Shown here piece after piece: positions 1 to 64,000 of a DNA stretch of 64,000 nucleotides. Made by a program: the position numbers and the translations under genes. Origin of the DNA: an uncultured Pseudomonadota bacterium (lineage in GTDB: Bacteria; Desulfobacterota; Syntrophorhabdia; Syntrophorhabdales; CAYQXL01); assembly GCA_964651435.1 (NCBI GenBank), contig CAZYVU010000004.1, forward strand, positions 49,660 through 113,659. Direction: 5' to 3'. Positions within the stretch are counted from its first letter, which is position 1, and each line of letters opens with the position of its first letter. A model generated the notes under the pieces. That model saw only the letters and a program-made list of their open reading frames with translations, was not told where the DNA came from and made no database searches.

Positions 1-500
1 GCCGCATCGCGAAGCCGGTTATTGTTCAGGTCCATGGGGTGGCGGCAGCGATCGGCACCGGCCTCGTTGCAGCGGCGGACCTGGCGATCGCTTCAGATAA
101 GGCAAAGTTCGGTCTGACGGCCATCAACGTCGGTCTCAACTGCATCGGCCCCGTTGTTCCCGTTGCCCGCTCCGTGGGAAGGAAGCGGGCGCTCGAGCTC
201 TTGCTGTACGGCGAACTGATAACGGCCCAAAGGGCCTGCGAAATAGGCCTCGTCAACCGCGTGGTGCCGCCAGGGGAGCTCGACGCAACGGCCCGGGAAT
301 GGGCCGCCGTTCTGGCGCGCAAGAGCCCCCTGGCCGTCCAATCGGCAAAAGGGGCATTTTACACCGCTGCGGACATGGACTACTACAAGGCCTTTGAGTA
401 CATGACCGATAACCTCGCCCGTCTTTGTACGGCCGAGGACGTACGGGAGGGCATCGAGGCCTTCATGGAGAAGCGGGAGCCCCGGTGGAGGGAGCGGTAG
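1..500 (+). CDS. enoyl-CoA hydratase/isomerase (crotonase) family protein, 5' end cut by window edge
   Basis: Frame 3 is open from the window edge (..RIAKPVIVQVHGVAAAIGTGL..). The glycine-rich oxyanion segment and the C-terminal EGIEAFMEKREPRW are typical of crotonases. Confidence 0.85.
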   Translation, partial: RIAKPVIVQVHGVAAAIGTGLVAAADLAIASDKAKFGLTAINVGLNCIGPVVPVARSVGRKRALELLLYGELITAQRACEIGLVNRVVPPGELDATAREWAAVLARKSPLAVQSAKGAFYTAADMDYYKAFEYMTDNLARLCTAEDVREGIEAFMEKREPRWRER

Positions 501-569
501 TCATTCTGTCGCCCCTTCTTGGACTACCAAGGGTCTTTCGACGGCTTTGGGCCCGGTGAAACCCTCTGT

Positions 570-1556
570 TTACCCCCCGATCCCGTTCATGGGCCGCACG
601 CACTTCCGGGGCTCCCATGGGGTTATCCCGTGTTCCTTTGGTTTGATACGGATAGCGGCCTCAATGAGGCGTAGCAGACCATCATCGTTCATGCCCCCGC
701 GGAGAGGGGTCTTCAGGTCGGTCTCTTCGTCGGAGAAGAGGCATCCCCGCAAACGGCCGCACGAGGTAAGGCGGAGTCTGTTGCATGTTCTGCAGAAATG
801 GTTGCTCAGCGCTCCAATGAAGCCGATTTCTCCTCTGGCCCCCTGAAGCCGGTAACGTCGCGCAGGACCATCAAGAAGGCGGTGGCTTAAGGGATTGACC
901 TCCCCCAGCGATCGAATGCGGTTAAGGATTTCGTCAACGGGAATAAACTTGTCCCGCCCCCAGCCGTTGCCGTTATCCTCACCAAAGGGCATCATCTCGA
1001 TAAAGCGCACGTGGTAGGGCTTGGCGAACGTCAGGCTTGCGAAGTCAACGATCTCGTCGTCATTCACCCCCCTCATGGCGACTACGTTTATCTTGATGGG
1101 ATCAAACCCCAGGGATTCTGCTTCGCCTATCCCTTCCCAGGCACGATCGAAAACATTCCGCCTGGTTATGCTGTGGAACCTGTCCCGCCTCAAGGTATCC
1201 ATGCTGACGTTGATGCGCCGCACGCCGCAGTCCCGCAGGCCACGGGCGAACTCTTTCAGGAGAACGCCGTTGGTGGTCAAGGTTATCTCCTCTATTTCGT
1301 CTATTTCCTGAAGCTTTTGGATGAAGTCGAGGATATCCCTTCTTACCAGGGGCTCCCCGCCCGTCAACCGAATCTTTCGAATACCCTCCCGGACGCATAG
1401 CTTGACAATATGAATCATTTCCTCGTAGGCAAGGACCTCACTGTGGGGCGTAAAGGGTACGCCCTCATCAGGCATGCAATAGATGCATCTGAGGTTACAT
1501 CGGTCGGTTACGGAGAGGCGCAAATAGTTGATCGCCCTGTTATGATTATCTACCAT
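570..1556 (-). CDS. moaA: GTP 3',8-cyclase MoaA (radical SAM, molybdopterin biosynthesis)
   Basis: N-terminal LSVTDRCNLRCIYCMP (CxxxCxxC), a GGEPL segment, and C-terminal second-cluster cysteines (CRTCNRLRLTSCGRLRGC). The 328 aa length fits. Confidence 0.9.
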   Translation of the reverse strand: MVDNHNRAINYLRLSVTDRCNLRCIYCMPDEGVPFTPHSEVLAYEEMIHIVKLCVREGIRKIRLTGGEPLVRRDILDFIQKLQEIDEIEEITLTTNGVLLKEFARGLRDCGVRRINVSMDTLRRDRFHSITRRNVFDRAWEGIGEAESLGFDPIKINVVAMRGVNDDEIVDFASLTFAKPYHVRFIEMMPFGEDNGNGWGRDKFIPVDEILNRIRSLGEVNPLSHRLLDGPARRYRLQGARGEIGFIGALSNHFCRTCNRLRLTSCGRLRGCLFSDEETDLKTPLRGGMNDDGLLRLIEAAIRIKPKEHGITPWEPRKCVRPMNGIGG

Positions 1557-1715
1557 AAACGTCTACTCTTGAAATGCCGTACTTGTCTTTCATTGCTCTG
1601 GCTACGCCTATAGCCATTTTGCAGGACAGTCATGAAGGGTTCCCGCTGTGAAAAACAACCAGCTCTGCCATGTTGGTCTCCTGAATTATTTGGCATTCTT
1701 GCTATAAGCGGCCAT

Positions 1716-2156
1716 TCAGCCGTCCCGCTTCTTTTGAACGATGTAGTTTTCGATGGCCTCCCGCAGGGTATTCGCGGCAAGCAGGGCGCAGTGCCGACTT
1801 TCCTCCGGAAGCCCGCCGATCGCGTCAAGGATCGTCTCGTTGGTGATCTCCCCGGCCTCTTCCAGGCTTTTCCCAAGGGCAAGGCCGGCTGCCAGCGACC
1901 CGCAGACGATGCTCGGCCCACAGCCGTCCGTTTGAAACGAGGCCTCACTCACCGTTCCGTTTTCGAATCTAAGGAATATTTCCATTGTGTCGCCGCAGGG
2001 ACCCGTAATCCGGCTATAACCATCGGGCCTCTCCATGGGCCGCATGTGCAAAGGGTTGCGCCATCGCTCAAAGGCCTTGTGTCCGTAGTCTCGAATTGTG
2101 TCATCGTTAATTTGATCCTGTAGCTCTTGCAAGAAATCATCAAGATTCTCCGACAT
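1716..2156 (-). CDS. IscU/NifU N-terminal-domain-like Fe-S scaffold protein
   Basis: Three scaffold cysteine contexts are present: GPCGD, DGCGPS and RHCALLA. Length is 146 aa. Confidence 0.7.
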   Translation of the reverse strand: MSENLDDFLQELQDQINDDTIRDYGHKAFERWRNPLHMRPMERPDGYSRITGPCGDTMEIFLRFENGTVSEASFQTDGCGPSIVCGSLAAGLALGKSLEEAGEITNETILDAIGGLPEESRHCALLAANTLREAIENYIVQKKRDG

Positions 2157-2203
2157 TACCGCTTCTCCTTATCTTGCTTTCACAGGGTGCCGCCCGGGAT
2201 TCT

Positions 2204-3067
2204 CTATGGCTTGGGCCCCAGGTTTGAAGCCAACACATTCGTTTCCGGAGCGAATCCTGCCTGCGATGCTACCACAGAGCATTTGACCCTGAAGAGGAAA
2301 ACAATTTTTTTCCTTGTATCACTTAAGGTTTCGTAGTTGCCTTGCCCTTTTGCTATTATGAGGTCCGCGTCGCTAAAGCACCTCCTGAATTCAGGACTGC
2401 ATTCGCTCACTATGGTGCCCGGCGCGTCAGAGCCGTTATCAATTACTTTTGCGATGTCATGGAGGCCTGCCGCATAGGCGTCAGCCATCGTGGCATCGTT
2501 GATGACCGGTTTTCCCCTGACGGCAACCGTCACCCTTTCCGCGGGAAGCTCCTCAACAAGAAGGCGGTCAAAGAATATCTCACCCGCATTATCGGTGAGG
2601 TACAGAATGTTGGTAGCCCCTTGCATCGCCAGGCGAAGGCCTTCGATATCTCCGCGAAATGGCCCTGAAAGGGCCTCGGCAACGCCGCGAAGGACGGCAT
2701 CCTCCGTCATTCCGCTCTTGGCGCCGCAGTCAATCACGTTTCCCGTTATTCCAAGATGGACGGCCGTCCTAAAACGGTCCCGGCTTTCATAAACCTTCTT
2801 TCTCAGTTCGGGCAGCAATCCCCGGGCAAGGCGGTTGAACCGCTCTTTAACTTCTCTGTATGGATCATCGTTTCCCGTCAGCTCCCGTATCCCGCGGTGC
2901 ATCCACTGGCCTGCAACGGGTGGCGGTTGATCGAAATCAAGTCCTGCCAGATAACGAAGTACATCGCGAAACACCTCTACGCGGACCGACGGATGGGCCG
3001 GGACATAGCGTATCGCTTCCAGCGCTTGCCTCGCCAAACAGGGAATACAATCGATCGTGGATTTCAC
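2204..3067 (-). CDS. DUF89 (ARMT1-like damage-control phosphatase) family protein
   Basis: The N-terminal CIPC motif and the overall pattern (..DNAGEIFFD.., ..AKGQGNYE..) resemble DUF89. GTG start lies downstream of AAGGAAGAAG. Confidence 0.65.
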   Translation of the reverse strand: MKSTIDCIPCLARQALEAIRYVPAHPSVRVEVFRDVLRYLAGLDFDQPPPVAGQWMHRGIRELTGNDDPYREVKERFNRLARGLLPELRKKVYESRDRFRTAVHLGITGNVIDCGAKSGMTEDAVLRGVAEALSGPFRGDIEGLRLAMQGATNILYLTDNAGEIFFDRLLVEELPAERVTVAVRGKPVINDATMADAYAAGLHDIAKVIDNGSDAPGTIVSECSPEFRRCFSDADLIIAKGQGNYETLSDTRKKIVFLFRVKCSVVASQAGFAPETNVLASNLGPKP

Positions 3068-3089
3068 AGTTTCACTTCTTCCTTAAACG

Positions 3090-3105
3090 AGCAATTAGCA
3101 TGCCA
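3090..3105 (-). promoter_or_regulatory. sigma-54 (-24/-12) promoter facing the DUF89 gene
   Basis: The reverse complement reads TGGCAT-GCTAA-TTGCT, with exact GG-N10-GC spacing. The -12 C is at 3091 and the GTG start at 3067, which predicts a leader of about 12 nt. Confidence 0.6.
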
Positions 3106-3211
3106 AAGCTTCTTTGCAGAACGATCACGAGACAACCTCATAACATGCCTGGCTATTCTTTCCCGGAACAACAACGTCGAGGTCCATATGCCCTCGGCTC
3201 TTCCACACATT

Positions 3212-3226
3212 CTTGCACTATGCAAG
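3212..3226. promoter_or_regulatory. inverted repeat CTTGCA-cta-TGCAAG, candidate enhancer (UAS) for the 3090-3105 promoter
   Basis: Perfect 6-bp arms with a 3-bp spacer. It lies about 110-120 bp upstream (minus-strand sense) of the -24 element, just after the activator gene stop. Confidence 0.35.
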
Positions 3227-3227
3227 G

Positions 3228-4625
3228 CTATCTGCGAAGCCCCCGCCCGTCGCGTGCGGGGGCTTCGATTTTCAGGTCTTTGATCTTCCTGTAAAGGGTG
3301 CTTGTGTCGAGGCCCAACTCTCGCGCCGTCACTGCCCTGTTGCCGCCGCAGCGTCGCAAGGTCTCTGCTATAAGGGTTTTCTCCATAGCCTTCAGGTTCA
3401 TGGGGCCTGCTCCTCCGGCCGAAGACGATACAGGGGGGCGTAATTCTGGGGGGAGGTGGTGAAGCTCTATGATCTCCCCACGGCACAGGACGAAAGCCTG
3501 CTCGATAATGTTCTCCAACTCCCGTATATTGCCGGGAAAGTCGTATTCCATAAGTTGCGTCATGACCTCAAAGGAAATCCCCGCAATGGTCTTTCCCTGG
3601 AGCCGGTTATATTTTCCCATGATGTGGTCGACCAGCAACGGTATATCTTCACGCCGCGCTTTGAGACTCGGCAGAACAAGGCGGATAACGCGAATCCGGT
3701 AGTACAAATCTTCCCGGAACCTTCCCTCCTCGACAAGCCGCAAAAGATTCCTGTTTGTGGCGGCCACAACACGCACATCTACCCTAACGGGCTCCACGGA
3801 TCCGAGCGGTTCTACCGTGCGCTCCTGCAGCACACGAAGCAAACGCACCTGAAGAGCCGGAGATATATCACCTATCTCATCAAGAAACAGCGTCCCACCT
3901 TCCGCAAGGACAAAGCGGCCCACCTTGTCCCGCTTGGCGTCCGTAAATGCCCCGGCTTTGTAGCCGAAAAACTCACTTTCCAGAAGGGTGTCGGGCAGTG
4001 CGGCACAGTTTACTGCAACGAACCGTTTCTTTCTGCGCGGCGAGAGGTTATGTATAGCCCGGGCGAAAAGCTCCTTGCCCGTACCGCTGGGACCCTCGAT
4101 CAGCACCGTGCTGCTGCTCTCGGCGATAGGCGGGAGCATCTCAAACAGACGTATCATCGAGGGACTCCTTCCCACGATGTCTTCAAAGGTGTGGCGGCTC
4201 TCCAATTCCTTTCGCAGCTCTTCTACCTGACTCAGGTCCTGAAAGGTTTCAACCCCGCCAATCACGTTGCCATCGTCACCTTTTAGGATTGCCGTCGAAA
4301 TGCGAACAGGCACACGCAATCCCTTATTGTTAACGATAAAAGCGGTGGCATTCACGACGGGCTTTGCCGTTTCGAAGGTACGTCTCAAGGCACAGTTCTT
4401 TTCGCATATATTCGCATGGAACACCGCGGAACATGGACGCCCCATCGCCTCTTCCCGAGAAACACCGGTAATGCGCTCTGCCGCACGGTTGAAGGAAGTA
4501 ATATGCCAATCGAGATTTATTGTGAAAACACCCTCGTTAATCGAGTCGAGAATAACCTCCCGCTCCTCCGCTCCCGTTCCGTAGCGGCTAAGGGCTCTAC
4601 CATTTTTCATATCCTTATCGTTCAT
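3228..4625 (-). CDS. sigma-54-dependent transcriptional activator (PAS sensor, AAA+ domain, Fis-type HTH; no receiver domain)
   Basis: PAS-like N-terminus (ILDSINEGVFTINLDWHITSFNRAAERITG). Walker A GPSGTGKE, GAFTGA-type loop (GAFTDA), Walker B LFLDEIG. C-terminal HTH ..AARELGLDTSTLYRKIK. Confidence 0.9.
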   Translation of the reverse strand: MNDKDMKNGRALSRYGTGAEEREVILDSINEGVFTINLDWHITSFNRAAERITGVSREEAMGRPCSAVFHANICEKNCALRRTFETAKPVVNATAFIVNNKGLRVPVRISTAILKGDDGNVIGGVETFQDLSQVEELRKELESRHTFEDIVGRSPSMIRLFEMLPPIAESSSTVLIEGPSGTGKELFARAIHNLSPRRKKRFVAVNCAALPDTLLESEFFGYKAGAFTDAKRDKVGRFVLAEGGTLFLDEIGDISPALQVRLLRVLQERTVEPLGSVEPVRVDVRVVAATNRNLLRLVEEGRFREDLYYRIRVIRLVLPSLKARREDIPLLVDHIMGKYNRLQGKTIAGISFEVMTQLMEYDFPGNIRELENIIEQAFVLCRGEIIELHHLPPELRPPVSSSAGGAGPMNLKAMEKTLIAETLRRCGGNRAVTARELGLDTSTLYRKIKDLKIEAPARDGRGLRR

Positions 4626-4660
4626 ATTGCAATAGTATGGTACCTATAGTATTGCAATAT
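4624..4660. promoter_or_regulatory. 37-bp near-palindrome containing two ATTGCAAT boxes, candidate activator-binding site (UAS/operator)
   Basis: ATATTGCAATAGTAT-GGTACCT-ATAGTATTGCAATAT, with 15 of 18 symmetric pairs matching. It starts inside the activator start codon and is centred about 100 bp upstream of the 4740-4755 promoter. Confidence 0.45.
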
Positions 4661-4739
4661 GCGGCACAAATGTCAATGTAACCCTGCCCACCGCCGTGCA
4701 ACATATTGGTATCGCTGTTGTTTATATGTCTTTTCTTCA

Positions 4740-4755
4740 CGGCACAAAAGTTGCG
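4740..4755 (+). promoter_or_regulatory. sigma-54 (-24/-12) promoter facing the NifX-like/DUF5320 gene set
   Basis: CGGCAC-AAAAG-TTGCG, with invariant GG and GC at the correct spacing. ATG 4771 is 16 nt after the -12 C, so the leader would be very short. Confidence 0.5.
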
Positions 4756-4770
4756 TTGCATGTCGATATC

Positions 4771-5187
4771 ATGGTGATAGCAATAGCAAACTTCCAGGGT
4801 TCCGTATCGCCGGTCTTTGACGTGTCCGATAAGCTCTCTCTCGTAGAGGTCGTCGGCGGAAAGGAAGTGCAGCGAAAAGACGTGCTATTGATGGAAAGAG
4901 ACCCATTCCTGAGGGCTAAGGAAATGACCGCTATCAGCGTCGAGGTGCTGCTCTGCGGGGCCGTCTCGTACGCCATGGAGACGGCCCTGATTACCGCCGG
5001 TATCAGCGTTGTAGGATTTCTGTGCGGCGGTCTTGAGATGATACTTGGCGCTTTTCTGAAGGAGGGACTGACGGACAGCCGCTTTCTCATGCCCGGATGC
5101 GTCGGGGGCAGGCGACGACGTCGGTTTCGCTGTAGTCACGGAAGACAGGAAGCCCCTATGCGGGGCGGGCCAAACAAAAGGAGGTGA
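4771..5187 (+). CDS. NifB/NifX (dinitrogenase FeMo-cofactor-binding domain)-like protein with Arg-rich tail
   Basis: From the internal ATG the protein reads MVIAIANFQGSVSPVFD..LLCGAVSYAMETALITAGISVVGF..ILGAFLKEGL, the alternating pattern of NifX-like carriers. The tail is GGRRRRRFRC. Confidence 0.6.
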   Translation: MVIAIANFQGSVSPVFDVSDKLSLVEVVGGKEVQRKDVLLMERDPFLRAKEMTAISVEVLLCGAVSYAMETALITAGISVVGFLCGGLEMILGAFLKEGLTDSRFLMPGCVGGRRRRRFRCSHGRQEAPMRGGPNKRR

Positions 5188-5192
5188 GGAAC

Positions 5193-5597
5193 ATGCCAGG
5201 TGGAGATGGAACAGGGCCTCGTGGATTTGGACCCATGACCGGACGGGCGGCAGGATTCTGTACAGGTTTTCCCGTTTCCGGGTATGCAAATTTCGCTCAG
5301 GGAAGAGGGTTTCGTACCTGGGGCGGCCCTGGTGGAGCCGGCGGCCGTGGCTTCAGAAAATGGTTCCGCAGAACCGGACTGACAGGGCGGCAAAGAGCCG
5401 GAGGCTTTATGCCGGCCTGGGACAATCCCTTTACTTACGGTGCGCCCCAGCACACCCCTGCAGCGCCCGCTGTAACAAGGGAACAGGAGTTGGCTGCACT
5501 GAAGGCTCAGGCGGAATACCTGGAAGACGCCCTCGATGGCGTCCGCAGGCAGCTCAAGGACCTGGAGGCCCAGGGAATGGCGCCTCAGGCAGGTTGA
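5193..5597 (+). CDS. DUF5320 family protein
   Basis: MPGGDGTGPRGFGPMTGRAAGFCTG N-terminus, a Gly/Arg-rich middle, and a C-terminal coiled-coil-like REQELAALKAQAEYLEDALDGVRRQLKDLE. AGGAGG lies 7 nt upstream. Confidence 0.7.
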   Translation: MPGGDGTGPRGFGPMTGRAAGFCTGFPVSGYANFAQGRGFRTWGGPGGAGGRGFRKWFRRTGLTGRQRAGGFMPAWDNPFTYGAPQHTPAAPAVTREQELAALKAQAEYLEDALDGVRRQLKDLEAQGMAPQAG

Positions 5598-5606
5598 CGT
5601 CGAATA

Positions 5607-5640
5607 GGGGGTAACGGTTGCGCAGGTAACCGTTACCCCC
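5607..5640 (+). other. perfect 13-bp stem-loop between DUF5320 and the next gene (attenuator, terminator or RNA-stability element)
   Basis: GGGGGTAACGGTT-gcgcaggt-AACCGTTACCCCC. No U-tract follows. Confidence 0.4.
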
Positions 5641-5678
5641 GTGCCCCGGCTTCTGAGACATGATCGAGGAGGATTGTT

Positions 5679-6323
5679 ATGCGTATTGCCGTTACAGCGG
5701 AAGGACCATCTCTTGACGTCGCAATTGATCAGAGGTTTGGGCGATGCCCTTTCTTTCTCATCGTCAATACCGGGGACCTCACTTTTGAGGCTATCCCGAA
5801 CGGAAGCGCTTCTCAGCGGGGAGGTGCGGGTATCCAGGCCGCTCAAATGATCGTCGGCAAAGGGGTGACGCACGTCTTCACAGGTGCCTGCGGGCCCAAT
5901 GCTTACCAGGTCCTCGCGGCGGCCGGGGTCCAGGTTATAGTCGGCTGCACCGGCACGGTACAAGACGTCATCAGACAATGTCGGGAGGGAAGGTTTGTGG
6001 CAGCCGCAGAGCCCAATGTAAGGGACCACTACGGCGTCGGCCAACCCTTGTCGGGTCAGGCAGGCACCCCTATGGGAATCCCCGGCGGGTTTACGACAGG
6101 CATGGGGATGGGCAGAGGAATGGGCCGCGGCAAGGGCAGAGGAATGGGGGTGGTCCGCGGTATCGGTACAGACCCGAACGTTAGTGTCGGGCAAGCACCG
6201 GGAGCGCCGGTCCAGCCCAAGAATGCTCAGCAAGAGCTGGAGTTGCTAAAGAAGCAGATGCAGGACATTAAGAACCGCATCGACGAGCTCGAGCAAACTG
6301 CGCCCGCTAAGAATCGGGGTTGA
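5679..6323 (+). CDS. NifB/NifX-like domain fused to a DUF5320-like Gly/Arg-rich coiled-coil tail
   Basis: N-terminal half MRIAVTAEG..IDQRFGRCPFFLIV..GVTHVFTGACGPNAYQVLAAAGVQV matches NifX-like domains. C-terminal half is GMGMGRGMGRGKGRGMG..QQELELLKKQMQDIKNRIDELE. Confidence 0.7.
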   Translation: MRIAVTAEGPSLDVAIDQRFGRCPFFLIVNTGDLTFEAIPNGSASQRGGAGIQAAQMIVGKGVTHVFTGACGPNAYQVLAAAGVQVIVGCTGTVQDVIRQCREGRFVAAAEPNVRDHYGVGQPLSGQAGTPMGIPGGFTTGMGMGRGMGRGKGRGMGVVRGIGTDPNVSVGQAPGAPVQPKNAQQELELLKKQMQDIKNRIDELEQTAPAKNRG

Positions 6324-6392
6324 GTGATGCGAATTGCCGGCTTTCACATCCCTGAAGGCTTGGGGGCTTAGGCTCCATTTCACCGTGAGGGA

Positions 6393-7415
6393 ATGGAAAT
6401 GGGTATTTTTGCCATAATAGTTGATTATCTCCAGCGAGGCTCCGGCGGTATCCTTGCAACGGTGATACAACGAACCGGTTCGGCACCGCGCGATGTGGGG
6501 GCGAAAATGTTCATCGCTGCCGATGGCACCATGTTTGGGACTGTAGGAGGCGGCCGTCTTGAGTCCGACGCCTACAACAAGGCGCTGGAAATAATGAACA
6601 AAGGGATTACGGCCCTGCTGAGCGTCAATATGGAAGCAATGAATGTAGAGGATGCAGACATGCTCTGCGGCGGCAACGTGTACGTTCTCTTGGAGCCGGT
6701 AACAACAGGCAGTCTTGAGCTCTATAGCGCCATAAGGCATTGCCGGGAAAGAAGGGAGGCAGGTGTGCTCCTGACAAGGTTCGGCGACCATGGGTTTGCC
6801 AAAACCTTGCTGTGCGAAAACGGAACCACGGTTGGTGATTTCCCTGACTACGGGACGGGCAAAACCGACTTCTTTTCCTTCGACTTGCCCGCACTGGCAG
6901 ACTCCGGGGACCTCTTTGTTGAACCAATCCGCGCTATCAGTCCCCTTTACATTTTTGGTGCAGGCCACATATCGCAGCATCTGTCCCGAATGGCCAAAGC
7001 CGTCGGTTTTTACGTGACCGTCATCGACGACAGGAGGGAATTTGCCAATACGGAGAGGTTCAGCGATACCGACAGCATTATCGTGGGGGAATTTGCGGAC
7101 ACCTTTTGTGCTCTCGAGTTCACGGGCCACGAATACGTGGTCATCTGTACGAGAAGTCATGAGTACGATGCCCTTGTCCTGGAAAACGCACTGAAGAAAG
7201 AAACAAAATATATCGGAATGATTGGGAGCGCGCGAAAGGTGCGAATCATCATGGACCGCATGCACGCAAAAGGCTACGACCAGAGGATCACGGCGGGGGT
7301 GCGCGCCCCGATAGGGATCCCCATCAATGCGGAAACCCCCCAGGAAATAGCGGTAAGTATTGTAGCGCAACTGATACAAGTGAAAAACGCGCAGTCTCGC
7401 GGCAGCGGGACTTAA
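6393..7415 (+). CDS. XdhC/CoxI-family cofactor-insertion accessory protein
   Basis: N-terminal XdhC-type segment (ATVIQRTGSAPRDVGAKMFI..GTVGGGRLE) plus a Rossmann-like half (LYIFGAGHISQHLSRMAKAVGFYVTVIDDR..IGMIGS). Confidence 0.8.
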   Translation: MEMGIFAIIVDYLQRGSGGILATVIQRTGSAPRDVGAKMFIAADGTMFGTVGGGRLESDAYNKALEIMNKGITALLSVNMEAMNVEDADMLCGGNVYVLLEPVTTGSLELYSAIRHCRERREAGVLLTRFGDHGFAKTLLCENGTTVGDFPDYGTGKTDFFSFDLPALADSGDLFVEPIRAISPLYIFGAGHISQHLSRMAKAVGFYVTVIDDRREFANTERFSDTDSIIVGEFADTFCALEFTGHEYVVICTRSHEYDALVLENALKKETKYIGMIGSARKVRIIMDRMHAKGYDQRITAGVRAPIGIPINAETPQEIAVSIVAQLIQVKNAQSRGSGT

Positions 7416-7427
7416 AAGAATTTAGTG

Positions 7428-7478
7428 TTAGGGCGTGGGTTTCTCGGTTTCCGTCGGTGCCGAGGCTATGCCCTAACG
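7428..7478 (+). other. nested stem-loop abutting the ribosome-binding site of the radical SAM gene
   Basis: Outer stem GTTAGGGC/GCCCTAAC and inner stem CTCGG/CCGAG. GGGGTGA and ATG 7490 follow directly. Confidence 0.3.
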
Positions 7479-7489
7479 GGGTGATCCTT

Positions 7490-8263
7490 ATGAAGAGAAG
7501 CTTCATGTATATTTACGGGCCCGTTTCATCCTGGAGAATGGGCAGCTCTCTTGGTATCGATCTCTTGTCGCAGCCGGAAAAAATCTGCTCTTTTGACTGC
7601 ACCTATTGCCAGCTCGGAAGGACCTGCAACGGTGAGACAAAGAGGAAGATCTGCGTTCCTGTTGAAGACATGTTGGAGGAAATTCGGTCGTTACCTGAGA
7701 TTTCCGTCGACTGCTTTACCTTTTCCGGAAGAGGAGAACCAACACTGGCAGCAAACCTTGGCGACGCGATCAGGGCCCTCAGGCAGGCCAGGTCCGAGCG
7801 AATCGCCGTCATTACAAACTCATCGCTATTGCAACAGGATGATGTCCAAAATGACCTCTTGCAGGCCGACCTCGTTATTGCCAAACTCGATGCGCCGTCG
7901 CAAGATGTATTTGAGGCCATCAACAGGCCTTGTTCCGGTTGCGACTTCCCGGGCCTTCTTGCGGCCCTTGTAGATTTCAGGGGCCGTTTTTCCGGCACGC
8001 TTGCTTTACAAATCATGTTTACGGCACAGAATAGGGGCTACGCGTCCGAGATAGCGCACATTGCCCGGATCATCGCGCCGGACGAGGTGCACATCAATAC
8101 ACCGCTAAGACCTTGCGCCGTCCACCCCCTCGGAAGAGAGGAGCTCTCTCGTATCACGGCCTTCTTCGCCGGGCTTAATGCCCTTTCCGTCTACGAAAGC
8201 AGCAAGAAATTCGTCGAGCCCATGAGCGACGACGACACACTACGAAGAAGGGGAAAGGTTTAG
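7490..8263 (+). CDS. radical SAM protein (COG0731/Tyw1-like bacterial family, function unknown)
   Basis: YGPVSSWRMGSSLGIDL followed by CSFDCTYCQLG (CxxxCxxC), then GRGEPTL. Start moved to the ATG preceded by GGGGTGA. Confidence 0.75.
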   Translation: MKRSFMYIYGPVSSWRMGSSLGIDLLSQPEKICSFDCTYCQLGRTCNGETKRKICVPVEDMLEEIRSLPEISVDCFTFSGRGEPTLAANLGDAIRALRQARSERIAVITNSSLLQQDDVQNDLLQADLVIAKLDAPSQDVFEAINRPCSGCDFPGLLAALVDFRGRFSGTLALQIMFTAQNRGYASEIAHIARIIAPDEVHINTPLRPCAVHPLGREELSRITAFFAGLNALSVYESSKKFVEPMSDDDTLRRRGKV

Positions 8264-8265
8264 GG

Positions 8266-8976
8266 ATGGAGATTAAGATCCTCTTCGACAACAGAAGGCT
8301 GAATCGCACGTTCATAGCAGGGTGGGGATTGTCATATCTTGTTGACGACCGGATCCTCTTTGACACAGGCGAGAGCGCAGGACCCCTTTTCTACAACATG
8401 GACCGCATGGGCGTCAGTATCGAGCAGATCCAGTCAGTCGTCATTTCCCATGAACATTTTGACCATACCGGCGGCCTCTGGAACATCCTTAAGGAAAGGC
8501 CGGGCATCAATGTCTATGTATGTCCGGATTTCAGCGCGCCATTCAAGGAAGAGGCGGCATCGTATACCTGTAACGTAATAGAGGCTCACCATATGACCCC
8601 GATTGCCGAGCGCATACAGGCAACGGGTCAGTTACGCAGCGGCACCCATTCGGACGGTATCGCAGAGCAGTCCTTGGTACTTTGTACGGAGCTGGGCCTG
8701 ACAATGCTGACGGGCTGCGCACATGTCGGCATAGTAGACATGGTGGAGCAGGTAACAATGGTGACGGGAAAGAAATCCTATCTTGTCATGGGCGGTTTTC
8801 ACCTCCTCGGCGAACCCGAGACCATGGTACAGGCTGTCGGCAGAAGACTGCACGAGCTTGGCGTACAATACATCGGGCCGGCCCACTGCACCGGCACCGA
8901 ACCAATGCGAATCCTAAAGGGGTCGTACGGACAACGTTTCATCGATGTCCTCGTAGGCGAGACAATAAAGGTTTGA
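8266..8976 (+). CDS. MBL-fold metallo-hydrolase superfamily protein (COG1237-like)
   Basis: ISHEHFDHTGG metal motif and later GCAHVG and GGFHL motifs. Starts 2 nt after the radical SAM stop. Confidence 0.7.
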   Translation: MEIKILFDNRRLNRTFIAGWGLSYLVDDRILFDTGESAGPLFYNMDRMGVSIEQIQSVVISHEHFDHTGGLWNILKERPGINVYVCPDFSAPFKEEAASYTCNVIEAHHMTPIAERIQATGQLRSGTHSDGIAEQSLVLCTELGLTMLTGCAHVGIVDMVEQVTMVTGKKSYLVMGGFHLLGEPETMVQAVGRRLHELGVQYIGPAHCTGTEPMRILKGSYGQRFIDVLVGETIKV

Positions 8977-9028
8977 TGCCGCTAAAAGTGTTCTTTGCAT
9001 CGTTGCGTGGTCCAGGCTAAGGGGTGCC

Positions 9029-9778
9029 ATGGCTGTTGGGACATTACCGCTGATTATCGGGGCCACCCTGGTGGGGAGTGTGGCCACCCTGGTGGGGGCA
9101 TCTTTCGTGCTCCTCTGCTCCAAGGGGAGAAGCCGGATCTTTATTCCTTTTCTTGTAAGTTATGCCACCGGAACGCTTCTCGGGGCAGCCTTTTTGGGCA
9201 TGATACCGAAGGCACTGAAAGTTTCCTCAACAACCACAGTCTCCGCTACCATACTGGCCGGCACTCTCCTCTTCTTCCTGCTTGAGAAGTCCGTCATCTG
9301 GCGCCACTGCCACGAAGACAACTGCGACATTCACACGAGGGCAGGCACTCTCATTATTTTTGGCGATGCTTTTCACAACTTTGTTGACGGCATCGTTATC
9401 GCCGTGGCCTTTATGGCCGACAGGTCATTTGGGGCCGCGACCACCGTAGCCGTTCTCGCCCATGAAATTCCGCAGGAAATGGGAGATTTTGCGATCCTCA
9501 TTGAAAGCGGCTACCCTCGGGCGAAGGCATTTCTTTACAACTTCCTATCCCAGGCAACCTCTCTGCTGGGTGCGGTCGCCGCCTACTTCTATCTCCAGGC
9601 CGCCGAGGCCGCTATTCCATACGTCCTCTCCATGTCAGCGGCAAGCTTCATCTACATCGCCCTGGCGGACCTCATCCCCGGGCTCCATCGAACAATAGAA
9701 CTGAAAAACAGTTTTATTCAGTTAGTGCTGCTCCTGTCGGGAATCGGGACGATAGCCCTTTTCGTTGCCTCTCCTTAA
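9029..9778 (+). CDS. ZIP-family divalent metal permease (ZupT-like)
   Basis: Multi-pass membrane protein with the signature HEIPQEMGDFAIL and HNFVDG. Confidence 0.8.
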   Translation: MAVGTLPLIIGATLVGSVATLVGASFVLLCSKGRSRIFIPFLVSYATGTLLGAAFLGMIPKALKVSSTTTVSATILAGTLLFFLLEKSVIWRHCHEDNCDIHTRAGTLIIFGDAFHNFVDGIVIAVAFMADRSFGAATTVAVLAHEIPQEMGDFAILIESGYPRAKAFLYNFLSQATSLLGAVAAYFYLQAAEAAIPYVLSMSAASFIYIALADLIPGLHRTIELKNSFIQLVLLLSGIGTIALFVASP

Positions 9779-9830
9779 CGGGCCGTTCCGCGTACGGCTC
9801 GGTCTGTCGATGCAGGGCGAAGAGGGGCCA

Positions 9831-10526
9831 TTACGGTTCTTTGAGCCATGAATAGTAACTCCCCAACAGATAAAGGGCCGCCAGGGGGTTGTGTCCCGTG
9901 ACGCGGTCCTTGACGGCAAGCACCGTGGAGGGGGCCTTCGCATACTTGAAGAAGAGCGAGTCGTGGCCCACGCAGAGACCGAGAAGGACGTTGAAATCCG
10001 TCTCCTCTTCGTTGGCGATCATAGCCTGAAAAATAGGGTTGCACATGGACTCGTGCCCCCCCCTGAACACCTTTTCGTCATCGGTCAGCCCTATCTCTTC
10101 CTTTGCCACGCATCCGGCCTTGCACATCACAGAAACGACGTCAAAACCCTTCTGCTCAAAAAAGCCGCAGGTCAACCGTGCCTCCGCGACAAGGCCGGCG
10201 CAGAAGATAAGCCCGAGGCGCTCGTAACCCATCCGTCGGGCAAACTCGCATATCTCCAGAATGCGCGGCTTTGTCGGATGGATGACGTATGGTCTCCGCT
10301 CCCTGCCGGCGTAGCACTCCCCTTCCTGAATGGAGGCCTGCCGGGCAAACTCGCCGTTTTCCAAGGATCTGTACTCCTGCCGGGCCTTCTCAAGCAGGCC
10401 TCTGAAGGACGCCGTGGGGCATCCCGCCGCAGGAGAGCCTCCGGGCTTCATGCAGGCACGCTCGCGAAACTCGACGCTGCATTCTGCGCACTGAGCCTTG
10501 ATCTTCTGTGATTTTCGGGCCGTCAT
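9831..10526 (-). CDS. DUF1847 family Cys-rich (metal-binding) protein
   Basis: N-terminal CAECS..C..C and the conserved LLGLCVGHDSLFFKY block. Confidence 0.6.
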   Translation of the reverse strand: MTARKSQKIKAQCAECSVEFRERACMKPGGSPAAGCPTASFRGLLEKARQEYRSLENGEFARQASIQEGECYAGRERRPYVIHPTKPRILEICEFARRMGYERLGLIFCAGLVAEARLTCGFFEQKGFDVVSVMCKAGCVAKEEIGLTDDEKVFRGGHESMCNPIFQAMIANEEETDFNVLLGLCVGHDSLFFKYAKAPSTVLAVKDRVTGHNPLAALYLLGSYYSWLKEP

Positions 10527-10876
10527 TGCGTGACCTCTTTCTCCTTTACAACCTCTGTCTTGAGAAACGTGAGCAGGTCCTGCAGCACAGGCAGGACGTC
10601 GCTTCTGAACCGCCCTGCGACAAGGACCTTCATGATGTCATCGCCAACGTTGAGCTCCCCCTCGTTAAGCCAAACCCGCACCTCGACTACTCCTTCTCTT
10701 GCTTTCGCCGCCGTTATTGCCTCGGCAAGCTTGTCGCGATCGTACGAAAGCAACATCCCCCGAACCGCTGAGCCCGTTTTTGCCGTGGCCCTCACAACCC
10801 CGTTATGAACGAGGATCATGCCCAGCTCCCTGGGATCAGCGCTCTTCTTCACCTCTCCAATCCATTCATCAAACAT
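10523..10876 (-). CDS. MoaE-like (molybdopterin synthase large-subunit fold) protein
   Basis: By-eye alignment to MoaE: HNGVVR vs TGKVR, NEGELNVGDDIMKVLVAGRFRSD vs IGELWPGDEIVFVGVTSAHRSS, TFLKTEVVKEKE vs DYLKTRAPFWKRE. ATGA overlap with the DUF1847 gene. Confidence 0.5.
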   Translation of the reverse strand: MFDEWIGEVKKSADPRELGMILVHNGVVRATAKTGSAVRGMLLSYDRDKLAEAITAAKAREGVVEVRVWLNEGELNVGDDIMKVLVAGRFRSDVLPVLQDLLTFLKTEVVKEKEVTQ

Positions 10877-10902
10877 CCTTCACCTCCTTCTTGGCCCTAT
10901 TA

Positions 10903-12258
10903 TTAGAGGAGGGCCATCAAGTCTCCGATATCCTCCACGCGCTCCAGCGACAGCACCCTTTCGACGATCAAGGGTGCTTTGGCTCTTGCGTCCGCCAGTC
11001 CGCTGTAATCCACACATTTGAAGAACTTCTGCACGCACTCCTCGACGGTCAACGGGTTTTCCGGGCTACCCCTCATGTGCTCAACGGTTTTCTCAATCGC
11101 CGCGCCCTTATAGCGCACGACGAGGCGCGCCCTGTTCATGTCCCGCTCCGGAATCGCCGGATCGGCCACCACGCGCACCTTTCCGATGAGACCGTCGCCG
11201 GGCGCCTGCCTTACCCGGTCCTCTTCGAAGTCCTCGAGGCGCACATCGCCCCGCTGCAGAGCCGCAGCAACCGTGTAAGGTATGCTGAACTGGGCATCCA
11301 CCTGGGGGTTTTCCCGAACGCTAAAAGGCCTTCCCACCATGTTTTCCGCCATGGAGGAAACGTAGGCCGCCACCTCCTCGATCTCCGACGGGTCCGGCCC
11401 GTGCTCCCGAAGGATGGTCAGTGCTGCGTCTATTGAGGCATGCGTCATCCTGCACGAAGGGTAAGGCTTCATGCTGAGGCCCATGCCCTCGTAACGGGTG
11501 CCCAGGTCTTCTGCCGCCCGTCGGGCGTCGAAGTCGCCCTGCTCGTAGAGGTTGAAAAATCCGTATTGACCTTCGAAGGTGTCACGTGCGCCCGTAATGC
11601 CGGCACGGGCCAGGTAGGCCGACACCACTCCGGCCTTGGCCGAGAAGGCAGGCTGCATACGCTTGACCAATCCGCCGTCAACCAGACACTGGGCGTTGCC
11701 TGCCGTCTGGCTGTAAACAATGCCCAGGGCCTGCCGTATGCCTCCGCCGCCGAGCCTCATCATCTTTGCCGCGGCAACTGCGGCGCCGAAACTCCCACAG
11801 GTAGCCGTCCTGATCCAGGACAGCGGCCGCCTCGTACCGAGGCCCAACCTGCAGACACTGTCGACGCCCAGGACAAGGGCACAGATGAGCTCCCTTCCGC
11901 TGGCCGGCCCAGCCGCCTCGGCTACGGCCAGCGCCGCCGGCAGCACCGACACATGGGCATGCAATGCGCTCTCGTCGAGCGTGTCGTCAAAGTCGAGGGC
12001 ATGCATCATCGTGCTGTTTGCAAAGGCCGCCCACGGCGACGGCACCCTGCCTCCCCCCGCCAGCACCGTCGATTCAGGGCTGCCGCCCCACTCTTGTACG
12101 AGACGCACCACCTCGCGGCAGCCCGGCGCATGTGCGCCCGCAAGGGCCACGCCCAGCGAGTCAAGAACGAACAGTTTGGCCCTCTCCACCACCGATGCGG
12201 GAAGGTCCTCATACTTGACGCGGGCCGCATGGTCCGCCATAGCCTCCAAGACATTCAT
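10903..12258 (-). CDS. MmgE/PrpD family protein (2-methylcitrate dehydratase-like)
   Basis: N-terminus ..YEDLPASVVERAKLFVLDSLGVALAG and the overall PrpD-type pattern. 451 aa. Confidence 0.85.
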   Translation of the reverse strand: MNVLEAMADHAARVKYEDLPASVVERAKLFVLDSLGVALAGAHAPGCREVVRLVQEWGGSPESTVLAGGGRVPSPWAAFANSTMMHALDFDDTLDESALHAHVSVLPAALAVAEAAGPASGRELICALVLGVDSVCRLGLGTRRPLSWIRTATCGSFGAAVAAAKMMRLGGGGIRQALGIVYSQTAGNAQCLVDGGLVKRMQPAFSAKAGVVSAYLARAGITGARDTFEGQYGFFNLYEQGDFDARRAAEDLGTRYEGMGLSMKPYPSCRMTHASIDAALTILREHGPDPSEIEEVAAYVSSMAENMVGRPFSVRENPQVDAQFSIPYTVAAALQRGDVRLEDFEEDRVRQAPGDGLIGKVRVVADPAIPERDMNRARLVVRYKGAAIEKTVEHMRGSPENPLTVEECVQKFFKCVDYSGLADARAKAPLIVERVLSLERVEDIGDLMALL

Positions 12259-12297
12259 ACCGCCTCCCTATGCTCCCGCCGGCGCACCGCTATCTGC

Positions 12298-13320
12298 CTA
12301 CCGGGGAATCTTCTTTCCCTTCTCTTTGTAATACTTTATCGCTCCGGGATGAAAGGGGAAAGGTGATCCATCGACGGCAATGTCAAGAGTGAGGTCGTTT
12401 GCAACTTTATGCATCGATACGAGCTCCGGCTTGTGATCAAAGAGGGTCTTCAAGACGTCGTAGACAAACTTGTCGTCCATCTTCTCGTGAGTAACGAGGA
12501 AGTTGCCCGCACAAACGGTAGCCACGCCATAGTCCACCCCCTTATACGTGTTTGGTGGACAGGTGGTTTTGAAGTATATGGGACCGTACTTGGCCACCAT
12601 TTTTGGAAGCACCTCAGCAGAGCTCAGCATTCTGATTTTCATGCCAGGGCTTGCCGCCACATCCATGACGGCCGCCGTAGGTATTCCGCCAACCCAAAAG
12701 AAGGCGTCGATCTTCCCGTCTTTGAGGGCCCCCGCCGATTCTGCCACGCTGAGACGGTCCCTTTTTACGTCCTTCTGTATATCCAGACCGTAGGCCTCAA
12801 GAATTCTGGTGGCCACAATCTCCGTTGCACTTCCCGGCGCACCGACGGAAACCCGCTTGCCCTTGAGGTCCTTAACCGACTGTATGCCGTTGCCGTCCAC
12901 CGTGACGATATGGGTAACGGAGGAATAAAGCCCGGCGATATTCCGCATGGGCACCTTCGCCTTGAACACCCCCTTGCCCATGTAAGCATCATAACCCACG
13001 TCACCAAGCATGATGGCCAGATCGGCCTTCCCGGCCCCAAGGAGCTTGGCATTGTCTACGGCCGCCGCCGTCACCTCTGCCGTCGCTTCAACTCCCGGAA
13101 TGTGCTTGGAAATGACGGCTGCGATAGCCCCGCTATAGGGATACCAAACGCCGCCTGTACCCCCGGCTGCGATGGAAATTCTCCGCACTTTGTCCGCTGA
13201 GATTGCCCCGGGGACTAAGGCCACGCAAACGATAACAAGGAGCGTTACAAAGCCCACAACCGCACAGGTCAAGCCCTTTCCGTGTTCGGACCCGCCCTTT
13301 GATGACGATTTTCTGTTCAT
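12298..13320 (-). CDS. TAXI-family TRAP-type solute-binding protein (no membrane partner nearby)
   Basis: Signal-anchor N-terminus, then AAGGTGGVWYPYSGAIAAVISKHIPGVEATAEVTAAAVDNAKLL. Start set at ATG 13320, preceded by GGAGG. Confidence 0.85.
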   Translation of the reverse strand: MNRKSSSKGGSEHGKGLTCAVVGFVTLLVIVCVALVPGAISADKVRRISIAAGGTGGVWYPYSGAIAAVISKHIPGVEATAEVTAAAVDNAKLLGAGKADLAIMLGDVGYDAYMGKGVFKAKVPMRNIAGLYSSVTHIVTVDGNGIQSVKDLKGKRVSVGAPGSATEIVATRILEAYGLDIQKDVKRDRLSVAESAGALKDGKIDAFFWVGGIPTAAVMDVAASPGMKIRMLSSAEVLPKMVAKYGPIYFKTTCPPNTYKGVDYGVATVCAGNFLVTHEKMDDKFVYDVLKTLFDHKPELVSMHKVANDLTLDIAVDGSPFPFHPGAIKYYKEKGKKIPR

Positions 13321-13349
13321 GACTACCTCCAATAACGTTATTGTCTGTC

Positions 13350-14582
13350 TCACAGAATCGCCCGTCGGAGAATCTGTGCAATGTCCATAACCTCAATTCT
13401 GTTGTTTACCTGAAGGTCCCTGACGGCGCCGTCAAGCATGGTAAAACACCAGGGACATGCCGTGGCGATCACCTCGGCGCCCGCAGCGAGGGCCTCGGCA
13501 ACCCTGACCTTCGAAAGCCTCCTCTCCTCCTCGACCTCCGCATACATTCGCCCTCCCCCTCCCCCGCAGCAGAGGGCGTCGTCCATGTTCGACTTCATCT
13601 CTACGAGCTTGAGGCCTGGGACAGATTTGAGGAGTTCTCTCGGCGGCCCATAGATCTTGTTGTGTTTTCCGAGGTAACAGGGGTCGTGGTAGGCCACGAC
13701 CCGAGGAAAGGTTCCCGCCGGTTCCCATCCATTCTCCTGTATACGCTTGAAGAGAAACTCCGTATAATGCTCTACGTGCCAGTCATCGCCGGCTTGCCGA
13801 TACTCGTGAAGAAAGGTGTTGTAACAGTGGGGGGAAAGCGTGACGACCCTTTTCACGCCTGCGGCTTTGAACCGGTCCACGTTCCGGACGGCGAGCTCAT
13901 CGAAGATAGCGGTATCGCCCATCCTGAGCGCCGGATCACCGCAGCAAATCTCGTCCGGCAGCACACCAAAGTCCACGTTCAAGCGCGTAAGCACATCGAC
14001 GAGGCTCCGCCCCACCTCCGCGAGCAGCGGATCGTAGGCGACGGTGCAACCGACGTAGAGCATCGTCCCGGTCCCATCGGCCGGCAGGCGCTTCACCTGC
14101 ATGTCCCCGAGCCAGCCCAGCCGCTCTTCGGGCTTGCCACCGTAAGGGTTCCCGTAGGCATAGATGTGCCAGAGGGGCTTTCGCTGTTGCGGCAAAGGGC
14201 CGATCATCATCTCGCGGAGGATTCTCCGGCCCTGTTCGATAGCCTCTCGGATCTTTATCCCTGTTGCCTTGGACTTGCAGCGGATGACGCAACCGTTGCA
14301 GGTTGTGCAGGCATAGACGATGTCGCGCAGGATCTCCCGCTCCTTGCCGGACATGAGGTTCCAACGCAGGGCATAGCTGAGGGACTGCAGGATGCCCGAT
14401 GGCGTTTGACTCATAAACCCCCGGGTGGATTGAAAAATGGGACATATGGTAAAGCAGTAGTTGCAATTCCGGCAACGGCTCGCCGCGTCAAGGATCGCCT
14501 CCCGGGCGGCCTCGACAACATCCGGGCCCGTCTTTTCGTCATCTCCCTCAGGACGGCCGTACTCTCGGTCCTTTTCTTCCAC
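13350..14582 (-). CDS. (Fe-S)-binding protein, GlcF/HdrD-like (two 4Fe-4S motifs plus CCG domains)
   Basis: CRNCNYCFTICP and CTTCNGCVIRC ferredoxin motifs. Two CCG-type segments (..HDPCYLG.., ..DALCCGGGGG..). Confidence 0.8.
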   Translation of the reverse strand: MEEKDREYGRPEGDDEKTGPDVVEAAREAILDAASRCRNCNYCFTICPIFQSTRGFMSQTPSGILQSLSYALRWNLMSGKEREILRDIVYACTTCNGCVIRCKSKATGIKIREAIEQGRRILREMMIGPLPQQRKPLWHIYAYGNPYGGKPEERLGWLGDMQVKRLPADGTGTMLYVGCTVAYDPLLAEVGRSLVDVLTRLNVDFGVLPDEICCGDPALRMGDTAIFDELAVRNVDRFKAAGVKRVVTLSPHCYNTFLHEYRQAGDDWHVEHYTEFLFKRIQENGWEPAGTFPRVVAYHDPCYLGKHNKIYGPPRELLKSVPGLKLVEMKSNMDDALCCGGGGGRMYAEVEEERRLSKVRVAEALAAGAEVIATACPWCFTMLDGAVRDLQVNNRIEVMDIAQILRRAIL

Positions 14583-14628
14583 CTATCTTGCCTCCAACGT
14601 CACGGCGACCCGCGGGGGTTTCCGGCCT

Positions 14629-16047
14629 TTACCGGTAACCCTCCAGCACGCCGGGGTTTAAAATGTTCTCTGCGTCGACGGCCCTTTTCAAATCTCTCAT
14701 CAAGCCGTAGGCGTGGGGGCCGTAACGCCGGATAAAGAAGGGCGTTCTTTTCGAGAACTGGCCCCACTCTCCGCCGCAGGTTCCATACTTGAGGTTAAGC
14801 TCCCCTTCCCTTTCAAACTTCTCGTCGATGGCCCGGTGCTTCGTCTCGTTGTCCCACTCCTTGGGTATGATGACCCCGGGGTGCATCGTCAGCCCGCCGA
14901 TATGGCCAAAAACATAGAGATCGAGGCGGCCGAGCACGGGCAACCCAGTGTTGAAGGCAGCTGCATCCCTCATACATTCCGGAAGATCCTTCAGGTTGGC
15001 AACAACCTCGGCCGAGGACCATTGGTTGCCGCTTTGCTGCATGAGGAAGGAGCCGATTACCTCGCGGGCCGACCAGAGTTTTTCCCAGAGATGCGGGTCA
15101 TCCACGAGGCCTTTGTCTGCGGGATGCTCGGTTTCGAGAGAGCGCATAATCTCGCGGGCCTTCCTCGACGCCTCCTCCTTCGATTCGCCGTGCGTTACGA
15201 AGAGCACCACAGAGCCCTGGGGTGGTTCGAGCCCTTTGAGGCCATAACCGATTGCCGAGGACCGTTCGTCCATGAACTCCATGAACAGGGGTGCGGGACG
15301 CCGTTCCATGTACATCCTCTGAACGGCCCGCGCAACGCTGTCGAGGTTTCGGTACACGGCAAAGCCGAAGGCCCGTTCGAATTGCGGCACAAGCCTCATT
15401 CTGATCCGCGTCACCACACCAAACAGCCCGTCGCCCCCCACAAAAAACTTCGTCAGGTCCGTGCCGGCCGCCCTTCGGAGTCCTTTCGTTCCCGTCTCTA
15501 TGATATGGCCGTTCGGAAGCACCGCCTCGACACCCAGCACGTAATCGCCCGGCTTTCCGATGCTCGTGTCGACTATGTGCGCACTCGTGTTGTTGGCGAT
15601 GATGCCGCCCATGCTTGCGATGAGCCTGCTGCCCGGGGCCGCCGGAAGAAAGAAGCCCCCGGGTTTGAGGGCTTCCTCGACATGGGCACAAATGGCCCCG
15701 GGGCCGCACTCAAAATACCCGTAGTCCTCAAAAAGCTCTATCGAGTCCAGGCGGCGCGTGCTCAGGACAATGCCCGGCACATGGTACCGCGAGGCACCCA
15801 GAAAGGATGTGCCCGAGCCCCGGACAAAAACGGGCACCCGGGCAGCCGCGGCATAGCGCATTATTCGGCTCACCTCGTCTGTTGAGCCCGGCATAACGAC
15901 GGCCGCCGGCAAGGTATCCCTGTCTGCCTCGTACGGAAATGTGTCAAGAGAGCTCTTGATCCGTTCAAAGATGTGCGTCATCACGTACTTCTTTGAAACG
16001 ATTCCTTCAAGCTCTCCGATCACGGCTTCCTGTTCTTGCACGGTCAT
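14629..16047 (-). CDS. FAD-linked oxidase (GlcD / D-lactate dehydrogenase-like)
   Basis: FAD-binding PCMH-type N-terminal half (..VFVRGSGTSFLG..). 472 aa, immediately upstream of the GlcF-like gene. Confidence 0.85.
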   Translation of the reverse strand: MTVQEQEAVIGELEGIVSKKYVMTHIFERIKSSLDTFPYEADRDTLPAAVVMPGSTDEVSRIMRYAAAARVPVFVRGSGTSFLGASRYHVPGIVLSTRRLDSIELFEDYGYFECGPGAICAHVEEALKPGGFFLPAAPGSRLIASMGGIIANNTSAHIVDTSIGKPGDYVLGVEAVLPNGHIIETGTKGLRRAAGTDLTKFFVGGDGLFGVVTRIRMRLVPQFERAFGFAVYRNLDSVARAVQRMYMERRPAPLFMEFMDERSSAIGYGLKGLEPPQGSVVLFVTHGESKEEASRKAREIMRSLETEHPADKGLVDDPHLWEKLWSAREVIGSFLMQQSGNQWSSAEVVANLKDLPECMRDAAAFNTGLPVLGRLDLYVFGHIGGLTMHPGVIIPKEWDNETKHRAIDEKFEREGELNLKYGTCGGEWGQFSKRTPFFIRRYGPHAYGLMRDLKRAVDAENILNPGVLEGYR

Positions 16048-16169
16048 ACGTCCTCCAGAGGTCCTCCATCGGCTGTCGCGTGGCTTTATTCGAGAGGTAA
16101 ACGGCCGCAGAAGGATTCAGACTACTACGTAGGGGCCCCAGGCTGTGCAAGAAACAACTGCAGGGGACC

Positions 16170-16198
16170 TTGACATGTTATGAGCATATGCTTAAAAT
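16170..16198 (+). promoter_or_regulatory. sigma-70-type promoter of the DUF134 operon with an embedded palindromic operator candidate
   Basis: TTGACA-N17-TAAAAT. The spacer ends in the perfect palindrome AGCATATGCT (16183-16192). ATG 16205 is only 6 nt after the -10. Confidence 0.6.
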
Positions 16199-16204
16199 AT
16201 TCTC

Positions 16205-16501
16205 ATGTCAAGACCAAAGAAATGCAGATGTGTCGATTGTAGCCCTCACGTATTTTATTTTAAACCCAAGGGGATTCCCTTGGTCAATCTCTTTGAGATT
16301 TCCCTTGAGATAGACGAGCTTGAGGCATTGAGGCTGGCCGACTACGAGGGCCTGTACCACGAAGAGGCATCGAAGAGAATGAACATATCAAGGGCTACTT
16401 TTGGCCGCGTTTTGTGCAGCGCCCGCCATAAGGTCGTGGAGGCCATACTGGAGGGCAAGGCCTTGAAGATTGAAAACCAACAAGCTGGAGGTCACATATG
16501 A
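16205..16501 (+). CDS. DUF134 (UPF0251) family putative DNA-binding protein
   Basis: MSRPKKCRCV..FKPKGIPL N-terminus and a sigma-70 region-4-like HTH (EEASKRMNISRATFGRVL). Confidence 0.8.
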   Translation: MSRPKKCRCVDCSPHVFYFKPKGIPLVNLFEISLEIDELEALRLADYEGLYHEEASKRMNISRATFGRVLCSARHKVVEAILEGKALKIENQQAGGHI

Positions 16502-16872
16502 AGGTCTGTTTTGCAGTACAGAAGGATGAGGGGCTGGAAAGCACCGTCTACGGTCATTTCGGTTCAGCTCCGGCTTTTATCGTCGTTGATACGGAAGCGG
16601 AGACGGCGGCTACGGTAGCCAACAGGGACCGGAACCACGCACACGGGGCCTGCAACCCCATGGCCGCCATCGGCGGGCAGCGGGTCGATGCCGTGGTTGT
16701 CGGCGGCATCGGGGCCGGTGCGCTCATGAGGCTCAACGCAGAGGGCATCAAGGTCTTCCGCGCTGCAGGGCCGTCGGTCCGGGCAAACCTATCCTTGATC
16801 AAAGATAATATGCTCCCCGAAATGACGGCGCAGAATACCTGCGCTGGCCACCAGGGCGGGTGCGGCCACTAA
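16498..16872 (+). CDS. NifB/NifX-like (FeMo-cofactor-binding domain) protein
   Basis: MKVCFAV..VYGHFGSAPAFIVVD..VDAVVVGGIGAGALMRLNAEGIKVF. ATGA overlap with the DUF134 gene. Confidence 0.8.
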   Translation: MKVCFAVQKDEGLESTVYGHFGSAPAFIVVDTEAETAATVANRDRNHAHGACNPMAAIGGQRVDAVVVGGIGAGALMRLNAEGIKVFRAAGPSVRANLSLIKDNMLPEMTAQNTCAGHQGGCGH

Positions 16873-16890
16873 CGCGAGAAGAGGTGACAT

Positions 16891-17124
16891 ATGCCGATCT
16901 ACGAATACCGTTGCGCCGATTGCGGCCAGATAAGTGAATTCATCGTCATTGGCAATGAGGACGGCTTGGCCTGCAAGGCCTGCAGCAGCCCCAAACTGGA
17001 GAAGCTCATGTCGGCTCACAACACCGTAGGTGCGACCGGAAGCAACACGTTTGCGGGGCCCTCAGGCGGCTGCTGCGGAAACCCCGGATCCTGCGGCACC
17101 CCCGGTAGTTGCTGTTCCGGTTAA
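16891..17124 (+). CDS. FmdB-family zinc-ribbon protein with Cys/Gly-rich C-terminal tail
   Basis: MPIYEYRCADCG..CKACSS (CxxC-N-CxxC ribbon). The tail is GGCCGNPGSCGTPGSCCSG. Confidence 0.8.
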   Translation: MPIYEYRCADCGQISEFIVIGNEDGLACKACSSPKLEKLMSAHNTVGATGSNTFAGPSGGCCGNPGSCGTPGSCCSG

Positions 17125-17149
17125 GCCTTAGGCCCTCGATGGCGCTGCT

Positions 17150-18313
17150 CTATTTTTTGCTATAGAGCGGCGACATGCTCCGCAGGAATTCGACGCTTCT
17201 CTTCAGCACATCGACGGAACGGTCAACGTCCTCCAGGGTGTTTTCCATGCCGAAAGAGAAGATCAGCGTACCCTGGGCAAGGGCATAGTCGCGGCCGGTA
17301 GCGATGAGGACATGAGACGCCCTGAGCGAGCCGGCCGCGCAGGCCGAGCGGGTAGAAACGGCAACGCCCTCTTCGTCGAGCATCATCGTCATCGATTCGC
17401 CTTCCACATAGGCGACAGAAAAAGACACGAGGCCGGGCAGACATTTCTCCTGATGTCCGTTCAGATAAATTTCGTCTATGTCCGCCAACCGGCCGACAAG
17501 GGCCCTGCGTAGCTCCCAGACGTGGGCCGTGCGCTCCGGCATCTCCGCTATGGCCAGTTCGGCCGCCTTGCCCATGCCCACAATGCCGAGCATGTTGGGC
17601 GTACCCGCCCTCCTGCCGCCCTCCTGGGTGCCCCCGTCGATGAGGGGGAAGATAGCCGTTTTGGGCCTCACATAAAGCGCCCCTACGCCGGAAGGGCCAT
17701 AGAACTGGTTGGCCGCCATGCTCAGCAGATCGACGTTGAGCTCCTTTACATCCATAGGCACGTTCCCACAGGAAGCCACTGCGTCGGTGTGAAAAACGAC
17801 GTCCTTCTCTTTTGCAATCTTTCCGATCTCGGCAACGGGTTCCAGCGTTCCGATCTCGTTATTGGCATGCATGATGGAAATTAGGATCGTATCGCTCCGT
17901 ATCATCCTCTTTACTTCTTCCGGATCCACCATTCCATATTCGTCAACGCCCACCGAGGTGACCTCAAAGCCCATCCGCATGAGCACCCGAAGGGGCCGGG
18001 AAACGGACTGATGCTCGATGTTGGAGGTTATGATGTGCTTGCCCTTTTTCGCCTTGGCAAAAGCGACCCCCTTTATCGCCTGGTTCGTCGACTCTGTGCC
18101 CCCAGAGGTAAAGACAATTTCGCCGGGCCCGGCACCGATAAGCCGTGCGACCTGAGAGCGGGCACTCTCAAGCATCTCCGATGCCTGATCGCCGACCCGG
18201 TGCTGACCCATGGGGTTGCCGAAACCGTCCTTATCAATGTAGTCAACAATCGCCTTCTTAACCTCGGGGTGCAACGGAGTAGCCGAAACGTGGTCCAGGT
18301 AGGTTAATTTCAT
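17150..18313 (-). CDS. IscS/NifS-family cysteine desulfurase homologue lacking the PLP-binding lysine
   Basis: Class V aminotransferase fold throughout (ITSNIEHQSV, FHTDAV, active-site loop STRSACAAGS). The canonical S-x-HK-x-YGP motif reads SMAANQFYGPSG (DNA: GCC AAC CAG TTC TAT GGC). Confidence 0.85.
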   Translation of the reverse strand: MKLTYLDHVSATPLHPEVKKAIVDYIDKDGFGNPMGQHRVGDQASEMLESARSQVARLIGAGPGEIVFTSGGTESTNQAIKGVAFAKAKKGKHIITSNIEHQSVSRPLRVLMRMGFEVTSVGVDEYGMVDPEEVKRMIRSDTILISIMHANNEIGTLEPVAEIGKIAKEKDVVFHTDAVASCGNVPMDVKELNVDLLSMAANQFYGPSGVGALYVRPKTAIFPLIDGGTQEGGRRAGTPNMLGIVGMGKAAELAIAEMPERTAHVWELRRALVGRLADIDEIYLNGHQEKCLPGLVSFSVAYVEGESMTMMLDEEGVAVSTRSACAAGSLRASHVLIATGRDYALAQGTLIFSFGMENTLEDVDRSVDVLKRSVEFLRSMSPLYSKK

Positions 18314-18340
18314 GGTTCTATACCCCTTATCGCGAGCTTT

Positions 18341-18850
18341 TTACTTATGAACTGCAACGGGTTTCCCGCACTTCTTGCAGACAGGAGCCCTTTGCGGAAT
18401 CTCCGTGTCACAGTAGGGGCAATAGCAGCCTCCCTCACGCTCGCCGATAAACTCTACGGGCTCGCGCGTGCGGCCCTTGCCCTCCCTTCGCTCGTAAAAA
18501 TCCATGATCGCTTTGTGGAGGGCATCGGCGCCCAGGTTTGAACAGTGGAGCTTATTCTTCGGCAGGCCCCCCAGCGCCTCGGCCACGGCCTGGTTGGTGA
18601 TCTTCATGGCCTCCTCAAGCGTCTTGCCCTTGGCCATCTCCGTCACCATACTCGATACGGCTATCGCCGCGCCGCAGCCGAAGGTATTGAACTTGATGTC
18701 CTCTATGCGGTCACCCTTGACCTTGATGGTGATCGACATCATGTCGCCGCATATGGGGTTTCCCACCTCACCCACGCCGTCGGCATTCTCGATTTTCCCG
18801 ATATTTTTTGGATTCTTAAAGTGTTCGAGGGCAATTTCGGAATACGCCAT
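18341..18850 (-). CDS. IscU-type Fe-S scaffold with C-terminal zinc-ribbon extension
   Basis: From MAYSEIALEHFKNPKN: GNPICGDMM, FGCGAAIA and LHCSNL scaffold motifs. Extra tail CYCPYCDTEIPQRAPVCKKCG. Confidence 0.85.
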   Translation of the reverse strand: MAYSEIALEHFKNPKNIGKIENADGVGEVGNPICGDMMSITIKVKGDRIEDIKFNTFGCGAAIAVSSMVTEMAKGKTLEEAMKITNQAVAEALGGLPKNKLHCSNLGADALHKAIMDFYERREGKGRTREPVEFIGEREGGCYCPYCDTEIPQRAPVCKKCGKPVAVHK

Positions 18851-18965
18851 GGCCTCCTCCTTTGGTGAGCCTCTCCGATTAATATAACCCATCTCACCGA
18901 TTTTTCAAGCTAATTGGCGGAGGGCGGCACCCTTCGACCATTGGCCCACTCTTTTCCTCAGGGTG

Positions 18966-18994
18966 TTGACAAGGCCCCTATCGTGAGCTAATAA
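18966..18994 (+). promoter_or_regulatory. sigma-70-type promoter upstream of the YeiH-like gene
   Basis: TTGACA-N17-TAATAA. Confidence 0.5.
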
Positions 18995-19032
18995 GGTATG
19001 AGGAATAGCAATCTTTTCCAACACATCAACGC

Positions 19033-20583
19033 ATGCCCCAGGGGGTGAACATGGAACAGAGGAACGCTATTGACTGGACTACGCTATGGAAAAAAGACGA
19101 CTGGATGTCCGTATGGATCGGCTTTCTCATTCTCATCATCTTCATGGCCGGGGTTAGCTTCAAGCTGCCGGGATGGCGCTGGATGACCGACGGGGCCTTT
19201 TCGGAAAAGTCCCAGGAATGGGTGCCGAAGGCAGAAAAGCTCGCCAAGGATGCGGAGGGAAAAGGCGAGCCTGCCGTCTCGACAGCGGCTGCGGCCCTGA
19301 AGACGGCCATAGACGGGAAGGACAGAAAGGCCATCGGAGAAGCGGGAGGCAAGCTGGAGAAGGCCGCCAAGGGGGCAAAGGACAAGGACATCATCAAGGC
19401 CGGTGAGAAGCTGGGGAAAGACGCCAAGGGGATGGCCGGCAACACGGCGGGCAAGGTCTTCTCAGCCGATAACCTGCTCAGGGCGCTCTGGCTCCTCATA
19501 GGGCTCTGGATCCTCGGCGGTATCGGAATGGCCGTTATGGGCATGTCCTTCGGCAAGTTCACCGTCGGTTTTCCCATCATCTTCATCCTCTCGGCCCTCG
19601 CCTTTTTTGTGGCCGGCAACAGCACCGTCAACTACTATGGGCTGGAGGTCGTCTTCTGGGCCCTTCTCTTCGGCCTCCTCATAAGTAACACCGTCGGCGT
19701 TCCCGATTGGCTCAAGACCGCCATCAAGACGGAGTTCTTTATTAAGATCGGCCTCGTGCTCCTGGGTGCTGAAGTGCTCTTCACGACCATCATCCAGGTG
19801 GGCGCCTACGGAATGATACAGTCGATCATAGTCATCTTCGCCGTCTTTTATCTCTGCTACTGGGTTGCCAAGAAGATGGGGCTCGACGATGAGTTCGCAA
19901 GCATTCTCGGCACCGCCGTTTCTATCTGCGGCGTTTCAGCCGCCATCGCGGCCGGCGGAGCTGTCAAGGGAGACCAAAAGAAGGTGAGCCATACCATCTC
20001 CCTCGTGCTTCTCTGTGCTATCCCCATGCTTATCTTTCAGCCGCTCATAGCCAAGTGGACAGGCATGTCCCCTGTCATCGCCGGCGCATGGATCGGCGGG
20101 ACCATCGACACGACGGGCGCCGTTGTGGCCGCCGGCCAGATAGCCGGCCCTCAGGCGGAAAAGGTTGCCATCGTGGTCAAGATGGCCCAGAATGTGCTCA
20201 TCGGATTTGCGGCCTTCTTTCTTGCCATCTGGTTCAGCTTCAAAGGGTTGGCTGCAGGCCAAAAACCAAGCTTGATTGACATCTGGTTCCGGTTTCCCAA
20301 GTTCGTCGTCGGCTTCATCATTGCCTCCATCGTCTTCTCCTTTTTCATGCCGACGGCTACGGCAAAGGGCATCACGAGCATAACGGCTCCGCTTCGGGGC
20401 TGGTGGTTTACCTTGGCGTTCCTCTGTATCGGACTCGAAACGAAGTTCAGCGAACTGGTCAAGATGGGCGGGGGGAAACCTGCAGGGGCCTTTCTCATTG
20501 CCCAGGCCTTCAACATCGTCTGGACCTTGCTCTTGGCCTGGCTTATTTTCGGGGGAGTGCTGTTCCCCGTACCGACATTCTGA
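19033..20583 (+). CDS. YeiH/UPF0324 family membrane transporter (putative sulfate-exporter family) with a repeat-rich N-terminal loop
   Basis: Core ..ILGTAVSICGVSAAIAAGGAVKGDQKKVSHTISLVLL.. matches UPF0324. An alternative start at ATG 19051 is preceded by GGGGG. Confidence 0.75.
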   Translation: MPQGVNMEQRNAIDWTTLWKKDDWMSVWIGFLILIIFMAGVSFKLPGWRWMTDGAFSEKSQEWVPKAEKLAKDAEGKGEPAVSTAAAALKTAIDGKDRKAIGEAGGKLEKAAKGAKDKDIIKAGEKLGKDAKGMAGNTAGKVFSADNLLRALWLLIGLWILGGIGMAVMGMSFGKFTVGFPIIFILSALAFFVAGNSTVNYYGLEVVFWALLFGLLISNTVGVPDWLKTAIKTEFFIKIGLVLLGAEVLFTTIIQVGAYGMIQSIIVIFAVFYLCYWVAKKMGLDDEFASILGTAVSICGVSAAIAAGGAVKGDQKKVSHTISLVLLCAIPMLIFQPLIAKWTGMSPVIAGAWIGGTIDTTGAVVAAGQIAGPQAEKVAIVVKMAQNVLIGFAAFFLAIWFSFKGLAAGQKPSLIDIWFRFPKFVVGFIIASIVFSFFMPTATAKGITSITAPLRGWWFTLAFLCIGLETKFSELVKMGGGKPAGAFLIAQAFNIVWTLLLAWLIFGGVLFPVPTF

Positions 20584-20594
20584 TGGCTCCCGGT

Positions 20595-20623
20595 GGGAAG
20601 GGATGGCCCCGGCCCTCCTTCCC
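20595..20623. terminator. GC-rich hairpin between convergent genes (possible bidirectional terminator)
   Basis: GGGAAGG..CCTTCCC arms around a GC-rich loop. No clear U-tract. Confidence 0.3.
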
Positions 20624-20632
20624 GCCAGCCCC

Positions 20633-21715
20633 TTAGAACCCTAATACTTTGTGGCACCTGCGACAGCTTTCCGGTGGAGCCGGAAGCGGACGCACCCCTG
20701 ATACCTTCAGCTCCATAAGGGCATCAATGGTATCGCGCCGACATCTTCCCCTCTCTTCAAAGCTGCGCCGAAAGGCAACATATTCCGGCCTTCCCCAGAT
20801 CGCATCCCACTCTTCCCGAAAAAGATTGCCGAAGCTGACCTTCTCCTCCGGAAATGTGTGGCCGCAAAAGATGCGGGAAAAGGGCGAATGCACCGGCGGC
20901 TGCAGGTAGACACAAGGCGACACCTCGCCCTGGACGGAGACGTAGACGTTTTCAAGGGGGTTCTCACTGCACACGGCAACGTCCGTCGGGGCGAGGGCGG
21001 GAAGGGTCAGCCTTACCCGCAACCTGCGTGCCCTGCCTGCGGCCTCAGCCATCACCTCGCCGTAGGGGTTCACGTCACCGCAGGAAAAGACCCTTTGTTC
21101 ATCCTGCCAGGCCGTTGCCACGTGGGCATTGGTGATGACGATCACCTCTCCGATACCGAGGCCGTATGCCACGTCGACGACCTGCGGCAGCTCGGCCATG
21201 TTTTCTTTCAGGGCGAGATAGACTATGTGGACCTTCGGCCCCCTGGACCTGCGGGACCGCACTATACCCACGAAGGCCCTGATGCTCTCCTGCAGCCGGT
21301 CAAAATCAGAGCGGACACGAATGCGGTTGTGGGTTTGGGCGGTGCAGCCGGCGAGAGAAAACCCGATGAAGTCAATGCCCCCGTCTATCAATGCCCTGGA
21401 CCGCTCCTCGCTCAGCCCATAGCCGCTTGTGACAAAGCCGACCTCAGGCCCCTGAGCCTTGACCGAACGGACAAAATCGATGAGCCGGGGGTGCATAAGC
21501 GATTCACCCCACCCTTCAAGGACGACGCTTTTCACCGACCTCAGCCAGGGGGAGATCCGATCGAAGTCCCGAAGGGCCATATCCCGTCGCAGCCATTGCG
21601 CATCGGCCTCCTTGACGCACATGCGGCAGGCAAGAGGGCATCGGGTCGTTACTTCTATCTGCCACGCGTTGAACGTCGGCCCGATCCGGTTGCTGCGCCG
21701 CGAAAAAATACCCAT
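20633..21715 (-). CDS. radical SAM protein with SPASM/twitch-like Cys-rich C-terminus
   Basis: EVTTRCPLACRMC (CxxxCxxC) and C-terminal cysteines (SPCVY..FCGH..GRCRR..ESCRRCHKVLGF). Start set at MGIFSRR, 7 nt after the upstream stop. Confidence 0.75.
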   Translation of the reverse strand: MGIFSRRSNRIGPTFNAWQIEVTTRCPLACRMCVKEADAQWLRRDMALRDFDRISPWLRSVKSVVLEGWGESLMHPRLIDFVRSVKAQGPEVGFVTSGYGLSEERSRALIDGGIDFIGFSLAGCTAQTHNRIRVRSDFDRLQESIRAFVGIVRSRRSRGPKVHIVYLALKENMAELPQVVDVAYGLGIGEVIVITNAHVATAWQDEQRVFSCGDVNPYGEVMAEAAGRARRLRVRLTLPALAPTDVAVCSENPLENVYVSVQGEVSPCVYLQPPVHSPFSRIFCGHTFPEEKVSFGNLFREEWDAIWGRPEYVAFRRSFEERGRCRRDTIDALMELKVSGVRPLPAPPESCRRCHKVLGF

Positions 21716-21722
21716 CGTCCGC

Positions 21723-22220
21723 CTAAAGCCTCGACAGGAGATCGGCCGTTGCCCACGGACCGTCCGTGCGCCAGCGACCGCACTCATATGTGAGGGAGGC
21801 TTCGCCGCCCCACTTCACCTTGAAACATCGCATACCCTCGTTGACATTGAGCCCCAAATGAATGTATTCCTTGCCCCCCTCCTGAGCCAACTGGACCATG
21901 CGGAGAAATAGGATGTCCGAGGCATGGGGCTCATAATGGGCCTTGGAATGACATCCCGCCACGTAGGTGGCGAATCTTTCCTTTCCCAGATCAACGACAT
22001 AGAAGGCCGTGAGCGCCCCCGTTCCGTCCCTGCCGTCGATGACGACGGCCCTTCTTGTCGTTTCGCGCCTCAGCCTCCCCTTCACAACAAATCTTTCGAG
22101 CTTAAGGACGTAGTACCGGTCACGTCCGTACTCGCCACCGGATATGCCCGTCATGAGGGCGACTACGTGCTCAGGAACATAAGCGTTTTCGGTAATGAAA
22201 CGGTCCTCCTCGGTCAGCAT
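21723..22220 (-). CDS. small GNAT/FemAB-like (Acetyltransf_6-like) protein, function unknown
   Basis: The C-terminal ..YIHLGLNVNEGMRCFKVKWGG resembles the ..L..FK.KWG motif of FemAB/BioF2-like acyltransferase folds. The assignment is weak. Confidence 0.35.
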   Translation of the reverse strand: MLTEEDRFITENAYVPEHVVALMTGISGGEYGRDRYYVLKLERFVVKGRLRRETTRRAVVIDGRDGTGALTAFYVVDLGKERFATYVAGCHSKAHYEPHASDILFLRMVQLAQEGGKEYIHLGLNVNEGMRCFKVKWGGEASLTYECGRWRTDGPWATADLLSRL

Positions 22221-22295
22221 CGTCAGCCTCTGCAGTTAGTTTATCATAGGTCGGGAGAATCGGAGCGCCCCAGGCACGGCGAGCCCATCCTTTCG

Positions 22296-22324
22296 TTGAC
22301 AAGACGGGCCGGTGCGGGTAGAAT
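22296..22324 (+). promoter_or_regulatory. sigma-70-type promoter; downstream gene apparently leaderless
   Basis: TTGACA-N17-TAGAAT, then cagcc and ATG 22330. Confidence 0.6.
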
Positions 22325-22329
22325 CAGCC

Positions 22330-22791
22330 ATGGATGTGCGAGCACCGATGGACGAGACAGATCGCAGGATCCTTAACCTCATTCAGGAAGAGTTTCCCCT
22401 GACTCCACGGCCCTTTGAAAGGATCGGCGCCGACGTCGGTATCTCCGAGGCCGATGCCCTGGCAAGGGTAAAACGGCTCAAGGATCGCGGATTGATCCGC
22501 CGCATCGGCCCGGTCTTGGAAAGAAAGCGGTTGGGCTACGTGAGCGCCCTCTGCGGCGTCCACGTTCCCAAAGAAATGATCGACGAGGTAGCTCGGGATA
22601 TCAACGCGCATACGGGTGTTACTCATAACTACGAGCGGGACGGGGAACTCAACATGTGGTTCACCATAACCAAAAGGACGGCGGAAGAGATCGAGACACT
22701 CCTTTCCGACATCGAAAAACGCTTCGGCCTCAGAATCTACCGCTTTCCCGAAAAGAGAACCTTTAAGATCAAGACCTTTTTCCCCCTATGA
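22330..22791 (+). CDS. AsnC/Lrp-fold protein of the siroheme decarboxylase family (AhbA/AhbB, NirD/L/G/H-like)
   Basis: DETDRRILNLIQEEFPLTPRPFERIGADVGISEADALARVKRLKDRGLIRRIG..VTHNYERDGELNMWFT..FKIK, the family pattern as I recall it. ATGA overlap with polA. Confidence 0.65.
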   Translation: MDVRAPMDETDRRILNLIQEEFPLTPRPFERIGADVGISEADALARVKRLKDRGLIRRIGPVLERKRLGYVSALCGVHVPKEMIDEVARDINAHTGVTHNYERDGELNMWFTITKRTAEEIETLLSDIEKRFGLRIYRFPEKRTFKIKTFFPL

Positions 22792-25352
22792 TGGAATCCG
22801 ACCCGTCAACCATCGATCCAGCCGCCGTCGGCCGCCTCTTCCTCGTTGACGGAAACGGCTTCGCTTACAGGGCCTTTCATGCCACGCCCTACCTTTCCAA
22901 CTCCAAAGGCCTTCCGACTAACGCCATCTTTGCCTTCCTCAACATGATCAGGAAGCTCGTCAACACCGAACATACCGAACGCCTCGCCGTTATCTTCGAT
23001 TCGCCGGTTCCCTCTTTTCGCGCCCAGATCTCCGAGGATTACAAGGCGCAGCGGCCGCCCATGCCCGACAACCTGGCTGCCCAGATTCCCTACATCAAGC
23101 GGCTTATGAGCCTCATGGGCATACCGACCTTGGAGATGGAGGGGTTCGAGGCCGATGACATCATTGCTACCATTGTCACCACGCTGAAGGACAACCCCGC
23201 GGAGATCTGTATCGTCACAAGCGACAAGGACTTGGCCCAACTGGTCTCCGGCAAAGTCTTTCTCTTCGACACGCAGAAAAACGTCAAGTCGGGTCCAAAG
23301 GAGGTAACTGACAGGTTCGGCGTGGCCCCGGAGCGGATGGGGGACTTCCTGGCCCTTGCCGGTGACGCGTCCGACAATATACCGGGCGTACCGGGCATAG
23401 GAGACAAGACGGCACGGCAGTTGATTCAGGAGTGGGGCACCCTTGAGCAGATCTATGAAAACCTCGACGGAATCGGAAAGCCCTCTGTTCGAGAGCGGTT
23501 GAAAACGGGCCGGGACCTCGCCTTCATGAGCCGCCGACTATCCGCCCTGCGCCATGACGTACCCCTATCCGGCGTCGAGGACCTTCTGCAGCCCGTCGCC
23601 CAGGACCGCCAGGGCTTGCGTGCGCTCCTAAGGGAGCTGGAATTCCTCTCGTTGTACCGGGAAATCGCGCCGGATGAAGAGGAGACAGAGACGTTCGAGG
23701 AAGCTGCGGCCTCTGCCCTTGCAGGGGGACCCATTGCCATATGCGCCGACTTTCAGGGAAAAAACCTTGGCGACAAGGTGCTCAGCGGTTTTTCGGCCTT
23801 TGACGGCCGCCGGGTGGCCTTCGACGAGAGCCCCGAAACGCTCTCCGCTCTCCTCAAACGCGCCGCCCCCCTTGTCGTCCACAACCTGAAGCCGCTTTTT
23901 CTCTGCATCCCCCATACCCATGACGACGGCTCCGTCAGCGCCTTCGATACGATGCTGGCGGCATACCTCGTCAACCCGCTCCGCAAGGAGTACGGGCTGG
24001 AGACGCTGGCCGAGGAGCACCTCGGCGCCTCCATTCCGGCAGGGAACGACCAAGGGTCGTCCAAGCAGAAGGTAGCTTACCTGCTTCGGCTTTGGGGGGT
24101 GCTCCGGGAGAAGATGGAGGAGCTGGGCCTCAGCAAGCTTTTTACCTCCATCGAAATGCCCCTTGTCGAGGTGTTGGCGGCCATGGAAATGACGGGCGTC
24201 CGGGTTGACAGAAAGGCGCTTGCCAACCTGTCCCGGGATTTCGACCAGAGGCTTACAACGATTACCAAGGAGGTTTATGCCCTCTGCGACAGGCCTTTCA
24301 ACATAAACTCGCCCCAGCAGTTGGCCCGGGTCCTTTTCGATGAGCTCAAGCTACCGCCCTCAAAAAAGACCAAGACGGGCTACTCAACGGACACAGAGGT
24401 GCTTCAGGCGCTCTCATCCGTTCACGCCTTGCCGGGCAAAATTCTCGAATACCGCAGCCTGGCAAAGCTCAAAAATACCTATATAGACACCCTCCCCCTG
24501 CTCATCAACCCTAACACGGGGCGCATACACACAACCTACAACCAGATGATCGTTGCCACTGGCCGGCTCAGCAGCTCTGACCCCAACCTCCAAAATATAC
24601 CCATCCGGGGTGAGGAGGGAAAGAAGATCCGGGAAGCCTTTATTCCTGCAGAGGGGTTTCTGATCATGTCATCCGATTACTCCCAGATCGAGCTTAGGGT
24701 CCTCGCGCACCTTTCGCGGGACCCGGTGCTGTCGGACGCCTTTCTGAGGGACGAAGACATCCATAGCCGCGTCGCCCGGGAGGTCTTCGGCGTGGGGCCC
24801 GAGGCCGTGACCCATGACATGCGCCGGGCGGCCAAGGTGATCAACTTCGGCATCATTTACGGTATGAGCAGCTTTGGGCTTGCCAAAGAGCTCGGCATCA
24901 GCCAGCGGGAGGCTCAACAGTACATCGACGACTACTTCGCCAGACACGAGGGGGTGCAGGCCTTTATGGCCGGTATCCTCGAGGCCGCACGCGCCAAAGG
25001 CTTCGTGAGCACCCTCTACGGGAGAATCCGCTCCGTGCCGGAGCTCCGGAACCGCGATGCGGCCGTTCGGCAGTTCGGGGAACGCATCGCCATGAATATG
25101 CCCATTCAGGGAACGGCGGCGGACATCATCAAGGTGGCCATGGTGAACATATACAGGCGGATCCGCCGCGAAGGGCTCGCCTCCAGGCTCATCATGCAGA
25201 TCCACGACGAGCTCGTCTTCGAGGTCCTTGAGGCCGAACAGGGCCCCATGGCCCGTCTTGTCCGGGAAGAGATGGAGGGGGTCGCTTCCCTCTCCGTGCC
25301 CCTCAAGGTGTCCCTCGGCGTTGGCCCGAACTGGGCCCTCGCCCACGACTGA
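22788..25352 (+). CDS. polA: DNA polymerase I
   Basis: 5' nuclease domain (LFLVDGNGFAYRAFHA), polymerase motif A (DYSQIELRVLAH), motif B (RRAAKVINFGIIYG) and motif C (QIHDELV). 854 aa. Confidence 0.95.
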   Translation: MMESDPSTIDPAAVGRLFLVDGNGFAYRAFHATPYLSNSKGLPTNAIFAFLNMIRKLVNTEHTERLAVIFDSPVPSFRAQISEDYKAQRPPMPDNLAAQIPYIKRLMSLMGIPTLEMEGFEADDIIATIVTTLKDNPAEICIVTSDKDLAQLVSGKVFLFDTQKNVKSGPKEVTDRFGVAPERMGDFLALAGDASDNIPGVPGIGDKTARQLIQEWGTLEQIYENLDGIGKPSVRERLKTGRDLAFMSRRLSALRHDVPLSGVEDLLQPVAQDRQGLRALLRELEFLSLYREIAPDEEETETFEEAAASALAGGPIAICADFQGKNLGDKVLSGFSAFDGRRVAFDESPETLSALLKRAAPLVVHNLKPLFLCIPHTHDDGSVSAFDTMLAAYLVNPLRKEYGLETLAEEHLGASIPAGNDQGSSKQKVAYLLRLWGVLREKMEELGLSKLFTSIEMPLVEVLAAMEMTGVRVDRKALANLSRDFDQRLTTITKEVYALCDRPFNINSPQQLARVLFDELKLPPSKKTKTGYSTDTEVLQALSSVHALPGKILEYRSLAKLKNTYIDTLPLLINPNTGRIHTTYNQMIVATGRLSSSDPNLQNIPIRGEEGKKIREAFIPAEGFLIMSSDYSQIELRVLAHLSRDPVLSDAFLRDEDIHSRVAREVFGVGPEAVTHDMRRAAKVINFGIIYGMSSFGLAKELGISQREAQQYIDDYFARHEGVQAFMAGILEAARAKGFVSTLYGRIRSVPELRNRDAAVRQFGERIAMNMPIQGTAADIIKVAMVNIYRRIRREGLASRLIMQIHDELVFEVLEAEQGPMARLVREEMEGVASLSVPLKVSLGVGPNWALAHD

Positions 25353-26208
25353 GGCCTTTCAGCAGGATCGACTGCAGCTCGGCGCAGTTGATAAAGATAA
25401 AGACCGAAAAATAGATCCAGAAGAGGAAGGCGATGAAGACGCCGTAGGTGCCGAAAAATGCCGTTACCTTGGCAAGATACATGACGTAGTGCTTGAAAAG
25501 GGTTCGGCCCAGGTGCCAGAGCAGCGTCGCACCGGCCGTCGTCCAAAAAAGGATCGCTTTTCTCCTTCGGACAGGGGTGAGTGCATAGTAGATCATGTAG
25601 AACATGGCAAAGGTGAAGAAGATATCGAGAAAGCCGAAGAAAGCGATGGCCGGTGCCTTACCGACAAAGGCAGGGAGCGCCCTTACCGCCTTGGTCTGGA
25701 TGACGACGGTAAAAATGAAGCTGAAGAAGAGAATGGCCTGAAGGACGGTAAAGGCGAGGGTTACGACCAGCTCTTTACCCGTACCCTTCAAAAAGCCCTC
25801 GGGGGTTCGTCCGAAGATAATGCGAAAACCGGACCGCATGGAGGCAAAAAGCCTCATGGAGAAAAAAAGCAGCGTTGCCAGACCAAGGGGGCCCGAGAGC
25901 TTTTTTGACGCCGAGATAAAGTTCATCTCCTTCATGAGCCTCTTGATGACGATGGCGTTGTACGGCTCCGGGATGATGGCCTTCAGCAGTTTGCTGACGT
26001 GGAGGCCGGCCTGGCTGACATCGATGACAAACCCGAGCATGAAAAGCGACAAAAGGGTAAAGGGAATGAAGGTGAGCAGCACGTTGAACGAGATCGAGGA
26101 CACGATAAGGCGGCCGTTGTCCCGCTGATACTTCCTGTACAGCTCTTTGACCGCGCCGAGGGCCAGGGAAGCGAAGCCGGCGATCCTGCTCTTTGCGACC
26201 GGTGTCAC
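25303..26208 (-). CDS. YihY/BrkB family membrane protein
   Basis: ..DNGRLIVSSISFNVLLTFIPFTLL.. and six predicted hydrophobic spans. The 3' end overlaps polA by 50 nt, convergently. Confidence 0.7.
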   Translation of the reverse strand: MTPVAKSRIAGFASLALGAVKELYRKYQRDNGRLIVSSISFNVLLTFIPFTLLSLFMLGFVIDVSQAGLHVSKLLKAIIPEPYNAIVIKRLMKEMNFISASKKLSGPLGLATLLFFSMRLFASMRSGFRIIFGRTPEGFLKGTGKELVVTLAFTVLQAILFFSFIFTVVIQTKAVRALPAFVGKAPAIAFFGFLDIFFTFAMFYMIYYALTPVRRRKAILFWTTAGATLLWHLGRTLFKHYVMYLAKVTAFFGTYGVFIAFLFWIYFSVFIFINCAELQSILLKGLSRGRGPSSGQRRGTP

Positions 26209-26217
26209 GGCAGCCGG

Positions 26218-27192
26218 TCAGCCGATCCGGATTCTCGGATCGGCAATGGCATAGGCAAGATCGGCAACGAGGTTCCCCACCAGCGTCAGGAAGGCACCGA
26301 TGACGAGAATCCCCATGATTGTCGGATAGTCCCTCGCCATGACGCTCATATAGAAGAGCTGTCCCATGCCGGGGATGGAAAAGATACTTTCGAATATGAC
26401 GCTGCCGCCAATGAGCCCCGGAACGGAGAGACCCAGTATGGTAATGACGGGCAGGAGTGCGTTTCTCAGGGCGTGCTTTCTCAGCACCAGGCCCTCGGGC
26501 AACCCCTTGGCATAGGCCGTCGTTATGTATTCCTGCCGCAGGACCTCGAGCAGGCTGTTCTTCATGTACCGCGAGATCCCTGCAAGACCGCCGAAGGCGG
26601 AGATACACACGGGAAGAATCAGGTGCTTCACCACGTCCCACGCCTTCTCAAGAAAGGACAGCTCCTCAAAATTAAAGGACTTGAGGCCGGAAATGGGGAG
26701 CAGCTCAAGGTAGACGCCGAAAAGCATCATGAGCAACAGCGCCAGCCAAAAGGTCGGCATGGCGTAACCGGCAAAGACAAAGGCCGTCAGGGCCTTGTCG
26801 CCGAGGCTGTCCTTGTAGCGGGCGCAGTAGACGCCTATGGGTATACCTATGAGAAAAATGAGCATCATGGATATGAGGTTAAGTGTCACGGTAACGGGCA
26901 GCCTCTCGGCAATCTTTGCGATAACCGGCCTTCTATCGGGCATAAACGAGAGACCAAAATCAAGTTTCACGACCCTCTTGAGCCATAGAAAGTACTGCAC
27001 ATGAACGGGCTTGTCCAGGCCGTAGAGGCTGCGTATCCGCTCGCGGACCTGTTTCGTCACCTTGGGGTTCATCTCAGCGCCTATGATTTCCGGCTCCCCC
27101 GGCGTGAGGTGAATGACGACGAAGGATATGATGGTGATACCGAGGAGCATGGGCACCATCAGAAGCAGGCGCTTAAGGAGATAGTGCAGCAT
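26218..27192 (-). CDS. ABC transporter permease (DppB/OppB-type)
   Basis: [35 protein letters not shown]-terminus and an EAA-like loop (..[24 protein letters not shown]..). Confidence 0.85.
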
Positions 27193-28807
27193 TCCTCTTA
27201 TACCTCTGTTGTTCGGCCGGCACGTACCACTTCACCGTGTTCCACATGAGGCCCGCCGGGCCCGGATCGATACCCTTGATCCGCTTGTGAACGGCCAGGT
27301 TGGTGTAGGGAACGAAAAGCCAGGTGTAGGGCTGTTCTTCGGCAAGGATTTCCTGGATGCGGAAATAATAGCGCCTTCTTTCCTCCCTGTCCATGGTATG
27401 CCTTGCCCTGACGAGAAGCTCGTCGACCTCGCTGTTTTCGAAAGAAATAAAATTGAGCTCCTTGGGGCCCTGCTTGGAGGAGTGCCACACATCATAGATG
27501 TCCGGATCGTTGGAGATCGTCCATCCCAGCATGACCGCCTCGAAGTTCCTCTTGTCGATGAATTCGTTGATAAAGCTTGCCCACTCAATTACGCGAACCT
27601 TCATGGTAATGCCTATCTGGGCAAGGCGCCTCTGGATCAGCTCGGCGCAGCGTATGCGGACCTCATTCCCCTGGTTCACGAGGACGGTAAACTCAAAGGG
27701 CTTGCCGTCCTTTCGCAGCATGCCGTCCCCGTCTCTTACAAAACCTGCCTCCTTCAGAAGGACCAACGCCTTGTCCACGTCATACCCGTACCTTTTTACA
27801 TCAGCGTTGTACGCCCACATGTCGGGCTTGTAGGGGCCCGTTGCCTCCACGCCCTGACCCATGAGAATCCCGTCGATGATCTCCTTCTTGTCAATGGCAT
27901 AGCTGATGGCCTGCCGCACCCTCTTGTCACGGAATAGGGGGTGCTTCAAATTGTAGCCCATGTAAACGTAACTGAAGGCAAGGTAGCGGTACCTGCTGAA
28001 CTCCCTTTTGAAGCCGGCATAGTCCGTCTGTTTTATGAACTGCAGGGGCGTAAGGCCCATCATGTCGATGGCGTACTGCTTCAATTCGAGAAACATCGTG
28101 GCGCTGTCGGGGATAATCCGTGTTATGCGTCTCGATATGTAGGGCCGACCCTCGAAATACCTCTCGTTGGCCACAAGGACAACACGGTCCCCGGGAATCC
28201 ACTCCTTGAAGCAATAGGGCCCCGTCCCCAAGGGCCTCCGGATGAGCGGCGAGGTGGTGATGTCCCTGCCCTCCAGCAGGTGTCTGGGGAGTATGGCAGC
28301 CCCCCAGCTTATGAGGGCAGGGGCGAAGGGCTTCCCGTAGGTTACCCGGAACGTGTGGTCGTCGATCACCCGGGCACTCTTAACGAGCTGAAAGTCGCCG
28401 GCATAAGGCGTCGGCGTCTTCGGGTCCACAATGACCTTGTAGGTGTACATGACATCATGGGCCGTAAAGGGGTGGCCGTCCTGCCACAGAACGCCTTTCT
28501 TCAGCCGGAAGGTTATGGACAGGTTGTCTTCCGATATCTCCCACGACTCAGCCAGGTCGCCGACGATGTTCAGGTCGCGGTCGTACTTGACAAGGCCGTT
28601 GTAAACATAGGAGGCCACATCGTGGGAGGCCGAATCGCTGGCCAGAACCGGGATCAGGCTTGACGGCTCCCCGATGGAGGCCGTGATGAGGGTATCTCCC
28701 GCGACAGGCTCTCCTTTGTCCTCATAGGAGGAAACATCGTGCCCCCGGTTGCATCCGAAAAAAAGAAGAAAGATACAAAGAAAGACGGCAATGGCTGGCC
28801 AACGCAT
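27173..28807 (-). CDS. ABC transporter substrate-binding lipoprotein, family 5 (peptide/nickel type)
   Basis: Lipobox LFFGC, then the typical family-5 pattern (..[40 protein letters not shown]..). Confidence 0.85.
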
Positions 28808-28869
28808 AGAGGTAGCCTATTCTAACAAAGGCATCCTGAAAAAGCAAAGACGCGCCGGTTCTGTCCCGG

Positions 28870-29652
28870 CTATTTGAACTTGTGTGAGTCCCTGTTCTTT
28901 TCGTACAGAAGCTTGAGCCCCCGCAGCGTGAGAAACTCATCGACCTCATCGATGGTTTCCGACTGCTTGAAGATGAGGCCCGACAGGCCCCCGGTCGCAA
29001 TGACGTAGGGATCGGCCCGCACCTCATCCTTCATCTTCTTGACAATACCGTCCACAAGGCTCGCGTAGCCATAAATGATGCCGGCCTGCATGGCGTGAAC
29101 CGTATTCTTGCCCACCAGCGTGCGCGGACGGACAAGCTCTATGCGCGGCAGCTTCGAGGCCTTCTCGAAAAGCGCCTCCAGCGAGATCATCATGCCCGGT
29201 GAGATGGCCCCCCCTGCGTACTCGCCCCTTGCCGTAATGTAGTCGAAGGTTGTGGCCGTACCGAAATCAACAATGATCAGGGACTTCTTGAATTTCTCAT
29301 AGCCGGCCACGGCGTTGACGATCCGGTCGGCCCCCACCTCCTGGGCATTCTCGTAGAGAACGGGCATACCCGTCTTGATGCCAGGCTCCACCACCAGAGG
29401 GATAATGCCGATATATTTCCGGCACACTATCTCGAAGGGGATGAGCAGCGGCGGGACGACGCAGGAAATGATGGTGCTGTCTATTTCGTTGAGGCGAATC
29501 CTTTCGATATAGAGCAGGCTGTTGAGAAGAATCGCGTACTCGTCAACAGTCTTGCCGATGACGGTGCTCAGCCGCCAATGATTGACGAGCGTATCGTCCT
29601 TGTAGACCCCAAAAACAATATTCGTGTTTCCTATGTCGATAACAAGCAGCAT
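28870..29652 (-). CDS. coaX: type III pantothenate kinase
   Basis: MLLVIDIGNTNIVFGVY.. and ..IIVDFGTATTFD... Confidence 0.9.
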   Translation of the reverse strand: MLLVIDIGNTNIVFGVYKDDTLVNHWRLSTVIGKTVDEYAILLNSLLYIERIRLNEIDSTIISCVVPPLLIPFEIVCRKYIGIIPLVVEPGIKTGMPVLYENAQEVGADRIVNAVAGYEKFKKSLIIVDFGTATTFDYITARGEYAGGAISPGMMISLEALFEKASKLPRIELVRPRTLVGKNTVHAMQAGIIYGYASLVDGIVKKMKDEVRADPYVIATGGLSGLIFKQSETIDEVDEFLTLRGLKLLYEKNRDSHKFK

Positions 29653-29654
29653 GG

Positions 29655-30620
29655 CTAAAAGGTCACGTCTCCCGCAATTATTTTCCTCACAACCCCGTCC
29701 GTTCTCAGCAGCATGCCGCCGTCGCGATCAATACCTTCGACGACACCGCTGTACCGCTCTCCCATCTGGACGATCTCCACGTACTTCCCGTTCAGACCGG
29801 CACGCTCCTGCCAAAGCTCCAAGATCCTTCCCTCGCCCTGGCGGACGAAAACCTCATAGTGGGTTTCGAGGTTGGTCAGTAAGATACCACAAACATAGGC
29901 CCTTTCATATGATTTTTTTGTTTCCATGAACAGGGATGTGGCCCTTTGCTTCAGAGCCTCATCCACCTCTGCGGCCTTCATATTGATATTGAGTCCTATT
30001 CCGACAACAACAAACCGCACCAGTTCGGATTCCGTGGACAGCTCCAGGAGGGTGCCGCAAAGCTTCCTGCCGTTCATGAGCACGTCGTTTGGCCACTTGA
30101 GCGTCGGCTTCTCGCCCGTCAACCTTTCGATCGTATCGTAGACGGCCAAAGAGGAGAGAAAGGTAATGGGCGGCACGCGGCTCGGGTGCACCTGGGGTCT
30201 GAGAATGACGGATATATAAAGGTTTTTCCCCGAGGGCGAGAACCATTGCCGGTTCAATCTGCCCTTACCCGACTTCTGCGTCTCTGCAATAACGCACGTT
30301 CCTTCCGGCGCACCGTCGAGGGCAAGCTTGAAGGCCTGGGTGTTTGTCGACTCGACGGCCTCGTTATAGACGATTTCCTTTCCAATGCTCTCTGCAGCGA
30401 GGTGTCTTCTCACCTCCCATGGATAGAGCTTCTCCGGTGCCTTCACAAGCCGGTATCCCTTGCCCTTCACCTTGTCGATCTTGTAGCCCAGCTTCTCCAG
30501 TTGATTGATGTATTTCCAGACGGCCGTTCTGGAGACGGAAAGCCGGGAGGAGATCAGGTCACCCGATACGTACCCCTTCCCCTCTCTGAGAAAGGACAGG
30601 ATTCCACTAAGCCTGTCCAT
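29655..30620 (-). CDS. birA: bifunctional biotin--[acetyl-CoA-carboxylase] ligase / biotin operon repressor
   Basis: From [10 protein letters not shown]: HTH ([24 protein letters not shown]) and the biotin-ligase loop [12 protein letters not shown]. The start choice overlaps the upstream gene by 14 nt. Confidence 0.85.
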
Positions 30621-32673
30621 TGTCCACCTTGTCGTAGTGCGAGAAGTACATGGTGAAGGATGCCCGTCCCTGGGACAGCGACCGGACGTCGGTGGAGTAA
30701 CCAAACATCTTTGTCAAAGGGGCGTGGGCCTGGATCACCGTCACCTTTTCCCTCGTCGCGAGCTGGGTGATGTGGCATTTCCTCGCGTTCAGATCGCTGA
30801 TGATGTCCCCAAGGAACTCATTGGGCGTCGTTACCATAAGAGACATGATAGGGGACAGCAGGATCGGCTTCGCCGCTGCACAGGCCTTCCGAAAGGCCTC
30901 GTAGGTCGCCATCTTCAGGGTGAGCCTGGCGAAGTCCGGATTGCTGAAAGAAGCATCCCGCACAAGCACCCTCACATCCGTCACGGGGTATCCCTTGACA
31001 ATGCCTACGTTCGACGCCTCCATGACCCCTTCCTCAATGGCCTCCAGGTTCGAGAATGCCATGTGTTCTTCCGAAAGCTGGGATACCGTCACCATCCCTT
31101 CGCCCCTGCCGTTCGGCAGCACGGCGATCGCTATGCTGCCCTTGCAGGGCATGTTGTTGATCTGCTTCTCGAAGGTGTGCTCCACAGAGGCATCGCCCTC
31201 GATGGTCTCCTTGTACACCACCTGGGGTTTTCCGACATGGAGATCGATGCCGTGGTCCTCCCGGATCCGTCGCATGATTACGTCGAGGTGCAGCTCTCCC
31301 ATGCCGGAGACGATGGTCTGATATTCGTTGTCATCGGCCCGGAGAACGAAGGTAGGATCCTCTTCGGCTATTCGCCTCAGAATGACGAGCAGCTTGTCCT
31401 GGTCAACATTCCGCCTGGGCTCGACTGCTATCGAAATAACGGGTTGATAGACTTCGATCGCCTCCAGTATGATGGGTCGCGACTTGGCCATCGTGTGACC
31501 TGTCGAGGTCTCTTTGAGGCCCACCAGGCCCACGATGGCCCCCGTCCTTGCCTCCTCGACCCTCTCCTTGTGGTTTGCATGGATCCGGTAGATCCTCGAA
31601 ATCTTCTCTTTCTTGCCGAGATTTACGTTCAGAATTTCGTCCCCCACTTTGAGGGTGCCCGAATAGATCCTCGCGTAGACCAGCTTCCTGCCTTCGTCGA
31701 GAACCACTTTAAAGGCCAGGGCCGAAAAATCCTCGTCGTCTTTCGCCTCTCTGCATTCCGCTTCCTCCGTCTGTGGATTCCTCCCCTGAACGGGAGGCAC
31801 GTCGAGCGGCGAAGGAAGGTAGCGCACGATCGCGTCGAGAAGGGGTTGGATGCCCTTGTTTCTCAGCGCAGCACCGCACAGCACGGGGACACACTTGAGG
31901 TTCACCGTCCCTTTTCGCACCACGTCGTAAACCACCGATGCATCGATCGCCTCTCCGCCAAGATAGAGTTCCATAAAATGATCGTCAATGAGGGAGAGCT
32001 TCTCGAGGAGTTTTTCCCGGTAATCCCTGGCCTGGTCCTGGTAGTCGGCCGGAATCCCTATCTGCCGGAATGAGGTTCCGAGGCTCTCCTCGTCCCAAAC
32101 GAGGGCATCCATCGTAATCAGATCCACAACGCCATAGAATCCATCCTCTCTTCCCAGGGGGATCTGGAGGGGAATGGGATTTCCCCCGAGCTTGTCGGCC
32201 AACGCATCGACAACGGCGAAAAAATCTGACCCTATGCGGTCAAGCTTGTTCACGAAGGCAATGCGGGGGACTTTATACTTGTCGGCCTGGTGCCACACGG
32301 TCTCGGACTGGGGCTCCACCCCGCCGACGCCGCAAAAAACGGCCACCACGCCGTCAAGGACCCTGAGCGACCGTTCGACCTCTATGGTAAAGTCCACATG
32401 GCCGGGCGTATCGATGATCTGGATGTCGTGGTTCATCCAGTAGCAGGTCGTCACAGCCGAGGTGATGGTGATCCCCCGTTCCTGCTCCTGAGGCAGGTAA
32501 TCCATCACCGCCGTTCCTTCATGCACTTCGCCGATGCGGTGCGTCCTTCCGGTATAGAAAAGGATGCGCTCCGTCACCGTCGTCTTGCCGGCGTCGATGT
32601 GGGCTGCAATACCGATATTGCGTATTTTCTTGAGGCGTAGGGCGTCTTTCTTCACGGCGGTAAAAGTATTCAC
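30607..32673 (-). CDS. elongation factor G paralogue
   Basis: G1 [10 protein letters not shown]3 DTPGH, G4 NKLD. Full five-domain length (688 aa), located away from any str operon context. Confidence 0.9.
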
Positions 32674-32832
32674 CTATTGGCGCCGAAAAGTCAACACGTA
32701 AGCCATGTTACAGCGGAAGAAAAAGCCATCCTGACAGGCCCATGCACTATGCTGTGCCTCGACAGTCACAATGATGATCATGGGGTACGGTAACCGATGA
32801 AAACCACCTATGCGATGGGCGGGGTCCGGACC

Positions 32833-33606
32833 TCAGAACCTGAGCACAATCCCCTGCTTCAGCGGCCGGACGCGCGGCATCGTAAGAGAGCGCGTTTCTT
32901 TAATGATTTCATCGAGATAAATCGGTTTCATGTGGGTCAAATAGAAGGTCTTGTCTTTGAGGCCGTATCGTTCGATCTGCTCCAGGAGCATGGAGAGGGT
33001 CATGTGGCCGGAAATCCGGGCGAACTTCTCCAGCCTGCTCGGAAAAGACACGTCGGCAATAATGGCTTCGATTCCCGGCTCCTCGCTCGCTCTCTCCCAG
33101 AACCGTTCCGTAGGGCCCGTGTCGGCCGTATACATGAATCCGCGAGAACCTTCCTTGACGACAAAACCGACGGTGAGAACGGTGTGGTTTACCAGAATGG
33201 GCGTTACCGCGAGGCTGTCCAATGCCTCGGTGCGTTCCGCATGCAGGGGCCGGAGCCGAAGGACCGCCTGCGACTCAGAGGGGATAACGGTAAAATCAGG
33301 CCAGATACGGTCGTTAAAGAGGTGCTGTGTGATGAGGTCCAGTATTCCCCACTCACTAACGAGCTCGATGGTGTAGCGGCCGAGCATCATCAACTCATCA
33401 ACAAGGGCGAAGAGGCCCTTGACGTGGTCGATGTGTGTGTGGCTGACGATTACGTGAGTAATCTTCTTAATCTCTTCGTCGGCCAGCACATCGGTGACGG
33501 CGCCGGCGTCGAGAAGGATGGCATCATTGATGAGGAAGGCCGTCGTGCGATAGCGGCCCACGGCGTTTCCGTAGCACCCCAAGACCCGGACGTCCATGCA
33601 AACCAT
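32833..33606 (-). CDS. MBL-fold protein, class II 3',5'-cyclic-nucleotide phosphodiesterase-like
   Basis: SHTHIDHVKG matches the class II PDE HxHLDH signature region. 257 aa. An alternative start is MDVRVLG at 33597. Confidence 0.6.
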   Translation of the reverse strand: MVCMDVRVLGCYGNAVGRYRTTAFLINDAILLDAGAVTDVLADEEIKKITHVIVSHTHIDHVKGLFALVDELMMLGRYTIELVSEWGILDLITQHLFNDRIWPDFTVIPSESQAVLRLRPLHAERTEALDSLAVTPILVNHTVLTVGFVVKEGSRGFMYTADTGPTERFWERASEEPGIEAIIADVSFPSRLEKFARISGHMTLSMLLEQIERYGLKDKTFYLTHMKPIYLDEIIKETRSLTMPRVRPLKQGIVLRF

Positions 33607-33648
33607 TGTAGTGAACAGTCTCTCGCCCTGTCAAGCCCTTTCGGTCAC

Positions 33649-33677
33649 TTGCAATAGAACGCGATTTCGTTAATAAT
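33649..33677 (+). promoter_or_regulatory. sigma-70-type promoter; downstream NusG-paralogue gene apparently leaderless
   Basis: TTGCAA-N17-AATAAT, then acagccc and ATG 33685. Confidence 0.5.
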
Positions 33678-33684
33678 ACAGCCC

Positions 33685-34182
33685 ATGATGAAATGGTTTG
33701 CCGTTAACACAAAGCCGCGAAACGAAGACCGTGCCGCTCACAATATCGCCCAGGGCGGCTACGAGGTCCTTTCTCCACGGCTGGAAATCAGGAAGTACAG
33801 GGACGGCAGGTTTGTGCCTGTCGTTGAGCCCATGTTTCCGGGATACATTTTCGTCCATTTTGACCCCATCGACGACTTTCACAACATTAAGTACGCCAGG
33901 GGCGTCAAGACAATCGTTCATTTCGGCGAACGGATCGTGGCCCTCGACGATGCCGTCATCAGCTTCTTGCAGGCACGGCTTACCGGGGGCGTCGGCAAGG
34001 TAGAAAGAAAACCCTTGAAACGGGGTGAAAAAATTCTCATTAAGGACGGCCCCTTCAAAGGCCTCAGCGGTGTCTTCGAAAAGGAGCTGGACGGCAAGGA
34101 GCGGGTGGCCATCCTACTCGAGGGCATACAGTTCTCGGCCCGTATGGAGGTGGATCGCGACCTGGTAACAGGGGCCGATTGA
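33685..34182 (+). CDS. RfaH/NusG-paralogue transcription antiterminator
   Basis: NGN domain (WFAVNTKPRNE..PMFPGYIFVHFDP) and KOW (GEKILIKDGPFKGLSGVFE). Closer by eye to RfaH (..RGV..V.FG..) than to housekeeping NusG. Confidence 0.8.
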   Translation: MMKWFAVNTKPRNEDRAAHNIAQGGYEVLSPRLEIRKYRDGRFVPVVEPMFPGYIFVHFDPIDDFHNIKYARGVKTIVHFGERIVALDDAVISFLQARLTGGVGKVERKPLKRGEKILIKDGPFKGLSGVFEKELDGKERVAILLEGIQFSARMEVDRDLVTGAD

Positions 34183-34185
34183 TCC

Positions 34186-35607
34186 GTGAGAAGCAGAATC
34201 ATCATTAGTCTTGTCATTGGCGCCATCTGGTTTGGTTTTGCCGGGTTCAAACTTAAGCACTACTATCTGCCCCCGGCTGAGGCCACCTATGTGTCCCAGG
34301 CCTACAGGGAGAAGGTGGGCGTGAACGAGTACAATTACGGTATCTACATGAGGGACACGCGCATAGGCCACATGAAGCGCATGCTCGTGCCCACGGACAA
34401 AGGCGTGAAGATTTTCGAGGAAGGCATTATGCGGATGAGCTTTCTCGGAGAAAAGAAAGAGCTTCGCATGAACCTTTACAGCGATCTCGACAAGGATTTT
34501 CGTCTCATTGCCTTCGTTCTGCAGGTCCTTTCCGATACGGAAGACCTGACGATCCGCGGCGAGATGGCGGGCAACACCCTTGTGGTTTCCGCCATCACCA
34601 AGGACGGAAAAACGGCCCATTCCATTCCCATGACAGAGAGGCCCCTTATCCCGTCGGCCATCGTTCCCTTTCTCGTCAAGTCGGGGTACGGCGGCAAAAC
34701 AAGCCTGAGGCTTCCCGTCTTTGACCCTTCGATCCTGGGCCGGTACGACGCCGAGGTTGTGCTCGTCGGTTGGGAGAGGATAACCGTTGACAATGAGGAG
34801 GTACGGGCCTTTCACGCCAAGACCCTTTTCAAGGGCATCGAGCTCCACGCCTGGATCGACGAGTCGGGAGGCATCGTCAAAGAAGTGAGCCCCATCGGAA
34901 TCGTCGTGCAAAAGGAGCGGCCGGGCAGGGAGGCAGACTACCTCGACGTCAACCTTCTGGCCTCGGTGGAGACGACAGGATCAGTCACCGACCCCCGGAA
35001 CGCGTCCTACATGAAGGCCGAGCTGACCGGTTCAGAGGACCTCCTCAAGGTGGTGGGCCGATATCAGCGGCTTACGGGGAACGCCTTCGAGATCGAGCGC
35101 GGGCAGCTCCCGCAGGTTTCCCTTGACCCCTCGTCGCACCTGGCGCCAACGCCTTTCATCAATAGCGACGATACGGCCATACGGGCGGCCATCCCCAAGA
35201 TCGTGGCATCGAAGACAAGGCCGGTGGACAAGGCCGGCGCGCTGATGAACTGGGTGCACGCCAACATGCGAAAGGCACCCGCCTTTTCTGTGCCCGTGGC
35301 CTCCGACGTGTTCAGAAAGCGCGTCGGCGACTGCAACGAGCATGCCGTCCTCTTCGCCGCCATGGCACGGGCCGCCGGGATACCCTGTGCCATCGCCTCC
35401 GGCATGGTCTTCAACGACGGTCACTTCTACTACCACGCCTGGAACATCATATTCGTCGACGGTAGGTGGACGGACGTCGATGCCACCTTCGGCCAGCTTC
35501 CCGCCGATGCCACCCACGTAATCTTGGCCCTCGGCGACATAACGGAGGGCATCGAGGTGCTGCAGTTTGTCCGGAAATCGGCCGTCCGCATCGTGGAGGC
35601 CCGGTGA
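34186..35607 (+). CDS. membrane-anchored transglutaminase-like (cysteine protease fold) protein
   Basis: N-terminal TM segment. C-terminal core has the Cys-His-Asp contexts VGDCNEHAVLFAAMARAAGIP, YYHAWN and TDVDAT. Confidence 0.8.
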   Translation: MRSRIIISLVIGAIWFGFAGFKLKHYYLPPAEATYVSQAYREKVGVNEYNYGIYMRDTRIGHMKRMLVPTDKGVKIFEEGIMRMSFLGEKKELRMNLYSDLDKDFRLIAFVLQVLSDTEDLTIRGEMAGNTLVVSAITKDGKTAHSIPMTERPLIPSAIVPFLVKSGYGGKTSLRLPVFDPSILGRYDAEVVLVGWERITVDNEEVRAFHAKTLFKGIELHAWIDESGGIVKEVSPIGIVVQKERPGREADYLDVNLLASVETTGSVTDPRNASYMKAELTGSEDLLKVVGRYQRLTGNAFEIERGQLPQVSLDPSSHLAPTPFINSDDTAIRAAIPKIVASKTRPVDKAGALMNWVHANMRKAPAFSVPVASDVFRKRVGDCNEHAVLFAAMARAAGIPCAIASGMVFNDGHFYYHAWNIIFVDGRWTDVDATFGQLPADATHVILALGDITEGIEVLQFVRKSAVRIVEAR

Positions 35608-36314
35608 TCAGGTGTGTCGAACTCAGCAAATTCTATGGCACCGTGCGGGCCCTCGACTCCCTGAGCCTGTCCCTGGAGAGGGGCGAGATCTACGGCCTTA
35701 TAGGGCCGAACGGTGCGGGTAAAACAACAACGATGAAGCTTATCGTCGGGCTCCTCAAACCGTCCCAGGGCCGCATTTTCATTCATGGCATCGACATGGC
35801 CAAGGATCCGCTGGGGGCCAAGAGGAGGATCGGCTACATTCCCGACGAGCCATTTCTCTATGAACGCCTGACGCCTTCTGAGCTTATCGACCTGAAGGGA
35901 AGCCTTTTTGACATGGAAGAGGCCCGGACAGAGGAGAGAAAGGCCAGGCTTCTGGATATGGTCGGCATGTTGGAGCACAGGGACGCACTCATTGAGGGTT
36001 TTTCCCTGGGCATGAAGCAGAGGGTCGCCATCGCCGTAGCCCTCCTGCCGGAGCCCGACGTGATTGTCGTCGACGAGCCCCTTGTCGGCCTCGACCCGAG
36101 AGGCATGAAGCGGGTAAAGGACATCTTTCTCCATCTGGCGCAGAAGGGAACCACCGTGCTCATCTCCACCCATATGCTCAACGTGGTGGAAGAGCTGGCC
36201 CACCGGATAGGCGTTCTCGACCGGGGCAGGCTGGTGGCAGAGGGTCCGTTGGACGATCTAAGAGGGAGTGAGGACGTGAAGCTCGAGACGGTTTTCTTCA
36301 GGCTTTTCTCCTGA
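35604..36314 (+). CDS. ABC transporter ATP-binding protein
   Basis: GTG start overlaps the upstream stop. Walker A GPNGAGKTT, signature-like FSLGMKQR, Walker B VIVVDEP. Confidence 0.9.
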   Translation: MIRCVELSKFYGTVRALDSLSLSLERGEIYGLIGPNGAGKTTTMKLIVGLLKPSQGRIFIHGIDMAKDPLGAKRRIGYIPDEPFLYERLTPSELIDLKGSLFDMEEARTEERKARLLDMVGMLEHRDALIEGFSLGMKQRVAIAVALLPEPDVIVVDEPLVGLDPRGMKRVKDIFLHLAQKGTTVLISTHMLNVVEELAHRIGVLDRGRLVAEGPLDDLRGSEDVKLETVFFRLFS

Positions 36315-36320
36315 AAGGCC

Positions 36321-37994
36321 ATGAAATACGTAAAGACATACCTGCGCTTTCGGCTCCTCATGGTCCGCCACGGTCTTCGCCTGCACGGAAAGGAACTGTG
36401 GGGGTATGTGGGATTCCTCGGCTTTTTTCTCTTCGTCTCGACGAGCCTTTTTCTCCTTCTTCTCAAGGTCTTCCGCTTTTTCCGGTCCTTCGAAATCGTC
36501 GGCGATCTGGTCATCATGAAGCTCCTGGCAACGATCTTTTTCGTATTCTTCATCTTTCTCGTTTTGAGCAACATTAACAGTATTGTAAAATGGTTCTTCA
36601 CCAAAGAGGATCTGCCATTCGTTCTGACAAACCCGGTATCCGACGGGGCGTTTTTCGTCACCCGAAGCCTCGAAGCCCTCTTTGAATCCTCCTGGGCCTT
36701 TCTCTTCTTTGCCGTGCCCGTTCTGCTCGCGTACTACGGGGCTGTCGAGAGGCTCACGGCCGGCGCAGCTCTTTCCTTCCTTCTCCTCATTCCTTTTGTG
36801 CTCATCCCCCACGGCATTGCCTTTCTTCTCGTCATTCTCCTGTCCCGGTTTCTCTCGCCCCGCATCATCAAGAATACCTTCACCGTCCTTTCGCTGCTCC
36901 TCATGGGCCTTCTCATAACCATCTTCCGGGCCATCCAGATTGAAAGGCTGACGCGACCGGAGAGCTTTGCCCAGCTTTACGAATACATGCGTTTTCTCGC
37001 ACTGCCCTCTCACCCTTTTATCCCCACAAACCCGTTCCTGGAAGCCGTCACCTACCCCATCAAGCGGGGCAGCCCGGCGCTCCTCGCCGCCGACCTCGGC
37101 TTCTTTCTATCCACCGCCGCCCTTGTCCTCGTTTTGTCGTACTGGTGCCATCATTTTTTCTACGTGCAGTGCTACACCAACGTTCGGGCCGCATCTGGAA
37201 GGGTGAGGCACGACGTGCTCAAACGGCTCTTCGCGTTCCTGCCCCTGCGGACAAAGAACTTCTTCCTCAAAGACCTGAAAAACATCCAGCGGGATCCCAA
37301 AGAGTGGTCGCAGGTCTTCCTCATCCTGGCCCTCATCGTTGTTTATGTGTACAATTTCAAGCTCTTTCCCAGGGACCGGTCACCACTGCCAACGATCTTT
37401 TTGGAGAGCGTGCTGGCCTTTCTCAACATGGGGCTTCTCACCTTTGTCATTGCTGCCATATCGGTCCGCTTTGTTTACCCGGCCTTCCAGCTCGAGGGGA
37501 GGCCCTTCTGGTTCATACTCTCGGCTCCTGTGACCCCTCGCGAAATGTGCAGGAAAAAACTTGGTCTTTTTATCCCTCCCGTCCTGGTGCTGGCCCTCAT
37601 CCTCAACTACCTTTCAAACAGGTACATGTCACCGCCGCCTTTTCTCTTCTACCTATCCTTCGGATACATTCTTCTCGTCTCCTTCGTGTCTCCCCTTGCG
37701 GCCCTTTATCTCGGCACAAGGAAGATAGACTTCCATGAGACGCCAAACCCTTACGGCGGCATGGGCGGCATCACCGCCATGCTGGCCATGCTCTCTTACG
37801 CCGCAGTCAGTCTGGGACTCATGGCGTGGTCGTCGTCGTCGCTCCTGTTTTTCGTGCAAAGGAAAATCATGGTACCCTTTTCCGTACAGATGCGTGCAGC
37901 GGCCGTCTATCTCCTCATTGCCGCCGGTTCCCTGCTTCTCATGCGGTTTCTCTTTCGTGGGACGATACGGAACCTCGAAAATATTGAACTTTAG
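36321..37994 (+). CDS. large multi-pass membrane protein, putative ABC exporter permease
   Basis: 557 aa with many hydrophobic spans, 6 nt after the ATPase gene. No recognisable catalytic motif. Confidence 0.6.
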   Translation: MKYVKTYLRFRLLMVRHGLRLHGKELWGYVGFLGFFLFVSTSLFLLLLKVFRFFRSFEIVGDLVIMKLLATIFFVFFIFLVLSNINSIVKWFFTKEDLPFVLTNPVSDGAFFVTRSLEALFESSWAFLFFAVPVLLAYYGAVERLTAGAALSFLLLIPFVLIPHGIAFLLVILLSRFLSPRIIKNTFTVLSLLLMGLLITIFRAIQIERLTRPESFAQLYEYMRFLALPSHPFIPTNPFLEAVTYPIKRGSPALLAADLGFFLSTAALVLVLSYWCHHFFYVQCYTNVRAASGRVRHDVLKRLFAFLPLRTKNFFLKDLKNIQRDPKEWSQVFLILALIVVYVYNFKLFPRDRSPLPTIFLESVLAFLNMGLLTFVIAAISVRFVYPAFQLEGRPFWFILSAPVTPREMCRKKLGLFIPPVLVLALILNYLSNRYMSPPPFLFYLSFGYILLVSFVSPLAALYLGTRKIDFHETPNPYGGMGGITAMLAMLSYAAVSLGLMAWSSSSLLFFVQRKIMVPFSVQMRAAAVYLLIAAGSLLLMRFLFRGTIRNLENIEL

Positions 37995-38180
37995 GGTAGA
38001 ACTATAGAACTTTACGGCAATACGGAAGGATTAGGCCACCTCATCCGGAGGCGCCTCGAAAATCTCTACCGGAAACGCGTCGAGCCCAAGGACGTCGTCA
38101 CCGCCGACCTTTCGCGGACGATCCTCGACCTGTCAAAAGAAATATCCCGTCAGGTTGGCCTCCTCATCAACCGACGGGGC

Positions 38181-39629
38181 TTGGTGGATTACGTCATCAT
38201 CGGAGACCACGGGCGGATCCGCCTGCCCAGGCTTGCCACGGAGCGCGTCGGAAGGGCACGTTTTCGCGGCATACGGTTCATCCATACCCACCTCGGCGGC
38301 GAACTCCTGTCCAGGGAAGACCTGACGGACCTCGCCACGCTCCAGCTCGACCTCGTGGCCGTCATAACCGAACGTCGGGGTGAGGCGGGCCCCATAGTTC
38401 ACATCGGCCATCTCATTCCGCCAAACCCCCAGGGCAGGCTCTGGGACTTCGTGGGCCCCTTGAACGTCCACGACCTCGACCTCCACTTCACGGGCTTTAT
38501 TACCGAGCTGGAGGCCGAATTCGTGAGGGAGCGGGGCCGCTCGTGGGACCTCGACACAACCGGGGACCGATGCATCCTCGTCGGCGTCTTCCCGCCCGAC
38601 AGCCGGGACATGCCGGAGGAACGGATGTCGGAGTTGGCCGACCTTTGCCGCTCCGCAGGGCTTACGGTCGTTGATTCTCTGGTTCAGAAGCCGAAGGAGC
38701 TGCACCGGCAGTATCTGCTGGGAAAGGGAAAAATGGAGGAGATCGTTATCCGTTCGCAGCAGCTCGGTGTCGACCTCCTCGTTTTCGACAGGGGCCTTTC
38801 GCCGGGTCAGATGCTGAGCATCGCAACGCTGACGGAAATGCGGGTTGTGGACCGCAACCAGCTTATCCTCGACATCTTCGCAGCGAGGGCACAGACCAGC
38901 GAGGCCAAACTACAGGTGGAGCTTGCCCAGCTCAAATACATCCTGCCCCGGCTGGCGGAAAAGAACACGGCATTCTCCCGGCTTACCGGCGGCATCGGTG
39001 CCAGGGGGCCCGGCGAGACAAAGCTGGAAGTCGACCGCAGAAGGGTTCGTGACAAGATCCGGTTTTTGGAAGGAAAACTGGACGATGTGCGGAAGGTGAG
39101 GGACAAGAAGCGCGAGAGACGGCGGGCATCGCAGATTCCCATCGTCTCCATAGTGGGCTATACGAACTCGGGCAAATCAACGCTCATCAACCTGCTCACG
39201 AAGAGCACCGTCGAGGTCGAGGACAAACCGTTCAGCACCCTTACGCCCACCACCCGGCTCATCAAGTATCCGGAACGGAAAAATATCATCCTTACCGACA
39301 CGGTGGGGTTCATCAAGGACCTGCCGGCCGTGCTGGTCCGGGCCTTCATGGCCACCCTGGAGGAGCTCGATGACGCCCGCATGCTTCTGCACCTGGCCGA
39401 CCTGAGCCATCCCGATTTCGAGGAGCGGATCGAGGCCGTTGACGCCATTCTGAAAGACCTCAACCTGGGCGACAAGAAAGGGTGCCTTGTCTTCAACAAG
39501 GTCGACCGGGTCGAAAAGGCCTTTGCCGAACGCATGGAACACCGGTTTCAGGCGCTTTCCATCTCCTGCCTTACCCGGGAGGGAATCGACCGCCTCATTG
39601 CCACCCTCGATGGAGAGCTGCAGGCTTAG
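38181..39629 (+). CDS. hflX: GTPase HflX (conservative TTG start; homologous region continues upstream to 37995)
   Basis: G1 GYTNSGKST, G3 DTVGF, G4 NKVD, and an HflX N-terminal domain. The 62 codons upstream stay open and look like part of the protein but contain no ATG, GTG or TTG. Confidence 0.85.
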   Translation: MVDYVIIGDHGRIRLPRLATERVGRARFRGIRFIHTHLGGELLSREDLTDLATLQLDLVAVITERRGEAGPIVHIGHLIPPNPQGRLWDFVGPLNVHDLDLHFTGFITELEAEFVRERGRSWDLDTTGDRCILVGVFPPDSRDMPEERMSELADLCRSAGLTVVDSLVQKPKELHRQYLLGKGKMEEIVIRSQQLGVDLLVFDRGLSPGQMLSIATLTEMRVVDRNQLILDIFAARAQTSEAKLQVELAQLKYILPRLAEKNTAFSRLTGGIGARGPGETKLEVDRRRVRDKIRFLEGKLDDVRKVRDKKRERRRASQIPIVSIVGYTNSGKSTLINLLTKSTVEVEDKPFSTLTPTTRLIKYPERKNIILTDTVGFIKDLPAVLVRAFMATLEELDDARMLLHLADLSHPDFEERIEAVDAILKDLNLGDKKGCLVFNKVDRVEKAFAERMEHRFQALSISCLTREGIDRLIATLDGELQA

Positions 39630-40129
39630 GCTTCTTTCCGCTCCTCGTCAAGGAGCGACAGGAAGTAATCGCGTATCTCCGGCGCAGCGTAGCTGAAATC
39701 AAACTTCTTCACGAATTTCTCCACGGAGATGTCCTTACCCTCCCTGAAGAGCGCGTTGACCCGGGCGCAGATCTGACCGTGTCTGTCCTCGATCCAGCCC
39801 TCGGAGAGGAAATCGCGCTCCTCAACGGCCAGGAACCGTACCTTGGCCACATAGGGATGGTTGCACAGAACGGGCTTGAAATACTCCATCTCCGTCTTTC
39901 TGGTCATACAGATCTTCTTCGTGGCCATGAAGATTGCATACCAGATCATAACGTCGAGGACGCCGAAGAGCATACCCCCGTGCACCACATCCGTATAGCC
40001 CTCGAACCGGTTGTTGATGTTCATTTCGCATGAAACCAGCCCGTCCTCGTAGAGCATTGTCAGTTGCAGCCCGTCGGCCCTGTCGGGGCTGCAGAAAAAG
40101 GATTCCTTATACGCCGGCAGTACGCCCAT
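39626..40129 (-). CDS. PaaI-type hotdog-fold thioesterase
   Basis: ..GYTDVVHGGMLFGVLDVMIWYA.. is typical of PaaI-like thioesterases. Confidence 0.65.
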   Translation of the reverse strand: MGVLPAYKESFFCSPDRADGLQLTMLYEDGLVSCEMNINNRFEGYTDVVHGGMLFGVLDVMIWYAIFMATKKICMTRKTEMEYFKPVLCNHPYVAKVRFLAVEERDFLSEGWIEDRHGQICARVNALFREGKDISVEKFVKKFDFSYAAPEIRDYFLSLLDEERKEA

Positions 40130-41156
40130 GTTCTATCTCCTCCAGATATTTCACACCCAATTGCCCGCACCCCCCGAACACATCCTTGCCGCGGGAGTCC
40201 CTGACGATAGCCGTAAACCGACGGTCAACGAGATATTGATGGAACCTGTCGACAGTTGCCGGATCAGGTGCTTTGCAATCGGTGTAGGGAGATTCATTGC
40301 AGGGTATGAGGTTGATCTTGCACTTTACATCCCTCAGCAGGCGGGCCAGGGTCCCGGCGTCGTCGAGGGAGTCGTTGACGTCGCGCACAAGGACATACTC
40401 GAAGGTGACGCGCTCCCGTCTGGCCAGAGGGAAGGACTTGACAAAGTCAATGATTGCGCCTATCGGATAGAGCCTGTTGATGGGCATGAGAAAGGACCTC
40501 TTTTCGTCGTCGGCCGCATTGAGGGAGATGGCGAGCCCGGCGGCCTTCGGCTCGAGCAGGTGAAGCCCGTCCAGAAGGCCCACCGTGGACAAGGTCGTTC
40601 GCCGGTGGGAAAAGTCGAGGCCCAAAGGGTTTTTGAGGATATGCAGAGCCTGAAAGAGGCTGTCCCGGTTGTCCAGCGGCTCTCCCATGCCCATGAAGAC
40701 GATGTTGGTGATTCGTTCCTCTCCCAGGTGTTCCCGGGCGCGAACCACCTGACCGACGATTTCCGAGACGGTCAGGTTCCTGACAAAGCCTATTTTGCCC
40801 GTCACGCAAAACCTGCAACCCATTCGGCACCCTATCTGCGTGGACACGCAAAGCGTGTTCCTCTCCTTTTCGGGAATAAGGACCCCCTCGAAGACCCCTC
40901 CGTCCTGCCCCTGGAAGGCAAACTTGCGACACCCGTCCGATGAGGTCAGCACCTCTTTTACCGTTGGGAGCGCGAGGGAAAACATATCCCTCAAGAGCAC
41001 CCGAAGGCCCTTCGAGATATCGGTCATAGCCGAAAAATCGAGAACCCCCCGCCTGTATACCCACTGGTATAGCTGCCGCGCCCGGTATTTCTCGTTGCCC
41101 ATGGTGCCGATGGCCCCCTCGAGCTGGGGCAGGGTAAGGTCGAAAAAATTCTTCAC
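40107..41156 (-). CDS. rlmN: 23S rRNA/tRNA (adenine-C2)-methyltransferase RlmN (radical SAM)
   Basis: YRARQLYQWVY, CVSTQIGCRMGCRFCVTG, and C-terminal GGCGQLG. GTG start overlaps the upstream stop (GTGA). Confidence 0.9.
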   Translation of the reverse strand: MKNFFDLTLPQLEGAIGTMGNEKYRARQLYQWVYRRGVLDFSAMTDISKGLRVLLRDMFSLALPTVKEVLTSSDGCRKFAFQGQDGGVFEGVLIPEKERNTLCVSTQIGCRMGCRFCVTGKIGFVRNLTVSEIVGQVVRAREHLGEERITNIVFMGMGEPLDNRDSLFQALHILKNPLGLDFSHRRTTLSTVGLLDGLHLLEPKAAGLAISLNAADDEKRSFLMPINRLYPIGAIIDFVKSFPLARRERVTFEYVLVRDVNDSLDDAGTLARLLRDVKCKINLIPCNESPYTDCKAPDPATVDRFHQYLVDRRFTAIVRDSRGKDVFGGCGQLGVKYLEEIEHGRTAGV

Positions 41157-42145
41157 ATGGCCACCTTCTCCAGCCTTAACAACCCACAGATTCCGGCAAC
41201 GGCTATCCCACCCAGAACGGCATAGGCCTCCCAAATGCTCGCATGGACGAGAAATACGGCCAGGACACCGAGGGCGCAGCAGACGAGATAGAGGATGAGG
41301 ACCGCCTCCCGGTGGGTATAGCCCATGGCCACGAGGCGGTGGGACACGTGGTCCTTACCCGGCGTCGAGAAGGGGTTGAGCCCCCTGCGAAGGCGCGATA
41401 TGACGACCAGTGTCGTGTCGAAGATGGGAACCCCGAGGAGAACCACGGGTATCATCCACGTTACCAGGTATGTGTTTGCCGGGAACCTGAGCTTGATGCC
41501 GAGCACGGCGAGCATGAACCCGATGAAGAGGCTCCCCGAATCGCCCATGAAGATGCTGGCCGGGTTAAAGTTGTAGTAAAGAAAGCCGAGGCAGGCACCG
41601 AGCAGCGCAGCCGAAAGGCTCGCCACGAGATACTGGCGCGAGATGATGGCCAGGAGCAGGAAAAATGTGCAGATGACCGTTGCGATACCGCCGGAAAGGC
41701 CGTCCATATTGTCCAGGAGGTTGAGCGCGTTGGTGATGGCAACGATCCAAAAAACCGTCAACAGTATGTTGAGAATCTCGTAAGGAAAAAGGCGCACCTG
41801 AATTCCCGTCGCAACGAGGATGAGGGCAGCCAGAATCTGGCCCCCGAGCTTGATTACCGGTCTCAGCCTCCGATAGTCATCCCAGATGCCAAGAAAGGAG
41901 ACGAACGTGGAAGCGAGAACGATGCTGACAAGCTGGGCAAGATAGAACTGGTCGAAGATCAGAAGGGTTCCGATGCAGCCGATGTAGATGGCCACGCCCC
42001 CCAAGCGCGGCAAAGGTGTTGTATGGACTTTGCGAGCACTCGGCTCATCGACGAATCCCAGCTTGCGGGCAGCCCGCCGCACCGGGGGGATGAGCGCCAG
42101 CACAATCGCCAGGGCGCTGCCTACAATAAGGAGATAGGTGAGCAT
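41153..42145 (-). CDS. polyprenyl-phosphate sugar-1-phosphate transferase (MraY/WecA family)
   Basis: Multi-pass protein with ..ITNALNLLDNMDGLSGG.. and ..GDSGSLFIGF... Confidence 0.85.
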   Translation of the reverse strand: MLTYLLIVGSALAIVLALIPPVRRAARKLGFVDEPSARKVHTTPLPRLGGVAIYIGCIGTLLIFDQFYLAQLVSIVLASTFVSFLGIWDDYRRLRPVIKLGGQILAALILVATGIQVRLFPYEILNILLTVFWIVAITNALNLLDNMDGLSGGIATVICTFFLLLAIISRQYLVASLSAALLGACLGFLYYNFNPASIFMGDSGSLFIGFMLAVLGIKLRFPANTYLVTWMIPVVLLGVPIFDTTLVVISRLRRGLNPFSTPGKDHVSHRLVAMGYTHREAVLILYLVCCALGVLAVFLVHASIWEAYAVLGGIAVAGICGLLRLEKVAM

Positions 42146-42155
42146 GTTCGGAGCT

Positions 42156-45100
42156 CTATGATTTTCTCTGGCCGGCCTGTTCTGCCTTCAGTTGATCAAG
42201 CTGTCGCCGGATGGCCGGCTTCTCCTGCTCCGGGGCTAACTTAAGCGCCTCCTCGAGGTGTTTGGCCGCCTCGTCGTAACGGCCGAGCCGCGCATAGGTG
42301 ACCCCTACGTTGCGCTGGGCATTGAGATGCCTGGGGGCAATTTTGAGAACGGCCAGCCCTTCTCGAAGGGCGTCATCGAGTCTCCCCGCTTTGAAGTAGA
42401 GAATATTGAGCAGCATGTGCGCGTTTGGATTGTTGGAATTGAGCCGCTCCGCCTTGGAGGCGAGCTTGATGGCCTCGTCCAGCTTTCCCTGCCGGTAAAG
42501 GCTGTGCGCCGCCGCCAGCATGGCATCGACGTTCTTTTCGTCCTTGGCCACGGCCTCTTTGAATGCGGGCAATGCCTCATCATGCTTGCCCCTGCGGGCC
42601 TGTATCTCTCCAAGCAGCCGATGGGTGGGGGAAAATCGGTCATCAATCTTGAGCGAGACCTTCAACTTTTCCAGCGCCCCGTCGTAGTCGCCCCGCTGCA
42701 GGTATGCGGCAGCCCAAAGGTTGTACACGGCAGCCCGGTAAGGATTCTGTGTTATGGCGCGCTCAAAATAGGTATTCGACCTTTCGATCCGCATCGTCCG
42801 CAGCTCCGGGGAAGGCTCCGATGCGGCCAGGGCCGCATTCACAAACCCCAGATTGGCAAGGTAATCGACGCTTAAGGGGTTCGTGCCGTGTGCCTTTTCC
42901 AAGGTAAAAAGGCTCTTCTCCATGAGGGCCCTTCGCTCCTGCACCCCGGGGGCCGACCGGGCCCCGTCAAAGATCGCCTTGGACAGGGACCCCAGGTATT
43001 GACTCTCGCCCGGGTCCGCTTCCGTGGCACGGCCGTACCACAGAAGGCTTCCTCGGACATCCTGCCTGCGCTCGGCGCTCTTGCCGAGCTTCTGGTAGAT
43101 GTCGGCCCTTGCCGGCGCTACATTGGACTCGGCTATCCACCACACGGTGAGGACGGCCAGCACGGGGTAGAGCCACCACCAGCCTTTTCTGCTCAGGACG
43201 GGGACCGTACCCGGGCCGGCGAGGACGAAGGCAAGGGTCGCCAGAAGAATCATAACGACGGTAACGTAGAAGCCGATCACCTTCCCGGGATCAGACCCAG
43301 GCTGGACGAAGGTAGTCTCAATGAGAAGAAGAACGATCGTCACAACGGCGGAGGACACAAGGAAAACAAGTGCATTGAGGTACCACGTGGAGCTGCCGGC
43401 CCCTTCCCGGAGGTCTTGGCGGAGGAAGAAGGCGCCGGCCGACAACGCCGTGGCGAGGACGATAAGGATGCCGTAGGAGTCCGTGACCAGTTCTCCCACA
43501 TAGATGCGGGAGAACGCACGGCCGAGAACGGTAAGGGAGTCGCCCTCTCCCTGCGGATTAATGACGTTCGGAAAGGCGAGGGAAAAGAGGAGGCCCATCA
43601 TGAGGGTGCTGTAAAAGGCCGTATCCTTCCAGCCTGCCGACGGCAAACCTTGGCGCGGCGGCCCCTTCTTCTCTCTGGATGCCTGGGCCGCAACGGGTGT
43701 CCCGCCCTGCAATGGCTTGGCAGCACCCTCGCCGCCCTGACCGGCGACGAGCACCATAAGCCCCGCAAAGAGAAAGAGGAAGAGTCGCGTGGCGGCTACG
43801 GTGATACCGGAGTGGGTTTCCACGAAGTGCGCCACAAGGGCCGCAAGTAACGCCAGCAGGAGGAGCTGCTTGCCCGTCTTGAGCCCCACACCGGCAGGGG
43901 CTGTAGAGACCAGGCCGGTTACGGCCATGGAGGCAACGAGCCCCCCGACAAGGCCGAGCGGCAGGCCGATGAAGGACAGATTGGGTGTCGCGCCGACGAG
44001 GCGGGGTAGGAAAAAGCCTGCCAGGCCTCCTGCCGCAACGCAGGCGGCAAAGATGATCTTGTCCCGCTTGAGCACAAGGAGGCCGAGCCACCTGAGCCCG
44101 TAATAGAAGACAGCCACAATGAACCAAAGGTAGGCGGCGAGCCCGGCGAGCCCGGAGTTGACCAGGGTGTCCAGGGTCTCGTTGTGCGACCTGTCGGCCG
44201 TGGCATCGCGGGATTCGAGGAAGGCCAGTTCCGGGGAGCCGAAGCGGCCCCAGACATACTTCATCGTGTCGGGACCCTGGCCGATGACGCTGCGAACGGG
44301 CGAGCTCTTGACCAGACGAACGGTCCCATCCCAGATCAGGAGACGAACCTTCACGGTGTCCGACTGAAGGTCAAAGAGTGTGCCGAGGCGGCCTGCGTAG
44401 GGTATGCCTTTTTTTGCCGCCTCGCCCCCGCCGGCCACGAGCAGGACCACCAGAAACATTGCTGCAAGTCCCTGAAAAACAAGGCTTAGCCAGAGCCAAC
44501 GGTACCCCTTCTTTCGTATAAGAAAGAAGATGTAGGCCGGAAGGGCCCCAACGGGCATGCTCAGAACGGCAAAAAGCAGGGCCTTCCCCGCGTCCTGCGC
44601 AGTCAGCCGGACGGTCCCCCCGTCCCCTTTGGCCAGCATAAGGAGGCCGCCAAGCATAAAAACGCCAAGCCCCGCTACGAACCCGAAAAGGGGGCCGCGG
44701 CTTTGGGTCAGGACGAAGGTAAAGAGCTGCAGCATAGCAAGGAGGGCGTAAAAAGCCGCAGGAATAAGGCCTTGCACCCCCCGGTCTTGCCTCCGGTACA
44801 GACTAAGACAGGACTCTATAAGTCGCGCCAAGGTCAAAGGGAAGACCATGATAAGGTAGGCCGAAAGAAAGATGGGGTTTCCGAAGGTGGAGGCAACGCG
44901 CAGCGACAGGGCGCCCGACCCGGACGCACTGCCCCCGAAGGCCTGGACAATCCCGTAGGCCGCCACAGGAACGCCGGCGAGAATGATGGCGTCGACGAGC
45001 CTCCGTATGCCCCGCTCACCTTGAAGGGACTCTGTGAGGACGAAAAACATGATGGCATAGGATAGAAGGGAGTATAGCCCCTGCCTGCGCTCGTAGCCTC

Positions 45101-45431
45101 CCCAAAAGCTTGTTTCCGGAAGGACGGAAAAGGCGGTGCTGACGGCGTTGACGGCGCACAGCAGCAGCAAAGGGGCAACGAGCGGCTGCGCAAGAAAGCC
45201 CGAGACCCCGCCCGCTCCGGTGCGCACCCAGCCTCCCCGTTCAATATTTCTGCACACAAGGGCAAACAGGCCAATAAGGGAAAGAGAACGGACCAACAGC
45301 ACCTTGTCGGGCTCAAAGGATTGGGCTGCGAAAATATTGAAGAAACCGGGAACGAGGGTGACAGCGAACAAAACCGCCGCAGCCATGAGGCCGTCAAAAA
45401 AAAGGCCAAGCCGTGTGGCCGCAGGCGCCAT
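42156..45431 (-). CDS. giant membrane protein: O-antigen ligase/polymerase (Wzy_C)-like region fused to C-terminal TPR repeats
   Basis: About 20 hydrophobic spans with ..TQSRGPLFGFVAGLGVF... The last 330 aa or so are TPR-like (..YNLWAAAYLQRGDYDGALEKLKVSLKID..). Start set at ATG 45431 after AGGAAG. Confidence 0.6.
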   Translation of the reverse strand: MAPAATRLGLFFDGLMAAAVLFAVTLVPGFFNIFAAQSFEPDKVLLVRSLSLIGLFALVCRNIERGGWVRTGAGGVSGFLAQPLVAPLLLLCAVNAVSTAFSVLPETSFWGGYERRQGLYSLLSYAIMFFVLTESLQGERGIRRLVDAIILAGVPVAAYGIVQAFGGSASGSGALSLRVASTFGNPIFLSAYLIMVFPLTLARLIESCLSLYRRQDRGVQGLIPAAFYALLAMLQLFTFVLTQSRGPLFGFVAGLGVFMLGGLLMLAKGDGGTVRLTAQDAGKALLFAVLSMPVGALPAYIFFLIRKKGYRWLWLSLVFQGLAAMFLVVLLVAGGGEAAKKGIPYAGRLGTLFDLQSDTVKVRLLIWDGTVRLVKSSPVRSVIGQGPDTMKYVWGRFGSPELAFLESRDATADRSHNETLDTLVNSGLAGLAAYLWFIVAVFYYGLRWLGLLVLKRDKIIFAACVAAGGLAGFFLPRLVGATPNLSFIGLPLGLVGGLVASMAVTGLVSTAPAGVGLKTGKQLLLLALLAALVAHFVETHSGITVAATRLFLFLFAGLMVLVAGQGGEGAAKPLQGGTPVAAQASREKKGPPRQGLPSAGWKDTAFYSTLMMGLLFSLAFPNVINPQGEGDSLTVLGRAFSRIYVGELVTDSYGILIVLATALSAGAFFLRQDLREGAGSSTWYLNALVFLVSSAVVTIVLLLIETTFVQPGSDPGKVIGFYVTVVMILLATLAFVLAGPGTVPVLSRKGWWWLYPVLAVLTVWWIAESNVAPARADIYQKLGKSAERRQDVRGSLLWYGRATEADPGESQYLGSLSKAIFDGARSAPGVQERRALMEKSLFTLEKAHGTNPLSVDYLANLGFVNAALAASEPSPELRTMRIERSNTYFERAITQNPYRAAVYNLWAAAYLQRGDYDGALEKLKVSLKIDDRFSPTHRLLGEIQARRGKHDEALPAFKEAVAKDEKNVDAMLAAAHSLYRQGKLDEAIKLASKAERLNSNNPNAHMLLNILYFKAGRLDDALREGLAVLKIAPRHLNAQRNVGVTYARLGRYDEAAKHLEEALKLAPEQEKPAIRRQLDQLKAEQAGQRKS

Positions 45432-45448
45432 CGCTTCCTGGCCGATCG

Positions 45449-46411
45449 TTATCGTCTTGCGTTGAACCATGCTACGGTCCGTTCCAGGCCCTCCCGCAGC
45501 GACACCTTGGCGCGGAAACCCAGGATCTTCTCCGCCTTGCTGGCATCGAGCTCCCTCGTCATGTCTTCAAACTGAGCCCCGTAAACCTCCGCATAGGGGA
45601 CCAGAACCGTGGACGATGACGACCCCGTAAGCCGGAGTATAATCCTGGCGAGGTCCAGGACGGAACTGCTTACCGTGCTGCCGATATTGAAGACATCGCC
45701 CAGGGCCTCGTCACGGGTTGCAGCCATGACGCTTCCATCGACCGTATCGTCAACATAGGTGAAACAGCGGGTCTGCGTACCGTTACCGTGAATCGTGAGG
45801 GGTTTCCCGGCCATGGCCTGACTGATAAAGGTAGCCACGACACTGCCGTAGCCCCGGGGGTCCAGCCTCGGGCCATATGAATTGACATAGCGGACAACAG
45901 AAACGGGTAGGCCCTCGGAGTGATAGGCGAAACAGAGATGTTCTCCCAAGGCCTTGGCCAATCCGTAAGACCACCGGAAGACCTTCGTCGATCCAAAGAC
46001 GCTGTCGTCGGCCTCGCCAAAGGGCAGCTTCGGATTCTTTCCATAAATTTCAGACGTTGAAGCAAAAAGCACACGGCGCCCGAAGCGGTAGCTCGTTGTA
46101 AGGACCACCTCCGTGCCCAGCGAATTGTCGAGGATGGAGCGGACCGGATTGTCCAGGACATGCCGCACCCCGACCACGGCGGCGAGATGACAGACGAGAT
46201 CGCAATCCTCGATGAGGCGCTCCATGAGTGACCGGTCCCGAACATCACCTTTGACGAAGCTAAAGTGCCGTGACGACAGGTTGTGATCGATGTTTTCGAT
46301 CCTGCCCGTGAACAGGTTGTCCACAACCGTTACGTGCCAGCCTTCCTTCAAAAGTCTGTCTACAAGGTGCGAACCTATATAGCCCGCCCCTCCTGTTACC
46401 AGCGCTTTCAT
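45449..46411 (-). CDS. NAD-dependent sugar-nucleotide epimerase/dehydratase (SDR family)
   Basis: VTGGAGYIGSHLV Rossmann motif and catalytic YGLAK (YxxxK). Confidence 0.85.
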   Translation of the reverse strand: MKALVTGGAGYIGSHLVDRLLKEGWHVTVVDNLFTGRIENIDHNLSSRHFSFVKGDVRDRSLMERLIEDCDLVCHLAAVVGVRHVLDNPVRSILDNSLGTEVVLTTSYRFGRRVLFASTSEIYGKNPKLPFGEADDSVFGSTKVFRWSYGLAKALGEHLCFAYHSEGLPVSVVRYVNSYGPRLDPRGYGSVVATFISQAMAGKPLTIHGNGTQTRCFTYVDDTVDGSVMAATRDEALGDVFNIGSTVSSSVLDLARIILRLTGSSSSTVLVPYAEVYGAQFEDMTRELDASKAEKILGFRAKVSLREGLERTVAWFNARR

Positions 46412-46444
46412 GATCGCTTAGCTTACTGTGACCGCCTTGAAAAA

Positions 46445-47551
46445 TCAAGAATTACAGACTTCTCGGTAAAGCCTTTCGACCCTCTCCACCATCGTTTCAA
46501 GGGAGAATTCCCTGAGGGCACGGTCCCGTGCCGCAGCGCCCATGGCCGCACACAGATGCGGATTGGCGAGAAGTTTCATGAGCGCCCCCTTAAGGGCCGA
46601 AGGGTCTCGTGCGGGGACAACGAGGCCCGTCTTCTCGTGGAGGTTGACGAACGAGGTGCCCGTCCCCAGCTCCGTGGAAACTACCGGCTTGCCGCTGGCC
46701 ATCGCTTCAACCTGCACAAGGCCGAATGCCTCGCTTCTCTCCGATGCAGGCAGGACAAAGATGTCCGAGGCGTGGTAAAGGGGCGGAAGGTCTTCATCGC
46801 TCACCTCGCCGCAGAAGGCCACCTTATCCCCAAGCTGAAGGGAGTTGGCCAGCTTCTTCCAGTAGCCCTCCATAGGCCCGCTCCCGACGACAAGCAGGCG
46901 TGCCGGCACGTCGGCCATTGCCTCCAGAAGATAGTGAAGCCCCTTGTAATAGCGCAGTTTACCGACAAAAAGAAGGAGGGGGGATCCGTAGCGGCTGCGA
47001 AAGGCCTTCACCTCCGACGGGTCGGGGGCCAGAAAGGGGTCGAGATCGATCCCCAAGGGAATGACGGTGCACTTGCTCCGAAGCGGCCTCAGGTACGGAG
47101 ACGAGTTAATATAGTTGTGGCTCGTCGCTATTATCCTGTCAACGCCTCCCAGGACCCTCCTGAGCAAGGGGCGGTAGAGCCTCAGGATGGCCTTCTGACG
47201 CACCACGTCGCTGTGATACGTGAGAACGGTCCGCTTCGACCGGCCGAACAAAAACTGGGACACCTCTCCTAAGGGGTAGGGGAAATGGAGATGGGTGACG
47301 TCGGGCCTCTCCTTGCGCAGCAGGAGAGGAAGGCTGAGCGCGATGGGCGCCGAGGCGACGGTCGCGATTCTCCCCGCCTTGATTACCCGCACGCCGTTCA
47401 TTTCCTCGACATGCGTCTTTCCCGTCGGGTGCGTAACAAGGACCGTCACGGTGTGTCCCTTTCCTACCTGGGCCTCTGCCAGCATCTTGATGTGGTTCTC
47501 CATGCCGCCGAGAACGGGATAGTAGTCCTTATAAACGTGGAGTATGTTCAA
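46445..47551 (-). CDS. glycosyltransferase family 4
   Basis: ..AFGLVQVEAMASGKPVV.. (EX7E region). TTG start after GGAGG, overlapping the upstream stop (TTGA). Confidence 0.8.
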   Translation of the reverse strand: MNILHVYKDYYPVLGGMENHIKMLAEAQVGKGHTVTVLVTHPTGKTHVEEMNGVRVIKAGRIATVASAPIALSLPLLLRKERPDVTHLHFPYPLGEVSQFLFGRSKRTVLTYHSDVVRQKAILRLYRPLLRRVLGGVDRIIATSHNYINSSPYLRPLRSKCTVIPLGIDLDPFLAPDPSEVKAFRSRYGSPLLLFVGKLRYYKGLHYLLEAMADVPARLLVVGSGPMEGYWKKLANSLQLGDKVAFCGEVSDEDLPPLYHASDIFVLPASERSEAFGLVQVEAMASGKPVVSTELGTGTSFVNLHEKTGLVVPARDPSALKGALMKLLANPHLCAAMGAAARDRALREFSLETMVERVERLYREVCNS

Positions 47552-48885
47552 CGTTGGGCCTCCACCTTCGACAAGCCCCGCACGATAGCGCCGCCGGTGA
47601 CCATGACGGCGCACAGACCGCTGCTTACCGCAACAGCGGCCACAGGAAAAGGAAGAGCGATCGCCCAGAGGTGGCTAAGCCGGGAAAGTCCGAAAAGAAA
47701 ATAGATTATACAGACCATCATCCGATAGCCTCCGGCCCTTGCCCAAAGCCAGGCAAGGCCGGGAAGCACAAGGACGTGGTTGTACCGGTCCGTGTGCGGG
47801 ACAAGGATGAGACAGAAAAGAATGAAAAGATAAAACATGATCTCAGGATGCTCTTTGCCGTGGCGGCGCAGCACATAAAGATAGACAACCCCCAGGGCGG
47901 CGCAAAGGGCAAAGGCCACGGCCAGAACAGCGGAAAAGGGCAGATCATGGGGAGGAGACCACCGAATGGTATGCATTACATCGACGGCCCGGCCCGGTAT
48001 GTCAAATTGCTGGGTGCGGGAAAGCCGGTCTACGGCCGCAAGGAGTGACTGATCTTCAACACCCTTGAAGCCGACGAAAGATGATGACCGCTGCACAAAA
48101 AAACGGCCCCAATGGTCCCCACTGGCCTCGGGGTATGCGGCATGAACGATCAGGTTTGTCCCCAGGAGAACGGCGGCGGCGATGATAAAAAGCCTCCCCC
48201 GCCTGAGCAAAGGCAACGGCGCAATCCAGAGAAGGGGAAATATTTTCGCTGAAAAGGCGACGAGCCACGACGCAAGGGCCGACACCTCGCGGCCCGCCCC
48301 GCCCGATCTCAGCGCCCGCCCCATGAGCAGCACCGCAACAAGGAGGAAGATGGCGTTCTGCCCCAGAGTCAGATTGAGAAACGTGGGCCCAAAGGTCATT
48401 ATGAGCAGAAAAACGCCCAACACCTTGGCGGGCCGCTTTTCTTCGCCCGCAATCGAGAGGAGCATAAAGGTGCATGTCAGAACAAGGGCCGAGAGAATAG
48501 CAAGCCAGACCCAAGACGCCTGGGGAAAGGAGAGAAACGTCAAGGGCTTGAGGATCGCGAGGCCCAAGGGCGGGCTTCCGGAGAGCTCGGGGATGACGCT
48601 GAGCCCCTGCTCTTTTTCAAGCATGGTCACAAATTCCGGTACGTTGCGGTATGCGGGAACGGACGCCCTCAGGGCAAAGGCGCCCACATAAAACCCGGCA
48701 AAATCAAGGAGCTTCGGCGTGGGGAAAAAGGTGTTCAGCCTGAGCAAGGCCGTACCGACGTGGATCAGCATGGCGCCCGCCACTAAGGCAAGGGCTATCA
48801 GTTTTCCAATGCTCTTCGTCCGGTCCTCCAGGCTCCCTCCTCGACTCTGCGGCCTTCCCTCAAATGATAAACACAAATATACCAC
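47548..48885 (-). CDS. polytopic membrane protein, possibly GT-C-type glycosyltransferase (DUF2029-like)
   Basis: More than 10 hydrophobic spans and placement inside a glycan locus. No motif I can name with certainty. Confidence 0.4.
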   Translation of the reverse strand: MVYLCLSFEGRPQSRGGSLEDRTKSIGKLIALALVAGAMLIHVGTALLRLNTFFPTPKLLDFAGFYVGAFALRASVPAYRNVPEFVTMLEKEQGLSVIPELSGSPPLGLAILKPLTFLSFPQASWVWLAILSALVLTCTFMLLSIAGEEKRPAKVLGVFLLIMTFGPTFLNLTLGQNAIFLLVAVLLMGRALRSGGAGREVSALASWLVAFSAKIFPLLWIAPLPLLRRGRLFIIAAAVLLGTNLIVHAAYPEASGDHWGRFFVQRSSSFVGFKGVEDQSLLAAVDRLSRTQQFDIPGRAVDVMHTIRWSPPHDLPFSAVLAVAFALCAALGVVYLYVLRRHGKEHPEIMFYLFILFCLILVPHTDRYNHVLVLPGLAWLWARAGGYRMMVCIIYFLFGLSRLSHLWAIALPFPVAAVAVSSGLCAVMVTGGAIVRGLSKVEAQR

Positions 48886-48931
48886 AATCTCCGTCGTCGC
48901 GCCGACCTGCCCAATGCTATCCTGGCGCAGG

Positions 48932-50047
48932 TTACCGCTGGGCGCGGACGGCCGACGAATAGACCGACAATGTCTCCGCTGCCGCCCTTTTCCACGAGAA
49001 CGCCCGTGCCCGTTGGAGGCCCTCCCGACGCAGGCGATCTCTCTCCTCGGCGTCCTTGAGAAGCGTTTCCATTGCCCGCGCCATCATGTCGACATCGTGG
49101 CCGTCAACAAATTTCACGGCAGTACCGCCCACCTCAACGAGGCTTCCTGCGTTGCTGCACAGCACCGGCGTGCCGCATGCCATGGCCTCGAGGACGGGCA
49201 GGCCGAAGCCTTCGTAGAGGGAAGGCATGACAAAAAGGACGGCGCCGCAATAAAGCGCGGCGAGGTGTTCCTCGGCAACGCTGCCCAGAAAGAGAACCGA
49301 CCCCAGGCAACGCAGTTCCTCGGCCCTCCTCTTGGCCTCCGGAAAACGGTGGTCCCAGTGCCCGGCCACCACGAGAACAAAGTCCCGTAGCCTGCCTGCC
49401 TTCTCGATTTGCGCCCACGCTTCGACAAGGCGCACAAGGTTCTTGTGGGGCTTGTTCGTACCTACCGAGAGGACATACCGTTCCGGCAAGCCGTACCGGG
49501 CGCCGACGGCCTCCGTCTCCCCCCGGGGTCTCGGATAAAAATCTGACGCCGAGGCCTCCTCGACAACGGTAACCGTTGTGGGTTCTACATTGAAGCGGTC
49601 GATGAGGTCGGCCTTTGTCTGCCCCGACACAGCAATGAGCCTCGAAGCGGCCCTGAGCGCCAGACGGGTCGTCAAGCCGTAAACGATGCGCTGTCCCCTG
49701 CTGAAATAGTGGGGAAAGAGGACTGGAATGACATCGTGACATGTAAGAACAGTCGGCACCCCCGGTCGATACGGCATGAGGTAGTAGGGGCTGTGATAAA
49801 TCACGGGCTTCAGGCGGGACAGGGCGGGGCGAAGGGACCACTGCTGGGCCACGGAGAAGGGCGTGCGAGGGCATGGTAGCGCCGGGAAATCGGGCAGGCT
49901 GTAGGGTTCGTCGACCCCCAGGGCCGTTATGACATGTATCGGAGGAGTACCGGCAAGCTGCTTGAACCCCCAAAGCAGGCCGGCAACGTACCTGCCGATG
50001 CCCGGGAAACCCTTGTGGGCCGTCCTCGCGTCAACAACAACGTTCAT
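48932..50047 (-). CDS. glycosyltransferase family 4
   Basis: ..SLYEGFGLPVLEAMACGTPVLCSNAGSLVEVGG... Start at ATG after GAGAGGG, with a 17-nt overlap of the upstream gene. Confidence 0.85.
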   Translation of the reverse strand: MNVVVDARTAHKGFPGIGRYVAGLLWGFKQLAGTPPIHVITALGVDEPYSLPDFPALPCPRTPFSVAQQWSLRPALSRLKPVIYHSPYYLMPYRPGVPTVLTCHDVIPVLFPHYFSRGQRIVYGLTTRLALRAASRLIAVSGQTKADLIDRFNVEPTTVTVVEEASASDFYPRPRGETEAVGARYGLPERYVLSVGTNKPHKNLVRLVEAWAQIEKAGRLRDFVLVVAGHWDHRFPEAKRRAEELRCLGSVLFLGSVAEEHLAALYCGAVLFVMPSLYEGFGLPVLEAMACGTPVLCSNAGSLVEVGGTAVKFVDGHDVDMMARAMETLLKDAEERDRLRREGLQRARAFSWKRAAAETLSVYSSAVRAQR

Positions 50048-51188
50048 AGACCCTCTCATAGACATCCCATGTCCGCTCGGCCGTCTTCTCCCAGGTAAAG
50101 CCCTTCGCCCGGTCAATCCCTTTCGCTATAAGGTTCCGCTGCAGCTCCGCGTTCGAGAGGAGCCCCCTGATCGCCTCAACCCATGCCCATGTGTCCAGGG
50201 GCGGCAGGAGGATGGCGGCGTCGCCTGCCACCTCCGGGAGGCTGGACCCGTTGCTGCAGAGCACCGGCGTACCGCATGCCATGGCCTCGAGGACCGGCAG
50301 GCCGAAGCCTTCGTAAAGTGAAGGAAAAAGAAACATGCGGGCAGCGCCATAGAGTGATGCCAACGCTTCATCGGCGAGAGGTCCCGTGAGAACGACCCGG
50401 TCCTCCATGCCCGTGTCGCGCAACCGGTCAAAGAACGGCCCCGAGAGCCACCCTTTCCTACCTGCCACCACCAGCTTAAGGTCCTCGCCTCCGTTGTCTA
50501 CAGCCTTCAGCACATCGAGGAGCATGGCGAGATTCTTTCGTGGCTCGATGGTCCCTACCGCAAGGAGAAAGGGGCCGGACAAGCCGTACCGGTCACGGAC
50601 CGCTTGGTCCCGGTCCCCCCCGGCCGCCCGGGGGCGAAAGCGCCTGTTGACACCATGAGGGATAACGGCGATCTTGCCGGCCGGGACGGATGCAATGCGT
50701 ACGGCGTCGCGCTTCGTCGACTCGGAAACGGCGATGACGGCATCGGCACAACGCATGAAGGCCGGGACCATGGCACGGGAGAACCACCGGTTCAAGGGGC
50801 GGTGCATATCGGGGAAGAGGGTGACGGTCATGTCGTGGAGGGTAAACACCTTGCCCGCCGCCGCACGATAGGGCAGGAGGTGGTCCGTGGCGTGAAAAAT
50901 GTGGGACGACAGGCTGCAGAGGCGGCCCGTCGATATCCGGAGCATGTGCGTAGTAAGAACGAAAAGCCTCCAGGGCTTGTTGCCCAGGCGGAGCCGACGG
51001 CCCTTGAGCCCCGAAAGTCCTCCTTTCAGCCCTTCGTCGCCCTCTGCCACAGAAAAGGCGGCCACCTGTCCGGACCGCCCTATGGCCTTAAAGCCCTGCA
51101 GCAGTTCATCGACGTACCTTCCAATGCCGGCGTGACCCTGGGCGGCGGGCGTCGCATCGACGGTAACGCGAAGGCCCCCTTTGTTCAT
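50031..51188 (-). CDS. glycosyltransferase family 4
   Basis: ..SLYEGFGLPVLEAMACGTPVLCSNGSSLPEVAG... ATGA overlap with the upstream gene. Confidence 0.85.
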   Translation of the reverse strand: MNKGGLRVTVDATPAAQGHAGIGRYVDELLQGFKAIGRSGQVAAFSVAEGDEGLKGGLSGLKGRRLRLGNKPWRLFVLTTHMLRISTGRLCSLSSHIFHATDHLLPYRAAAGKVFTLHDMTVTLFPDMHRPLNRWFSRAMVPAFMRCADAVIAVSESTKRDAVRIASVPAGKIAVIPHGVNRRFRPRAAGGDRDQAVRDRYGLSGPFLLAVGTIEPRKNLAMLLDVLKAVDNGGEDLKLVVAGRKGWLSGPFFDRLRDTGMEDRVVLTGPLADEALASLYGAARMFLFPSLYEGFGLPVLEAMACGTPVLCSNGSSLPEVAGDAAILLPPLDTWAWVEAIRGLLSNAELQRNLIAKGIDRAKGFTWEKTAERTWDVYERVYERCC

Positions 51189-52267
51189 CGGCATGCCTTC
51201 CGCCGTCCCAGCACGCGCCCGTACACCTCGATCGTCTCTTCTGCGGCCTTCTTCCATGAAAAAGAAGCGGCCCGTCGCAATCCTTTCTCCCTCAGCTCCC
51301 GCTTCTTATCCGCACCATCAACAACAGCAAGGAGCGCCTCCGCCAGGGCCTTGGGGTGGTCTGGTGGAACGAGGACCGCCGCACCCCCGGCCACCTCGGG
51401 CATACTTGAAATGTTGGAGCAGACTACCGGCGTGCCGCAGGCGAAGGCCTCCACGAGGGGAAGGCCGAAGCCTTCGTACCGCGATGGAAGAACGAGCAGT
51501 TCTGAGGCGCTGTAGAGGGAGGGCATGTCCTCTTCCGCAACATGGCCCAGAAGGCGAACGTGCCCCGAAAGGCCAACGGAGCCGGCCTCCTCCACAAGGG
51601 GTGTAACCCTCCAACCCACCTTGCCGGCCATGACCACGGCCACATCCGTTCTTGCCTTCAGGATGAGCCGCATGGCTGCGAGCAGCGTATCCACCCCCTT
51701 GCGCGGCTCGATGGTGCCCACGAAGAGAATGAACCGGTCCGGCAGGCCGTACTTCCTGCGTACACCCTCTGCCTCGCCGGCGCTCCGCGGACTGTAGTGC
51801 TCCCCAACGGCCGCATGGATCACCGTAATCTGTGATGCATCGAGCCCCAGGAGACGCATCAGGTCCTTCTTCGTGTGGTCGGAAACGGCAATGACGTGGT
51901 CCGAAAACCGTGTTGCGTAGGGAAGCCACTTGGACCAATACCATCGGGAGGCCGGCGGGAGATTTTCGGGGAAGATCATGCCGATGAGGTCGTGAACGGT
52001 CAACACGACGGGGCACGGCTTCCAAAGGGGCGCATCGAAGCCCGTCACGTGCAGCAGGTGGGCGGATACTCGCCTGGCGCGCGCCGGGAGCCCCATCTGC
52101 TGCCACGCCAACCGCTCGTCGAGCCTCATAGACCGGGGCCTGCCGCAGTTCAGCTCCGCTATGTCGTACGTCCCGGCGGCCTTGAGCGCCCCGACGAGCT
52201 CGCTCGTGTACCGGCCTATCCCGGTCATGGCGCCCAGCGTAGATTGGGTGTCGACGGCAACCCTCAT
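51185..52267 (-). CDS. glycosyltransferase family 4
   Basis: ..SRYEGFGLPLVEAFACGTPVVCSNISSMPEVAG... The start abuts the upstream stop. Confidence 0.85.
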   Translation of the reverse strand: MRVAVDTQSTLGAMTGIGRYTSELVGALKAAGTYDIAELNCGRPRSMRLDERLAWQQMGLPARARRVSAHLLHVTGFDAPLWKPCPVVLTVHDLIGMIFPENLPPASRWYWSKWLPYATRFSDHVIAVSDHTKKDLMRLLGLDASQITVIHAAVGEHYSPRSAGEAEGVRRKYGLPDRFILFVGTIEPRKGVDTLLAAMRLILKARTDVAVVMAGKVGWRVTPLVEEAGSVGLSGHVRLLGHVAEEDMPSLYSASELLVLPSRYEGFGLPLVEAFACGTPVVCSNISSMPEVAGGAAVLVPPDHPKALAEALLAVVDGADKKRELREKGLRRAASFSWKKAAEETIEVYGRVLGRRKACR

Positions 52268-53311
52268 TCAAACCCCTCCGCGGCACCCCGGGGCGCTGTC
52301 GCCCGCCCCTCCCGGTGCGCCCGGGCCGCCGCTTGACGTCTCGTTGGGAAGGTTGGGGCGAAACCCGTAGCGGCTCCGGAGAAAATCGACGACACCCTGA
52401 ATCTTGAACAGGCTCAGCTCGGCATGCCTGCCGCCGACGAGATAGCGCAGGCCGTCTCTGAGGACAACGCCCGCCGCCAACGCGTAGAAAACCGTCTTCG
52501 CCAGGGGGTCGGCGTACTTCCTGATGATGAGCAGGGTATTCCGGGTCGTATAGTAGACCGAAAGGGGCGATTTGGGAACTATGGATGCGCTCACCTTGTG
52601 CCAAACCAGCGATTGGGGGACGAACACAACGCCGTATCCGCTGTCGGCTGCCCTCATGCACCAGTCCGAATCCTCATGAATAAGAAAGAACCTTTCGTCG
52701 AGCAATCCCACCTTTTCCAGGGCGGCCCTCCTCATGAGGAGGGCGCAGCCCGTGGCAGCCGAGACCCGCTCCTGCTTCGCAAATTGCCCACAGTCTTCCA
52801 TGCCGTAGCCCCTCATTTCGAAAACCAGTGACGCCATGTTGCCGCCCCTGCCCCCCCGGAAAAACCGGCGCCATTTTCCCAGATGGATGTTTACGCCCGT
52901 CGACCAGATGACCGTCGGCTTGACCTCAAAGTAAATCTTGGGACAGGCCGCCCCGAACCTCGGATCCGCCTCCAGGGCCTCCACCAGAGGGTCAAGGAAA
53001 AGGGGGTCGACAATGGTGTCGTTGTTCAGAAGCAGGACGTAGTCCGCCCCCTTCTCCAGGGAAAACCTGATGCCCTGATTGTTGGCGCCGCAGAAACCCC
53101 GGTTCGTCTCATTTCGAATGAAGGCCGCCTCCGGAAAGGCCCTGCCCAGGTCGTCGATGCTGCCGTCAACGGACCCGTTATCGACGACGACGATCTGCAC
53201 GTTCGGATAGGTTGCCTTCCTCAGCGAAGCGAGGCACTGCGAGGTTAGTGCAGGGCTGTTCCAGTTGAGCACAACAACGAAAACAAAAGGCCGTGCCGTG
53301 TCTCCGTTCAT
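52268..53311 (-). CDS. glycosyltransferase family 2
   Basis: FVVVLNWNSPALTSQCLASLRKATYPNVQIVVVDNGSVDGS and ..LLLNNDT... Confidence 0.85.
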   Translation of the reverse strand: MNGDTARPFVFVVVLNWNSPALTSQCLASLRKATYPNVQIVVVDNGSVDGSIDDLGRAFPEAAFIRNETNRGFCGANNQGIRFSLEKGADYVLLLNNDTIVDPLFLDPLVEALEADPRFGAACPKIYFEVKPTVIWSTGVNIHLGKWRRFFRGGRGGNMASLVFEMRGYGMEDCGQFAKQERVSAATGCALLMRRAALEKVGLLDERFFLIHEDSDWCMRAADSGYGVVFVPQSLVWHKVSASIVPKSPLSVYYTTRNTLLIIRKYADPLAKTVFYALAAGVVLRDGLRYLVGGRHAELSLFKIQGVVDFLRSRYGFRPNLPNETSSGGPGAPGGAGDSAPGCRGGV

Positions 53312-54840
53312 GAGCCGTTTACACCCCTTCGAAGGATAATGTCACGGGTGTACCTCGCCCTCTCCAAGGTGGTTCTGGGTTGACTGAGGCACAGGCAGGC
53401 AAAACATCCCAGGAAGGCATAGAGCACCTTGACGACAACGTTTATGGGCGTCGACCATCCCAGCCTGCTGAGATAGCCGTGGAAACCGAGATAGCCGAGG
53501 GTCACGACGCCGAAGGTGATGACGGGACGGGCAAAGATGTCCCGGTAGCGTACGGCGATGCTCCCCTTGGCACACCTGATTCTTAGGATGGCACCCGCCA
53601 GGACCGCGATGCCAACGGCTATGCAGGTCCCGACGGCTCCAAACGTGAGACTGAGGATGAGACCTCCAACAACCAGGACGGCGCACTCCGTCATAACCGA
53701 CTTGGCAAACGCCTTGGGCCGCCCTACGGCCGTCAACAGCGCACCGGCATTTTCCAAAAAAGGCCGCAGGAAAGCATACACAATGAGGAGCCTTAGGAAA
53801 AGGGCGCTGGGAAGCCACTCATCCCCGTAAAGCCAGATAATGAGGTCGGGCCCCGAGATAAACAGCGCCAGGCTCAGCGGCAGCGTAACGAGCGTAATGA
53901 GCCATGAGGTCATGGCGAAGGCCTTCGACAGCCTTTCCGGATCATGCTGGAGGTGAACGTAGGTGTAGAAGGCCGTTCTTCCTATGACACCAAGGAGAAT
54001 CGCCGTGGGCCATATGGCCAGCCTCAATGCCCTGTCATAGAAGCCGAGGGCCCCCATGCCGACGAAGGTGCCCACGAGAAAACTGTCAAACTGCGTCAGG
54101 AAAAGGCTGGCCGTATAGGCAAGCCCGACGGCCATGCCGAACTTCAAGAACTGTCGTCCAACGACAAAACGAAACCTCCAGGGCCGCCGGAGCACCTCCG
54201 GCAGGTCGCGCTTAACCCCCCACCAAAGCCCCGCAGAAAGAAGCAGCGCGTAAGAAACGGACTGGCTCAGCAGGCTCCAGTAGCCCTTACCCAGATATGC
54301 CAGCCAAAGGGCCGGCATGTAGGAGAACACAAAGGCCACGTTTGTGATGATGCTGATCCTGCGGGCCTTAAAGCTCTTGTCGAGAAGCGTCGATGCCGTC
54401 GCCGATCCCGCCGTCAGGATGTTGACCGCCGAAAGCACCACTGCCACCTGGAGTACATCCCGCCCGTACCCGATGGCGGTGAGGATCGGCAGGGCTATGA
54501 GCATAACAGCCAGGCCTCCCACCGCCGAACCGACCTCCATCCAGAAATAGGTGCCCACGAGGTCTCCATCGTCCTCCGTCCTCTGGCCAAAGGCCTGCGC
54601 GATGCCGAACTTGGAGCGCAATTCGAGAAAAGATGCGATAACAAGGCCCAGGGCAAAGATACCGAAGACCTCCGGTCCCAGCATGCGGGTCAGGAAGATG
54701 TTCGCAGCAAAGCCGACGATGAGATTGACGTAAGAGCCCGACGCCACCCAAAGCCCGCCGCGCACAGCCCGCACGGTCAGGGGCTCCTCGCCGGCACTTT
54801 TTGAGGCGCCCAAACTGCCTTTCAGGTCACCGTCGCTCAC
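53308..54840 (-). CDS. polysaccharide flippase (Wzx / MOP superfamily)
   Basis: 510 aa with about 14 hydrophobic spans. N-terminal ..RAVRGGLWVASGSYVNLIVGFAANIFLTRMLGPEVFG is typical of Wzx-type proteins. GTG start. Confidence 0.7.
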   Translation of the reverse strand: MSDGDLKGSLGASKSAGEEPLTVRAVRGGLWVASGSYVNLIVGFAANIFLTRMLGPEVFGIFALGLVIASFLELRSKFGIAQAFGQRTEDDGDLVGTYFWMEVGSAVGGLAVMLIALPILTAIGYGRDVLQVAVVLSAVNILTAGSATASTLLDKSFKARRISIITNVAFVFSYMPALWLAYLGKGYWSLLSQSVSYALLLSAGLWWGVKRDLPEVLRRPWRFRFVVGRQFLKFGMAVGLAYTASLFLTQFDSFLVGTFVGMGALGFYDRALRLAIWPTAILLGVIGRTAFYTYVHLQHDPERLSKAFAMTSWLITLVTLPLSLALFISGPDLIIWLYGDEWLPSALFLRLLIVYAFLRPFLENAGALLTAVGRPKAFAKSVMTECAVLVVGGLILSLTFGAVGTCIAVGIAVLAGAILRIRCAKGSIAVRYRDIFARPVITFGVVTLGYLGFHGYLSRLGWSTPINVVVKVLYAFLGCFACLCLSQPRTTLERARYTRDIILRRGVNGS

Positions 54841-54846
54841 GGAGCA

Positions 54847-54876
54847 ATTCTACCAGCTAACCGGACATACAGGCAA
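54847..54876 (-). promoter_or_regulatory. sigma-70-type promoter of the polysaccharide operon; first gene apparently leaderless
   Basis: The reverse complement reads TTGCCT-N18-TAGAAT, then tgctcc and GTG 54840. Confidence 0.45.
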
Positions 54877-55015
54877 CGCCTGTCTTCAGAATTCTTGAGA
54901 AGTGTCAAATACTTAAAAAGTGGCAGAGTGCAACCGCTTTTTCAAGCAAAAGGGATGGGGCAACCGCCCGCCCTGCCGCGTAAGCCCACCGGCAGCGGCT
55001 TTACAACTATTTAAT

Positions 55016-55044
55016 TTGATTATACTTTGACAATCTGCTATAAC
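55016..55044 (+). promoter_or_regulatory. sigma-70-type promoter upstream of queA
   Basis: TTGATT-N17-TATAAC. ATG 55060 is 15 nt after the -10 and has no Shine-Dalgarno sequence. Confidence 0.4.
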
Positions 55045-55059
55045 ATTAGACTTTGCGCC

Positions 55060-56094
55060 ATGAAGACAGCCGATTTCGACTATGATCTACCCAAGGAACT
55101 GATAGCCCAGCATCCGGCAGGAGAGCGGGCGTCGTCGCGATTGCTCGTCCTGCACAGACAGTCAGGGATAAGGGAGCACAGGGCATTCCACGACGTGGCC
55201 TCCTACCTCAGCGCCGGGGACGTCCTCGTTCTTAACGAAAGCAAGGTGCTGCCCGCACGGCTTTTCGGCAGGAAAGCGACGGGCGGCTCCGCAGAGGTCC
55301 TCCTCGTCGAGCAAAGGGGACCAGGCCGCTGGCTTTGCCTTGTAAAGGGCATAAGCCGACGGCAGGAGAGCACAGAGGTCACGTTCGCCACGGGCAAGGC
55401 AACGCTTTTCCCCGGCCCCGATTTTTGGACAATCGTCTTTGCCGACGGCACAGATGGGGAATCGGTAATGGGACGGGAAGGCGCTATGCCCCTTCCTCCC
55501 TACATCAAAAGGGTTCCCCGCGGCGATAATTTATTGGAAGATAGCTCGGATTTCGAGCGCTACCAGACGGTCTACGCGCGCGTGGAGGGCTCCATTGCAG
55601 CCCCGACGGCGGGCTTTCACTTCACCGGTGAACTGCTGGACCTCCTTACCCGTAAGGGCGTCGAGATTGTGAAGATTACGCTGCACATCGGCGTCGGAAC
55701 ATTCTTCCTCGTTAAGTCCGAGGATGTGGTGGAGCATCGCATGCACGCCGAGCGCTTTTCCGTTTCTGCCGAGGCGAAGCATCAGATTCTCCGGGCAAAA
55801 AGCGAGGGAAGGAGGATTGTGGCCTGCGGCACCAGCGCCGTTCGCACCCTCGAAACGTTGGGTTCGGGCAACGGCTCCAGCCCCTTTGCAGGAGAGACGG
55901 GGCTCTTCATCTACCCCGGCTACCGCTTCACCATGGTTGATGCCCTCATAACCAATTTTCACCTTCCCCGGTCGACACCCCTGCTCCTGGCAGCCGCCTT
56001 TGCCGGGCACGAGGCGCTCCTGACAGCCTACCGGGAGGCTGTGGAGAAAGGCTACCGCTTTTACAGCTACGGCGACGGGATGCTCATTCTATGA
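55060..56094 (+). CDS. queA: S-adenosylmethionine:tRNA ribosyltransferase-isomerase
   Basis: MKTADFDYDLPKELIAQHP.. and ..PPYIKR.., ..AAPTAGFHFT... Confidence 0.92.
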   Translation: MKTADFDYDLPKELIAQHPAGERASSRLLVLHRQSGIREHRAFHDVASYLSAGDVLVLNESKVLPARLFGRKATGGSAEVLLVEQRGPGRWLCLVKGISRRQESTEVTFATGKATLFPGPDFWTIVFADGTDGESVMGREGAMPLPPYIKRVPRGDNLLEDSSDFERYQTVYARVEGSIAAPTAGFHFTGELLDLLTRKGVEIVKITLHIGVGTFFLVKSEDVVEHRMHAERFSVSAEAKHQILRAKSEGRRIVACGTSAVRTLETLGSGNGSSPFAGETGLFIYPGYRFTMVDALITNFHLPRSTPLLLAAAFAGHEALLTAYREAVEKGYRFYSYGDGMLIL

Positions 56095-57227
56095 AGGCCA
56101 TCGAGATCGCTACGACGGACGGTGAGGCACGCCGGGGACGCCTCATAACGGGCCACGGCACGGTGGAGACGCCGGTCTTTATGCCCGTGGGGACCCAGGG
56201 CACCGTCAAGGCCATGGCGCATAAGGACCTCAAGGAGCTCGGCATTGCCATGATCCTGGCAAACGCCTACCATCTCTACCTGAGGCCGGGAGACGAGCTC
56301 ATTCGGGCCATGGGCGGCCTCCACCGGTTTGCAGGCTGGGACGGTGCAATGCTCACCGACAGCGGCGGCTATCAGATATTCAGCCTCGATGTCCTGAGGA
56401 AAATCGAGGAAGAAGGGGTGGCGTTTCAGTCGCACATCGACGGCTCGCGCCATTTTCTGTCACCGGAGCGGATCGTCGAAATTCAGGTAAACATCGGCGC
56501 CGACGTTTGCATGTGTCTCGATGAATGCGTGCCCTATCCGGCCTCGCACGAGTACACAAGCCGGTCGGCAGCGCTGACCTCCCGTTGGGCACGACGGTGC
56601 AAGGATGCGGCAAAGCCGGGGAACCAACACCTCTTCGGCATAATTCAGGGTGGATTTTATGAGGACTTGAGGGTACAATCTGCGTCGGAGCTGATTGAAA
56701 TGGACTTTGATGGCTATGCCTTAGGCGGACTGAGCGTGGGAGAACCGAAGAGCCTCATGTGGGACATGGTAGATACGGTCATGGCGTTTCTCCCGAAAGA
56801 CAAGCCCCGGTACCTCATGGGCGTCGGCTTTCCCGACGACGTCGTGGAAGGTGTGCGGCGGGGCATCGACATGTTCGACTGCATCATTCCGACGCGCGTG
56901 GCGAGAAACGGAGGCCTGTTCACGTCCTACGGAAAGATCAACATAAAGAACGCCAAGTACACAAGGGACGAGAATCCCATCGATGGCACCTGCGGGTGCT
57001 ACACGTGCAGGACCTTTTCCCGGGCCTATCTGAGGCACCTGACCGTATCGCACGAGCTTTCAAGCTTCTACCTCAACACAATCCACAACCTTGCCTTTTA
57101 TGCCCACATGATGAGAGACCTTCGGGCCGCCATCAGGGAGAGCAGGTTTGGCGAGTTTTACAGTACGTTTATGGAAAAATGGAAGGGAGGTGAATCACAG
57201 GATGAATATCGCGTATGCAATGGGTAG
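56091..57227 (+). CDS. tgt: tRNA-guanine transglycosylase
   Basis: ..TPVFMPVGTQGTVK.., ..TDSGGYQ.., and the zinc site CGCYTCRTFSRAYLRHL. ATGA overlap with queA. Confidence 0.95.
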   Translation: MKAIEIATTDGEARRGRLITGHGTVETPVFMPVGTQGTVKAMAHKDLKELGIAMILANAYHLYLRPGDELIRAMGGLHRFAGWDGAMLTDSGGYQIFSLDVLRKIEEEGVAFQSHIDGSRHFLSPERIVEIQVNIGADVCMCLDECVPYPASHEYTSRSAALTSRWARRCKDAAKPGNQHLFGIIQGGFYEDLRVQSASELIEMDFDGYALGGLSVGEPKSLMWDMVDTVMAFLPKDKPRYLMGVGFPDDVVEGVRRGIDMFDCIIPTRVARNGGLFTSYGKINIKNAKYTRDENPIDGTCGCYTCRTFSRAYLRHLTVSHELSSFYLNTIHNLAFYAHMMRDLRAAIRESRFGEFYSTFMEKWKGGESQDEYRVCNG

Positions 57228-57516
57228 TCAGGCAGGTCAGGGCCAGGGTGGGTCGAGTCAATGGATGGGCCTTCTTCCCCTCGTTCTGCTCTTCGTAGTC
57301 TTCTATTTTTTGCTTATCAGGCCTCAGCAGAAAAAGGCGAAACAGCACAAGCAGTTCATTGAAAACTTGAAGAAGGGAGATGAGGTTGTCACTGCCGGGG
57401 GAATGTATGGTAAAATAACCGGCATTACCGACAACTCGGTTACGCTGCAGATTGCCGAAGGGGTGAGGATCAAGGTTACCAAGGGATCAGTTGCAGACAT
57501 CGTGAAAGGAGAATGA
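57202..57516 (+). CDS. yajC: preprotein translocase subunit YajC
   Basis: One TM segment followed by LIRPQQKKAKQHKQFIENLKKGDEVVTAGGMYGKI. Confidence 0.85.
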   Translation: MNIAYAMGSQAGQGQGGSSQWMGLLPLVLLFVVFYFLLIRPQQKKAKQHKQFIENLKKGDEVVTAGGMYGKITGITDNSVTLQIAEGVRIKVTKGSVADIVKGE

Positions 57517-57517
57517 A

Positions 57518-57871
57518 GTGGCGCGGTACGAAAACATAATTATTATAAACCCTGATTGTACGAAAGAAGAGGAAGAGGAATTTCTGAAACGCGTTACAGG
57601 CAACGTTGAGCGCTTGAAATCAACACTTATAAGCCTGGACGACTGGGGCATCCGGGAGCTGGCCTATCCTATCAAGAAAAAGGAAAAGGGTCATTATTTC
57701 TTCCTCCTCCTTGACATGGAGAAAGGAAAAGTGTCGTCTTTTGGCCGTTTCTACAAAACGATAGACCTCGTTCTCAGACACATGTTTGTCGCCGTCGATG
57801 AGGAGAAGAAGGTCCCGGCCAAGCCGCCCGAACATGTAGTCTTCGACGAGCTCGAAGGCGAATATTCGTGA
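57518..57871 (+). CDS. rpsF: 30S ribosomal protein S6
   Basis: MARYENIIIINPD..DDWGIRELAYPIKK..GHYF. Confidence 0.92.
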   Translation: MARYENIIIINPDCTKEEEEEFLKRVTGNVERLKSTLISLDDWGIRELAYPIKKKEKGHYFFLLLDMEKGKVSSFGRFYKTIDLVLRHMFVAVDEEKKVPAKPPEHVVFDELEGEYS

Positions 57872-58137
57872 ACCGGATTTTCCTTTCCGGTAGGACGAAG
57901 AAGGCCCCGCAGGTCTTTTACACCCCAAGGGGGGAACGCATCATCACCTTCCCCCTGCTGGTTGACGACGGCCGTTTTATGATCGAGGTCGTCTTCAAGG
58001 ATCCATCGGGTTCCAGTACAATAGAAAGAGGGGAAGGGAGTTCGGTCATGGCAGTGGGCGAACTGATGAAATCCCCGGAGAAGTCAAAAGCCGCCTTTCG
58101 CGTAAAGGCCCATAACATTGTTTGGATGGAGGAATAA
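57868..58137 (+). CDS. small OB-fold protein in the priB/ssb slot, PriB-like
   Basis: Sits between rpsF and rpsR. The N-terminus MNRIFLSGRTKKAPQVFYTPRGERIITFPL parallels E. coli PriB [30 protein letters not shown] (from memory). Confidence 0.5.
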   Translation: MNRIFLSGRTKKAPQVFYTPRGERIITFPLLVDDGRFMIEVVFKDPSGSSTIERGEGSSVMAVGELMKSPEKSKAAFRVKAHNIVWMEE

Positions 58138-58407
58138 ATGCCAGGACCAAGAAGACCAACAAGATCACCGGACATGCACAAGAAGAGGGTATACGTGCGC
58201 CGACGGGTCTGTCGCTTTTGTCAGGACCGGAACCTTGATATCGACTACAAGGACCCGAAGCTGCTGAAAAACTTTATCACCGAGCGCGGTAAGATCATGC
58301 CGAGAAGAATGACGGGCACCTGTGCCAACCATCAGCGCAAATTGAAGGAGCACATAAAGATGGCGCGGCACATCGCCTTTCTTCCGTTCACCACACTATC
58401 ACGATGA
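58138..58407 (+). CDS. rpsR: 30S ribosomal protein S18
   Basis: ..[39 protein letters not shown]... Confidence 0.95.
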
Positions 58408-58420
58408 AGGGGAGCACCAC

Positions 58421-58867
58421 ATGAAGGTCATATTGTTAGAGGATGTTCCCGGAACGGGGAAAAAGGGTCAGACGCTTGAGGTGAAGGACGGGTACGGGCG
58501 GAATTTCCTGCTTCCCCGAGGGGTTGCCATAGACGCCAGTCACGGGAACCTGAAACGCTTCGATCGCATCATAGAAGAGCTCCAGAAAAAGAAGGAGCGC
58601 CACCTGAAGGCTGCCGGCGAGATCAAGGTGAGGCTCGAGCAGGAGACCGTGACGATCAAGAAAAAGGTCGGCGCCGACGGCAGGCTCTTCGGCTCCGTCA
58701 CCCATAAGGATGTGGCCGAGGCCATCGAAGCCTCCCTCTCCGTATCTATCGACAAGCGGCTTGTCCGCATTGATGAGCCCATCAAAATGACGGGTGCTTA
58801 CACCGTCGACGTTCACCTCGACGAAGGTGTCCACGCCACCGTCAAAATAGAAGTCGAAAAAGAGTAA
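58421..58867 (+). CDS. rplI: 50S ribosomal protein L9
   Basis: MKVILLEDVPGTGKKGQTLEVKDGYGRNFLLPRG... Confidence 0.95.
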   Translation: MKVILLEDVPGTGKKGQTLEVKDGYGRNFLLPRGVAIDASHGNLKRFDRIIEELQKKKERHLKAAGEIKVRLEQETVTIKKKVGADGRLFGSVTHKDVAEAIEASLSVSIDKRLVRIDEPIKMTGAYTVDVHLDEGVHATVKIEVEKE

Positions 58868-60225
58868 TGGCCAAGACTTCCCGGAAGCCGCAGGAGGTCG
58901 TAGGGCGGGTGCCCCCTCAGAACATAGAGGCGGAGCAGGCCCTTCTCGGCGGTCTTCTCGTAGACCCGGAGGCGATGAACAAGGTTGTTGATGTTGTGTC
59001 TCCCGAAGATTTCTACAGGGAGGGGCATGGGAAGATCTATGGCTTTATGCTCGACCTGTACGAGCGCGGCGAGGCGGCGGACATCCTTACCGTAAGCTCC
59101 TTGGCGCGCGACAGGGGCATGCTGGACCGCATAGGCGGCCTCACGTACCTGAATACGCTCGTGGATCTCATGCCCAGCTCGGCGAACATCATCCAATACG
59201 CCAAGATGGTCCGGGAAAAGTCCCTCATGAGATACCTCATGAATGCGGCCACCCAGATCATCGAGATGGGACAGGAGGCTGAGCTCAACGTCGACAGCTA
59301 CATCGATGAGTCGGAAAAGCTGATCTTCGAGGTCTCGGAGAACAAGCTCAAGCCCTCCTTTTACGCCATGAAGGACATCGTCCTCGAAAATGTGCAGACG
59401 ATCAAGCGGCTTTTCGAGAAAAAGCAGTCCGTTACGGGCGTATCAACGGGCTTCACGGACATCGACCGCATGACAAGCGGCCTGCAGCCGTCGGACCTCA
59501 TCATCGTCGCCGGCAGGCCGAGCATGGGCAAGACCGCCTTTTGCCTCAATATCGCCCAAAACGTGGGCAGAAACAACGAAGCTATCATTCCTGTCGGCAT
59601 TTTTTCGCTGGAAATGTCGAAGGAACAGCTGGTCACACGGTTGCTCAGCTCCGAATCGGAGATCGAGCACACCAAGCTGAGAACGGGGACTCTGTCGGCC
59701 TCGGAGCTTCCCATACTGTTCAAGGCGGCGAACCGGCTCAAGGATGCGGCCATCTTCATTGACGATTCGCCGTCGCTCTCTATCCTCGAGCTTCGGGCCC
59801 GGGCCCGGCGGCTCAAAAAGGAACACGGCCTCGGCCTCATCATCGTCGACTACCTGCAGCTCATGCGGGGCAGGACATCGATAGAACGCCGGGAACAGGA
59901 GATATCGGAGATATCCCGGTTCCTTAAGGCGCTTGCCAAGGAGATTCACGTCCCCGTCATCGCCATTTCGCAGCTTAACCGGCGGGTGGAGGACAGGGAT
60001 GACAGGCGGCCCCGCCTTTCAGACCTGCGCGAATCGGGGGCCATCGAGCAGGACGCGGACCTTATCATGTTCATCTATCGCGATGAGGTCTATAATAAGG
60101 ACAGGGCGGAAAACAAAGGAATCGCCGAAATCCTTATCGAGAAGCAGCGGAACGGGCCAACGGGAAAAGTGGAAGTGGCCTTCATAGACAAATGCACGAG
60201 CTTTAGGAACCTTTACACGGAATGA
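58867..60225 (+). CDS. dnaB: replicative DNA helicase
   Basis: ..PPQNIEAEQALLGGLL.., Walker A AGRPSMGKT, ..IIVDYLQLM.., ..ISQLNR... Confidence 0.95.
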   Translation: MAKTSRKPQEVVGRVPPQNIEAEQALLGGLLVDPEAMNKVVDVVSPEDFYREGHGKIYGFMLDLYERGEAADILTVSSLARDRGMLDRIGGLTYLNTLVDLMPSSANIIQYAKMVREKSLMRYLMNAATQIIEMGQEAELNVDSYIDESEKLIFEVSENKLKPSFYAMKDIVLENVQTIKRLFEKKQSVTGVSTGFTDIDRMTSGLQPSDLIIVAGRPSMGKTAFCLNIAQNVGRNNEAIIPVGIFSLEMSKEQLVTRLLSSESEIEHTKLRTGTLSASELPILFKAANRLKDAAIFIDDSPSLSILELRARARRLKKEHGLGLIIVDYLQLMRGRTSIERREQEISEISRFLKALAKEIHVPVIAISQLNRRVEDRDDRRPRLSDLRESGAIEQDADLIMFIYRDEVYNKDRAENKGIAEILIEKQRNGPTGKVEVAFIDKCTSFRNLYTE

Positions 60226-60749
60226 ACGTCCCCAACGCCCTATCCCTCCTCCGCCTCGTAATCACCGTATTCTTCATTCTTGCCGTCGACGCAGACCGTT
60301 TTCACGTGGCCCTTGCCCTCTTTGCGCTGCAGGCCTTTACGGACCTTCTCGACGGGCTCATCGCGCGGACCATGGGGTCCAAGACACGGCTCGGCGCCTT
60401 TCTCGACCCTCTCGCAGACAAGACCATGCTTCTGTCTGCCTTTATCATACTCACCGTCAAGGGCATCGTTCCCTTCTGGCTCTTTGCGGCCGTCTTCATT
60501 CGCGATCTTGTTCTCCTCGTCGGCTTCCTCGTCATGTATTGGCTGCGCCTCCAGGGAAAGCCGCTGCCCAGCATGTGGGGCAAAATCAACAACGGGCTAC
60601 AGATGTTTACGGTCATGTACCTGCTTTGGGACGAATCAAGGGCCTACAGCCCCATCTTCTTTTATCCCACCGTTTTTTTCACCATCGCCTCGGGTGTTCA
60701 TTACATCGTCAGGGGTGCCAGGACCCTGATGCGAAGGGAAACCGCCTAA
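60222..60749 (+). CDS. CDP-alcohol phosphatidyltransferase (PgsA-like)
   Basis: DLLDGLIARTMGSKTRLGAFLDPLADK fits the D-G-x2-A-R..G-x3-D-x3-D motif. ATGA overlap with dnaB. Confidence 0.8.
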   Translation: MNVPNALSLLRLVITVFFILAVDADRFHVALALFALQAFTDLLDGLIARTMGSKTRLGAFLDPLADKTMLLSAFIILTVKGIVPFWLFAAVFIRDLVLLVGFLVMYWLRLQGKPLPSMWGKINNGLQMFTVMYLLWDESRAYSPIFFYPTVFFTIASGVHYIVRGARTLMRRETA

Positions 60750-60754
60750 ATTCA

Positions 60755-61811
<1,057 letters not shown>

Positions 61812-61854
61812 CCGGAGGCATTAGAGCGCCGACTATAGCGGACAGGAGCAAGAA

Positions 61855-63048
61855 ATGAAATACGTTAACGAAATAGATGTTACAGGCAAAAGGGTTTTTC
61901 TCCGTGTAGATTTCAACGTGCCCGTCGACGGGCAGGGAAATATTACCGACGACACCCGCATCCGGGCCCACCTGCCCACCATCGGCTACCTGCTTGAGGC
62001 GGGGGCCAAGGTTATCATCGGGTCCCACATGGGGCGGCCTAAAGGGAAAAAGTCGGATGCCCTCTCTCTCAAGGTCTGCGCGGCAAGGCTCTCGGCACTG
62101 CTGCAGAGAGAGGTGCAGTTTGTCGGCGACTGCATCGGTCCCGAGGCCGAGCAGGCGGTGGCAAAGATGAAGGAGGGCGATATTCTCCTTCTTGAGAACC
62201 TCCGATTCTACATCGGCGAAGAGAAAAACGACCCCGAGCTTGCAAAGGACCTGGCCAAACTGTGCGACGTTTACGTAGACGACGCCTTTGCCGTCTCCCA
62301 CCGCAAGGCAGCTTCAAACTATGCCATTACGGATTATGTAAAGGTTTGTGCCGGCGGCTTTCTGCTGAGAAACGAGCTTGAATACTTCGCCAAGGCGATG
62401 CTCAATCCCGTGCGCCCGCTGGTGGCAATCATCGGCGGCGCCAAGGTCTCCGACAAGATCGGCGTCCTTGAGTCCCTGGCCGAAAAGGTGGACAAACTCA
62501 TCGTCGGCGGAGGCATGGCTTTCACGTTCCTGAGGGCATTGGGGTACGATACGGGTACGTCTCTCTGTGAAGAAAACATGCTCGACCTGGCACGAAATAT
62601 TATGGAAAAGGCAAAGACCAACGGGGTTAAATTCTATCTCCCCGTGGATTGCGTGGTGGCCCAGACGGCGGCAGCCGATGCGGAGACAAAGGTCGTCACC
62701 GTTCAGGAGATCCCGAAAGAATGGATGGGGCTTGACATCGGCCCTGCCACCACAAGCCTCTTCGCAGCGGCAATCCAGAACGCCAGGACCATCGTCTGGA
62801 ACGGTCCGATGGGCATGTTCGAGCTCGACCCATTCAGCAGGGGCACCTTCGCCATGGTCACCTATGTCGCCAATTCCCATGCCCTCACCATTCTCGGCGG
62901 CGGCGATACCGATGTTGCGGTGCACCGGGCCGGAGAGAGTCAGAAGATCTCCTACATTTCGACGGGTGGCGGCGCCTTCCTGGAGCTTCTGGAGGGCAAG
63001 ACCATGCCTGCGGTAGAGGCCCTCGAGAAGGCCGCGGAGGCATCATGA
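61855..63048 (+). CDS. pgk: phosphoglycerate kinase
   Basis: ..RVDFNVP.., ..SHMGRPKG.., ..STGGGAFLE... Confidence 0.95.
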   Translation: MKYVNEIDVTGKRVFLRVDFNVPVDGQGNITDDTRIRAHLPTIGYLLEAGAKVIIGSHMGRPKGKKSDALSLKVCAARLSALLQREVQFVGDCIGPEAEQAVAKMKEGDILLLENLRFYIGEEKNDPELAKDLAKLCDVYVDDAFAVSHRKAASNYAITDYVKVCAGGFLLRNELEYFAKAMLNPVRPLVAIIGGAKVSDKIGVLESLAEKVDKLIVGGGMAFTFLRALGYDTGTSLCEENMLDLARNIMEKAKTNGVKFYLPVDCVVAQTAAADAETKVVTVQEIPKEWMGLDIGPATTSLFAAAIQNARTIVWNGPMGMFELDPFSRGTFAMVTYVANSHALTILGGGDTDVAVHRAGESQKISYISTGGGAFLELLEGKTMPAVEALEKAAEAS

Positions 63049-63803
63049 GAGAGTGGATCGTCGCGGGCAACTGGAAAATGAACAACTCCATCGCCGAGTC
63101 TTGCACCCTCGCCGAAAAGGTAAGGGACGAGACGAAAGGCGTTGCGGGCGGCACCATTATTGTGGCCCCTCCCGTTACGGCCCTCAAGAGCGTTCATGAA
63201 GTCATCAAGGAGTCGCAGGTCAAGCTGGCGGCACAAAACCTTTTCTTTGAGGAGAAAGGCGCCTACACGGGCGAGGTGTCACCGGACATGCTCATAGACG
63301 TCGGATGCACATACGTCATTATCGGCCACTCTGAGCGCAGAAAATACTTTCACGAAACCGATGACGGCGTGAACCTGAAAGTGAAAAAGGCCCTGGAGAA
63401 GGGCCTCAAGGTCATCATGTGCGTGGGAGAAACGGACGAAGAGCGCACGAGGGGCATCACGCAGTTCGTCGTCGGCATCCAGGTTAAGAAGGGGCTGGCC
63501 GGCATCCCGGCCCTTGACAATATCATCGTGGCATACGAGCCCGTGTGGGCCATCGGCACGGGAAAGAACGCAACGGCGGACCAAGCCCAGGAGGTACACG
63601 CCTTTATCCGGAAAGAGCTTGCAGGTCTTTACGGGGCCGCCGCCGACGCAACACAGATTCTCTACGGGGGCAGCGTCACACCGGACAATATCGTTGAGCT
63701 GGGAGGAATGGCCGACGTAGACGGAGCGCTCGTCGGCGGAGCATCCTTGAAAGCGGAATCATTTGTTGGTATAATAAGAAGGTTAGCGGAGAGACGTGCA
63801 TGA
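63045..63803 (+). CDS. tpiA: triose-phosphate isomerase
   Basis: ..AGNWKMN.., ..IIGHSERR.., ..AYEPVWAIGTG... Confidence 0.95.
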   Translation: MREWIVAGNWKMNNSIAESCTLAEKVRDETKGVAGGTIIVAPPVTALKSVHEVIKESQVKLAAQNLFFEEKGAYTGEVSPDMLIDVGCTYVIIGHSERRKYFHETDDGVNLKVKKALEKGLKVIMCVGETDEERTRGITQFVVGIQVKKGLAGIPALDNIIVAYEPVWAIGTGKNATADQAQEVHAFIRKELAGLYGAAADATQILYGGSVTPDNIVELGGMADVDGALVGGASLKAESFVGIIRRLAERRA

Positions 63804-64000
63804 TTACGGCAATTGCAATTATCCATCTCATCATCAGTATCGGCCTCATACTCATCGTCCTCCTCCAGCACGGAAGGGGCAGCGAGATCGGGGCAGCCTT
63901 CGGCGGAGGGTCGAGCCAGACCCTGTTCGGCAGTTCGGGCTCGTCTACCTTTATGACGAAACTGACTACGGGCGCCGTCGCCGTATTCATGATAACAAGT
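63800..64000 (+). CDS. secG: preprotein translocase subunit SecG, 3' end cut by window edge
   Basis: Not in the ORF track because no stop falls within the window. My translation: MITAIAIIHLIISIGLILIVLLQHGRGSEIGAAFGGGSSQTLFGSSGSSTFMTKLT... ATGA overlap with tpiA. Confidence 0.85.
   Translation, partial: MITAIAIIHLIISIGLILIVLLQHGRGSEIGAAFGGGSSQTLFGSSGSSTFMTKLTTGAVAVFMITS

Follow-up and report, generated by a model that had tools for sequence, protein, structure and literature searches.

Gene content of the locus

The locus raises the question of which system is served by seven co-directional genes (4771-9778) and a PAS/sigma-54 activator divergent from them in our window, the whole 64-kb stretch of DNA analyzed. 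The original prediction read them as a regulated metal/cofactor module belonging to a pathway that was undescribed as a whole. An ORF check against Pfam and NCBIfam upheld this layout (Table 1), and the family calls stood in the profile-HMM searches that the prediction had proposed, except that gene 1 had no Pfam match. The NifX-like call for gene 1, which thus lacked Pfam support, was retained on a profile-profile match to NifX-like domains (hhalign probability 95.7%, E 1e-8) and weak PDB profile matches (1RDU, 1T3V, and 1O13; E 0.003-0.008). As had been claimed, no Mo/W client enzyme (nitrogenase, xanthine dehydrogenase, CODH, AOR, or any other) turned up when the large ORFs of the full 64 kb were scanned with Pfam.

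Table 1 Features of the locus and its surroundings, with positions in the window.
Feature	Position	Strand	Assignment and details
MoaA (GTP 3',8-cyclase)	570..1556	-	TIGR02666 385 bits (cut-off 284); Pfam Radical_SAM + Mob_synth_C
IscU/NifU_N scaffold paralogue, divergent	1716..2156	-	PF01592 84 bits; in sigma-54 operon
DUF89/ARMT1-like metal-dependent phosphatase	2204..3067	-	PF01937 222 bits; first gene of second sigma-54 operon
Sigma-54 promoter match	3090..3105	-	TGGCATGCTAATTGCT; ahead of DUF89
Putative upstream activator site 2	3213..3225		Palindrome TTGCATAGTGCAA
Enhancer-binding protein, predicted OrpR family	3228..4625	-	PAS + Sigma54_activat + HTH_8 (Pfam); Fis-type HTH
Putative upstream activator site 1	4626..4664		ATTGCAAT-N17-ATTGCAAT
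Sigma-54 promoter match	4740..4755	+	CGGCACAAAAGTTGCG; ahead of gene 1
Gene 1	4771..5187	+	Divergent NifX/MTH1175-like domain protein, basic tail
Gene 2	5184..5597	+	DUF5320, PF17253 73 bits (cut-off 27)
Gene 3	5679..6323	+	ORP homologue + Gly/Met-rich linker + DUF5320-like tail
Gene 4	6399..7415	+	XdhC family, XdhC_CoxI + XdhC_C (Rossmann domain), Pfam; corrected start, 338 aa
Gene 5	7505..8263	+	Small single-domain radical SAM enzyme of a large uncharacterised family, PF04055; corrected start, 252 aa
Gene 6	8266..8976	+	MBL-fold, Lactamase_B (Pfam), COG1237 type
Gene 7	9029..9778	+	ZIP-family metal permease, PF02535 127 bits
DUF1847 + MoaE-like gene	9831..10876	-	PF08901, PF02391; convergent on ZIP
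DUF134 regulator + second NifX-like gene + Zn_ribbon_8	16280..17124	+	Trio typical of ORP-like clusters
NifU/NifS housekeeping pair	17150-18892

Candidate carrier proteins. Gene 1 has three Cys residues (C62, C85, and C110) that are invariant in the orthologue alignment (A2). The orthologues of gene 2 share a Gly/Arg-rich N-terminus with one conserved Cys and a coiled-coil-like C-terminal segment. Gene 3 matched both Nitro_FeMo-Co (78 bits) and DUF5320 (30 bits) in Pfam, and its top PDB match was the orange protein (ORP) of D. gigas (2WFB, E 3e-20, 43% identity over 112 aa). Judged by these matches, gene 3 is an ORP homologue with a DUF5320 tail fused on.

Enzymes and transporter. The radical SAM enzyme, identical to database protein P0001, carries CX3CX2C at C28/C32/C35 and a further conserved Cys, C204. 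It had no match among PDB sequences; its nearest sequence families were W-cofactor maturase, MoaA, and viperin, and the nearest folds to its AF2 model (pLDDT 76) were viperin, then PFL-AE, MiaB, and NifB, at a generic TM of ~0.6. These families and folds hint at a nucleotide-type substrate. The MBL-fold protein has an intact HEHFDH motif, read directly from the sequence, and its PDB matches (7DCK, 2P4Z, and 3H3E; E 2e-34 to 3e-24) are all uncharacterised. The pterin idea for the locus builds on COG1237/MJ0301 and is tentative. The ZIP permease scored 62 bits against ZupT, under the cut-off of 252.

Relationship to the ORP/OrpR system

The ORP/OrpR system is a partly studied metal-cluster system of anaerobes, known from Desulfovibrio (PMC8359166, PMC6345978). 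The literature offers competing roles for ORP: cell division, Mo-Cu binding, and Fe-S delivery. The cluster that came with isolated ORP was Mo-Cu-S and not Fe-S. MrpORP binds and passes on Fe-S clusters, as does its NifX-like domain.

Activator. The PAS domain of the activator carries a Cys triad (C65-x8-C74-x3-C78) that matches C52/C61/C65 of OrpR, and its AAA+ domain contains a GAFTDA variant motif that matches that of DVU2106 (PMC8359166, PMC4641369). Among PAS homologues, the triad was present in 118/120 and GAFTDA in 22/26. Two residues past the first Cys, Asp or Glu is present in 114 of 118 homologues but Ala in the window protein. Two homologues, P0310 and P0318, are encoded next to NifX, MinD-Fer4, DUF5320, and MBL genes. 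The Cys triad, GAFTDA, and NifX/MinD-type neighbors together assign the activator to the OrpR family at the sequence level. Gene 3 and this activator make the locus a relative of the Desulfovibrio system rather than an orphan, so the claim of a wholly undescribed pathway falls and the first interpretation needs to be re-filed.

Promoters and upstream sites. Four sigma-54 patterns were found in the window versus 2.2 expected, which is not above chance; the matches ahead of gene 1 and DUF89 both have the correct position and orientation and were kept in three other genomes (L005, L006, and L014). The proposed second promoter ahead of DUF89-IscU(-MoaA) was thereby confirmed as a prediction. At this promoter TGGCAY-N5-TTGCT was kept at the same spot in all three genomes. 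The promoter of gene 1 has its -12 GC only 16 nt from the ATG, and GG-N10-GC was kept 12-13 nt from the start codon in the same genomes. The conserved part of site 1 is its right half, TATTGCAATATGC (4650-4664), which precedes the NifX1 promoter by ~84 bp and overlaps a sigma-70-type promoter of the activator gene itself (4676-4648, minus strand). Site 2 precedes the DUF89 promoter by ~115 bp and lies just beyond the activator stop codon; TATTGCATAkTGCA was kept there in the three genomes. Both promoters and the common upstream site, TTGCA-N3-TGCA, were thus kept in all four sequences while the flanks diverged. This motif differs from the GGGCGYRTTTTGCGCCC of OrpR (PMC8359166). With two sigma-54 promoters sharing an upstream site, the module is predicted to be regulated as a unit. 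That part of the original prediction stood, and it is plausible that the regulated module handles a metal-containing cofactor.

Conservation across genomes

The neighborhood comparison, also proposed earlier, showed that the core genes are co-conserved. The order IscU-DUF89-EBP / NifX1-DUF5320-ORP-XdhC-rSAM-MBL was syntenic in L005, L006, and L014, all Desulfobacterota, with radical SAM proteins 61-64% identical to ours. Because our comparison set comprised the 80 best-scoring relatives of one family, co-occurrence percentages are not an unbiased census: in 32 well-flanked radical SAM loci we found MinD-type [4Fe-4S] ATPases (MinD-Fer4) in 62%, NifX-like in 59%, MBL in 53%, DUF5320 in 50%, DUF89 in 47%, Mrp in 41%, IscU in 34%, and XdhC in 9%. 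Desulfobacterota loci had the arrangement NifX-MinD-MinD-Mrp::NifX-MBL-XdhC-IscU-rSAM, and those of Omnitrophota, Planctomycetia, and Chloroflexi Fur/DUF134-DUF5320-NifX-NifX-MinD-MinD-Mrp-rSAM-DUF89-MBL. In 19 loci of other phyla, the gene directly downstream of the radical SAM enzyme was DUF89. The radical SAM enzyme, phosphatase, MBL-fold enzyme, and XdhC chaperone emerge as regular, previously undescribed companions of the ORP system.

ZIP, which had been counted as part of the module, and MoaA, which had been named as a possible part, were missing from all three syntenic loci. ZIP occurred in only 3/32 well-flanked loci and near the radical SAM gene in 5/81 loci; on the DUF89 side the row of genes ends with MoaA, 159 bp past IscU. 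By gene content, both are predicted to be window-specific additions, ZIP to the operon itself. Orp3/Orp4-type MinD-[4Fe-4S] ATPases and Mrp::NifX (Orp9) were absent from the 64 kb, which leaves this locus without one of the components that define the ORP complex.

Possible functions

We consider it somewhat probable that the locus represents the ORP system in a lineage-specific form, without the ATPases and controlled by an OrpR-family activator. The best reading of its biochemistry is a redox-gated system that would carry and tailor a metal-sulfur cofactor. Against this reading stand the missing ATPases, an upstream motif unlike that of OrpR, the Ala in the activator, the competing roles put forward for ORP, and the generic nature of the structural matches. 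We judge it fairly unlikely that strict anaerobes use the locus as a specialised system for assembling, delivering, or repairing Fe-S clusters, switched on only when conditions are reducing. IscU would then build clusters, the NifX-like/ORP proteins carry them, and accessory enzymes handle damaged clusters or metabolites. Such a system would fit the dedicated IscU paralogue in the regulon, which retains all three scaffold Cys (GPCGD, GCGP, HCA) and scored 99 bits against NifU_clost, under the cut-off of 188. The Fe-S transfer by MrpORP, the annotation of DUF89 as a damage-control phosphatase, and the recurrence of Fur, thioredoxin, pyridine-nucleotide disulfide oxidoreductase, FeoAB, and rhodanese in related clusters point the same way. 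However, it leaves the radical SAM, MBL, and XdhC proteins all unexplained, the nearby housekeeping NifS/NifU pair is outside the regulon, and ORP itself came with Mo-Cu-S.

XdhC might suggest a Mo-hydroxylase client, whether nearby or dedicated, and its score of 311 bits against NF045664 ("XdhC family aldehyde oxidoreductase maturation factor") would suit dedicated Mo/W cofactor maturation. MoaA, the MoaE-like protein, and the radical SAM and MBL enzymes would then build or modify a pterin cofactor, XdhC would insert it, and the NifX-like proteins would only park it, for a client of aldehyde-oxidoreductase or xanthine-oxidase type encoded elsewhere. Although MoaA is a true equivalog, a MoaE-like gene adjoins, W-cofactor maturase and MoaA are among the radical SAM enzyme's nearest families, and ORP binds a Mo-containing cluster, we regard this as quite improbable. 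The XdhC score is under the family cut-off of 350, and homologues at ~51% identity reside in ORP-like clusters with no molybdoenzymes or other Mo/W enzyme alongside, so XdhC is no sign of a nearby or dedicated client. At 117 aa the MoaE-like protein is short, and it scored 40 bits versus a cut-off of 215; the absence of MoaA from the syntenic relatives, the rarity of XdhC in radical SAM loci, and the lack of a client in 64 kb likewise weigh against it. A RiPP-like modification of small Gly-rich, Cys-containing DUF5320 proteins by the radical SAM enzyme is very improbable. DUF5320 has its one conserved Cys within the Gly-rich segment, its genes adjoin the radical SAM gene in L050 and L052, and a 69-aa Cys-rich ORF is directly upstream of that gene in 9 loci. 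Yet the enzyme lacks both SPASM and RRE domains and has a single extra conserved Cys, the DUF5320 C-terminus is coiled-coil-like, conserved, and also fused to ORP, no protease or exporter is conserved, and the two genes are three genes apart in the window.

Under the favored ORP-variant reading, the Cys triad in the activator's PAS domain would, by analogy with OrpR, bind a redox-sensitive [4Fe-4S] cluster, and the activator would be active only at low redox potential. It may bind the conserved TTGCA-N3-TGCA sites that flank its gene and from there open the two sigma-54 promoters. One operon would supply the carriers, the Cys-rich NifX-like protein and the ORP domain, which DUF5320 coiled-coil segments may join or oligomerise. 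These could hold a labile metal-sulfur species, with the Mo-Cu-S of ORP and the Fe-S of related domains as precedent, and the IscU paralogue of the same regulon would be the cluster source. The radical SAM enzyme, DUF89 phosphatase, and MBL-fold enzyme, found with ORP-like clusters across phyla, would make or tailor the cargo or its small-molecule ligand, which may be nucleotide- or pterin-derived. XdhC would be a holder or insertase of the product rather than the chaperone of an adjacent molybdoenzyme, and ZIP, and MoaA on the other side, may be local add-ons that supply divalent metal and a pterin precursor. Elsewhere, DUF1847/MoaE-like genes recur near radical SAM or XdhC genes in L004, L007, L026, and L087.

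Gene content and family assignments

The ORF map and profile searches bore out the original prediction of seven closely spaced, co-directional genes, with intergenic gaps of -4 to 89 bp. Profile-HMM searches, run as a check on the family calls, upheld them for genes 2–7 (DUF5320, Nitro_FeMo-Co, XdhC_CoxI, Radical_SAM, Lactamase_B, and Zip), and the gene beyond the IscU-like gene, first put forward as a possible moaA, encodes a true MoaA. The start codons of the radical SAM enzyme (rSAM, gene 5) and XdhC were set from identical proteins in the database, P0001 (252 aa) and P0121 (338 aa), respectively.

Coordinates of the genes and predicted promoters of the locus
Feature	Coordinates	Strand	Family match or sequence
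MoaA	570-1556	-	TIGR02666, 385 bits
IscU-like gene	1716-2156	-	
DUF89	2204-3067	-	
Predicted sigma-54 promoter before DUF89	3105-3090	-	TGGCATGCTAATTGCT
PAS/sigma-54 activator	3228-4625	-	Pfam PAS_9, Sigma54_activat, HTH_8
Sigma-70-type promoter of the activator	4676-4648	-	10/12 matches
Predicted sigma-54 promoter before gene 1	4740-4755	+	CGGCACAAAAGTTGCG
Gene 1	4771-5187	+	Divergent NifX-like; no Pfam match
Gene 2	5184-5597	+	DUF5320, 73 bits
Gene 3	5679-6323	+	Nitro_FeMo-Co 78 bits + DUF5320 30 bits
Gene 4	6399-7415	+	XdhC_CoxI + XdhC_C
Gene 5	7505-8263	+	Radical_SAM
Gene 6	8266-8976	+	Lactamase_B
Gene 7	9029-9778	+	Zip, 127 bits

The NifX-like call for gene 1 held only at the profile level. 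Although the protein is divergent, a profile of five orthologues matched NifX-like domains with 95.7% probability (hhalign, E 1e-8) and its weak matches in the PDB were to MTH1175/NifX-like entries only, so the label is acceptable. Three cysteines were invariant in gene 1, and its single-sequence structure model was unusable (pLDDT 59, one long helix). BLASTP found no significant match between gene 1 and gene 3 or between gene 2 and gene 3; these comparisons called for profile methods. Gene 7 is by sequence a member of the ZIP family, scoring above the Zip cut-off (ZupT equivalog 62 bits vs. a cut-off of 252). The IscU paralogue keeps the scaffold cysteines but falls well short of the NifU equivalog. 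At 17150-18892(-) there is a standard NifS/NifU pair, with NifU_clost barely above its cut-off.

Relationship to the orange protein system

Residues 2–113 of gene 3 matched the orange protein (ORP) of D. gigas (2WFB) best among all PDB chains (E 3e-20, 43% identity), and this ORP domain carries an extra DUF5320 tail. A comparison locus (L083, 4338-5177) encodes a NifX-like domain whose long tail of GGGMGGGR repeats recalls the Gly/Met-rich linker of gene 3. The orp operons of Desulfovibrio vulgaris Hildenborough, reportedly described by Fievet et al. in 2011, are said to be DVU2103-DVU2109. ORP was isolated with a non-covalent Mo-Cu-S cluster, and the D. vulgaris protein, Orp8, belongs to a five-protein complex that also contains the MinD-type [4Fe-4S] ATPases Orp3 and Orp4, Orp5, and the Mrp::NifX fusion Orp9/MrpORP (PMC6345978).

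The window shares with this system an ORP homologue and PF02579-type carrier domains, two (predicted) sigma-54 operons flanking a cognate PAS activator, and a restriction to anaerobes. Related loci elsewhere place Orp3/4-like ATPases and Orp9-like Mrp::NifX proteins beside the rSAM, metallo-beta-lactamase-fold (MBL, gene 6), XdhC, and IscU families. In contrast, the window lacks Orp3/4/9-type ATPases in its 64 kb: phmmer with MinD-type [4Fe-4S] ATPase (MinD-Fer4) references found no Orp3 or Orp4 counterpart among the window ORFs, and for an Mrp/NBP35::NifX fusion of the Orp9/MrpORP type there was no Mrp match in the window, with NF041136 matched weakly by the NifX-like parts only. The fusion of the ORP domain to a DUF5320 tail is a further difference, as is the placement of one operon at each end of the activator gene rather than both back to back. 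The window also adds DUF5320, XdhC, rSAM, MBL, ZIP, DUF89, IscU, and MoaA to the orp operon repertoire, none of which is named as part of the ORP complex or orp operons in the accessible literature.

An activator of the OrpR type

OrpR, a PAS/sigma-54 activator of D. vulgaris, is encoded between two sigma-54 operons and senses redox potential via a [4Fe-4S] cluster; Cys52, Cys61, and Cys65 are needed for sensing and are the proposed cluster ligands, and position 54 is a conserved Asp or Glu (PMC8359166). OrpR (DVU2106) also has GAFTDA in place of GAFTGA (PMC4641369). The window activator resembles OrpR in its PAS-AAA+-HTH architecture, in a Cys-x8-Cys-x3-Cys triad within the PAS domain (C65-x8-C74-x3-C78), and in the GAFTDA sigma-54 contact variant, and its orthologues have the same triad and variant. 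GAFTDA was found in the activators of the window and of the three syntenic Desulfobacterota loci (L005, L006, and L014), as well as in 22/26 homologues long enough for judging. The triad was kept in 118/120 database homologues of the PAS domain, and an acidic residue (Asp or Glu) two positions past the first Cys occurred in 114/118. Unlike OrpR, the window activator has an alanine (Ala67) at this position, where L005, L006, and L014 have Glu. The Ala67 codon is at 4423-4425(-), and the Asp/Glu usual there, in OrpR too, is a candidate fourth cluster ligand. Two PAS homologues on unrelated long contigs adjoin NifX-like, MinD-[4Fe-4S], DUF5320, and MBL genes. Given the Cys triad, GAFTDA, and the NifX/MinD-type neighbors of its homologues, we filed the activator in the OrpR family, an assignment in which DVU2106 was compared via its published features.

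Other activator-like genes were seen at the comparison loci. L006 (11515-12639) and L014 (11454-12611) contain a second, weakly activator-like ORF (E 4e-10 and 6e-8) directly after the MBL gene, which is absent from the window, where ZIP takes that place. At L088 (8001-9423) and L089 (8001-9243), the PAS and AAA+/HTH parts of the OrpR-like activator were called as separate ORFs, probably because of frameshift errors in the long-read assemblies and not because the genes are truly split.

Predicted promoters and upstream sites

The two sigma-54 promoters that had been proposed on either side of the activator are supported as predicted elements by their placement and by conservation in four genomes. 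Both were kept in L005, L006, and L014 while the intergenic DNA around them diverged, and a palindromic site ~85–115 bp upstream of each promoter was likewise kept. The upstream site past the activator stop codon reads TATTGCATAkTGCA and the site beside the activator start TATTGCAnAATGC. Two further likenesses to OrpR are that each of the two target promoters is preceded by a palindromic upstream site and that the activator has a sigma-70-type promoter of its own, which in the window overlaps an upstream site. The window motif (TTGCA-N3-TGCA) differs from that of OrpR (GGGCGYRTTTTGCGCCC).

The GGYAY-N5-TTGC pattern occurred 4 times in the window vs. 2.2 expected, a count that is not significant alone, so the sigma-54 calls rest on position and conservation. 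The two other exact matches, 21019-21032(-) inside a radical SAM/SPASM ORF and 35333-35346(-) antisense within an ORF, are probably due to chance. No further regulon members were found in the window, where the upstream motif TTGCANNNTGCAA had only two matches at ≤1 mismatch, which is chance level. In 4/4 genomes (the window, L005, L006, and L014) the -12 GC is only 12–16 nt before the gene 1 start codon, and a sigma-54 transcript of gene 1 would therefore be leaderless or nearly so. No Shine-Dalgarno sequence was visible before gene 1 in the window (4740-4773) or in the equivalent stretches of L005, L006, and L014.

Conservation of the gene neighborhood

We scanned one genome per GTDB species with the rSAM alignment, searched the 80 best-scoring loci (~32 Omnitrophota, 14 Planctomycetia, 10 Desulfobacterota, and 6 Chloroflexota) with the window proteins, and clustered all of their ORFs. 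A large recurrent gene cluster emerged from this comparison. The typical order in Omnitrophota/Planctomycetia was Fur - DUF5320 - NifX - NifX - (methyltransferase) - MinD-Fer4 x2 - (disulfide oxidoreductase) - Mrp - radical SAM - DUF89 - MBL - (CDF::NifX) - thioredoxin, and that in Desulfobacterota was DUF134::NifX - MinD-Fer4 x2 - Mrp::NifX - MBL - XdhC - IscU - radical SAM. Three Desulfobacterota MAGs reproduced the window order exactly (IscU-DUF89-activator / gene 1-DUF5320-ORP-XdhC-radical SAM-MBL), without ZIP and without MoaA.

Among the 32 loci in which rSAM is flanked by 5 kb or more on each side, MinD-Fer4 co-occurred in 62%, NifX in 59%, MBL in 53%, DUF5320 in 50%, DUF89 in 47%, Mrp in 41%, Fur in 38%, IscU in 34%, and XdhC and ZIP in 9% each; since these loci are the best-scoring relatives, the shares describe the close neighborhood of the rSAM family and not all genomes. 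The synteny of the three MAGs and these co-occurrences support co-conservation of the core families, and on these data we rejected chance clustering of the genes. DUF89 was immediately downstream of rSAM in 19 loci of the best-scoring set. In the window the pair is split between the two operons of one predicted regulon, which independently supports a functional link between rSAM and DUF89.

The type of transporter in these clusters varies by lineage (ZIP, CDF, or FeoAB). In L011 (12617-13909), L013, L016, L021, and L086, a CDF transporter has a NifX-like domain either fused to it or encoded after it, and the gene before it usually encodes a small zinc-ribbon protein rich in Gly and Arg. Genes for DUF364/DUF4213 ("putative heavy-metal chelation"), rhodanese, and hexapeptide-repeat proteins recur in XdhC-containing ORP-like clusters of large Desulfobacterota genomes (L085 and L086, 7355-8171 and 10709-11479; L089, 3209-3940).

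Enzymes and the XdhC protein

Radical SAM enzyme. The C28/C32/C35 motif (CX3CX2C) of rSAM was invariant in the family alignment, with one further conserved Cys. PF04055 was its only Pfam match, and its best NCBIfam matches (W-cofactor maturase, MoaA, and viperin) all scored 30–35 bits; the models of the W-cofactor maturase and MoaA have cut-offs of 284–380, and that of prokaryotic viperin has one of 180. It has no TYW1 second cluster site and no Mob_synth_C domain, and scored far below the TIGR04317 cut-off; the source of the COG0731 label is the JGI naming of homologues. No sequence relative of rSAM was found in the PDB. In the AlphaFold model (pLDDT 76) the fold is nearest to those of viperin, PFL-AE, MiaB, and NifB (TM ~0.6), and the fold matches at TM 0.5–0.6, which also include LipA and TYW1 (2YX0, ranked 43rd), are generic radical SAM proteins. 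With such generic neighbors, a subfamily could not be assigned by structure search, and the family and fold matches together give no more than a weak hint of a nucleotide-type substrate. There is some likeness to the NifB/NifX/NafY system in that rSAM is encoded with NifX-like (PF02579) carriers and has NifB among the structural neighbors of its model. However, rSAM is not NifB by sequence and lacks the extra Cys ligands for the NifB auxiliary clusters, and in the window scan the PF02579-type domains had no nifHDK/EN/B genes alongside.

MBL-fold protein. Gene 6 matched Lactamase_B at 40 bits with its HEHFDH motif intact. Its closest PDB matches (7DCK, 2P4Z, and 3H3E) carry generic or "uncharacterised" names only. 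COG1237-type MBL proteins may be related to the methanopterin-pathway enzyme MJ0301.

XdhC. Gene 4 has an XdhC_CoxI N-domain (74 bits) and an XdhC_C Rossmann domain (145 bits), the same two-domain architecture as the XdhC/PaoD-type proteins, which are molybdenum cofactor (Moco) chaperones of xanthine-oxidase-family enzymes (PMC2997495). NF045664 was its best NCBIfam match, but the scores fell below the equivalog cut-offs of both NF045664 (311 vs. 350) and TIGR02964 (146 vs. 162). Also unlike those chaperones, this XdhC never adjoins a molybdoenzyme in the loci examined and is embedded in ORP-like clusters. Its homologues P0185, P0208, and P0170 (~51% identity, on multi-megabase contigs) were inside ORP-like clusters in 3/3 cases and beside a molybdoenzyme in 0/3, and no molybdoenzyme was beside XdhC in the window.

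Client enzyme. As predicted from the sequence at the outset, no client enzyme was present in the window; Pfam scans of all large ORFs returned no Mo/W enzyme, nitrogenase, or CODH, and apart from the genes described here the large ORFs were housekeeping and polysaccharide genes only. On the strength of these scans of the window, we rejected a nearby client enzyme as the explanation of the locus.

Interpretation of the locus

The reading best supported by these sequence comparisons makes the locus an ATPase-free variant of the ORP system under OrpR-type control. By analogy with homologues and from genomic context, a redox-gated activator would switch on carriers and tailoring enzymes for a labile metal-sulfur cargo, with XdhC as a possible holder or insertase. 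The original view that the pathway is undescribed as a whole does not stand, given the kinship of gene 3 to 2WFB and the OrpR-type activator; the kind of system (ORP/OrpR) is known, and the locus is thus not categorically new. What appears to be new is the window architecture, the ORP::DUF5320 fusion, the missing ATPases, and the consistency with which ORP-type genes are accompanied by families of radical SAM, DUF89, MBL, and XdhC proteins. In the accessible literature DUF5320 was mentioned in only two papers, neither of them relevant, and there was nothing of use on 7DCK, on MJ0301/COG1237, on XdhC with AOR maturation, or on these gene associations; a paper on the use of thiomolybdate by methanogens provided background only.

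Other readings explain parts of the gene set. IscU, the biochemistry of MrpORP, and the Fur, thioredoxin, and Feo genes of related clusters would fit a specialized system for Fe-S delivery or repair, a reading that leaves the enzymes unexplained and that we consider unlikely. We are more doubtful of a dedicated maturation module for Moco or the tungsten cofactor (Wco) that serves a distant client: XdhC, MoaA, and a MoaE-like gene speak for it, but the genomic habits of XdhC and the non-conservation of MoaA weaken it. A RiPP-like role for DUF5320, a family that here gains genomic context, seems very improbable.

The ORP complex has long been known, with cell division, Mo-Cu binding, and Fe-S delivery each proposed as its role. 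Regarding the locus as an ORP-system variant gives ORP regular companions in Desulfobacterota, Omnitrophota, Planctomycetota, and Chloroflexota (a specific radical SAM family, DUF89, and a COG1237-type MBL), joined by an XdhC subfamily in Desulfobacterota, and in the window's lineage the companion families and the ORP homologue are predicted to be under one OrpR-type regulon. A vague "metal-binding complex" thereby becomes a short list of candidate enzymes to test for the role of ORP, and the gene set, compact at about ten genes, lends itself to co-expression in a search for the cargo. As a caution, the XdhC subfamily seen here should not be taken as a marker of a nearby molybdoenzyme. A bolder extension, to which we assign a low probability, is that ORP-like clusters of anaerobes encode a complete biosynthesis and delivery pathway for an unknown cofactor, a metal-sulfur cluster with an organic ligand that is possibly nucleotide- or pterin-derived. 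The ligand would be the work of three enzymes, namely the small radical SAM protein, the phosphatase DUF89, and the MBL protein; assembly would take place on IscU and NifX-like/ORP carriers organized by DUF5320, and XdhC would pass the product to its target. If so, the window would represent a minimal, redox-gated version without ATPases that would be easier to reconstitute.

Surrounding genes

The radical SAM/SPASM protein at 20633-21787(-) shows kinship, at scores below the respective cut-offs, to TIGR04311 ("putative metalloenzyme maturase") and the W-cofactor maturase. Together with the NifS/NifU pair it lies in a part of the genome that is rich in Fe-S and cofactor genes. Genes for an FAD-oxidase, a CCG/Fe-S protein, an NMT1-type binding protein, PrpD/MmgE, a MoaE-like protein, and DUF1847 at 9831-16047(-) resemble a single operon, and divergent from it are DUF134, NifX-like, and Zn_ribbon_8 genes at 16280-17124(+). 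The CCG and FAD-oxidase pair also flanks the clusters of L005, L006, L014, L081, and L083, and a DUF1847 or MoaE-like gene recurs in L004, L007, L026, and L087.

Follow-up and report, generated by a model that had tools for sequence, protein, structure and literature searches.

The region around the only sigma-54 activator gene of the window, i.e. the whole 64 kb stretch of DNA that was analysed on both strands, is very probably an OrpR-type regulatory module, which comprises one activator, two flanking sigma-54 operons and a probable self-repression of the activator. The OrpR/orp system itself is already known, and what is new here is a further member, a predicted relative of the Desulfovibrio system. 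Two observations define the module: both −24/−12 matches fall in the two intergenic gaps that flank the activator gene, and an orthologous activator adjoins the same small NifX-like gene in ~35 related loci (coded here within the range L001–L085). The compact two-promoter regulon around a PAS/sigma-54 activator that the first-pass annotation had proposed is backed by this comparative evidence and by the OrpR precedent of D. vulgaris, and the four motifs on which that proposal was built could all be read directly in the sequence. The motifs, their positions and conservation, the OrpR/ORP homology and the co-variation between HTH and dyad are established at the sequence level. The features of the module are as follows.

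570–1556, minus strand: moaA (GTP 3′,8-cyclase), last gene of the cassette (Pfam Radical_SAM and Mob_synth_C)
1716–2156, minus strand: IscU/NifU_N-like Fe-S scaffold gene (Pfam NifU_N, E 1.6e-23)
2204–3067, minus strand: DUF89/ARMT1-like damage-control phosphatase family gene, GTG start (Pfam PF01937, E 1.2e-65)
3090–3105, minus strand: predicted sigma-54 (−24/−12) promoter of the DUF89-IscU-moaA cassette, TGGCATGCTAATTGCT
3213–3225, no strand: putative upstream activating site D, perfect dyad TTGCA-cta-TGCAA
3228–4625, minus strand: OrpR-like PAS/sigma-54 AAA+/HTH_8 activator, 465 aa (Pfam)
4620–4632, no strand: putative upstream activating site 1, distal, GTTCAtatTGCAA, 2 mismatches, over the activator ATG
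4648–4676, minus strand: predicted sigma-70-type promoter of the activator gene (TTGACA, 17 nt, AATACT), with site 2 in its spacer
4652–4664, no strand: putative upstream activating site 2, the proximal copy, TTGCAataTGCGG, with 2 mismatches and spaced 32 bp from site 1
4740–4755, plus strand: predicted sigma-54 (−24/−12) promoter of the orp-like operon, CGGCACAAAAGTTGCG
4771–5187, plus strand: small divergent NifX/Di-Nase-fold protein 'NifXs', 138 aa, no Shine-Dalgarno sequence
5193–5597, plus strand: DUF5320 protein gene (Pfam PF17253)
5679–6323, plus strand: orange-protein (ORP) homologue, Pfam Nitro_FeMo-Co domain fused to a DUF5320-like tail
6393–7415, plus strand: XdhC (Pfam)
7457–8263, plus strand: radical SAM protein (Pfam)
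8266–8976, plus strand: MBL-fold hydrolase (Pfam)
9029–9778, plus strand: ZIP transporter (our reading of the translation only)

The activator is homologous to OrpR and carries its cysteine triad

The Pfam domains PAS_9, Sigma54_activat, AAA_lid_14 and HTH_8 were identified in the activator, and over PAS, AAA+ and HTH its sequence shares 53% identity (E 1e-158) with the D. vulgaris-type OrpR of L085. This reference locus was recovered by a degenerate two-box pattern search, and its DNA is nearly identical, base by base, to the orp1 promoter region published for D. vulgaris; an exact 25-mer of the D. vulgaris orp1 region found no match in metagenome contigs. The Cx8Cx3C motif of the activator (C65/C74/C78) aligned to C52/C61/C65 of the L085 OrpR, and C52, C61 and C65 are the PAS cysteines of D. 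vulgaris OrpR (PMC8359166). The sigma-54 contact loop is GAFTDA, the same loop as is listed for DVU2106 (PMC4641369). Paralogues with an identity of 42% or below have no such cysteine triad, and the exact activator protein was found on 3 contigs of the collection. The identities NifA, NtrC, ZraR, PrdR and AtoC were rejected, because all NCBIfam equivalog scores fell under their cutoffs, such as the 340.9 bits obtained with the NifA model TIGR01817 (cutoff 528.85).

One residue near the predicted cluster departs from the relatives. Ala67 (codon GCG, 4427–4425) lies two residues past the first cluster cysteine, where Asp or Glu is expected, and D or E was found at this position in every triad-bearing locus and in all 8 close proteins examined. 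Because a possible fourth ligand of the sensor cluster has been proposed at this position, Ala67 would be a natural substitution there, and redox sensing may differ in this activator.

A predicted sigma-54 promoter and a perfect dyad precede the DUF89-IscU-moaA cassette

On the minus strand, positions 3105–3090 read TGGCAT-GCTAA-TTGCT, upstream of the GTG start of DUF89 at 3067, just as the first-pass annotation had described for this promoter. Both strands of the window were scanned with a self-made, approximate −24/−12 weight matrix, a check which that annotation had itself suggested, and the 3105 site took the top score (19.2 bits, the matrix maximum), while the 4740 site ranked fifth (10.9 bits). 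Transcription is predicted to start ~12 nt past the GC element, near 3079, which would leave a leader of ~12 nt. The promoter is kept as TGGCAYGnnAATTGCT in L081 and L082, in L082 also with the same distance of 22 nt to the DUF89 start as in the window; a −24/−12 element on this side was found in L007 and L008 as well, and it is missing in L083 and L084, both of which are without the cassette.

The palindrome CTTGCA-cta-TGCAAG claimed upstream of this promoter is likewise present, at 3212–3226, directly past the TAG stop codon of the activator gene (3228–3230). It holds site D, the one perfect match to TTGCANNNTGCAA in the window (at 3213), the centre of which lies 114 bp ahead of the promoter 16-mer, counted to its first base, and a counterpart box just past the activator stop codon, 114–121 bp from the promoter, was found in L081, L082, L007 and L008. 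A credible second dyad at 31–33 bp from the perfect box was found on the DUF89 side in none of five genomes.

The gene content of the cassette recurs as well: DUF89 adjoins the orthologous activator on its downstream side in L005, L007, L008 and L082, the IscU-like gene comes after the activator in L081 and L082, and IscU and MoaA overlap behind the same promoter in L081. In the window, moaA is encoded on the same strand as DUF89 and IscU with a gap of 159 nt to IscU, and its product scored 384.9 bits against TIGR02666, over the cutoff. No Moco riboswitch or other RNA element was matched in Rfam at gathering scores in the whole window, the 159-nt IscU-moaA gap included, nor was any match obtained at E ≤ 1 in positions 1500–1800. 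The proposal that DUF89, the IscU-like gene and moaA are tied to the NifX-like operon is strengthened by the dyad motif common to both sides and by the recurrence of DUF89 and IscU in OrpR-linked clusters of other phyla.

Two conserved dyads and a weak predicted promoter precede the divergent orp-like operon

The plus strand reads CGGCAC-AAAAG-TTGCG at 4740–4755, with the ATG of the NifX-like gene at 4771, and transcription is predicted to start near 4766, ~5 nt ahead of this ATG. The promoter, found where it had been claimed, is weak here (its first letter is C, not T, and G stands at −11), and stronger versions occupy the same place in relatives. Almost every one of the ~35 orthologous loci has a −24/−12 element ahead of its NifX-like gene, at the same position in ~30 loci, and GG..A...GTTGC of this promoter is invariant in alignment A1, i.e. 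the comparison with the four closest relatives. In both predicted promoters the GG and GC elements are spaced by exactly 10 bp and are oriented towards the gene behind them. The leaders predicted for the two operons, ~5 and ~12 nt, are unusual.

Further upstream, the near-palindrome CATATTGCAATAGTATGGTACCTATAGTATTGCAATATG at 4623–4661 overlaps the activator ATG (4625–4623) and includes ATTGCAAT at 4626–4633 and 4651–4658. The first-pass annotation had noted a near-palindrome with these two boxes over the activator start, and it is indeed present, but the site is TTGCA-N3-TGCAA and not ATTGCAAT: by comparison of loci, what is conserved ahead of the NifX-like gene is a pair of 13-bp dyads, GTTCAtatTGCAA and TTGCAataTGCGG, and each ATTGCAAT box contains the intact TGCAA/TTGCA half of one dyad. 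Site 1, within a conserved block of alignment A1, has an offset of −115 from the promoter 16-mer (boxes of L002–L005, L008 and L011 at −114 to −119), and site 2 has an offset of −83 (boxes of relatives at −82 to −87), with its TATTGCAnnATG invariant in the same alignment. For the IHF-like pattern WATCARNNNNTTR, a single weak match with 1 mismatch was found between enhancer and promoter, at 4711, and none on the DUF89 side, and the match was not counted as evidence.

The first gene of the operon encodes NifXs, which gave no Pfam match, even at E ≤ 10, and which matched the ORP/NifX domain profile with 97.8% probability (E 1.1e-12, hhalign); the 'NifX-like' label given earlier is thus borne out only by profile-profile comparison and finds no counterpart in Pfam. 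The DUF5320 gene recurs in related loci, and the third gene, the ORP homologue, has 2WFB 'ORP' as its best solved-structure match (E 1.5e-19). The distal genes at 6393–9778 are on the same strand with gaps of 2–69 nt, and the cluster likewise continues with XdhC and the radical SAM gene in L082 and with XdhC in L083; the distal genes are likely the distal part of the same operon. Neither rpoN nor Orp3/Orp4/MrpORP-type ATPases (CbiA/ParA-Fer4) were found within the 64-kb window; two such ATPases are encoded in the operon of the relative L081.

Dyad spacing co-varies with the activator HTH

The consensus upstream motif is a 13-bp dyad, TTGCA-N3-TGCAA, common to both promoters (−83/−115 and −114). 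Dyad boxes with at most 1 mismatch numbered 13 in 7.4 kb of promoter-upstream DNA, and the remaining 294 kb of these loci held 14. Across clades, N3 dyads go with the HTH LGI[D/N]xSTL (9 loci) and N4 dyads with the HTH LG[I/M]H[K/P]STL (9 loci), and this co-variation points to the activator itself as the likely binder. Within the window, GGCAY-N5-TTGC occurs 4 times versus 1.36 expected, and the conservation of motif and position in related loci weighs more than this excess. The two matches other than the proposed promoters, at 21018–21033 and 35332–35347, inside long ORFs and with no dyad upstream, were treated as chance, and a 1-mismatch box at 54921 was discarded because it lies downstream of the weak minus-strand −24/−12-like match at 55190, i.e. 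in the wrong geometry.

The activator gene is probably autorepressed

The predicted sigma-70-type promoter of the activator gene agrees with the consensus at 10 of 12 positions; an equivalent promoter with a box in its spacer was found in L081–L084 and in L002, and alignment A1 shows no variation in the −35 region of the activator promoter (plus-strand letters GTCAA). The location of site 2 in the spacer fits autorepression. In D. vulgaris, the overlap of a site with the sigma-70 promoter results in negative feedback on orpR (PMC3897727), and by analogy with this layout the activator probably represses its own gene, so the autoregulation that had been raised as a possibility is plausible.

The first gene of the orp-like operon may be translated from a nearly leaderless mRNA

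The orp-like sigma-54 promoter abuts the start codon, and judged from the sequence we see an even chance that in this lineage the mRNA from which the first gene is translated has no leader or almost none. Among the loci compared, there are 17 (the window, L001–L008, L010, L011, L043, L044 and L081–L084) in which only 11–15 nt separate the promoter 16-mer from the invariant ATG, and in all 17 there is no room for a functional Shine-Dalgarno sequence at the first gene. Strong Shine-Dalgarno sequences do precede the genes further down this operon, and in those other loci where the operon lies behind the activator gene, the leaders mostly measure 20–60 nt and include a Shine-Dalgarno sequence. If true, this would be a conserved pairing of activator-dependent sigma-54 transcription with leaderless translation, of which a shallow literature search found no published description.

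Alternative explanations

That the motifs are mere chance matches in AT-rich intergenic DNA would agree with their counts in the window, where TGGCAC-N5-TTGCW with two mismatches allowed occurs 25 times against 27.7 expected and TTGCANNNTGCAA with at most 1 mismatch twice against 1.5 expected, i.e. without excess or enrichment; this reading is effectively refuted by the comparative data, as position and sequence are kept across dozens of genomes from several phyla, and the layout fits the experimentally defined D. vulgaris system. Granted that the sigma-54 promoters are real, the dyads could be bound by another factor, with the activator binding elsewhere or acting from solution, and it agrees with this that the divergent-side dyads are degenerate in the window (2 mismatches each) and that L084 has a perfect box after the activator stop codon though no sigma-54 promoter stands behind it. 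We consider this very unlikely, since the box position relative to the −24/−12 element is fixed across genomes, the N3/N4 geometry follows the activator's own HTH in 9 loci versus 9, and the GCA-N3-TGC core is shared with the dyad to which OrpR of D. vulgaris binds in vitro and in ChIP-seq (PMC8359166).

On the DUF89 side, the palindrome at 3212–3226 might act in the RNA, where it would form a stem-loop at the 3′ end of the activator transcript, instead of serving as a DNA enhancer: it is directly behind the stop codon and folds as a 6-bp hairpin beside a much stronger GC-rich hairpin. Such a role is extremely unlikely, given that no U tract follows, that the same motif is also present ahead of the divergent promoter, a place without any 3′ end, that the sequence itself is kept and not pairing alone, and that the distance to the −24/−12 element is constant. 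No intrinsic terminator was found between the activator stop codon and DUF89, so transcription from the sigma-70 promoter could add to cassette expression, and L005 has DUF89 75 nt behind the activator gene, preceded by a Shine-Dalgarno sequence and by no −24/−12 element. Nevertheless, it is unlikely that the DUF89-IscU-moaA cassette is expressed mainly in this way and that the 3105–3090 motif is minor: this site matches the consensus perfectly and outscores all others in the window, a site of its type with a box at 114–121 bp is kept in four other genomes, the absence of the site coincides exactly with that of the cassette, and a strong hairpin at the 3′ end of the activator gene (−35 kcal/mol, z −4.1) could limit read-through.

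Proposed mechanism and significance

The scheme that we infer, with its binding events, sigma-54 dependence, transcription starts, redox control and autorepression, would run as follows. The sigma-70 promoter (4676–4648) would transcribe the activator gene, and dimers of the activator would bind through their HTH to the 13-bp TTGCA-N3-TGCAA dyads, two on the divergent side at a distance of 32 bp and one past the activator's own stop codon. By looping of ~110–140 bp of DNA, the AAA+ ring would meet sigma-54 RNA polymerase at the two −24/−12 promoters, and ATP hydrolysis would open both, the divergent one driving the genes for the NifX-like protein, DUF5320, the ORP homologue, XdhC, radical SAM, MBL and ZIP, and the co-directional one the DUF89-IscU-moaA cassette. 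Occupation of the proximal dyad in the sigma-70 spacer would at the same time repress the activator gene. Judged from OrpR of D. vulgaris, the PAS Cx8Cx3C motif may carry a [4Fe-4S] cluster that confines activation to low redox potential.

To our knowledge, experimental work on the OrpR circuit is confined to Desulfovibrio vulgaris. The wiring described here, in which dyads occur in pairs, two sigma-54 promoters flank the activator gene and one site overlies the promoter of the activator itself, reaches Syntrophorhabdaceae-like bacteria and MAGs labelled as several other phyla. The comparison yields the TTGCA-N3-TGCAA motif and a rule relating HTH to dyad spacing (N3/N4), both directly testable. 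The predicted regulon ties the unexplained orange-protein genes to genes for molybdenum cofactor and Fe-S clusters (moaA, XdhC, the IscU-like gene, DUF89) and to a ZIP metal transporter, and this content points to metal-cofactor handling and away from the cell-division role assigned to Orp proteins. As a predictable orthologue of a known system, the module is a solid and only moderately surprising one.

Comparison with known systems

In D. vulgaris, orpR is located between two sigma-54 operons, the OrpR sites are palindromes GCGCA-N3-TGCGC, and the OrpR PAS domain bears a redox-sensitive 4Fe-4S cluster (PMC3897727, PMC8359166). The activator described here has the PAS/AAA+/HTH architecture, Cx8Cx3C and GAFTDA in common with OrpR (DVU2106) of D. 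vulgaris Hildenborough. Its gene likewise lies between two predicted sigma-54 promoters, one divergent and one just past the stop codon; both systems have paired GCA-N3-TGC palindromes 31–32 bp apart (31 bp for the two D. vulgaris orp1 boxes) at ~90–140 bp upstream of the start, a binding site over the activator's sigma-70 promoter (putative here), and an ORP (Di-Nase domain) gene among the targets (predicted ones here). They differ in the outer half-sites, which are TTGCA/TGCAA here and GCGCA/TGCGC in D. vulgaris, and in the co-directional target, which is DUF89-IscU-moaA with a single box here and orp7-8-9 with two boxes there. The divergent operon here has XdhC, radical SAM, MBL and ZIP genes and is without the Orp3/Orp4/MrpORP ATPases of D. 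vulgaris. Leaders of ~5 and ~12 nt are predicted here versus ~24 and ~12 nt in D. vulgaris by the same geometry rule, and this start rule puts the D. vulgaris boxes within 3–4 nt of their published positions (PMC3897727). Ala67 here stands against Asp54 in D. vulgaris, and whereas the latter system needs IHF, no convincing IHF site was found here.

NtrC at enteric glnAp2/glnAp1 offers a similar layout, with paired dyads ~100–140 bp upstream of the −24/−12 promoter and repression of the overlapped sigma-70 promoter. NtrC is a phosphorylated response regulator with sites TGCACC-N5-GGTGCA; in contrast, the activator here is a one-component PAS sensor with Fe-S cysteines and has other targets. NifA/NifX-type regulons are alike in that sigma-54 and enhancer sites drive NifX/NifB-fold (Nitro_FeMo-Co) genes. 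No nitrogenase genes were seen in the part of the window examined. Unlike NifA, the activator has PAS and not GAF as its N-terminal Pfam domain and its site is not TGT-N10-ACA, and unlike those of nif regulons, the Di-Nase proteins encoded here are of the ORP type.

Gene map and predicted sigma-54 promoters of the activator locus

Direct reading of the sequence placed all four motifs claimed by the first-pass annotation, i.e. two sigma-54 promoters and two palindromic elements around a PAS/sigma-54 AAA+/HTH_8 activator gene, where they had been reported.

Genes and motifs of the locus (window positions)
570-1556, minus, moaA
1716-2156, minus, IscU/NifU_N-like gene
2204-3067, minus, DUF89/ARMT1-like gene
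3105-3090, minus, sigma-54 promoter TGGCAT-GCTAA-TTGCT, 22 nt ahead of the DUF89 GTG start (3067)
3212-3226, CTTGCA-cta-TGCAAG, immediately 3′ of the activator stop codon
3228-4625, minus, PAS/sigma-54 AAA+/HTH_8 activator
4623-4661, 39-nt near-palindrome with two ATTGCAAT boxes within, overlapping the activator ATG
4740-4755, plus, sigma-54 promoter CGGCAC-AAAAG-TTGCG, 15 nt ahead of the ATG (4771)
4771-5187, plus, 138-aa NifX-like protein without Pfam match
5193-5597, plus, DUF5320
5679-6323, plus, Nitro_FeMo-Co + DUF5320
6393-7415, plus, XdhC
7457-8263, plus, radical SAM gene
8266-8976, plus, MBL-fold hydrolase
9029-9778, plus, ZIP-like transporter

The GGCAY-N5-TTGC core occurs four times in the window versus 1.36 expected, and the two copies away from the activator are internal to long ORFs. 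When both strands were scored by a -24/-12 weight matrix, which is our own approximation from the published consensus, the 3105 site reached the maximum score (19.2 bits) and topped ~128,000 positions, and the 4740 site ranked fifth (10.9 bits). Both good intergenic sites flank the gene of the only GAFTGA-type activator within the window, where no rpoN was found. Two other minus-strand matches, 35332-35347 (15.6 bits) and 21018-21033 (13.1 bits), fall inside long ORFs and were treated as chance, although sigma-54 sites internal to genes are a known phenomenon.

The IscU-like gene and moaA are separated by a 159-nt gap (1557-1715, minus), in which a 13-codon ORF (MAELVVFHSGNPS) with a good Shine-Dalgarno sequence was observed (1671-1630, minus) and neither a Moco riboswitch nor another Rfam family was found; the same two genes overlap in the relative L081.

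The locus belongs to the OrpR/orp system

In Desulfovibrio vulgaris Hildenborough, orpR (DVU2106) sits between two sigma-54 operons (PMC3897727, PMC8359166), the OrpR PAS domain carries a redox-sensitive [4Fe-4S] cluster dependent on C52, C61 and C65 with a conserved D/E54 close by (PMC8359166), and a GAFTDA loop is listed for DVU2106 (PMC4641369). A D. vulgaris-like contig (L085) was recovered with a degenerate two-box pattern; it agrees nearly base for base with the orp1 region in the literature. Its activator has C52, D54, C61 and C65 when numbered as published, and an ORP-like gene lies beside it together with two CbiA/Fer4 ATPase genes. The window activator shares 53% identity with it over all three domains (E 1e-158), and C65, C74 and C78 align with the L085 cysteine triad. 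The gene 5679-6323 found its best solved-structure match in the orange protein 2WFB (E 1.5e-19), and the 138-aa protein was assigned as a divergent member of the orange-protein fold (hhalign 97.8%, E 1.1e-12). Based on the activator identity and triad, the 2WFB match and the fold of the 138-aa protein, the locus is, as judged from sequence, an orthologue of the OrpR/orp module.

Searching species-representative genomes for relatives of the activator gave 80 loci that encode them. Those of at least roughly 45% identity formed a distinct group with a PAS Cx8Cx3C motif and, in most, a GAFTDA loop, and those of ≤42% identity lacked both the PAS cysteines and the gene context. Within the group, the activator gene nearly always adjoins a homologue of the gene for the 138-aa protein, after which DUF5320 and a Nitro_FeMo-Co gene often come. 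The closer relatives (L001-L011, L044) have the orp-like operon in divergent orientation, the rest downstream and co-directional. A -24/-12 element of ≥8.5 bits, in many cases perfect, precedes the small gene in ~30 of 34 such loci. Four closer relatives (L081-L084; Syntrophorhabdaceae-like by source names, activators ~80% identical) were found via exact protein look-up, and alignment of their divergent intergenic regions with that of the window revealed as invariant blocks two dyads, a GTCAA block, the GG..A...GTTGC promoter core and the ATG. DUF89, IscU, the radical SAM gene and DUF1847 recur by the orthologous activator in several phyla, so their association is not peculiar to the window's genome. 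DUF134 is a frequent companion of NifX-like/orp-type clusters, and a DUF134-domain homologue was observed at 16205-16498 (plus), 39% identical to a DUF134-NifX fusion of L083.

Conserved dyads upstream of both promoters

TTGCA-N3-TGCAA was derived as the consensus of the dyad recurring upstream of the promoters; boxes with at most one mismatch numbered 13 in 7.4 kb of promoter-upstream DNA versus 14 across the other 294 kb of these loci. In divergent-type loci, measured from the first base of the -24/-12 promoter sequence (16-mer), the centers of two boxes ~32 bp apart lie 114-119 nt and 82-87 nt upstream. The ATTGCAAT boxes of the first-pass annotation each contain an intact TGCAA/TTGCA half, but the conserved unit is the 13-bp dyad.

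Dyad boxes in the window
3213-3225, perfect box TTGCA-N3-TGCAA, 114 bp upstream of the DUF89 promoter
4620-4632, box 1 GTTCAtatTGCAA, offset -115, two mismatches
4652-4664, box 2 TTGCAataTGCGG, offset -83, two mismatches

The DUF89-side layout, i.e. a post-stop box and then a promoter 116-121 bp on, is shared by L081, L082, L007 and L008. The promoter is kept where the cassette is present (L081, IscU-MoaA; L082, DUF89-IscU), and L083 and L084 have neither on this side, a natural control backing the promoter-cassette link. The post-stop dyad is retained in both (L083:5365-5377; L084:5377-5389, perfect in the latter) despite these absences, and might be left over from a cassette since lost or serve some other purpose.

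The activator HTH sequence LGI[D/N]xSTL goes with N3 dyads in nine loci and LG[I/M]H[K/P]STL with N4 dyads in nine, namely that the spacer switch from 3 to 4 nt accompanies one HTH position (D/N versus H) in a clean 9 versus 9 (loci L002-L052). This co-variation gives the strongest indication so far that the dyads are recognised by the activator itself. The interpretation as a two-promoter regulon, proposed at first pass, is supported by sequence, conserved positions and OrpR homology. Two perfect GGGCGCATTTTGCGCCC palindromes around a GC-rich inverted repeat were also observed on an unrelated metagenome contig (L086:8360-8410); no OrpR-like gene was detected in the 9.3 kb of it that the analysis covered.

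Predicted promoter of the activator gene and predicted transcript starts

A consensus scan identified a minus-strand sigma-70-type promoter for the activator, TTGACA (4676-4671), 17 nt and AATACT (to 4648), with 10 of 12 matches and the spacer filled by box 2. L081-L084 and L002 have counterparts of this promoter whose spacers likewise hold the proximal box, and the -35 block is invariant in the intergenic alignment. The activator's last 12 codons include an 11-bp perfect GC-rich inverted repeat (GAAGCCCCCGC...GCGGGGGCTTC, 3235-3265, minus), which folds together with the neighboring dyad hairpin at -35 kcal/mol (z -4.1); it is not conserved among the closest relatives, lacks a U tract on the coding strand and might act to block read-through or to stabilise the mRNA 3′ end.

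By placing +1 12 nt past the C of the -12 GC, a rule that puts the D. vulgaris boxes 3-4 nt or less from their published positions (taken as its error), leaders of ~12 nt and ~5 nt were predicted for the DUF89 and NifX-like transcripts, respectively, the former similar to D. vulgaris orp2. In the 17 loci with the promoter adjoining the gene (window, 4756-4773; L001-L008, L010, L011, L043, L044, L081-L084), the 16-mer and the start codon, always ATG, are 11-15 nt apart, and none has room for a usable Shine-Dalgarno sequence. In most co-directional loci the leader is 20-60 nt long and includes a Shine-Dalgarno sequence, and the window's downstream operon genes have strong ones. Indel lengths in the aligned spacers are not divisible by three, so the DNA preceding the ATG is non-coding. 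Given the short spacers, the invariant ATG and the missing room, chances are about even that the NifX-like first gene is translated from a leaderless or nearly leaderless mRNA. A 15-codon uORF (MKSTPTLNGRGRGNL in L007), absent from the window, lies between the sigma-54 promoter and DUF89 in L007 and L008 (approximately L007:5515-5562 and L008:4188-4235), its stop overlapping the DUF89 start (ATGA).

Comparison with the D. vulgaris OrpR system

OrpR targets a 17-bp imperfect palindrome, GGGCGYRTTTTGCGCCC (GCGCA-N3-TGCGC), and needs IHF (PMC3897727, PMC8359166), and a site overlapping the orpR sigma-70 promoter causes negative feedback on orpR (PMC3897727). For the window, activator binding, sigma-54 dependence, the transcription starts, redox control and autorepression are predictions from the sequence and from the D. 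vulgaris precedent. The published D. vulgaris promoter sequences have two boxes 31 bp apart just 3′ of the orpR stop codon, whereas in the window the co-directional target, DUF89-IscU-moaA, has one box; the outer bases of the half-sites differ, with GCGCA in D. vulgaris but TTGCA in the window, where an IHF-like site search gave only a weak match. The divergent operon has added XdhC, radical SAM, MBL and ZIP genes, and the Orp3/4/MrpORP ATPases are absent from the whole window but present in L081, whose divergent operon ends in two CbiA/ParA ATPase genes with ferredoxin domains, like Orp3/Orp4 (L081:19-1799). At the position of D54, a proposed possible fourth ligand of the OrpR 4Fe-4S cluster (PMC8359166), the window activator has Ala67 (codon GCG, 4425-4427, minus), in contrast to D/E in every other homologue examined (motif CS[D/E]VFH in triad-bearing ones). 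A single base change, GAG to GCG, would yield Ala67, and three contigs in the collection encode exactly this protein. Taken together, the module belongs with the known OrpR/orp systems, while its site sequence, its targets and its promoter-to-start geometry are specific to the lineage.

Follow-up and report, generated by a model that had tools for sequence, protein, structure and literature searches.

One locus in the 64-kb stretch of DNA analyzed here (the window) raises the question of why a perfect palindrome sits inside the promoter of a three-gene operon, and of which protein reads it. We suggest that the answer lies in the operon itself: its DUF134 protein is probably an autorepressor that acts at a 20-bp dyad, with a NifX-like partner as the sensor, a reading drawn from comparative sequence analysis. 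The features of the promoter and operon are as follows.

16170–16175, plus strand: -35 hexamer TTGACA, read directly from the window, at -35 to -30 if A16205 is +1
16178–16197, no strand assigned: 20-bp candidate operator ('DUF134 box') TTATGAGCATATGCTTAAAA, at -27 to -8, filling the spacer and overlapping the -10 hexamer
16183–16192, no strand assigned: perfect 10-bp core palindrome AGCATATGCT, the element spotted in the original prediction
16193–16198, plus strand: -10 hexamer TAAAAT, which doubles as the outer right half-site of the operator
16205–16207, plus strand: ATG start codon, also the predicted (leaderless) transcription start
16205–16501, plus strand: DUF134/UPF0251 protein, 98 aa, predicted autorepressor (Pfam PF02001, E 9e-23)
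16498–16872, plus strand: NifX-like (Nitro_FeMo-Co) protein, 124 aa, predicted sensory or cluster-binding partner (PF02579, E 4e-20)
16891–17124, plus strand: FmdB-type zinc ribbon, 77 aa, with the hexa-cysteine tail GGCCGNPGSCGTPGSCCSG (PF09723, E 8e-13; TIGR02605)

Direct reading of the window places TTGACA and TAAAAT 17 nt apart and the ATG at 16205 6 nt after the -10 hexamer, just as had been described at the outset, and in a 10-kb scan the site at 16170–16198 received the top promoter-like score, 11/12. No start codon further upstream is possible because of an in-frame TAA at 16193–16195, and the conservation of the N-terminal 25 residues identifies ATG 16205 as the true start of the DUF134 gene. 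The palindrome beside the -10 hexamer is present and proves to be the core of the larger 20-bp operator. The window's 20-mer at 16178–16197 is an imperfect palindrome with one mismatch to the consensus TTATGAGCATATGCTYATAA, and it occurs once in the 64 kb, versus 0.02 copies expected by chance. No second operator was found in the window, including at its sigma-54 locus, and looser searches with the core gave chance-level matches.

The operator was then followed through 80 orthologous loci from Syntrophales, Syntrophorhabdales, Nitrospirota, Acidobacteriota, Ignavibacteria-type and Omnitrophota MAGs. In 74 of them it lies no more than 120 nt ahead of the DUF134 gene; four further loci carry degenerate copies in the same place, and in the remaining two it precedes the first gene of an operon that encodes DUF134 further down. 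Identity across the 74 loci is 84–100% at operator positions versus 30–55% in flanking DNA, the positions of the core palindrome are 91–100% conserved, and synonymous codon positions, like the flanking DNA, are free to vary. A near-identical 20-bp palindrome is common to at least five bacterial phyla. The -35 hexamer matches at 5/6 bases or better in 57/74 loci and the -10 hexamer is TATAAT in 48/74, whereas the weaker TAAAAT is peculiar to the window. With this hexamer and one operator mismatch, the site in the window falls slightly short of the consensus. Loci L001–L008 come from the same strain (99.95% identity), and their identical sequence in this region carries no information on variation of the site.

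A metagenome scan was also carried out with the exact 20-mer operator alone as the query, and 80 contigs were evaluated. The gene directly downstream of the operator encodes DUF134 in 65 of these contigs, and in four more the DUF134 gene is cut by the contig end, bringing the count to 69/80. Most of the non-DUF134 matches precede genes for NifX-like, DUF5320 or MinD/ferredoxin-ATPase proteins (the "orange protein", or ORP, families). In all, operons of NifX-like, DUF5320 and MinD/Fer4 ATPase genes are preceded by the operator at L096, L124, L128, L150, L075 and L042.

The product of the first gene belongs to DUF134/UPF0251, whose members are predicted to bind DNA and are found mainly in anaerobes; it scores 81.1 bits with PF02001 versus a cutoff of 27, with residues 2–90 on profile positions 5–91 of 98. 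With the NCBIfam equivalog PRK04217 it scores 70.9 bits versus a cutoff of 115, making it a relative of that group and not a member. The family comprises 2907 clusters at 50% identity (E ≤ 1e-10), among which we found no characterized member. Literature searches with DUF134, UPF0251, COG1342, PF02001 and the operator sequence returned nothing relevant, the sequence matches being NdeI primers, and a sequence search for a solved structure of a DUF134 protein gave weak helix-turn-helix matches only. The protein begins with a beta-hairpin bearing Cys7, Cys9 and Cys12, followed by a helix-turn-helix like that of sigma-70 region 4. Sigma70_r4 matches in Pfam are weak, and a Foldseek search with the AF2 model (pLDDT 84) retrieved sigma region 4 and the DeoR DNA-binding domain with an rmsd of 0.6–1.4 Å over about 50 residues. 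By sequence, no solved helix-turn-helix comes nearer (E 0.01) than the N-terminal domain of Bacillus subtilis DeoR (SorC family) on its palindrome (PDB 7BHY, 8R7Y), which also ranks among the nearest by fold; it is of the sigma region 4 type and binds as a dimer. DeoR carries a large sugar-phosphate sensor domain, whereas the short form of DUF134 has its Cys-bearing hairpin and no effector domain. A role for Cys7/9/12 as a universal sensor was ruled out, since only 30 of the 142 DUF134 proteins linked to the operator have the triad.

From these data we infer DUF134 as the binder, repression as the result of binding, the position of the transcription start and, as discussed below, the kind of ligand. 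The sigma-70-type promoter would fire at or beside A16205 to give a leaderless DUF134 mRNA, on which the NifX-like protein would be translated by coupling to DUF134 and the zinc ribbon from its own Shine-Dalgarno sequence. A DUF134 dimer would bind the dyad through its sigma region 4-like helix-turn-helix, and because the dyad spans -27 to -8, including the -10 hexamer, the bound protein should exclude RNA polymerase, resulting in negative autoregulation of the operon. With the dyad placed over the regulator's own core promoter and co-inherited with the regulator gene, the two have the sequence hallmarks of an autoregulated pair.

Autoregulated helix-turn-helix repressors with a dyad over the -10 hexamer or spacer and a leaderless mRNA include lambda cI, expressed from PRM, and many proteins of the TetR or Xre type. 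These share with the DUF134 module a palindrome inside the core promoter, a regulator that comes first in its own operon and a start codon at the predicted transcription start. The DUF134 module differs from them in belonging to a family with no characterized member, in having as its putative sensor a separate NifX-like protein (coupled here, fused elsewhere), and in the near-identity of its operator across phyla.

The similarity of the fold to sigma region 4 could also suit an activator or a sigma-like recruitment factor, the strong conservation then reflecting a composite promoter at which RNA polymerase depends on DUF134, and the poor -35 hexamers of some targets (a match of 4/6 or less in 24 of 61 sites from the metagenome scan, L096 for example) would agree with such a role. 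We nevertheless consider activation unlikely, as most of the autoregulated sites are near-consensus TTGACA-N17/18-TATAAT promoters that should be strong unaided, the overlap of a dimer at -27 to -8 with the -10 hexamer is the classical position of a repressor, and a spacer of the optimal 17 bp requires no distortion of the MerR type.

Further supporting DUF134 as the protein that binds the dyad, a variant operator, TTATTGGCATATGCCAATAA, has a symmetric change in both half-sites, and it is accompanied by the substitution R68N in the DUF134 recognition helix at 4/4 loci; R68N occurs at none of the loci with the standard operator. The lineages that show this covariation may be related and owe it to one evolutionary event. 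It makes R68 a predicted specificity-determining residue with a natural swap partner.

An unlinked transcription factor, for instance a global regulator of redox or metal responses, might instead recognize the palindrome; the DUF134 operon would then be a mere conserved target and the DUF134 helix-turn-helix would serve some other purpose. Consistent with such a factor, the operator also stands before operons on contigs in which no DUF134 gene is present (L096, L124, L128 and L150), and the window offers no other site that might reveal the binder. Against it, the motif follows DUF134 genes through the metagenome contigs and across phyla, the recognition helix changes along with the operator, and no other regulator gene is conserved near the orthologous loci. 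By eye, the operator also looks unlike the boxes of Fur/PerR, IscR, Rex, ModE and FNR-type regulators, and altogether we regard an unlinked factor as quite improbable. The proposal that DUF134 is an autoregulator, originally made from the single sequence, thus gains comparative backing from the scan that started with the motif, the helix-turn-helix fold, the dyad form of the operator and the covariation of half-site and recognition helix.

The position of the transcription start bears on how the dyad is used. In the window, the DUF134 gene begins with AUG, has no Shine-Dalgarno sequence and follows a -10 hexamer that ends 6 nt before the start, whereas genes 2 and 3 are preceded by GGAGG/GAGGTG. 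The gap between the -10 hexamer and the start codon is likewise 5–8 nt in 60 of the 74 orthologous loci; a Shine-Dalgarno-like sequence is found in 0/60 of these, and ATG is the start codon in 56/60. Such a sequence is present in 7 of the 14 orthologous loci with a longer gap and in 44 of the 51 leadered loci from the metagenome scan. Because short-gap loci lack a Shine-Dalgarno sequence and most longer-gap loci have one, the DUF134 mRNA of the window is apparently leaderless, in keeping with the leaderless promoter first proposed. Just 10 of 61 loci found by the metagenome scan have this layout, which on these counts characterizes only the subclade that includes the window. A leaderless start would account for public gene calls that shorten the DUF134 protein to 73 aa.

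That the palindrome is an RNA hairpin in the 5' leader of a transcript from a promoter further upstream, with TTGACA and TATAAT fortuitous, is hardly credible: any DNA palindrome can fold as an RNA hairpin, but a structural element would keep its pairing and vary its bases whereas this sequence is nearly invariant, the two hexamers and their spacing are conserved together with it, and the clean split of loci into leaderless and short-leader types agrees with transcription beginning immediately downstream of the -10 hexamer. Rfam gave no match at E ≤ 1, and an RNA element was rejected.

A second symmetry surrounds the operator, and its arms are as follows.

16169–16177, no strand assigned: left arm of an outer 9-bp inverted repeat, CTTGACATG, judged incidental
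16204–16212, no strand assigned: right arm, CATGTCAAG, made up of the start codon and Ser-Arg codons, judged incidental

The 7-bp repeat TGACATG/CATGTCA reported at the outset is therefore present but extends to 9 bp, and it is not conserved in orthologs. Just 7 of 60 orthologous loci have an inverted repeat of at least 7 bp between the same two zones, and the second and third codons differ freely among orthologs (TCA, TCG, GCC, GCG, CCG and others; AGA, CGA, AGG); on these grounds the outer repeat was rejected as a second operator. On this comparison it arises simply because the -35 box faces the codons ATG-TCA-AG, and a mirror promoter-like site on the minus strand has the same origin.

Pfam confirms all three families of the predicted operon. 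The NifX-like protein, whose gene overlaps that of DUF134 by ATGA, scores 72.2 bits with Nitro_FeMo-Co (PF02579; cutoff 26.3), and the ribbon scores 48.6 bits with PF09723 (Zn_ribbon_8; cutoff 34.4) and 48.5 with TIGR02605 (cutoff 31.3). HAHGACNP and, at the C-terminus, CAGHQGGCGH in the NifX-like protein correspond to the subfamily motifs HxHGACNP and CxGHxGGCxH. Its nearest solved structures are MTH1175, TM1290, TM1816 and the Desulfovibrio gigas ORP (2WFB, E 4.5e-5), and its relatives in the PDB are 1EO1, 1RDU, 1T3V/1O13, 2WFB and 2YX6. Two of the three NifX-like domains originally counted in the window pass Pfam (16498–16872 and 5679–6323); the third, at about 4773–5187, found no match in BLASTP, and NCBIfam relates it only weakly to the C-terminal domain of MrpORP (E 0.0018).

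The anticipated linkage of these families across genomes is borne out: the NifX-like gene is gene 2 in 62/77 loci and overlaps the DUF134 gene by 4 nt in 33/63, a zinc ribbon is encoded on the same strand in 33–34 of 80, and the operator, as noted above, also precedes DUF5320 and MinD/ferredoxin-ATPase genes. Eight of eight long representatives of the family are fusions of DUF134 with Nitro_FeMo-Co, one locus (L140) encodes a triple DUF134-ribbon-NifX fusion, and the ribbon fused in long DUF134 forms (CxxC...CPxC) is similar to the FmdB-type ribbon of the window. Because of these fusion proteins, we suggest that the NifX-like protein is the sensory partner of DUF134 rather than only a carrier. 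It would be a separately encoded ligand-sensing part of the regulator, as probably would the Cys-rich ribbon, and these sensing parts would be joined to DUF134 in one chain in other lineages. The ligand is probably a metal-sulfur cluster; Nitro_FeMo-Co is only a Pfam name and does not by itself establish the identity of the ligand.

Beyond its own three genes, the module is flanked only by glcD-like genes and a convergent nifS/nifU pair. The upstream glcD/CCG genes are not conserved among the orthologous loci, and a functional link to nifS-nifU was rejected, with NifS adjacent in 0/80 loci and NifU in 6/80. The NifX-like protein has PF02579 in common with the FeMo-co carrier domains of NifX, NafY and the NifB C-terminus. 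It differs from them in its own motifs, in its linkage or fusion to a DNA-binding domain and in its context: no nif genes are found among the neighbors of the orthologous loci, nor is a cysteine desulfurase adjacent in any of the 80, and a genuine NifX/NafY carrier is not indicated.

Another comparison is offered by Desulfovibrio vulgaris Hildenborough, in which the orp1 and orp2 operons are controlled by sigma-54, IHF and the Fe-S PAS activator OrpR (PMC8359166, PMC3897727, PMC6345978, PMC4641369). The gene families are shared, namely NifX-like/ORP proteins, MinD/Mrp-type ATPases with ferredoxin inserts and small DUF5320-type proteins. The module of the window has a sigma-70-type promoter with the DUF134 operator, no sigma-54 promoter and no ATPase genes. 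About 11 kb from it, the window also encodes an OrpR-like activator, with the Cys-x8-Cys-x3-Cys spacing of OrpR, beside orp-like genes. The idea that the module and this sigma-54 locus belong to one functional system finds no support in the window, where the latter lacks the operator; it draws on other genomes only, in which the operator lies ahead of clusters of NifX-like, MinD/Fer4 ATPase and DUF5320 genes and would control ORP-type genes as well. A broader scheme is possible, and we advance it tentatively: DUF134, the NifX-like protein and in some lineages the ribbon may constitute a split (elsewhere fused) one-component factor, with the NifX-like part as a metal-sulfur-cluster sensor, that is an ancestral and widespread regulator of ORP-type genes in anaerobes via the 20-bp box, OrpR/sigma-54 in Desulfovibrio being a lineage-specific alternative.

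For the DUF134 family, these results provide the first predicted binding site and the first predicted target genes, together with a predicted mode of action and a candidate regulon of the poorly understood ORP-type genes, further members of which can be sought in metagenomes with the operator as a probe. They also suggest that the many NifX-like proteins of organisms without nitrogenase may sense ligands and take part in regulation.

Reading the sequence confirmed the promoter that was originally predicted at the head of the module: TTGACA-N17-TAAAAT, with a palindrome in the spacer and an ATG 6 nt past the -10 box. The site scores 11/12 and is the top promoter-like site in a 10-kb scan. Pfam searches likewise verified the three genes of the module.

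16170-16175, -35 box TTGACA, 17-nt spacer to the -10 box
16183-16192, perfect palindrome AGCATATGCT
16193-16198, -10 box TAAAAT
16205, ATG start codon of the DUF134 gene, 6 nt 3' of the -10 box
16205-16501 (+), DUF134 gene, no Shine-Dalgarno (SD) sequence
16498-16872 (+), Nitro_FeMo-Co (NifX-like) gene, ATGA overlap with the DUF134 gene
16891-17124 (+), Zn_ribbon_8/FmdB (zinc ribbon) gene
17150-18892 (-), nifS-like cysteine desulfurase and NifU-like scaffold (C-terminal zinc ribbon), convergent to the module

An in-frame TAA at 16193-16195 makes any start earlier than ATG 16205 impossible. Public gene calls begin the DUF134 protein at an internal TTG (16280), giving 73 aa (P0043), and the 25 N-terminal residues thereby omitted are strongly conserved among orthologs, which identifies ATG 16205 as the real start. 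The calls probably miss it owing to the absence of an SD sequence, which is clear at genes 2 and 3 (GGAGG, GAGGTG). The predicted inverted repeat around the promoter is present, but its length is 9 bp (16169-16177/16204-16212) rather than 7. It was set aside as an incidental match between the -35 box and the codons ATG-TCA-AG, codons 2 and 3 being free to vary, as they do across orthologous loci. The same repeat generates an unconserved minus-strand mirror promoter-like site, TTGACA-N17-TATGCT (16183-16211), directed toward a glcD-like gene; the divergent glcD-like genes beside the module are incidental. A link to the convergent nifS-nifU pair was also rejected, as NifS neighbors 0/80 and NifU 6/80 orthologous loci.

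Comparison across genomes identifies the 10-bp palindrome as the core of a deeply conserved, putative 20-bp operator. A protein-based scan, limited to one genome per species, gave 80 loci, their DUF134 orthologs showing 55-73% identity. By their labels, these loci include delta proteobacterium/Thermodesulfobacteriota MAGs (Syntrophales, Syntrophorhabdales), Nitrospirota (Thermodesulfovibrionales among them), Acidobacteriota (Aminicenantes among them), Ignavibacteriaceae, Melioribacteraceae, and Omnitrophota. Almost all share the layout cTTGACa, about 2 nt, TTATGAGCATATGCTTATAAT, 5-8 nt, ATG, and in 74/80 a site with at most 4 mismatches from TTATGAGCATATGCTCATAA lies within 120 nt upstream of the DUF134 gene. 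Identity per operator position is 84-100%, and majority bases in the DNA just outside reach 30-55%. Four of the six exceptional loci have visibly degenerate copies in the same place; the remaining two have the operator in front of the operon's first gene, DUF134 coming further down, after a NifX-like gene (L042) or two MinD/ferredoxin ATPase genes (L075). The window operator (16178-16197) has one mismatch and is the sole copy in 64 kb, compared with 0.02 expected.

An exact 20-mer scan of metagenome contigs, made without a protein query, matched more than 120 stretches, 80 of which were fetched and examined; this set samples other DUF134 subfamilies. A DUF134 gene lies directly downstream of the operator in 65 of these 80 motif-first contigs, and in a further 4 its first codons are cut off at the contig end. 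Most remaining operators precede NifX-like (L096, L124), DUF5320 (L128, L150), or zinc-ribbon (L106) genes. One 2.9-kb contig (L146) carries the same operator-containing sequence at both ends (1-120 and 2740-2863), the two possibilities being a small circular element and an assembly repeat.

The promoter layout bears on whether the palindrome acts as promoter DNA or as part of a leader RNA. Among the 74 genome loci, the -10 box is TATAAT in 48 (TAAAAT occurs in the window only), the -35 box matches at least 5/6 bases in 57, and the gap from the -10 box to the start codon is 5-8 nt in 60, most often the 6 nt seen in the window. SD-like sequences are absent from all 60 of these, 56 of which start with ATG; of the 14 loci with a longer gap, 7 have such a sequence. 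In the motif-first set the gap exceeds 8 nt in 51/61 loci (mostly 10-32 nt), 44 of the 51 having an SD-like sequence, and the other 10/61 are of leaderless type. This split between leaderless and SD-leadered loci is as expected if transcription starts just past the operator's right edge, which would make the palindrome promoter DNA, not leader RNA, in keeping with the original prediction; an Rfam search for an RNA element gave no match. With +1 at A16205, the operator would span -27 to -8, sharing TATAA with the -10 box. A perfect dyad would require CATAA here; most leaderless loci give up symmetry for the better -10 TATAAT, and many motif-first sites, mostly leadered, retain the perfect palindrome.

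By far the best candidate to bind the operator is the DUF134 protein, given their tight co-inheritance and a coordinated change in operator and recognition helix. Exactly four loci (L070, L073, L079, L088) have both the variant operator TTATTGGCATATGCCAATAA, in which the two half-sites carry mirror-image changes, and Asn in place of the otherwise invariant Arg68 of the recognition helix (SRQTFGN vs SRxTFGR). A dimer that reads a dyad should leave such a pattern, although the four may share ancestry and so reflect a single event. A sequence search found no solved DUF134 structure; the best match among structures was the helix-turn-helix of B. subtilis DeoR (E 0.01), which has been solved on its palindromic operator. 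An AF2 model (pLDDT 84) predicts an N-terminal beta-hairpin with Cys7/9/12, a three-helix unit, and a final strand, the three-helix unit superposing on the sigma-70 region 4 and DeoR DNA-binding domains at 0.6-1.4 A over ~50 residues. The Cys triad was rejected as a general sensor, all three Cys occurring in only 30/142 operator-linked proteins. The promoter is near-consensus and the site covers its -10 box and spacer, which points to repression. Co-inheritance and the R68N/operator co-change thus favor the suggestion that DUF134 is an autoregulator acting at the palindrome.

The predicted cross-genome linkage of the three families is borne out: the NifX-like gene is gene 2 in 62/77 loci, with a 4-nt overlap of the DUF134 stop in 33/63 and a distance within 20 nt in 54/63, and a same-strand FmdB-type ribbon occurs in 33-34/80. 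Many operator-linked DUF134 proteins, of 150-170 aa, carry a fused C-terminal CxxC...CPxC ribbon and Gly/Arg/Cys tail; hhalign relates the fused to the free ribbon family with probability 52% (E 1.4e-4). All 8 scanned family representatives longer than 210 aa are single-chain DUF134::Nitro_FeMo-Co fusions (P0187, P0192, P0198, P0202, P0232, P0234, P0257, P0267), and L140 (minus strand) combines DUF134, zinc ribbon, and Nitro_FeMo-Co in one chain. Such fusions imply, on the usual reasoning, that the three genes in the window encode parts of one machine, in which the NifX-like protein would be the ligand-sensing module of the DUF134 regulator. The conserved motifs of this NifX-like subfamily, HxHGACNP and C-terminal CxGHxGGCxH (three Cys, four His; alignment A2), suggest that it probably has its own ligand site. 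From the family's known ligands, these motifs, and the putative ORP-type regulon described below, we infer a metal-sulfur cluster as the probable ligand. The ribbon has ten Cys in 77 aa, four in the ribbon and six in a nearly invariant tail, GGCCGxPxSCGxPGSCC (window and orthologs in L011-L077), which suggests metal or cluster binding. Separately, a same-strand ChrA-family gene (chromate/oxyanion transporter, PF02417) follows DUF134-NifX-ribbon in ~12/80 genome loci (L012 2446-3645, L013, L015, L026, L028, and others), hinting at a link to oxyanion handling (Mo, W or S?).

The 80 motif-first contigs carry DUF134 (67), NifX-like (35), MinD/Fer4 ATPase (18), Zn ribbon (10), DUF5320 (8), and ChrA (4) genes, the gene families known from the orange protein (ORP) system of Desulfovibrio, which is controlled there by sigma-54, IHF, and OrpR (PMC8359166, PMC3897727, PMC6345978, PMC4641369). 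In L096 the operator is followed by two NifX-like genes and a pair of MinD/ParA ATPases that contain ferredoxin inserts. Of the two operators in L150, one stands before a tandem-NifX-like gene and two such ATPases, the other before DUF5320. The window itself carries what looks like an orp-like sigma-54 locus, whose activator has the Cys spacing of the Fe-S ligand cysteines C52/C61/C65 of OrpR.

3228-4625 (-), sigma-54 activator with PAS domain, Cys65-x8-Cys74-x3-Cys78
4741-4756 (+), GGCAC-N5-TTGC element before three genes
within 4773-6323 (+), degenerate NifX-like ORF, first gene after the element
5193-5597 (+), DUF5320 gene
5679-6323 (+), NifX-like::DUF5320 fusion gene
3090-3105 (-), second -24/-12-like element, TGGCATGCTAATTGCT
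2204-3067 (-), ARMT1/DUF89-like gene
1716-2156 (-), NifU-like gene
570-1556 (-), MoaA gene

XdhC, radical SAM, and MBL genes lie downstream of the fusion gene. The OrpR-like activator may also drive a leftward operon behind TGGCATGCTAATTGCT that would be related to Mo-cofactor or Fe-S metabolism; a single match of this type in 64 kb is within chance expectation. The proposal that module and sigma-54 locus form one functional system has indirect support: the same families stand behind the operator in other genomes, but the operator scan of the 64-kb window found no DUF134 operator at the sigma-54 locus.

The finding is real, and the evidence for it is stronger than the single sequence could show. 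The function of the DUF134 family and the near-invariance of its operator across phyla appear to be undescribed in the searchable literature, as do the split or fused putative NifX-like sensor and the apparent link to ORP-type genes. The mechanism would belong to a familiar class, in which a helix-turn-helix protein regulates its own gene through a dyad operator in a leaderless promoter.
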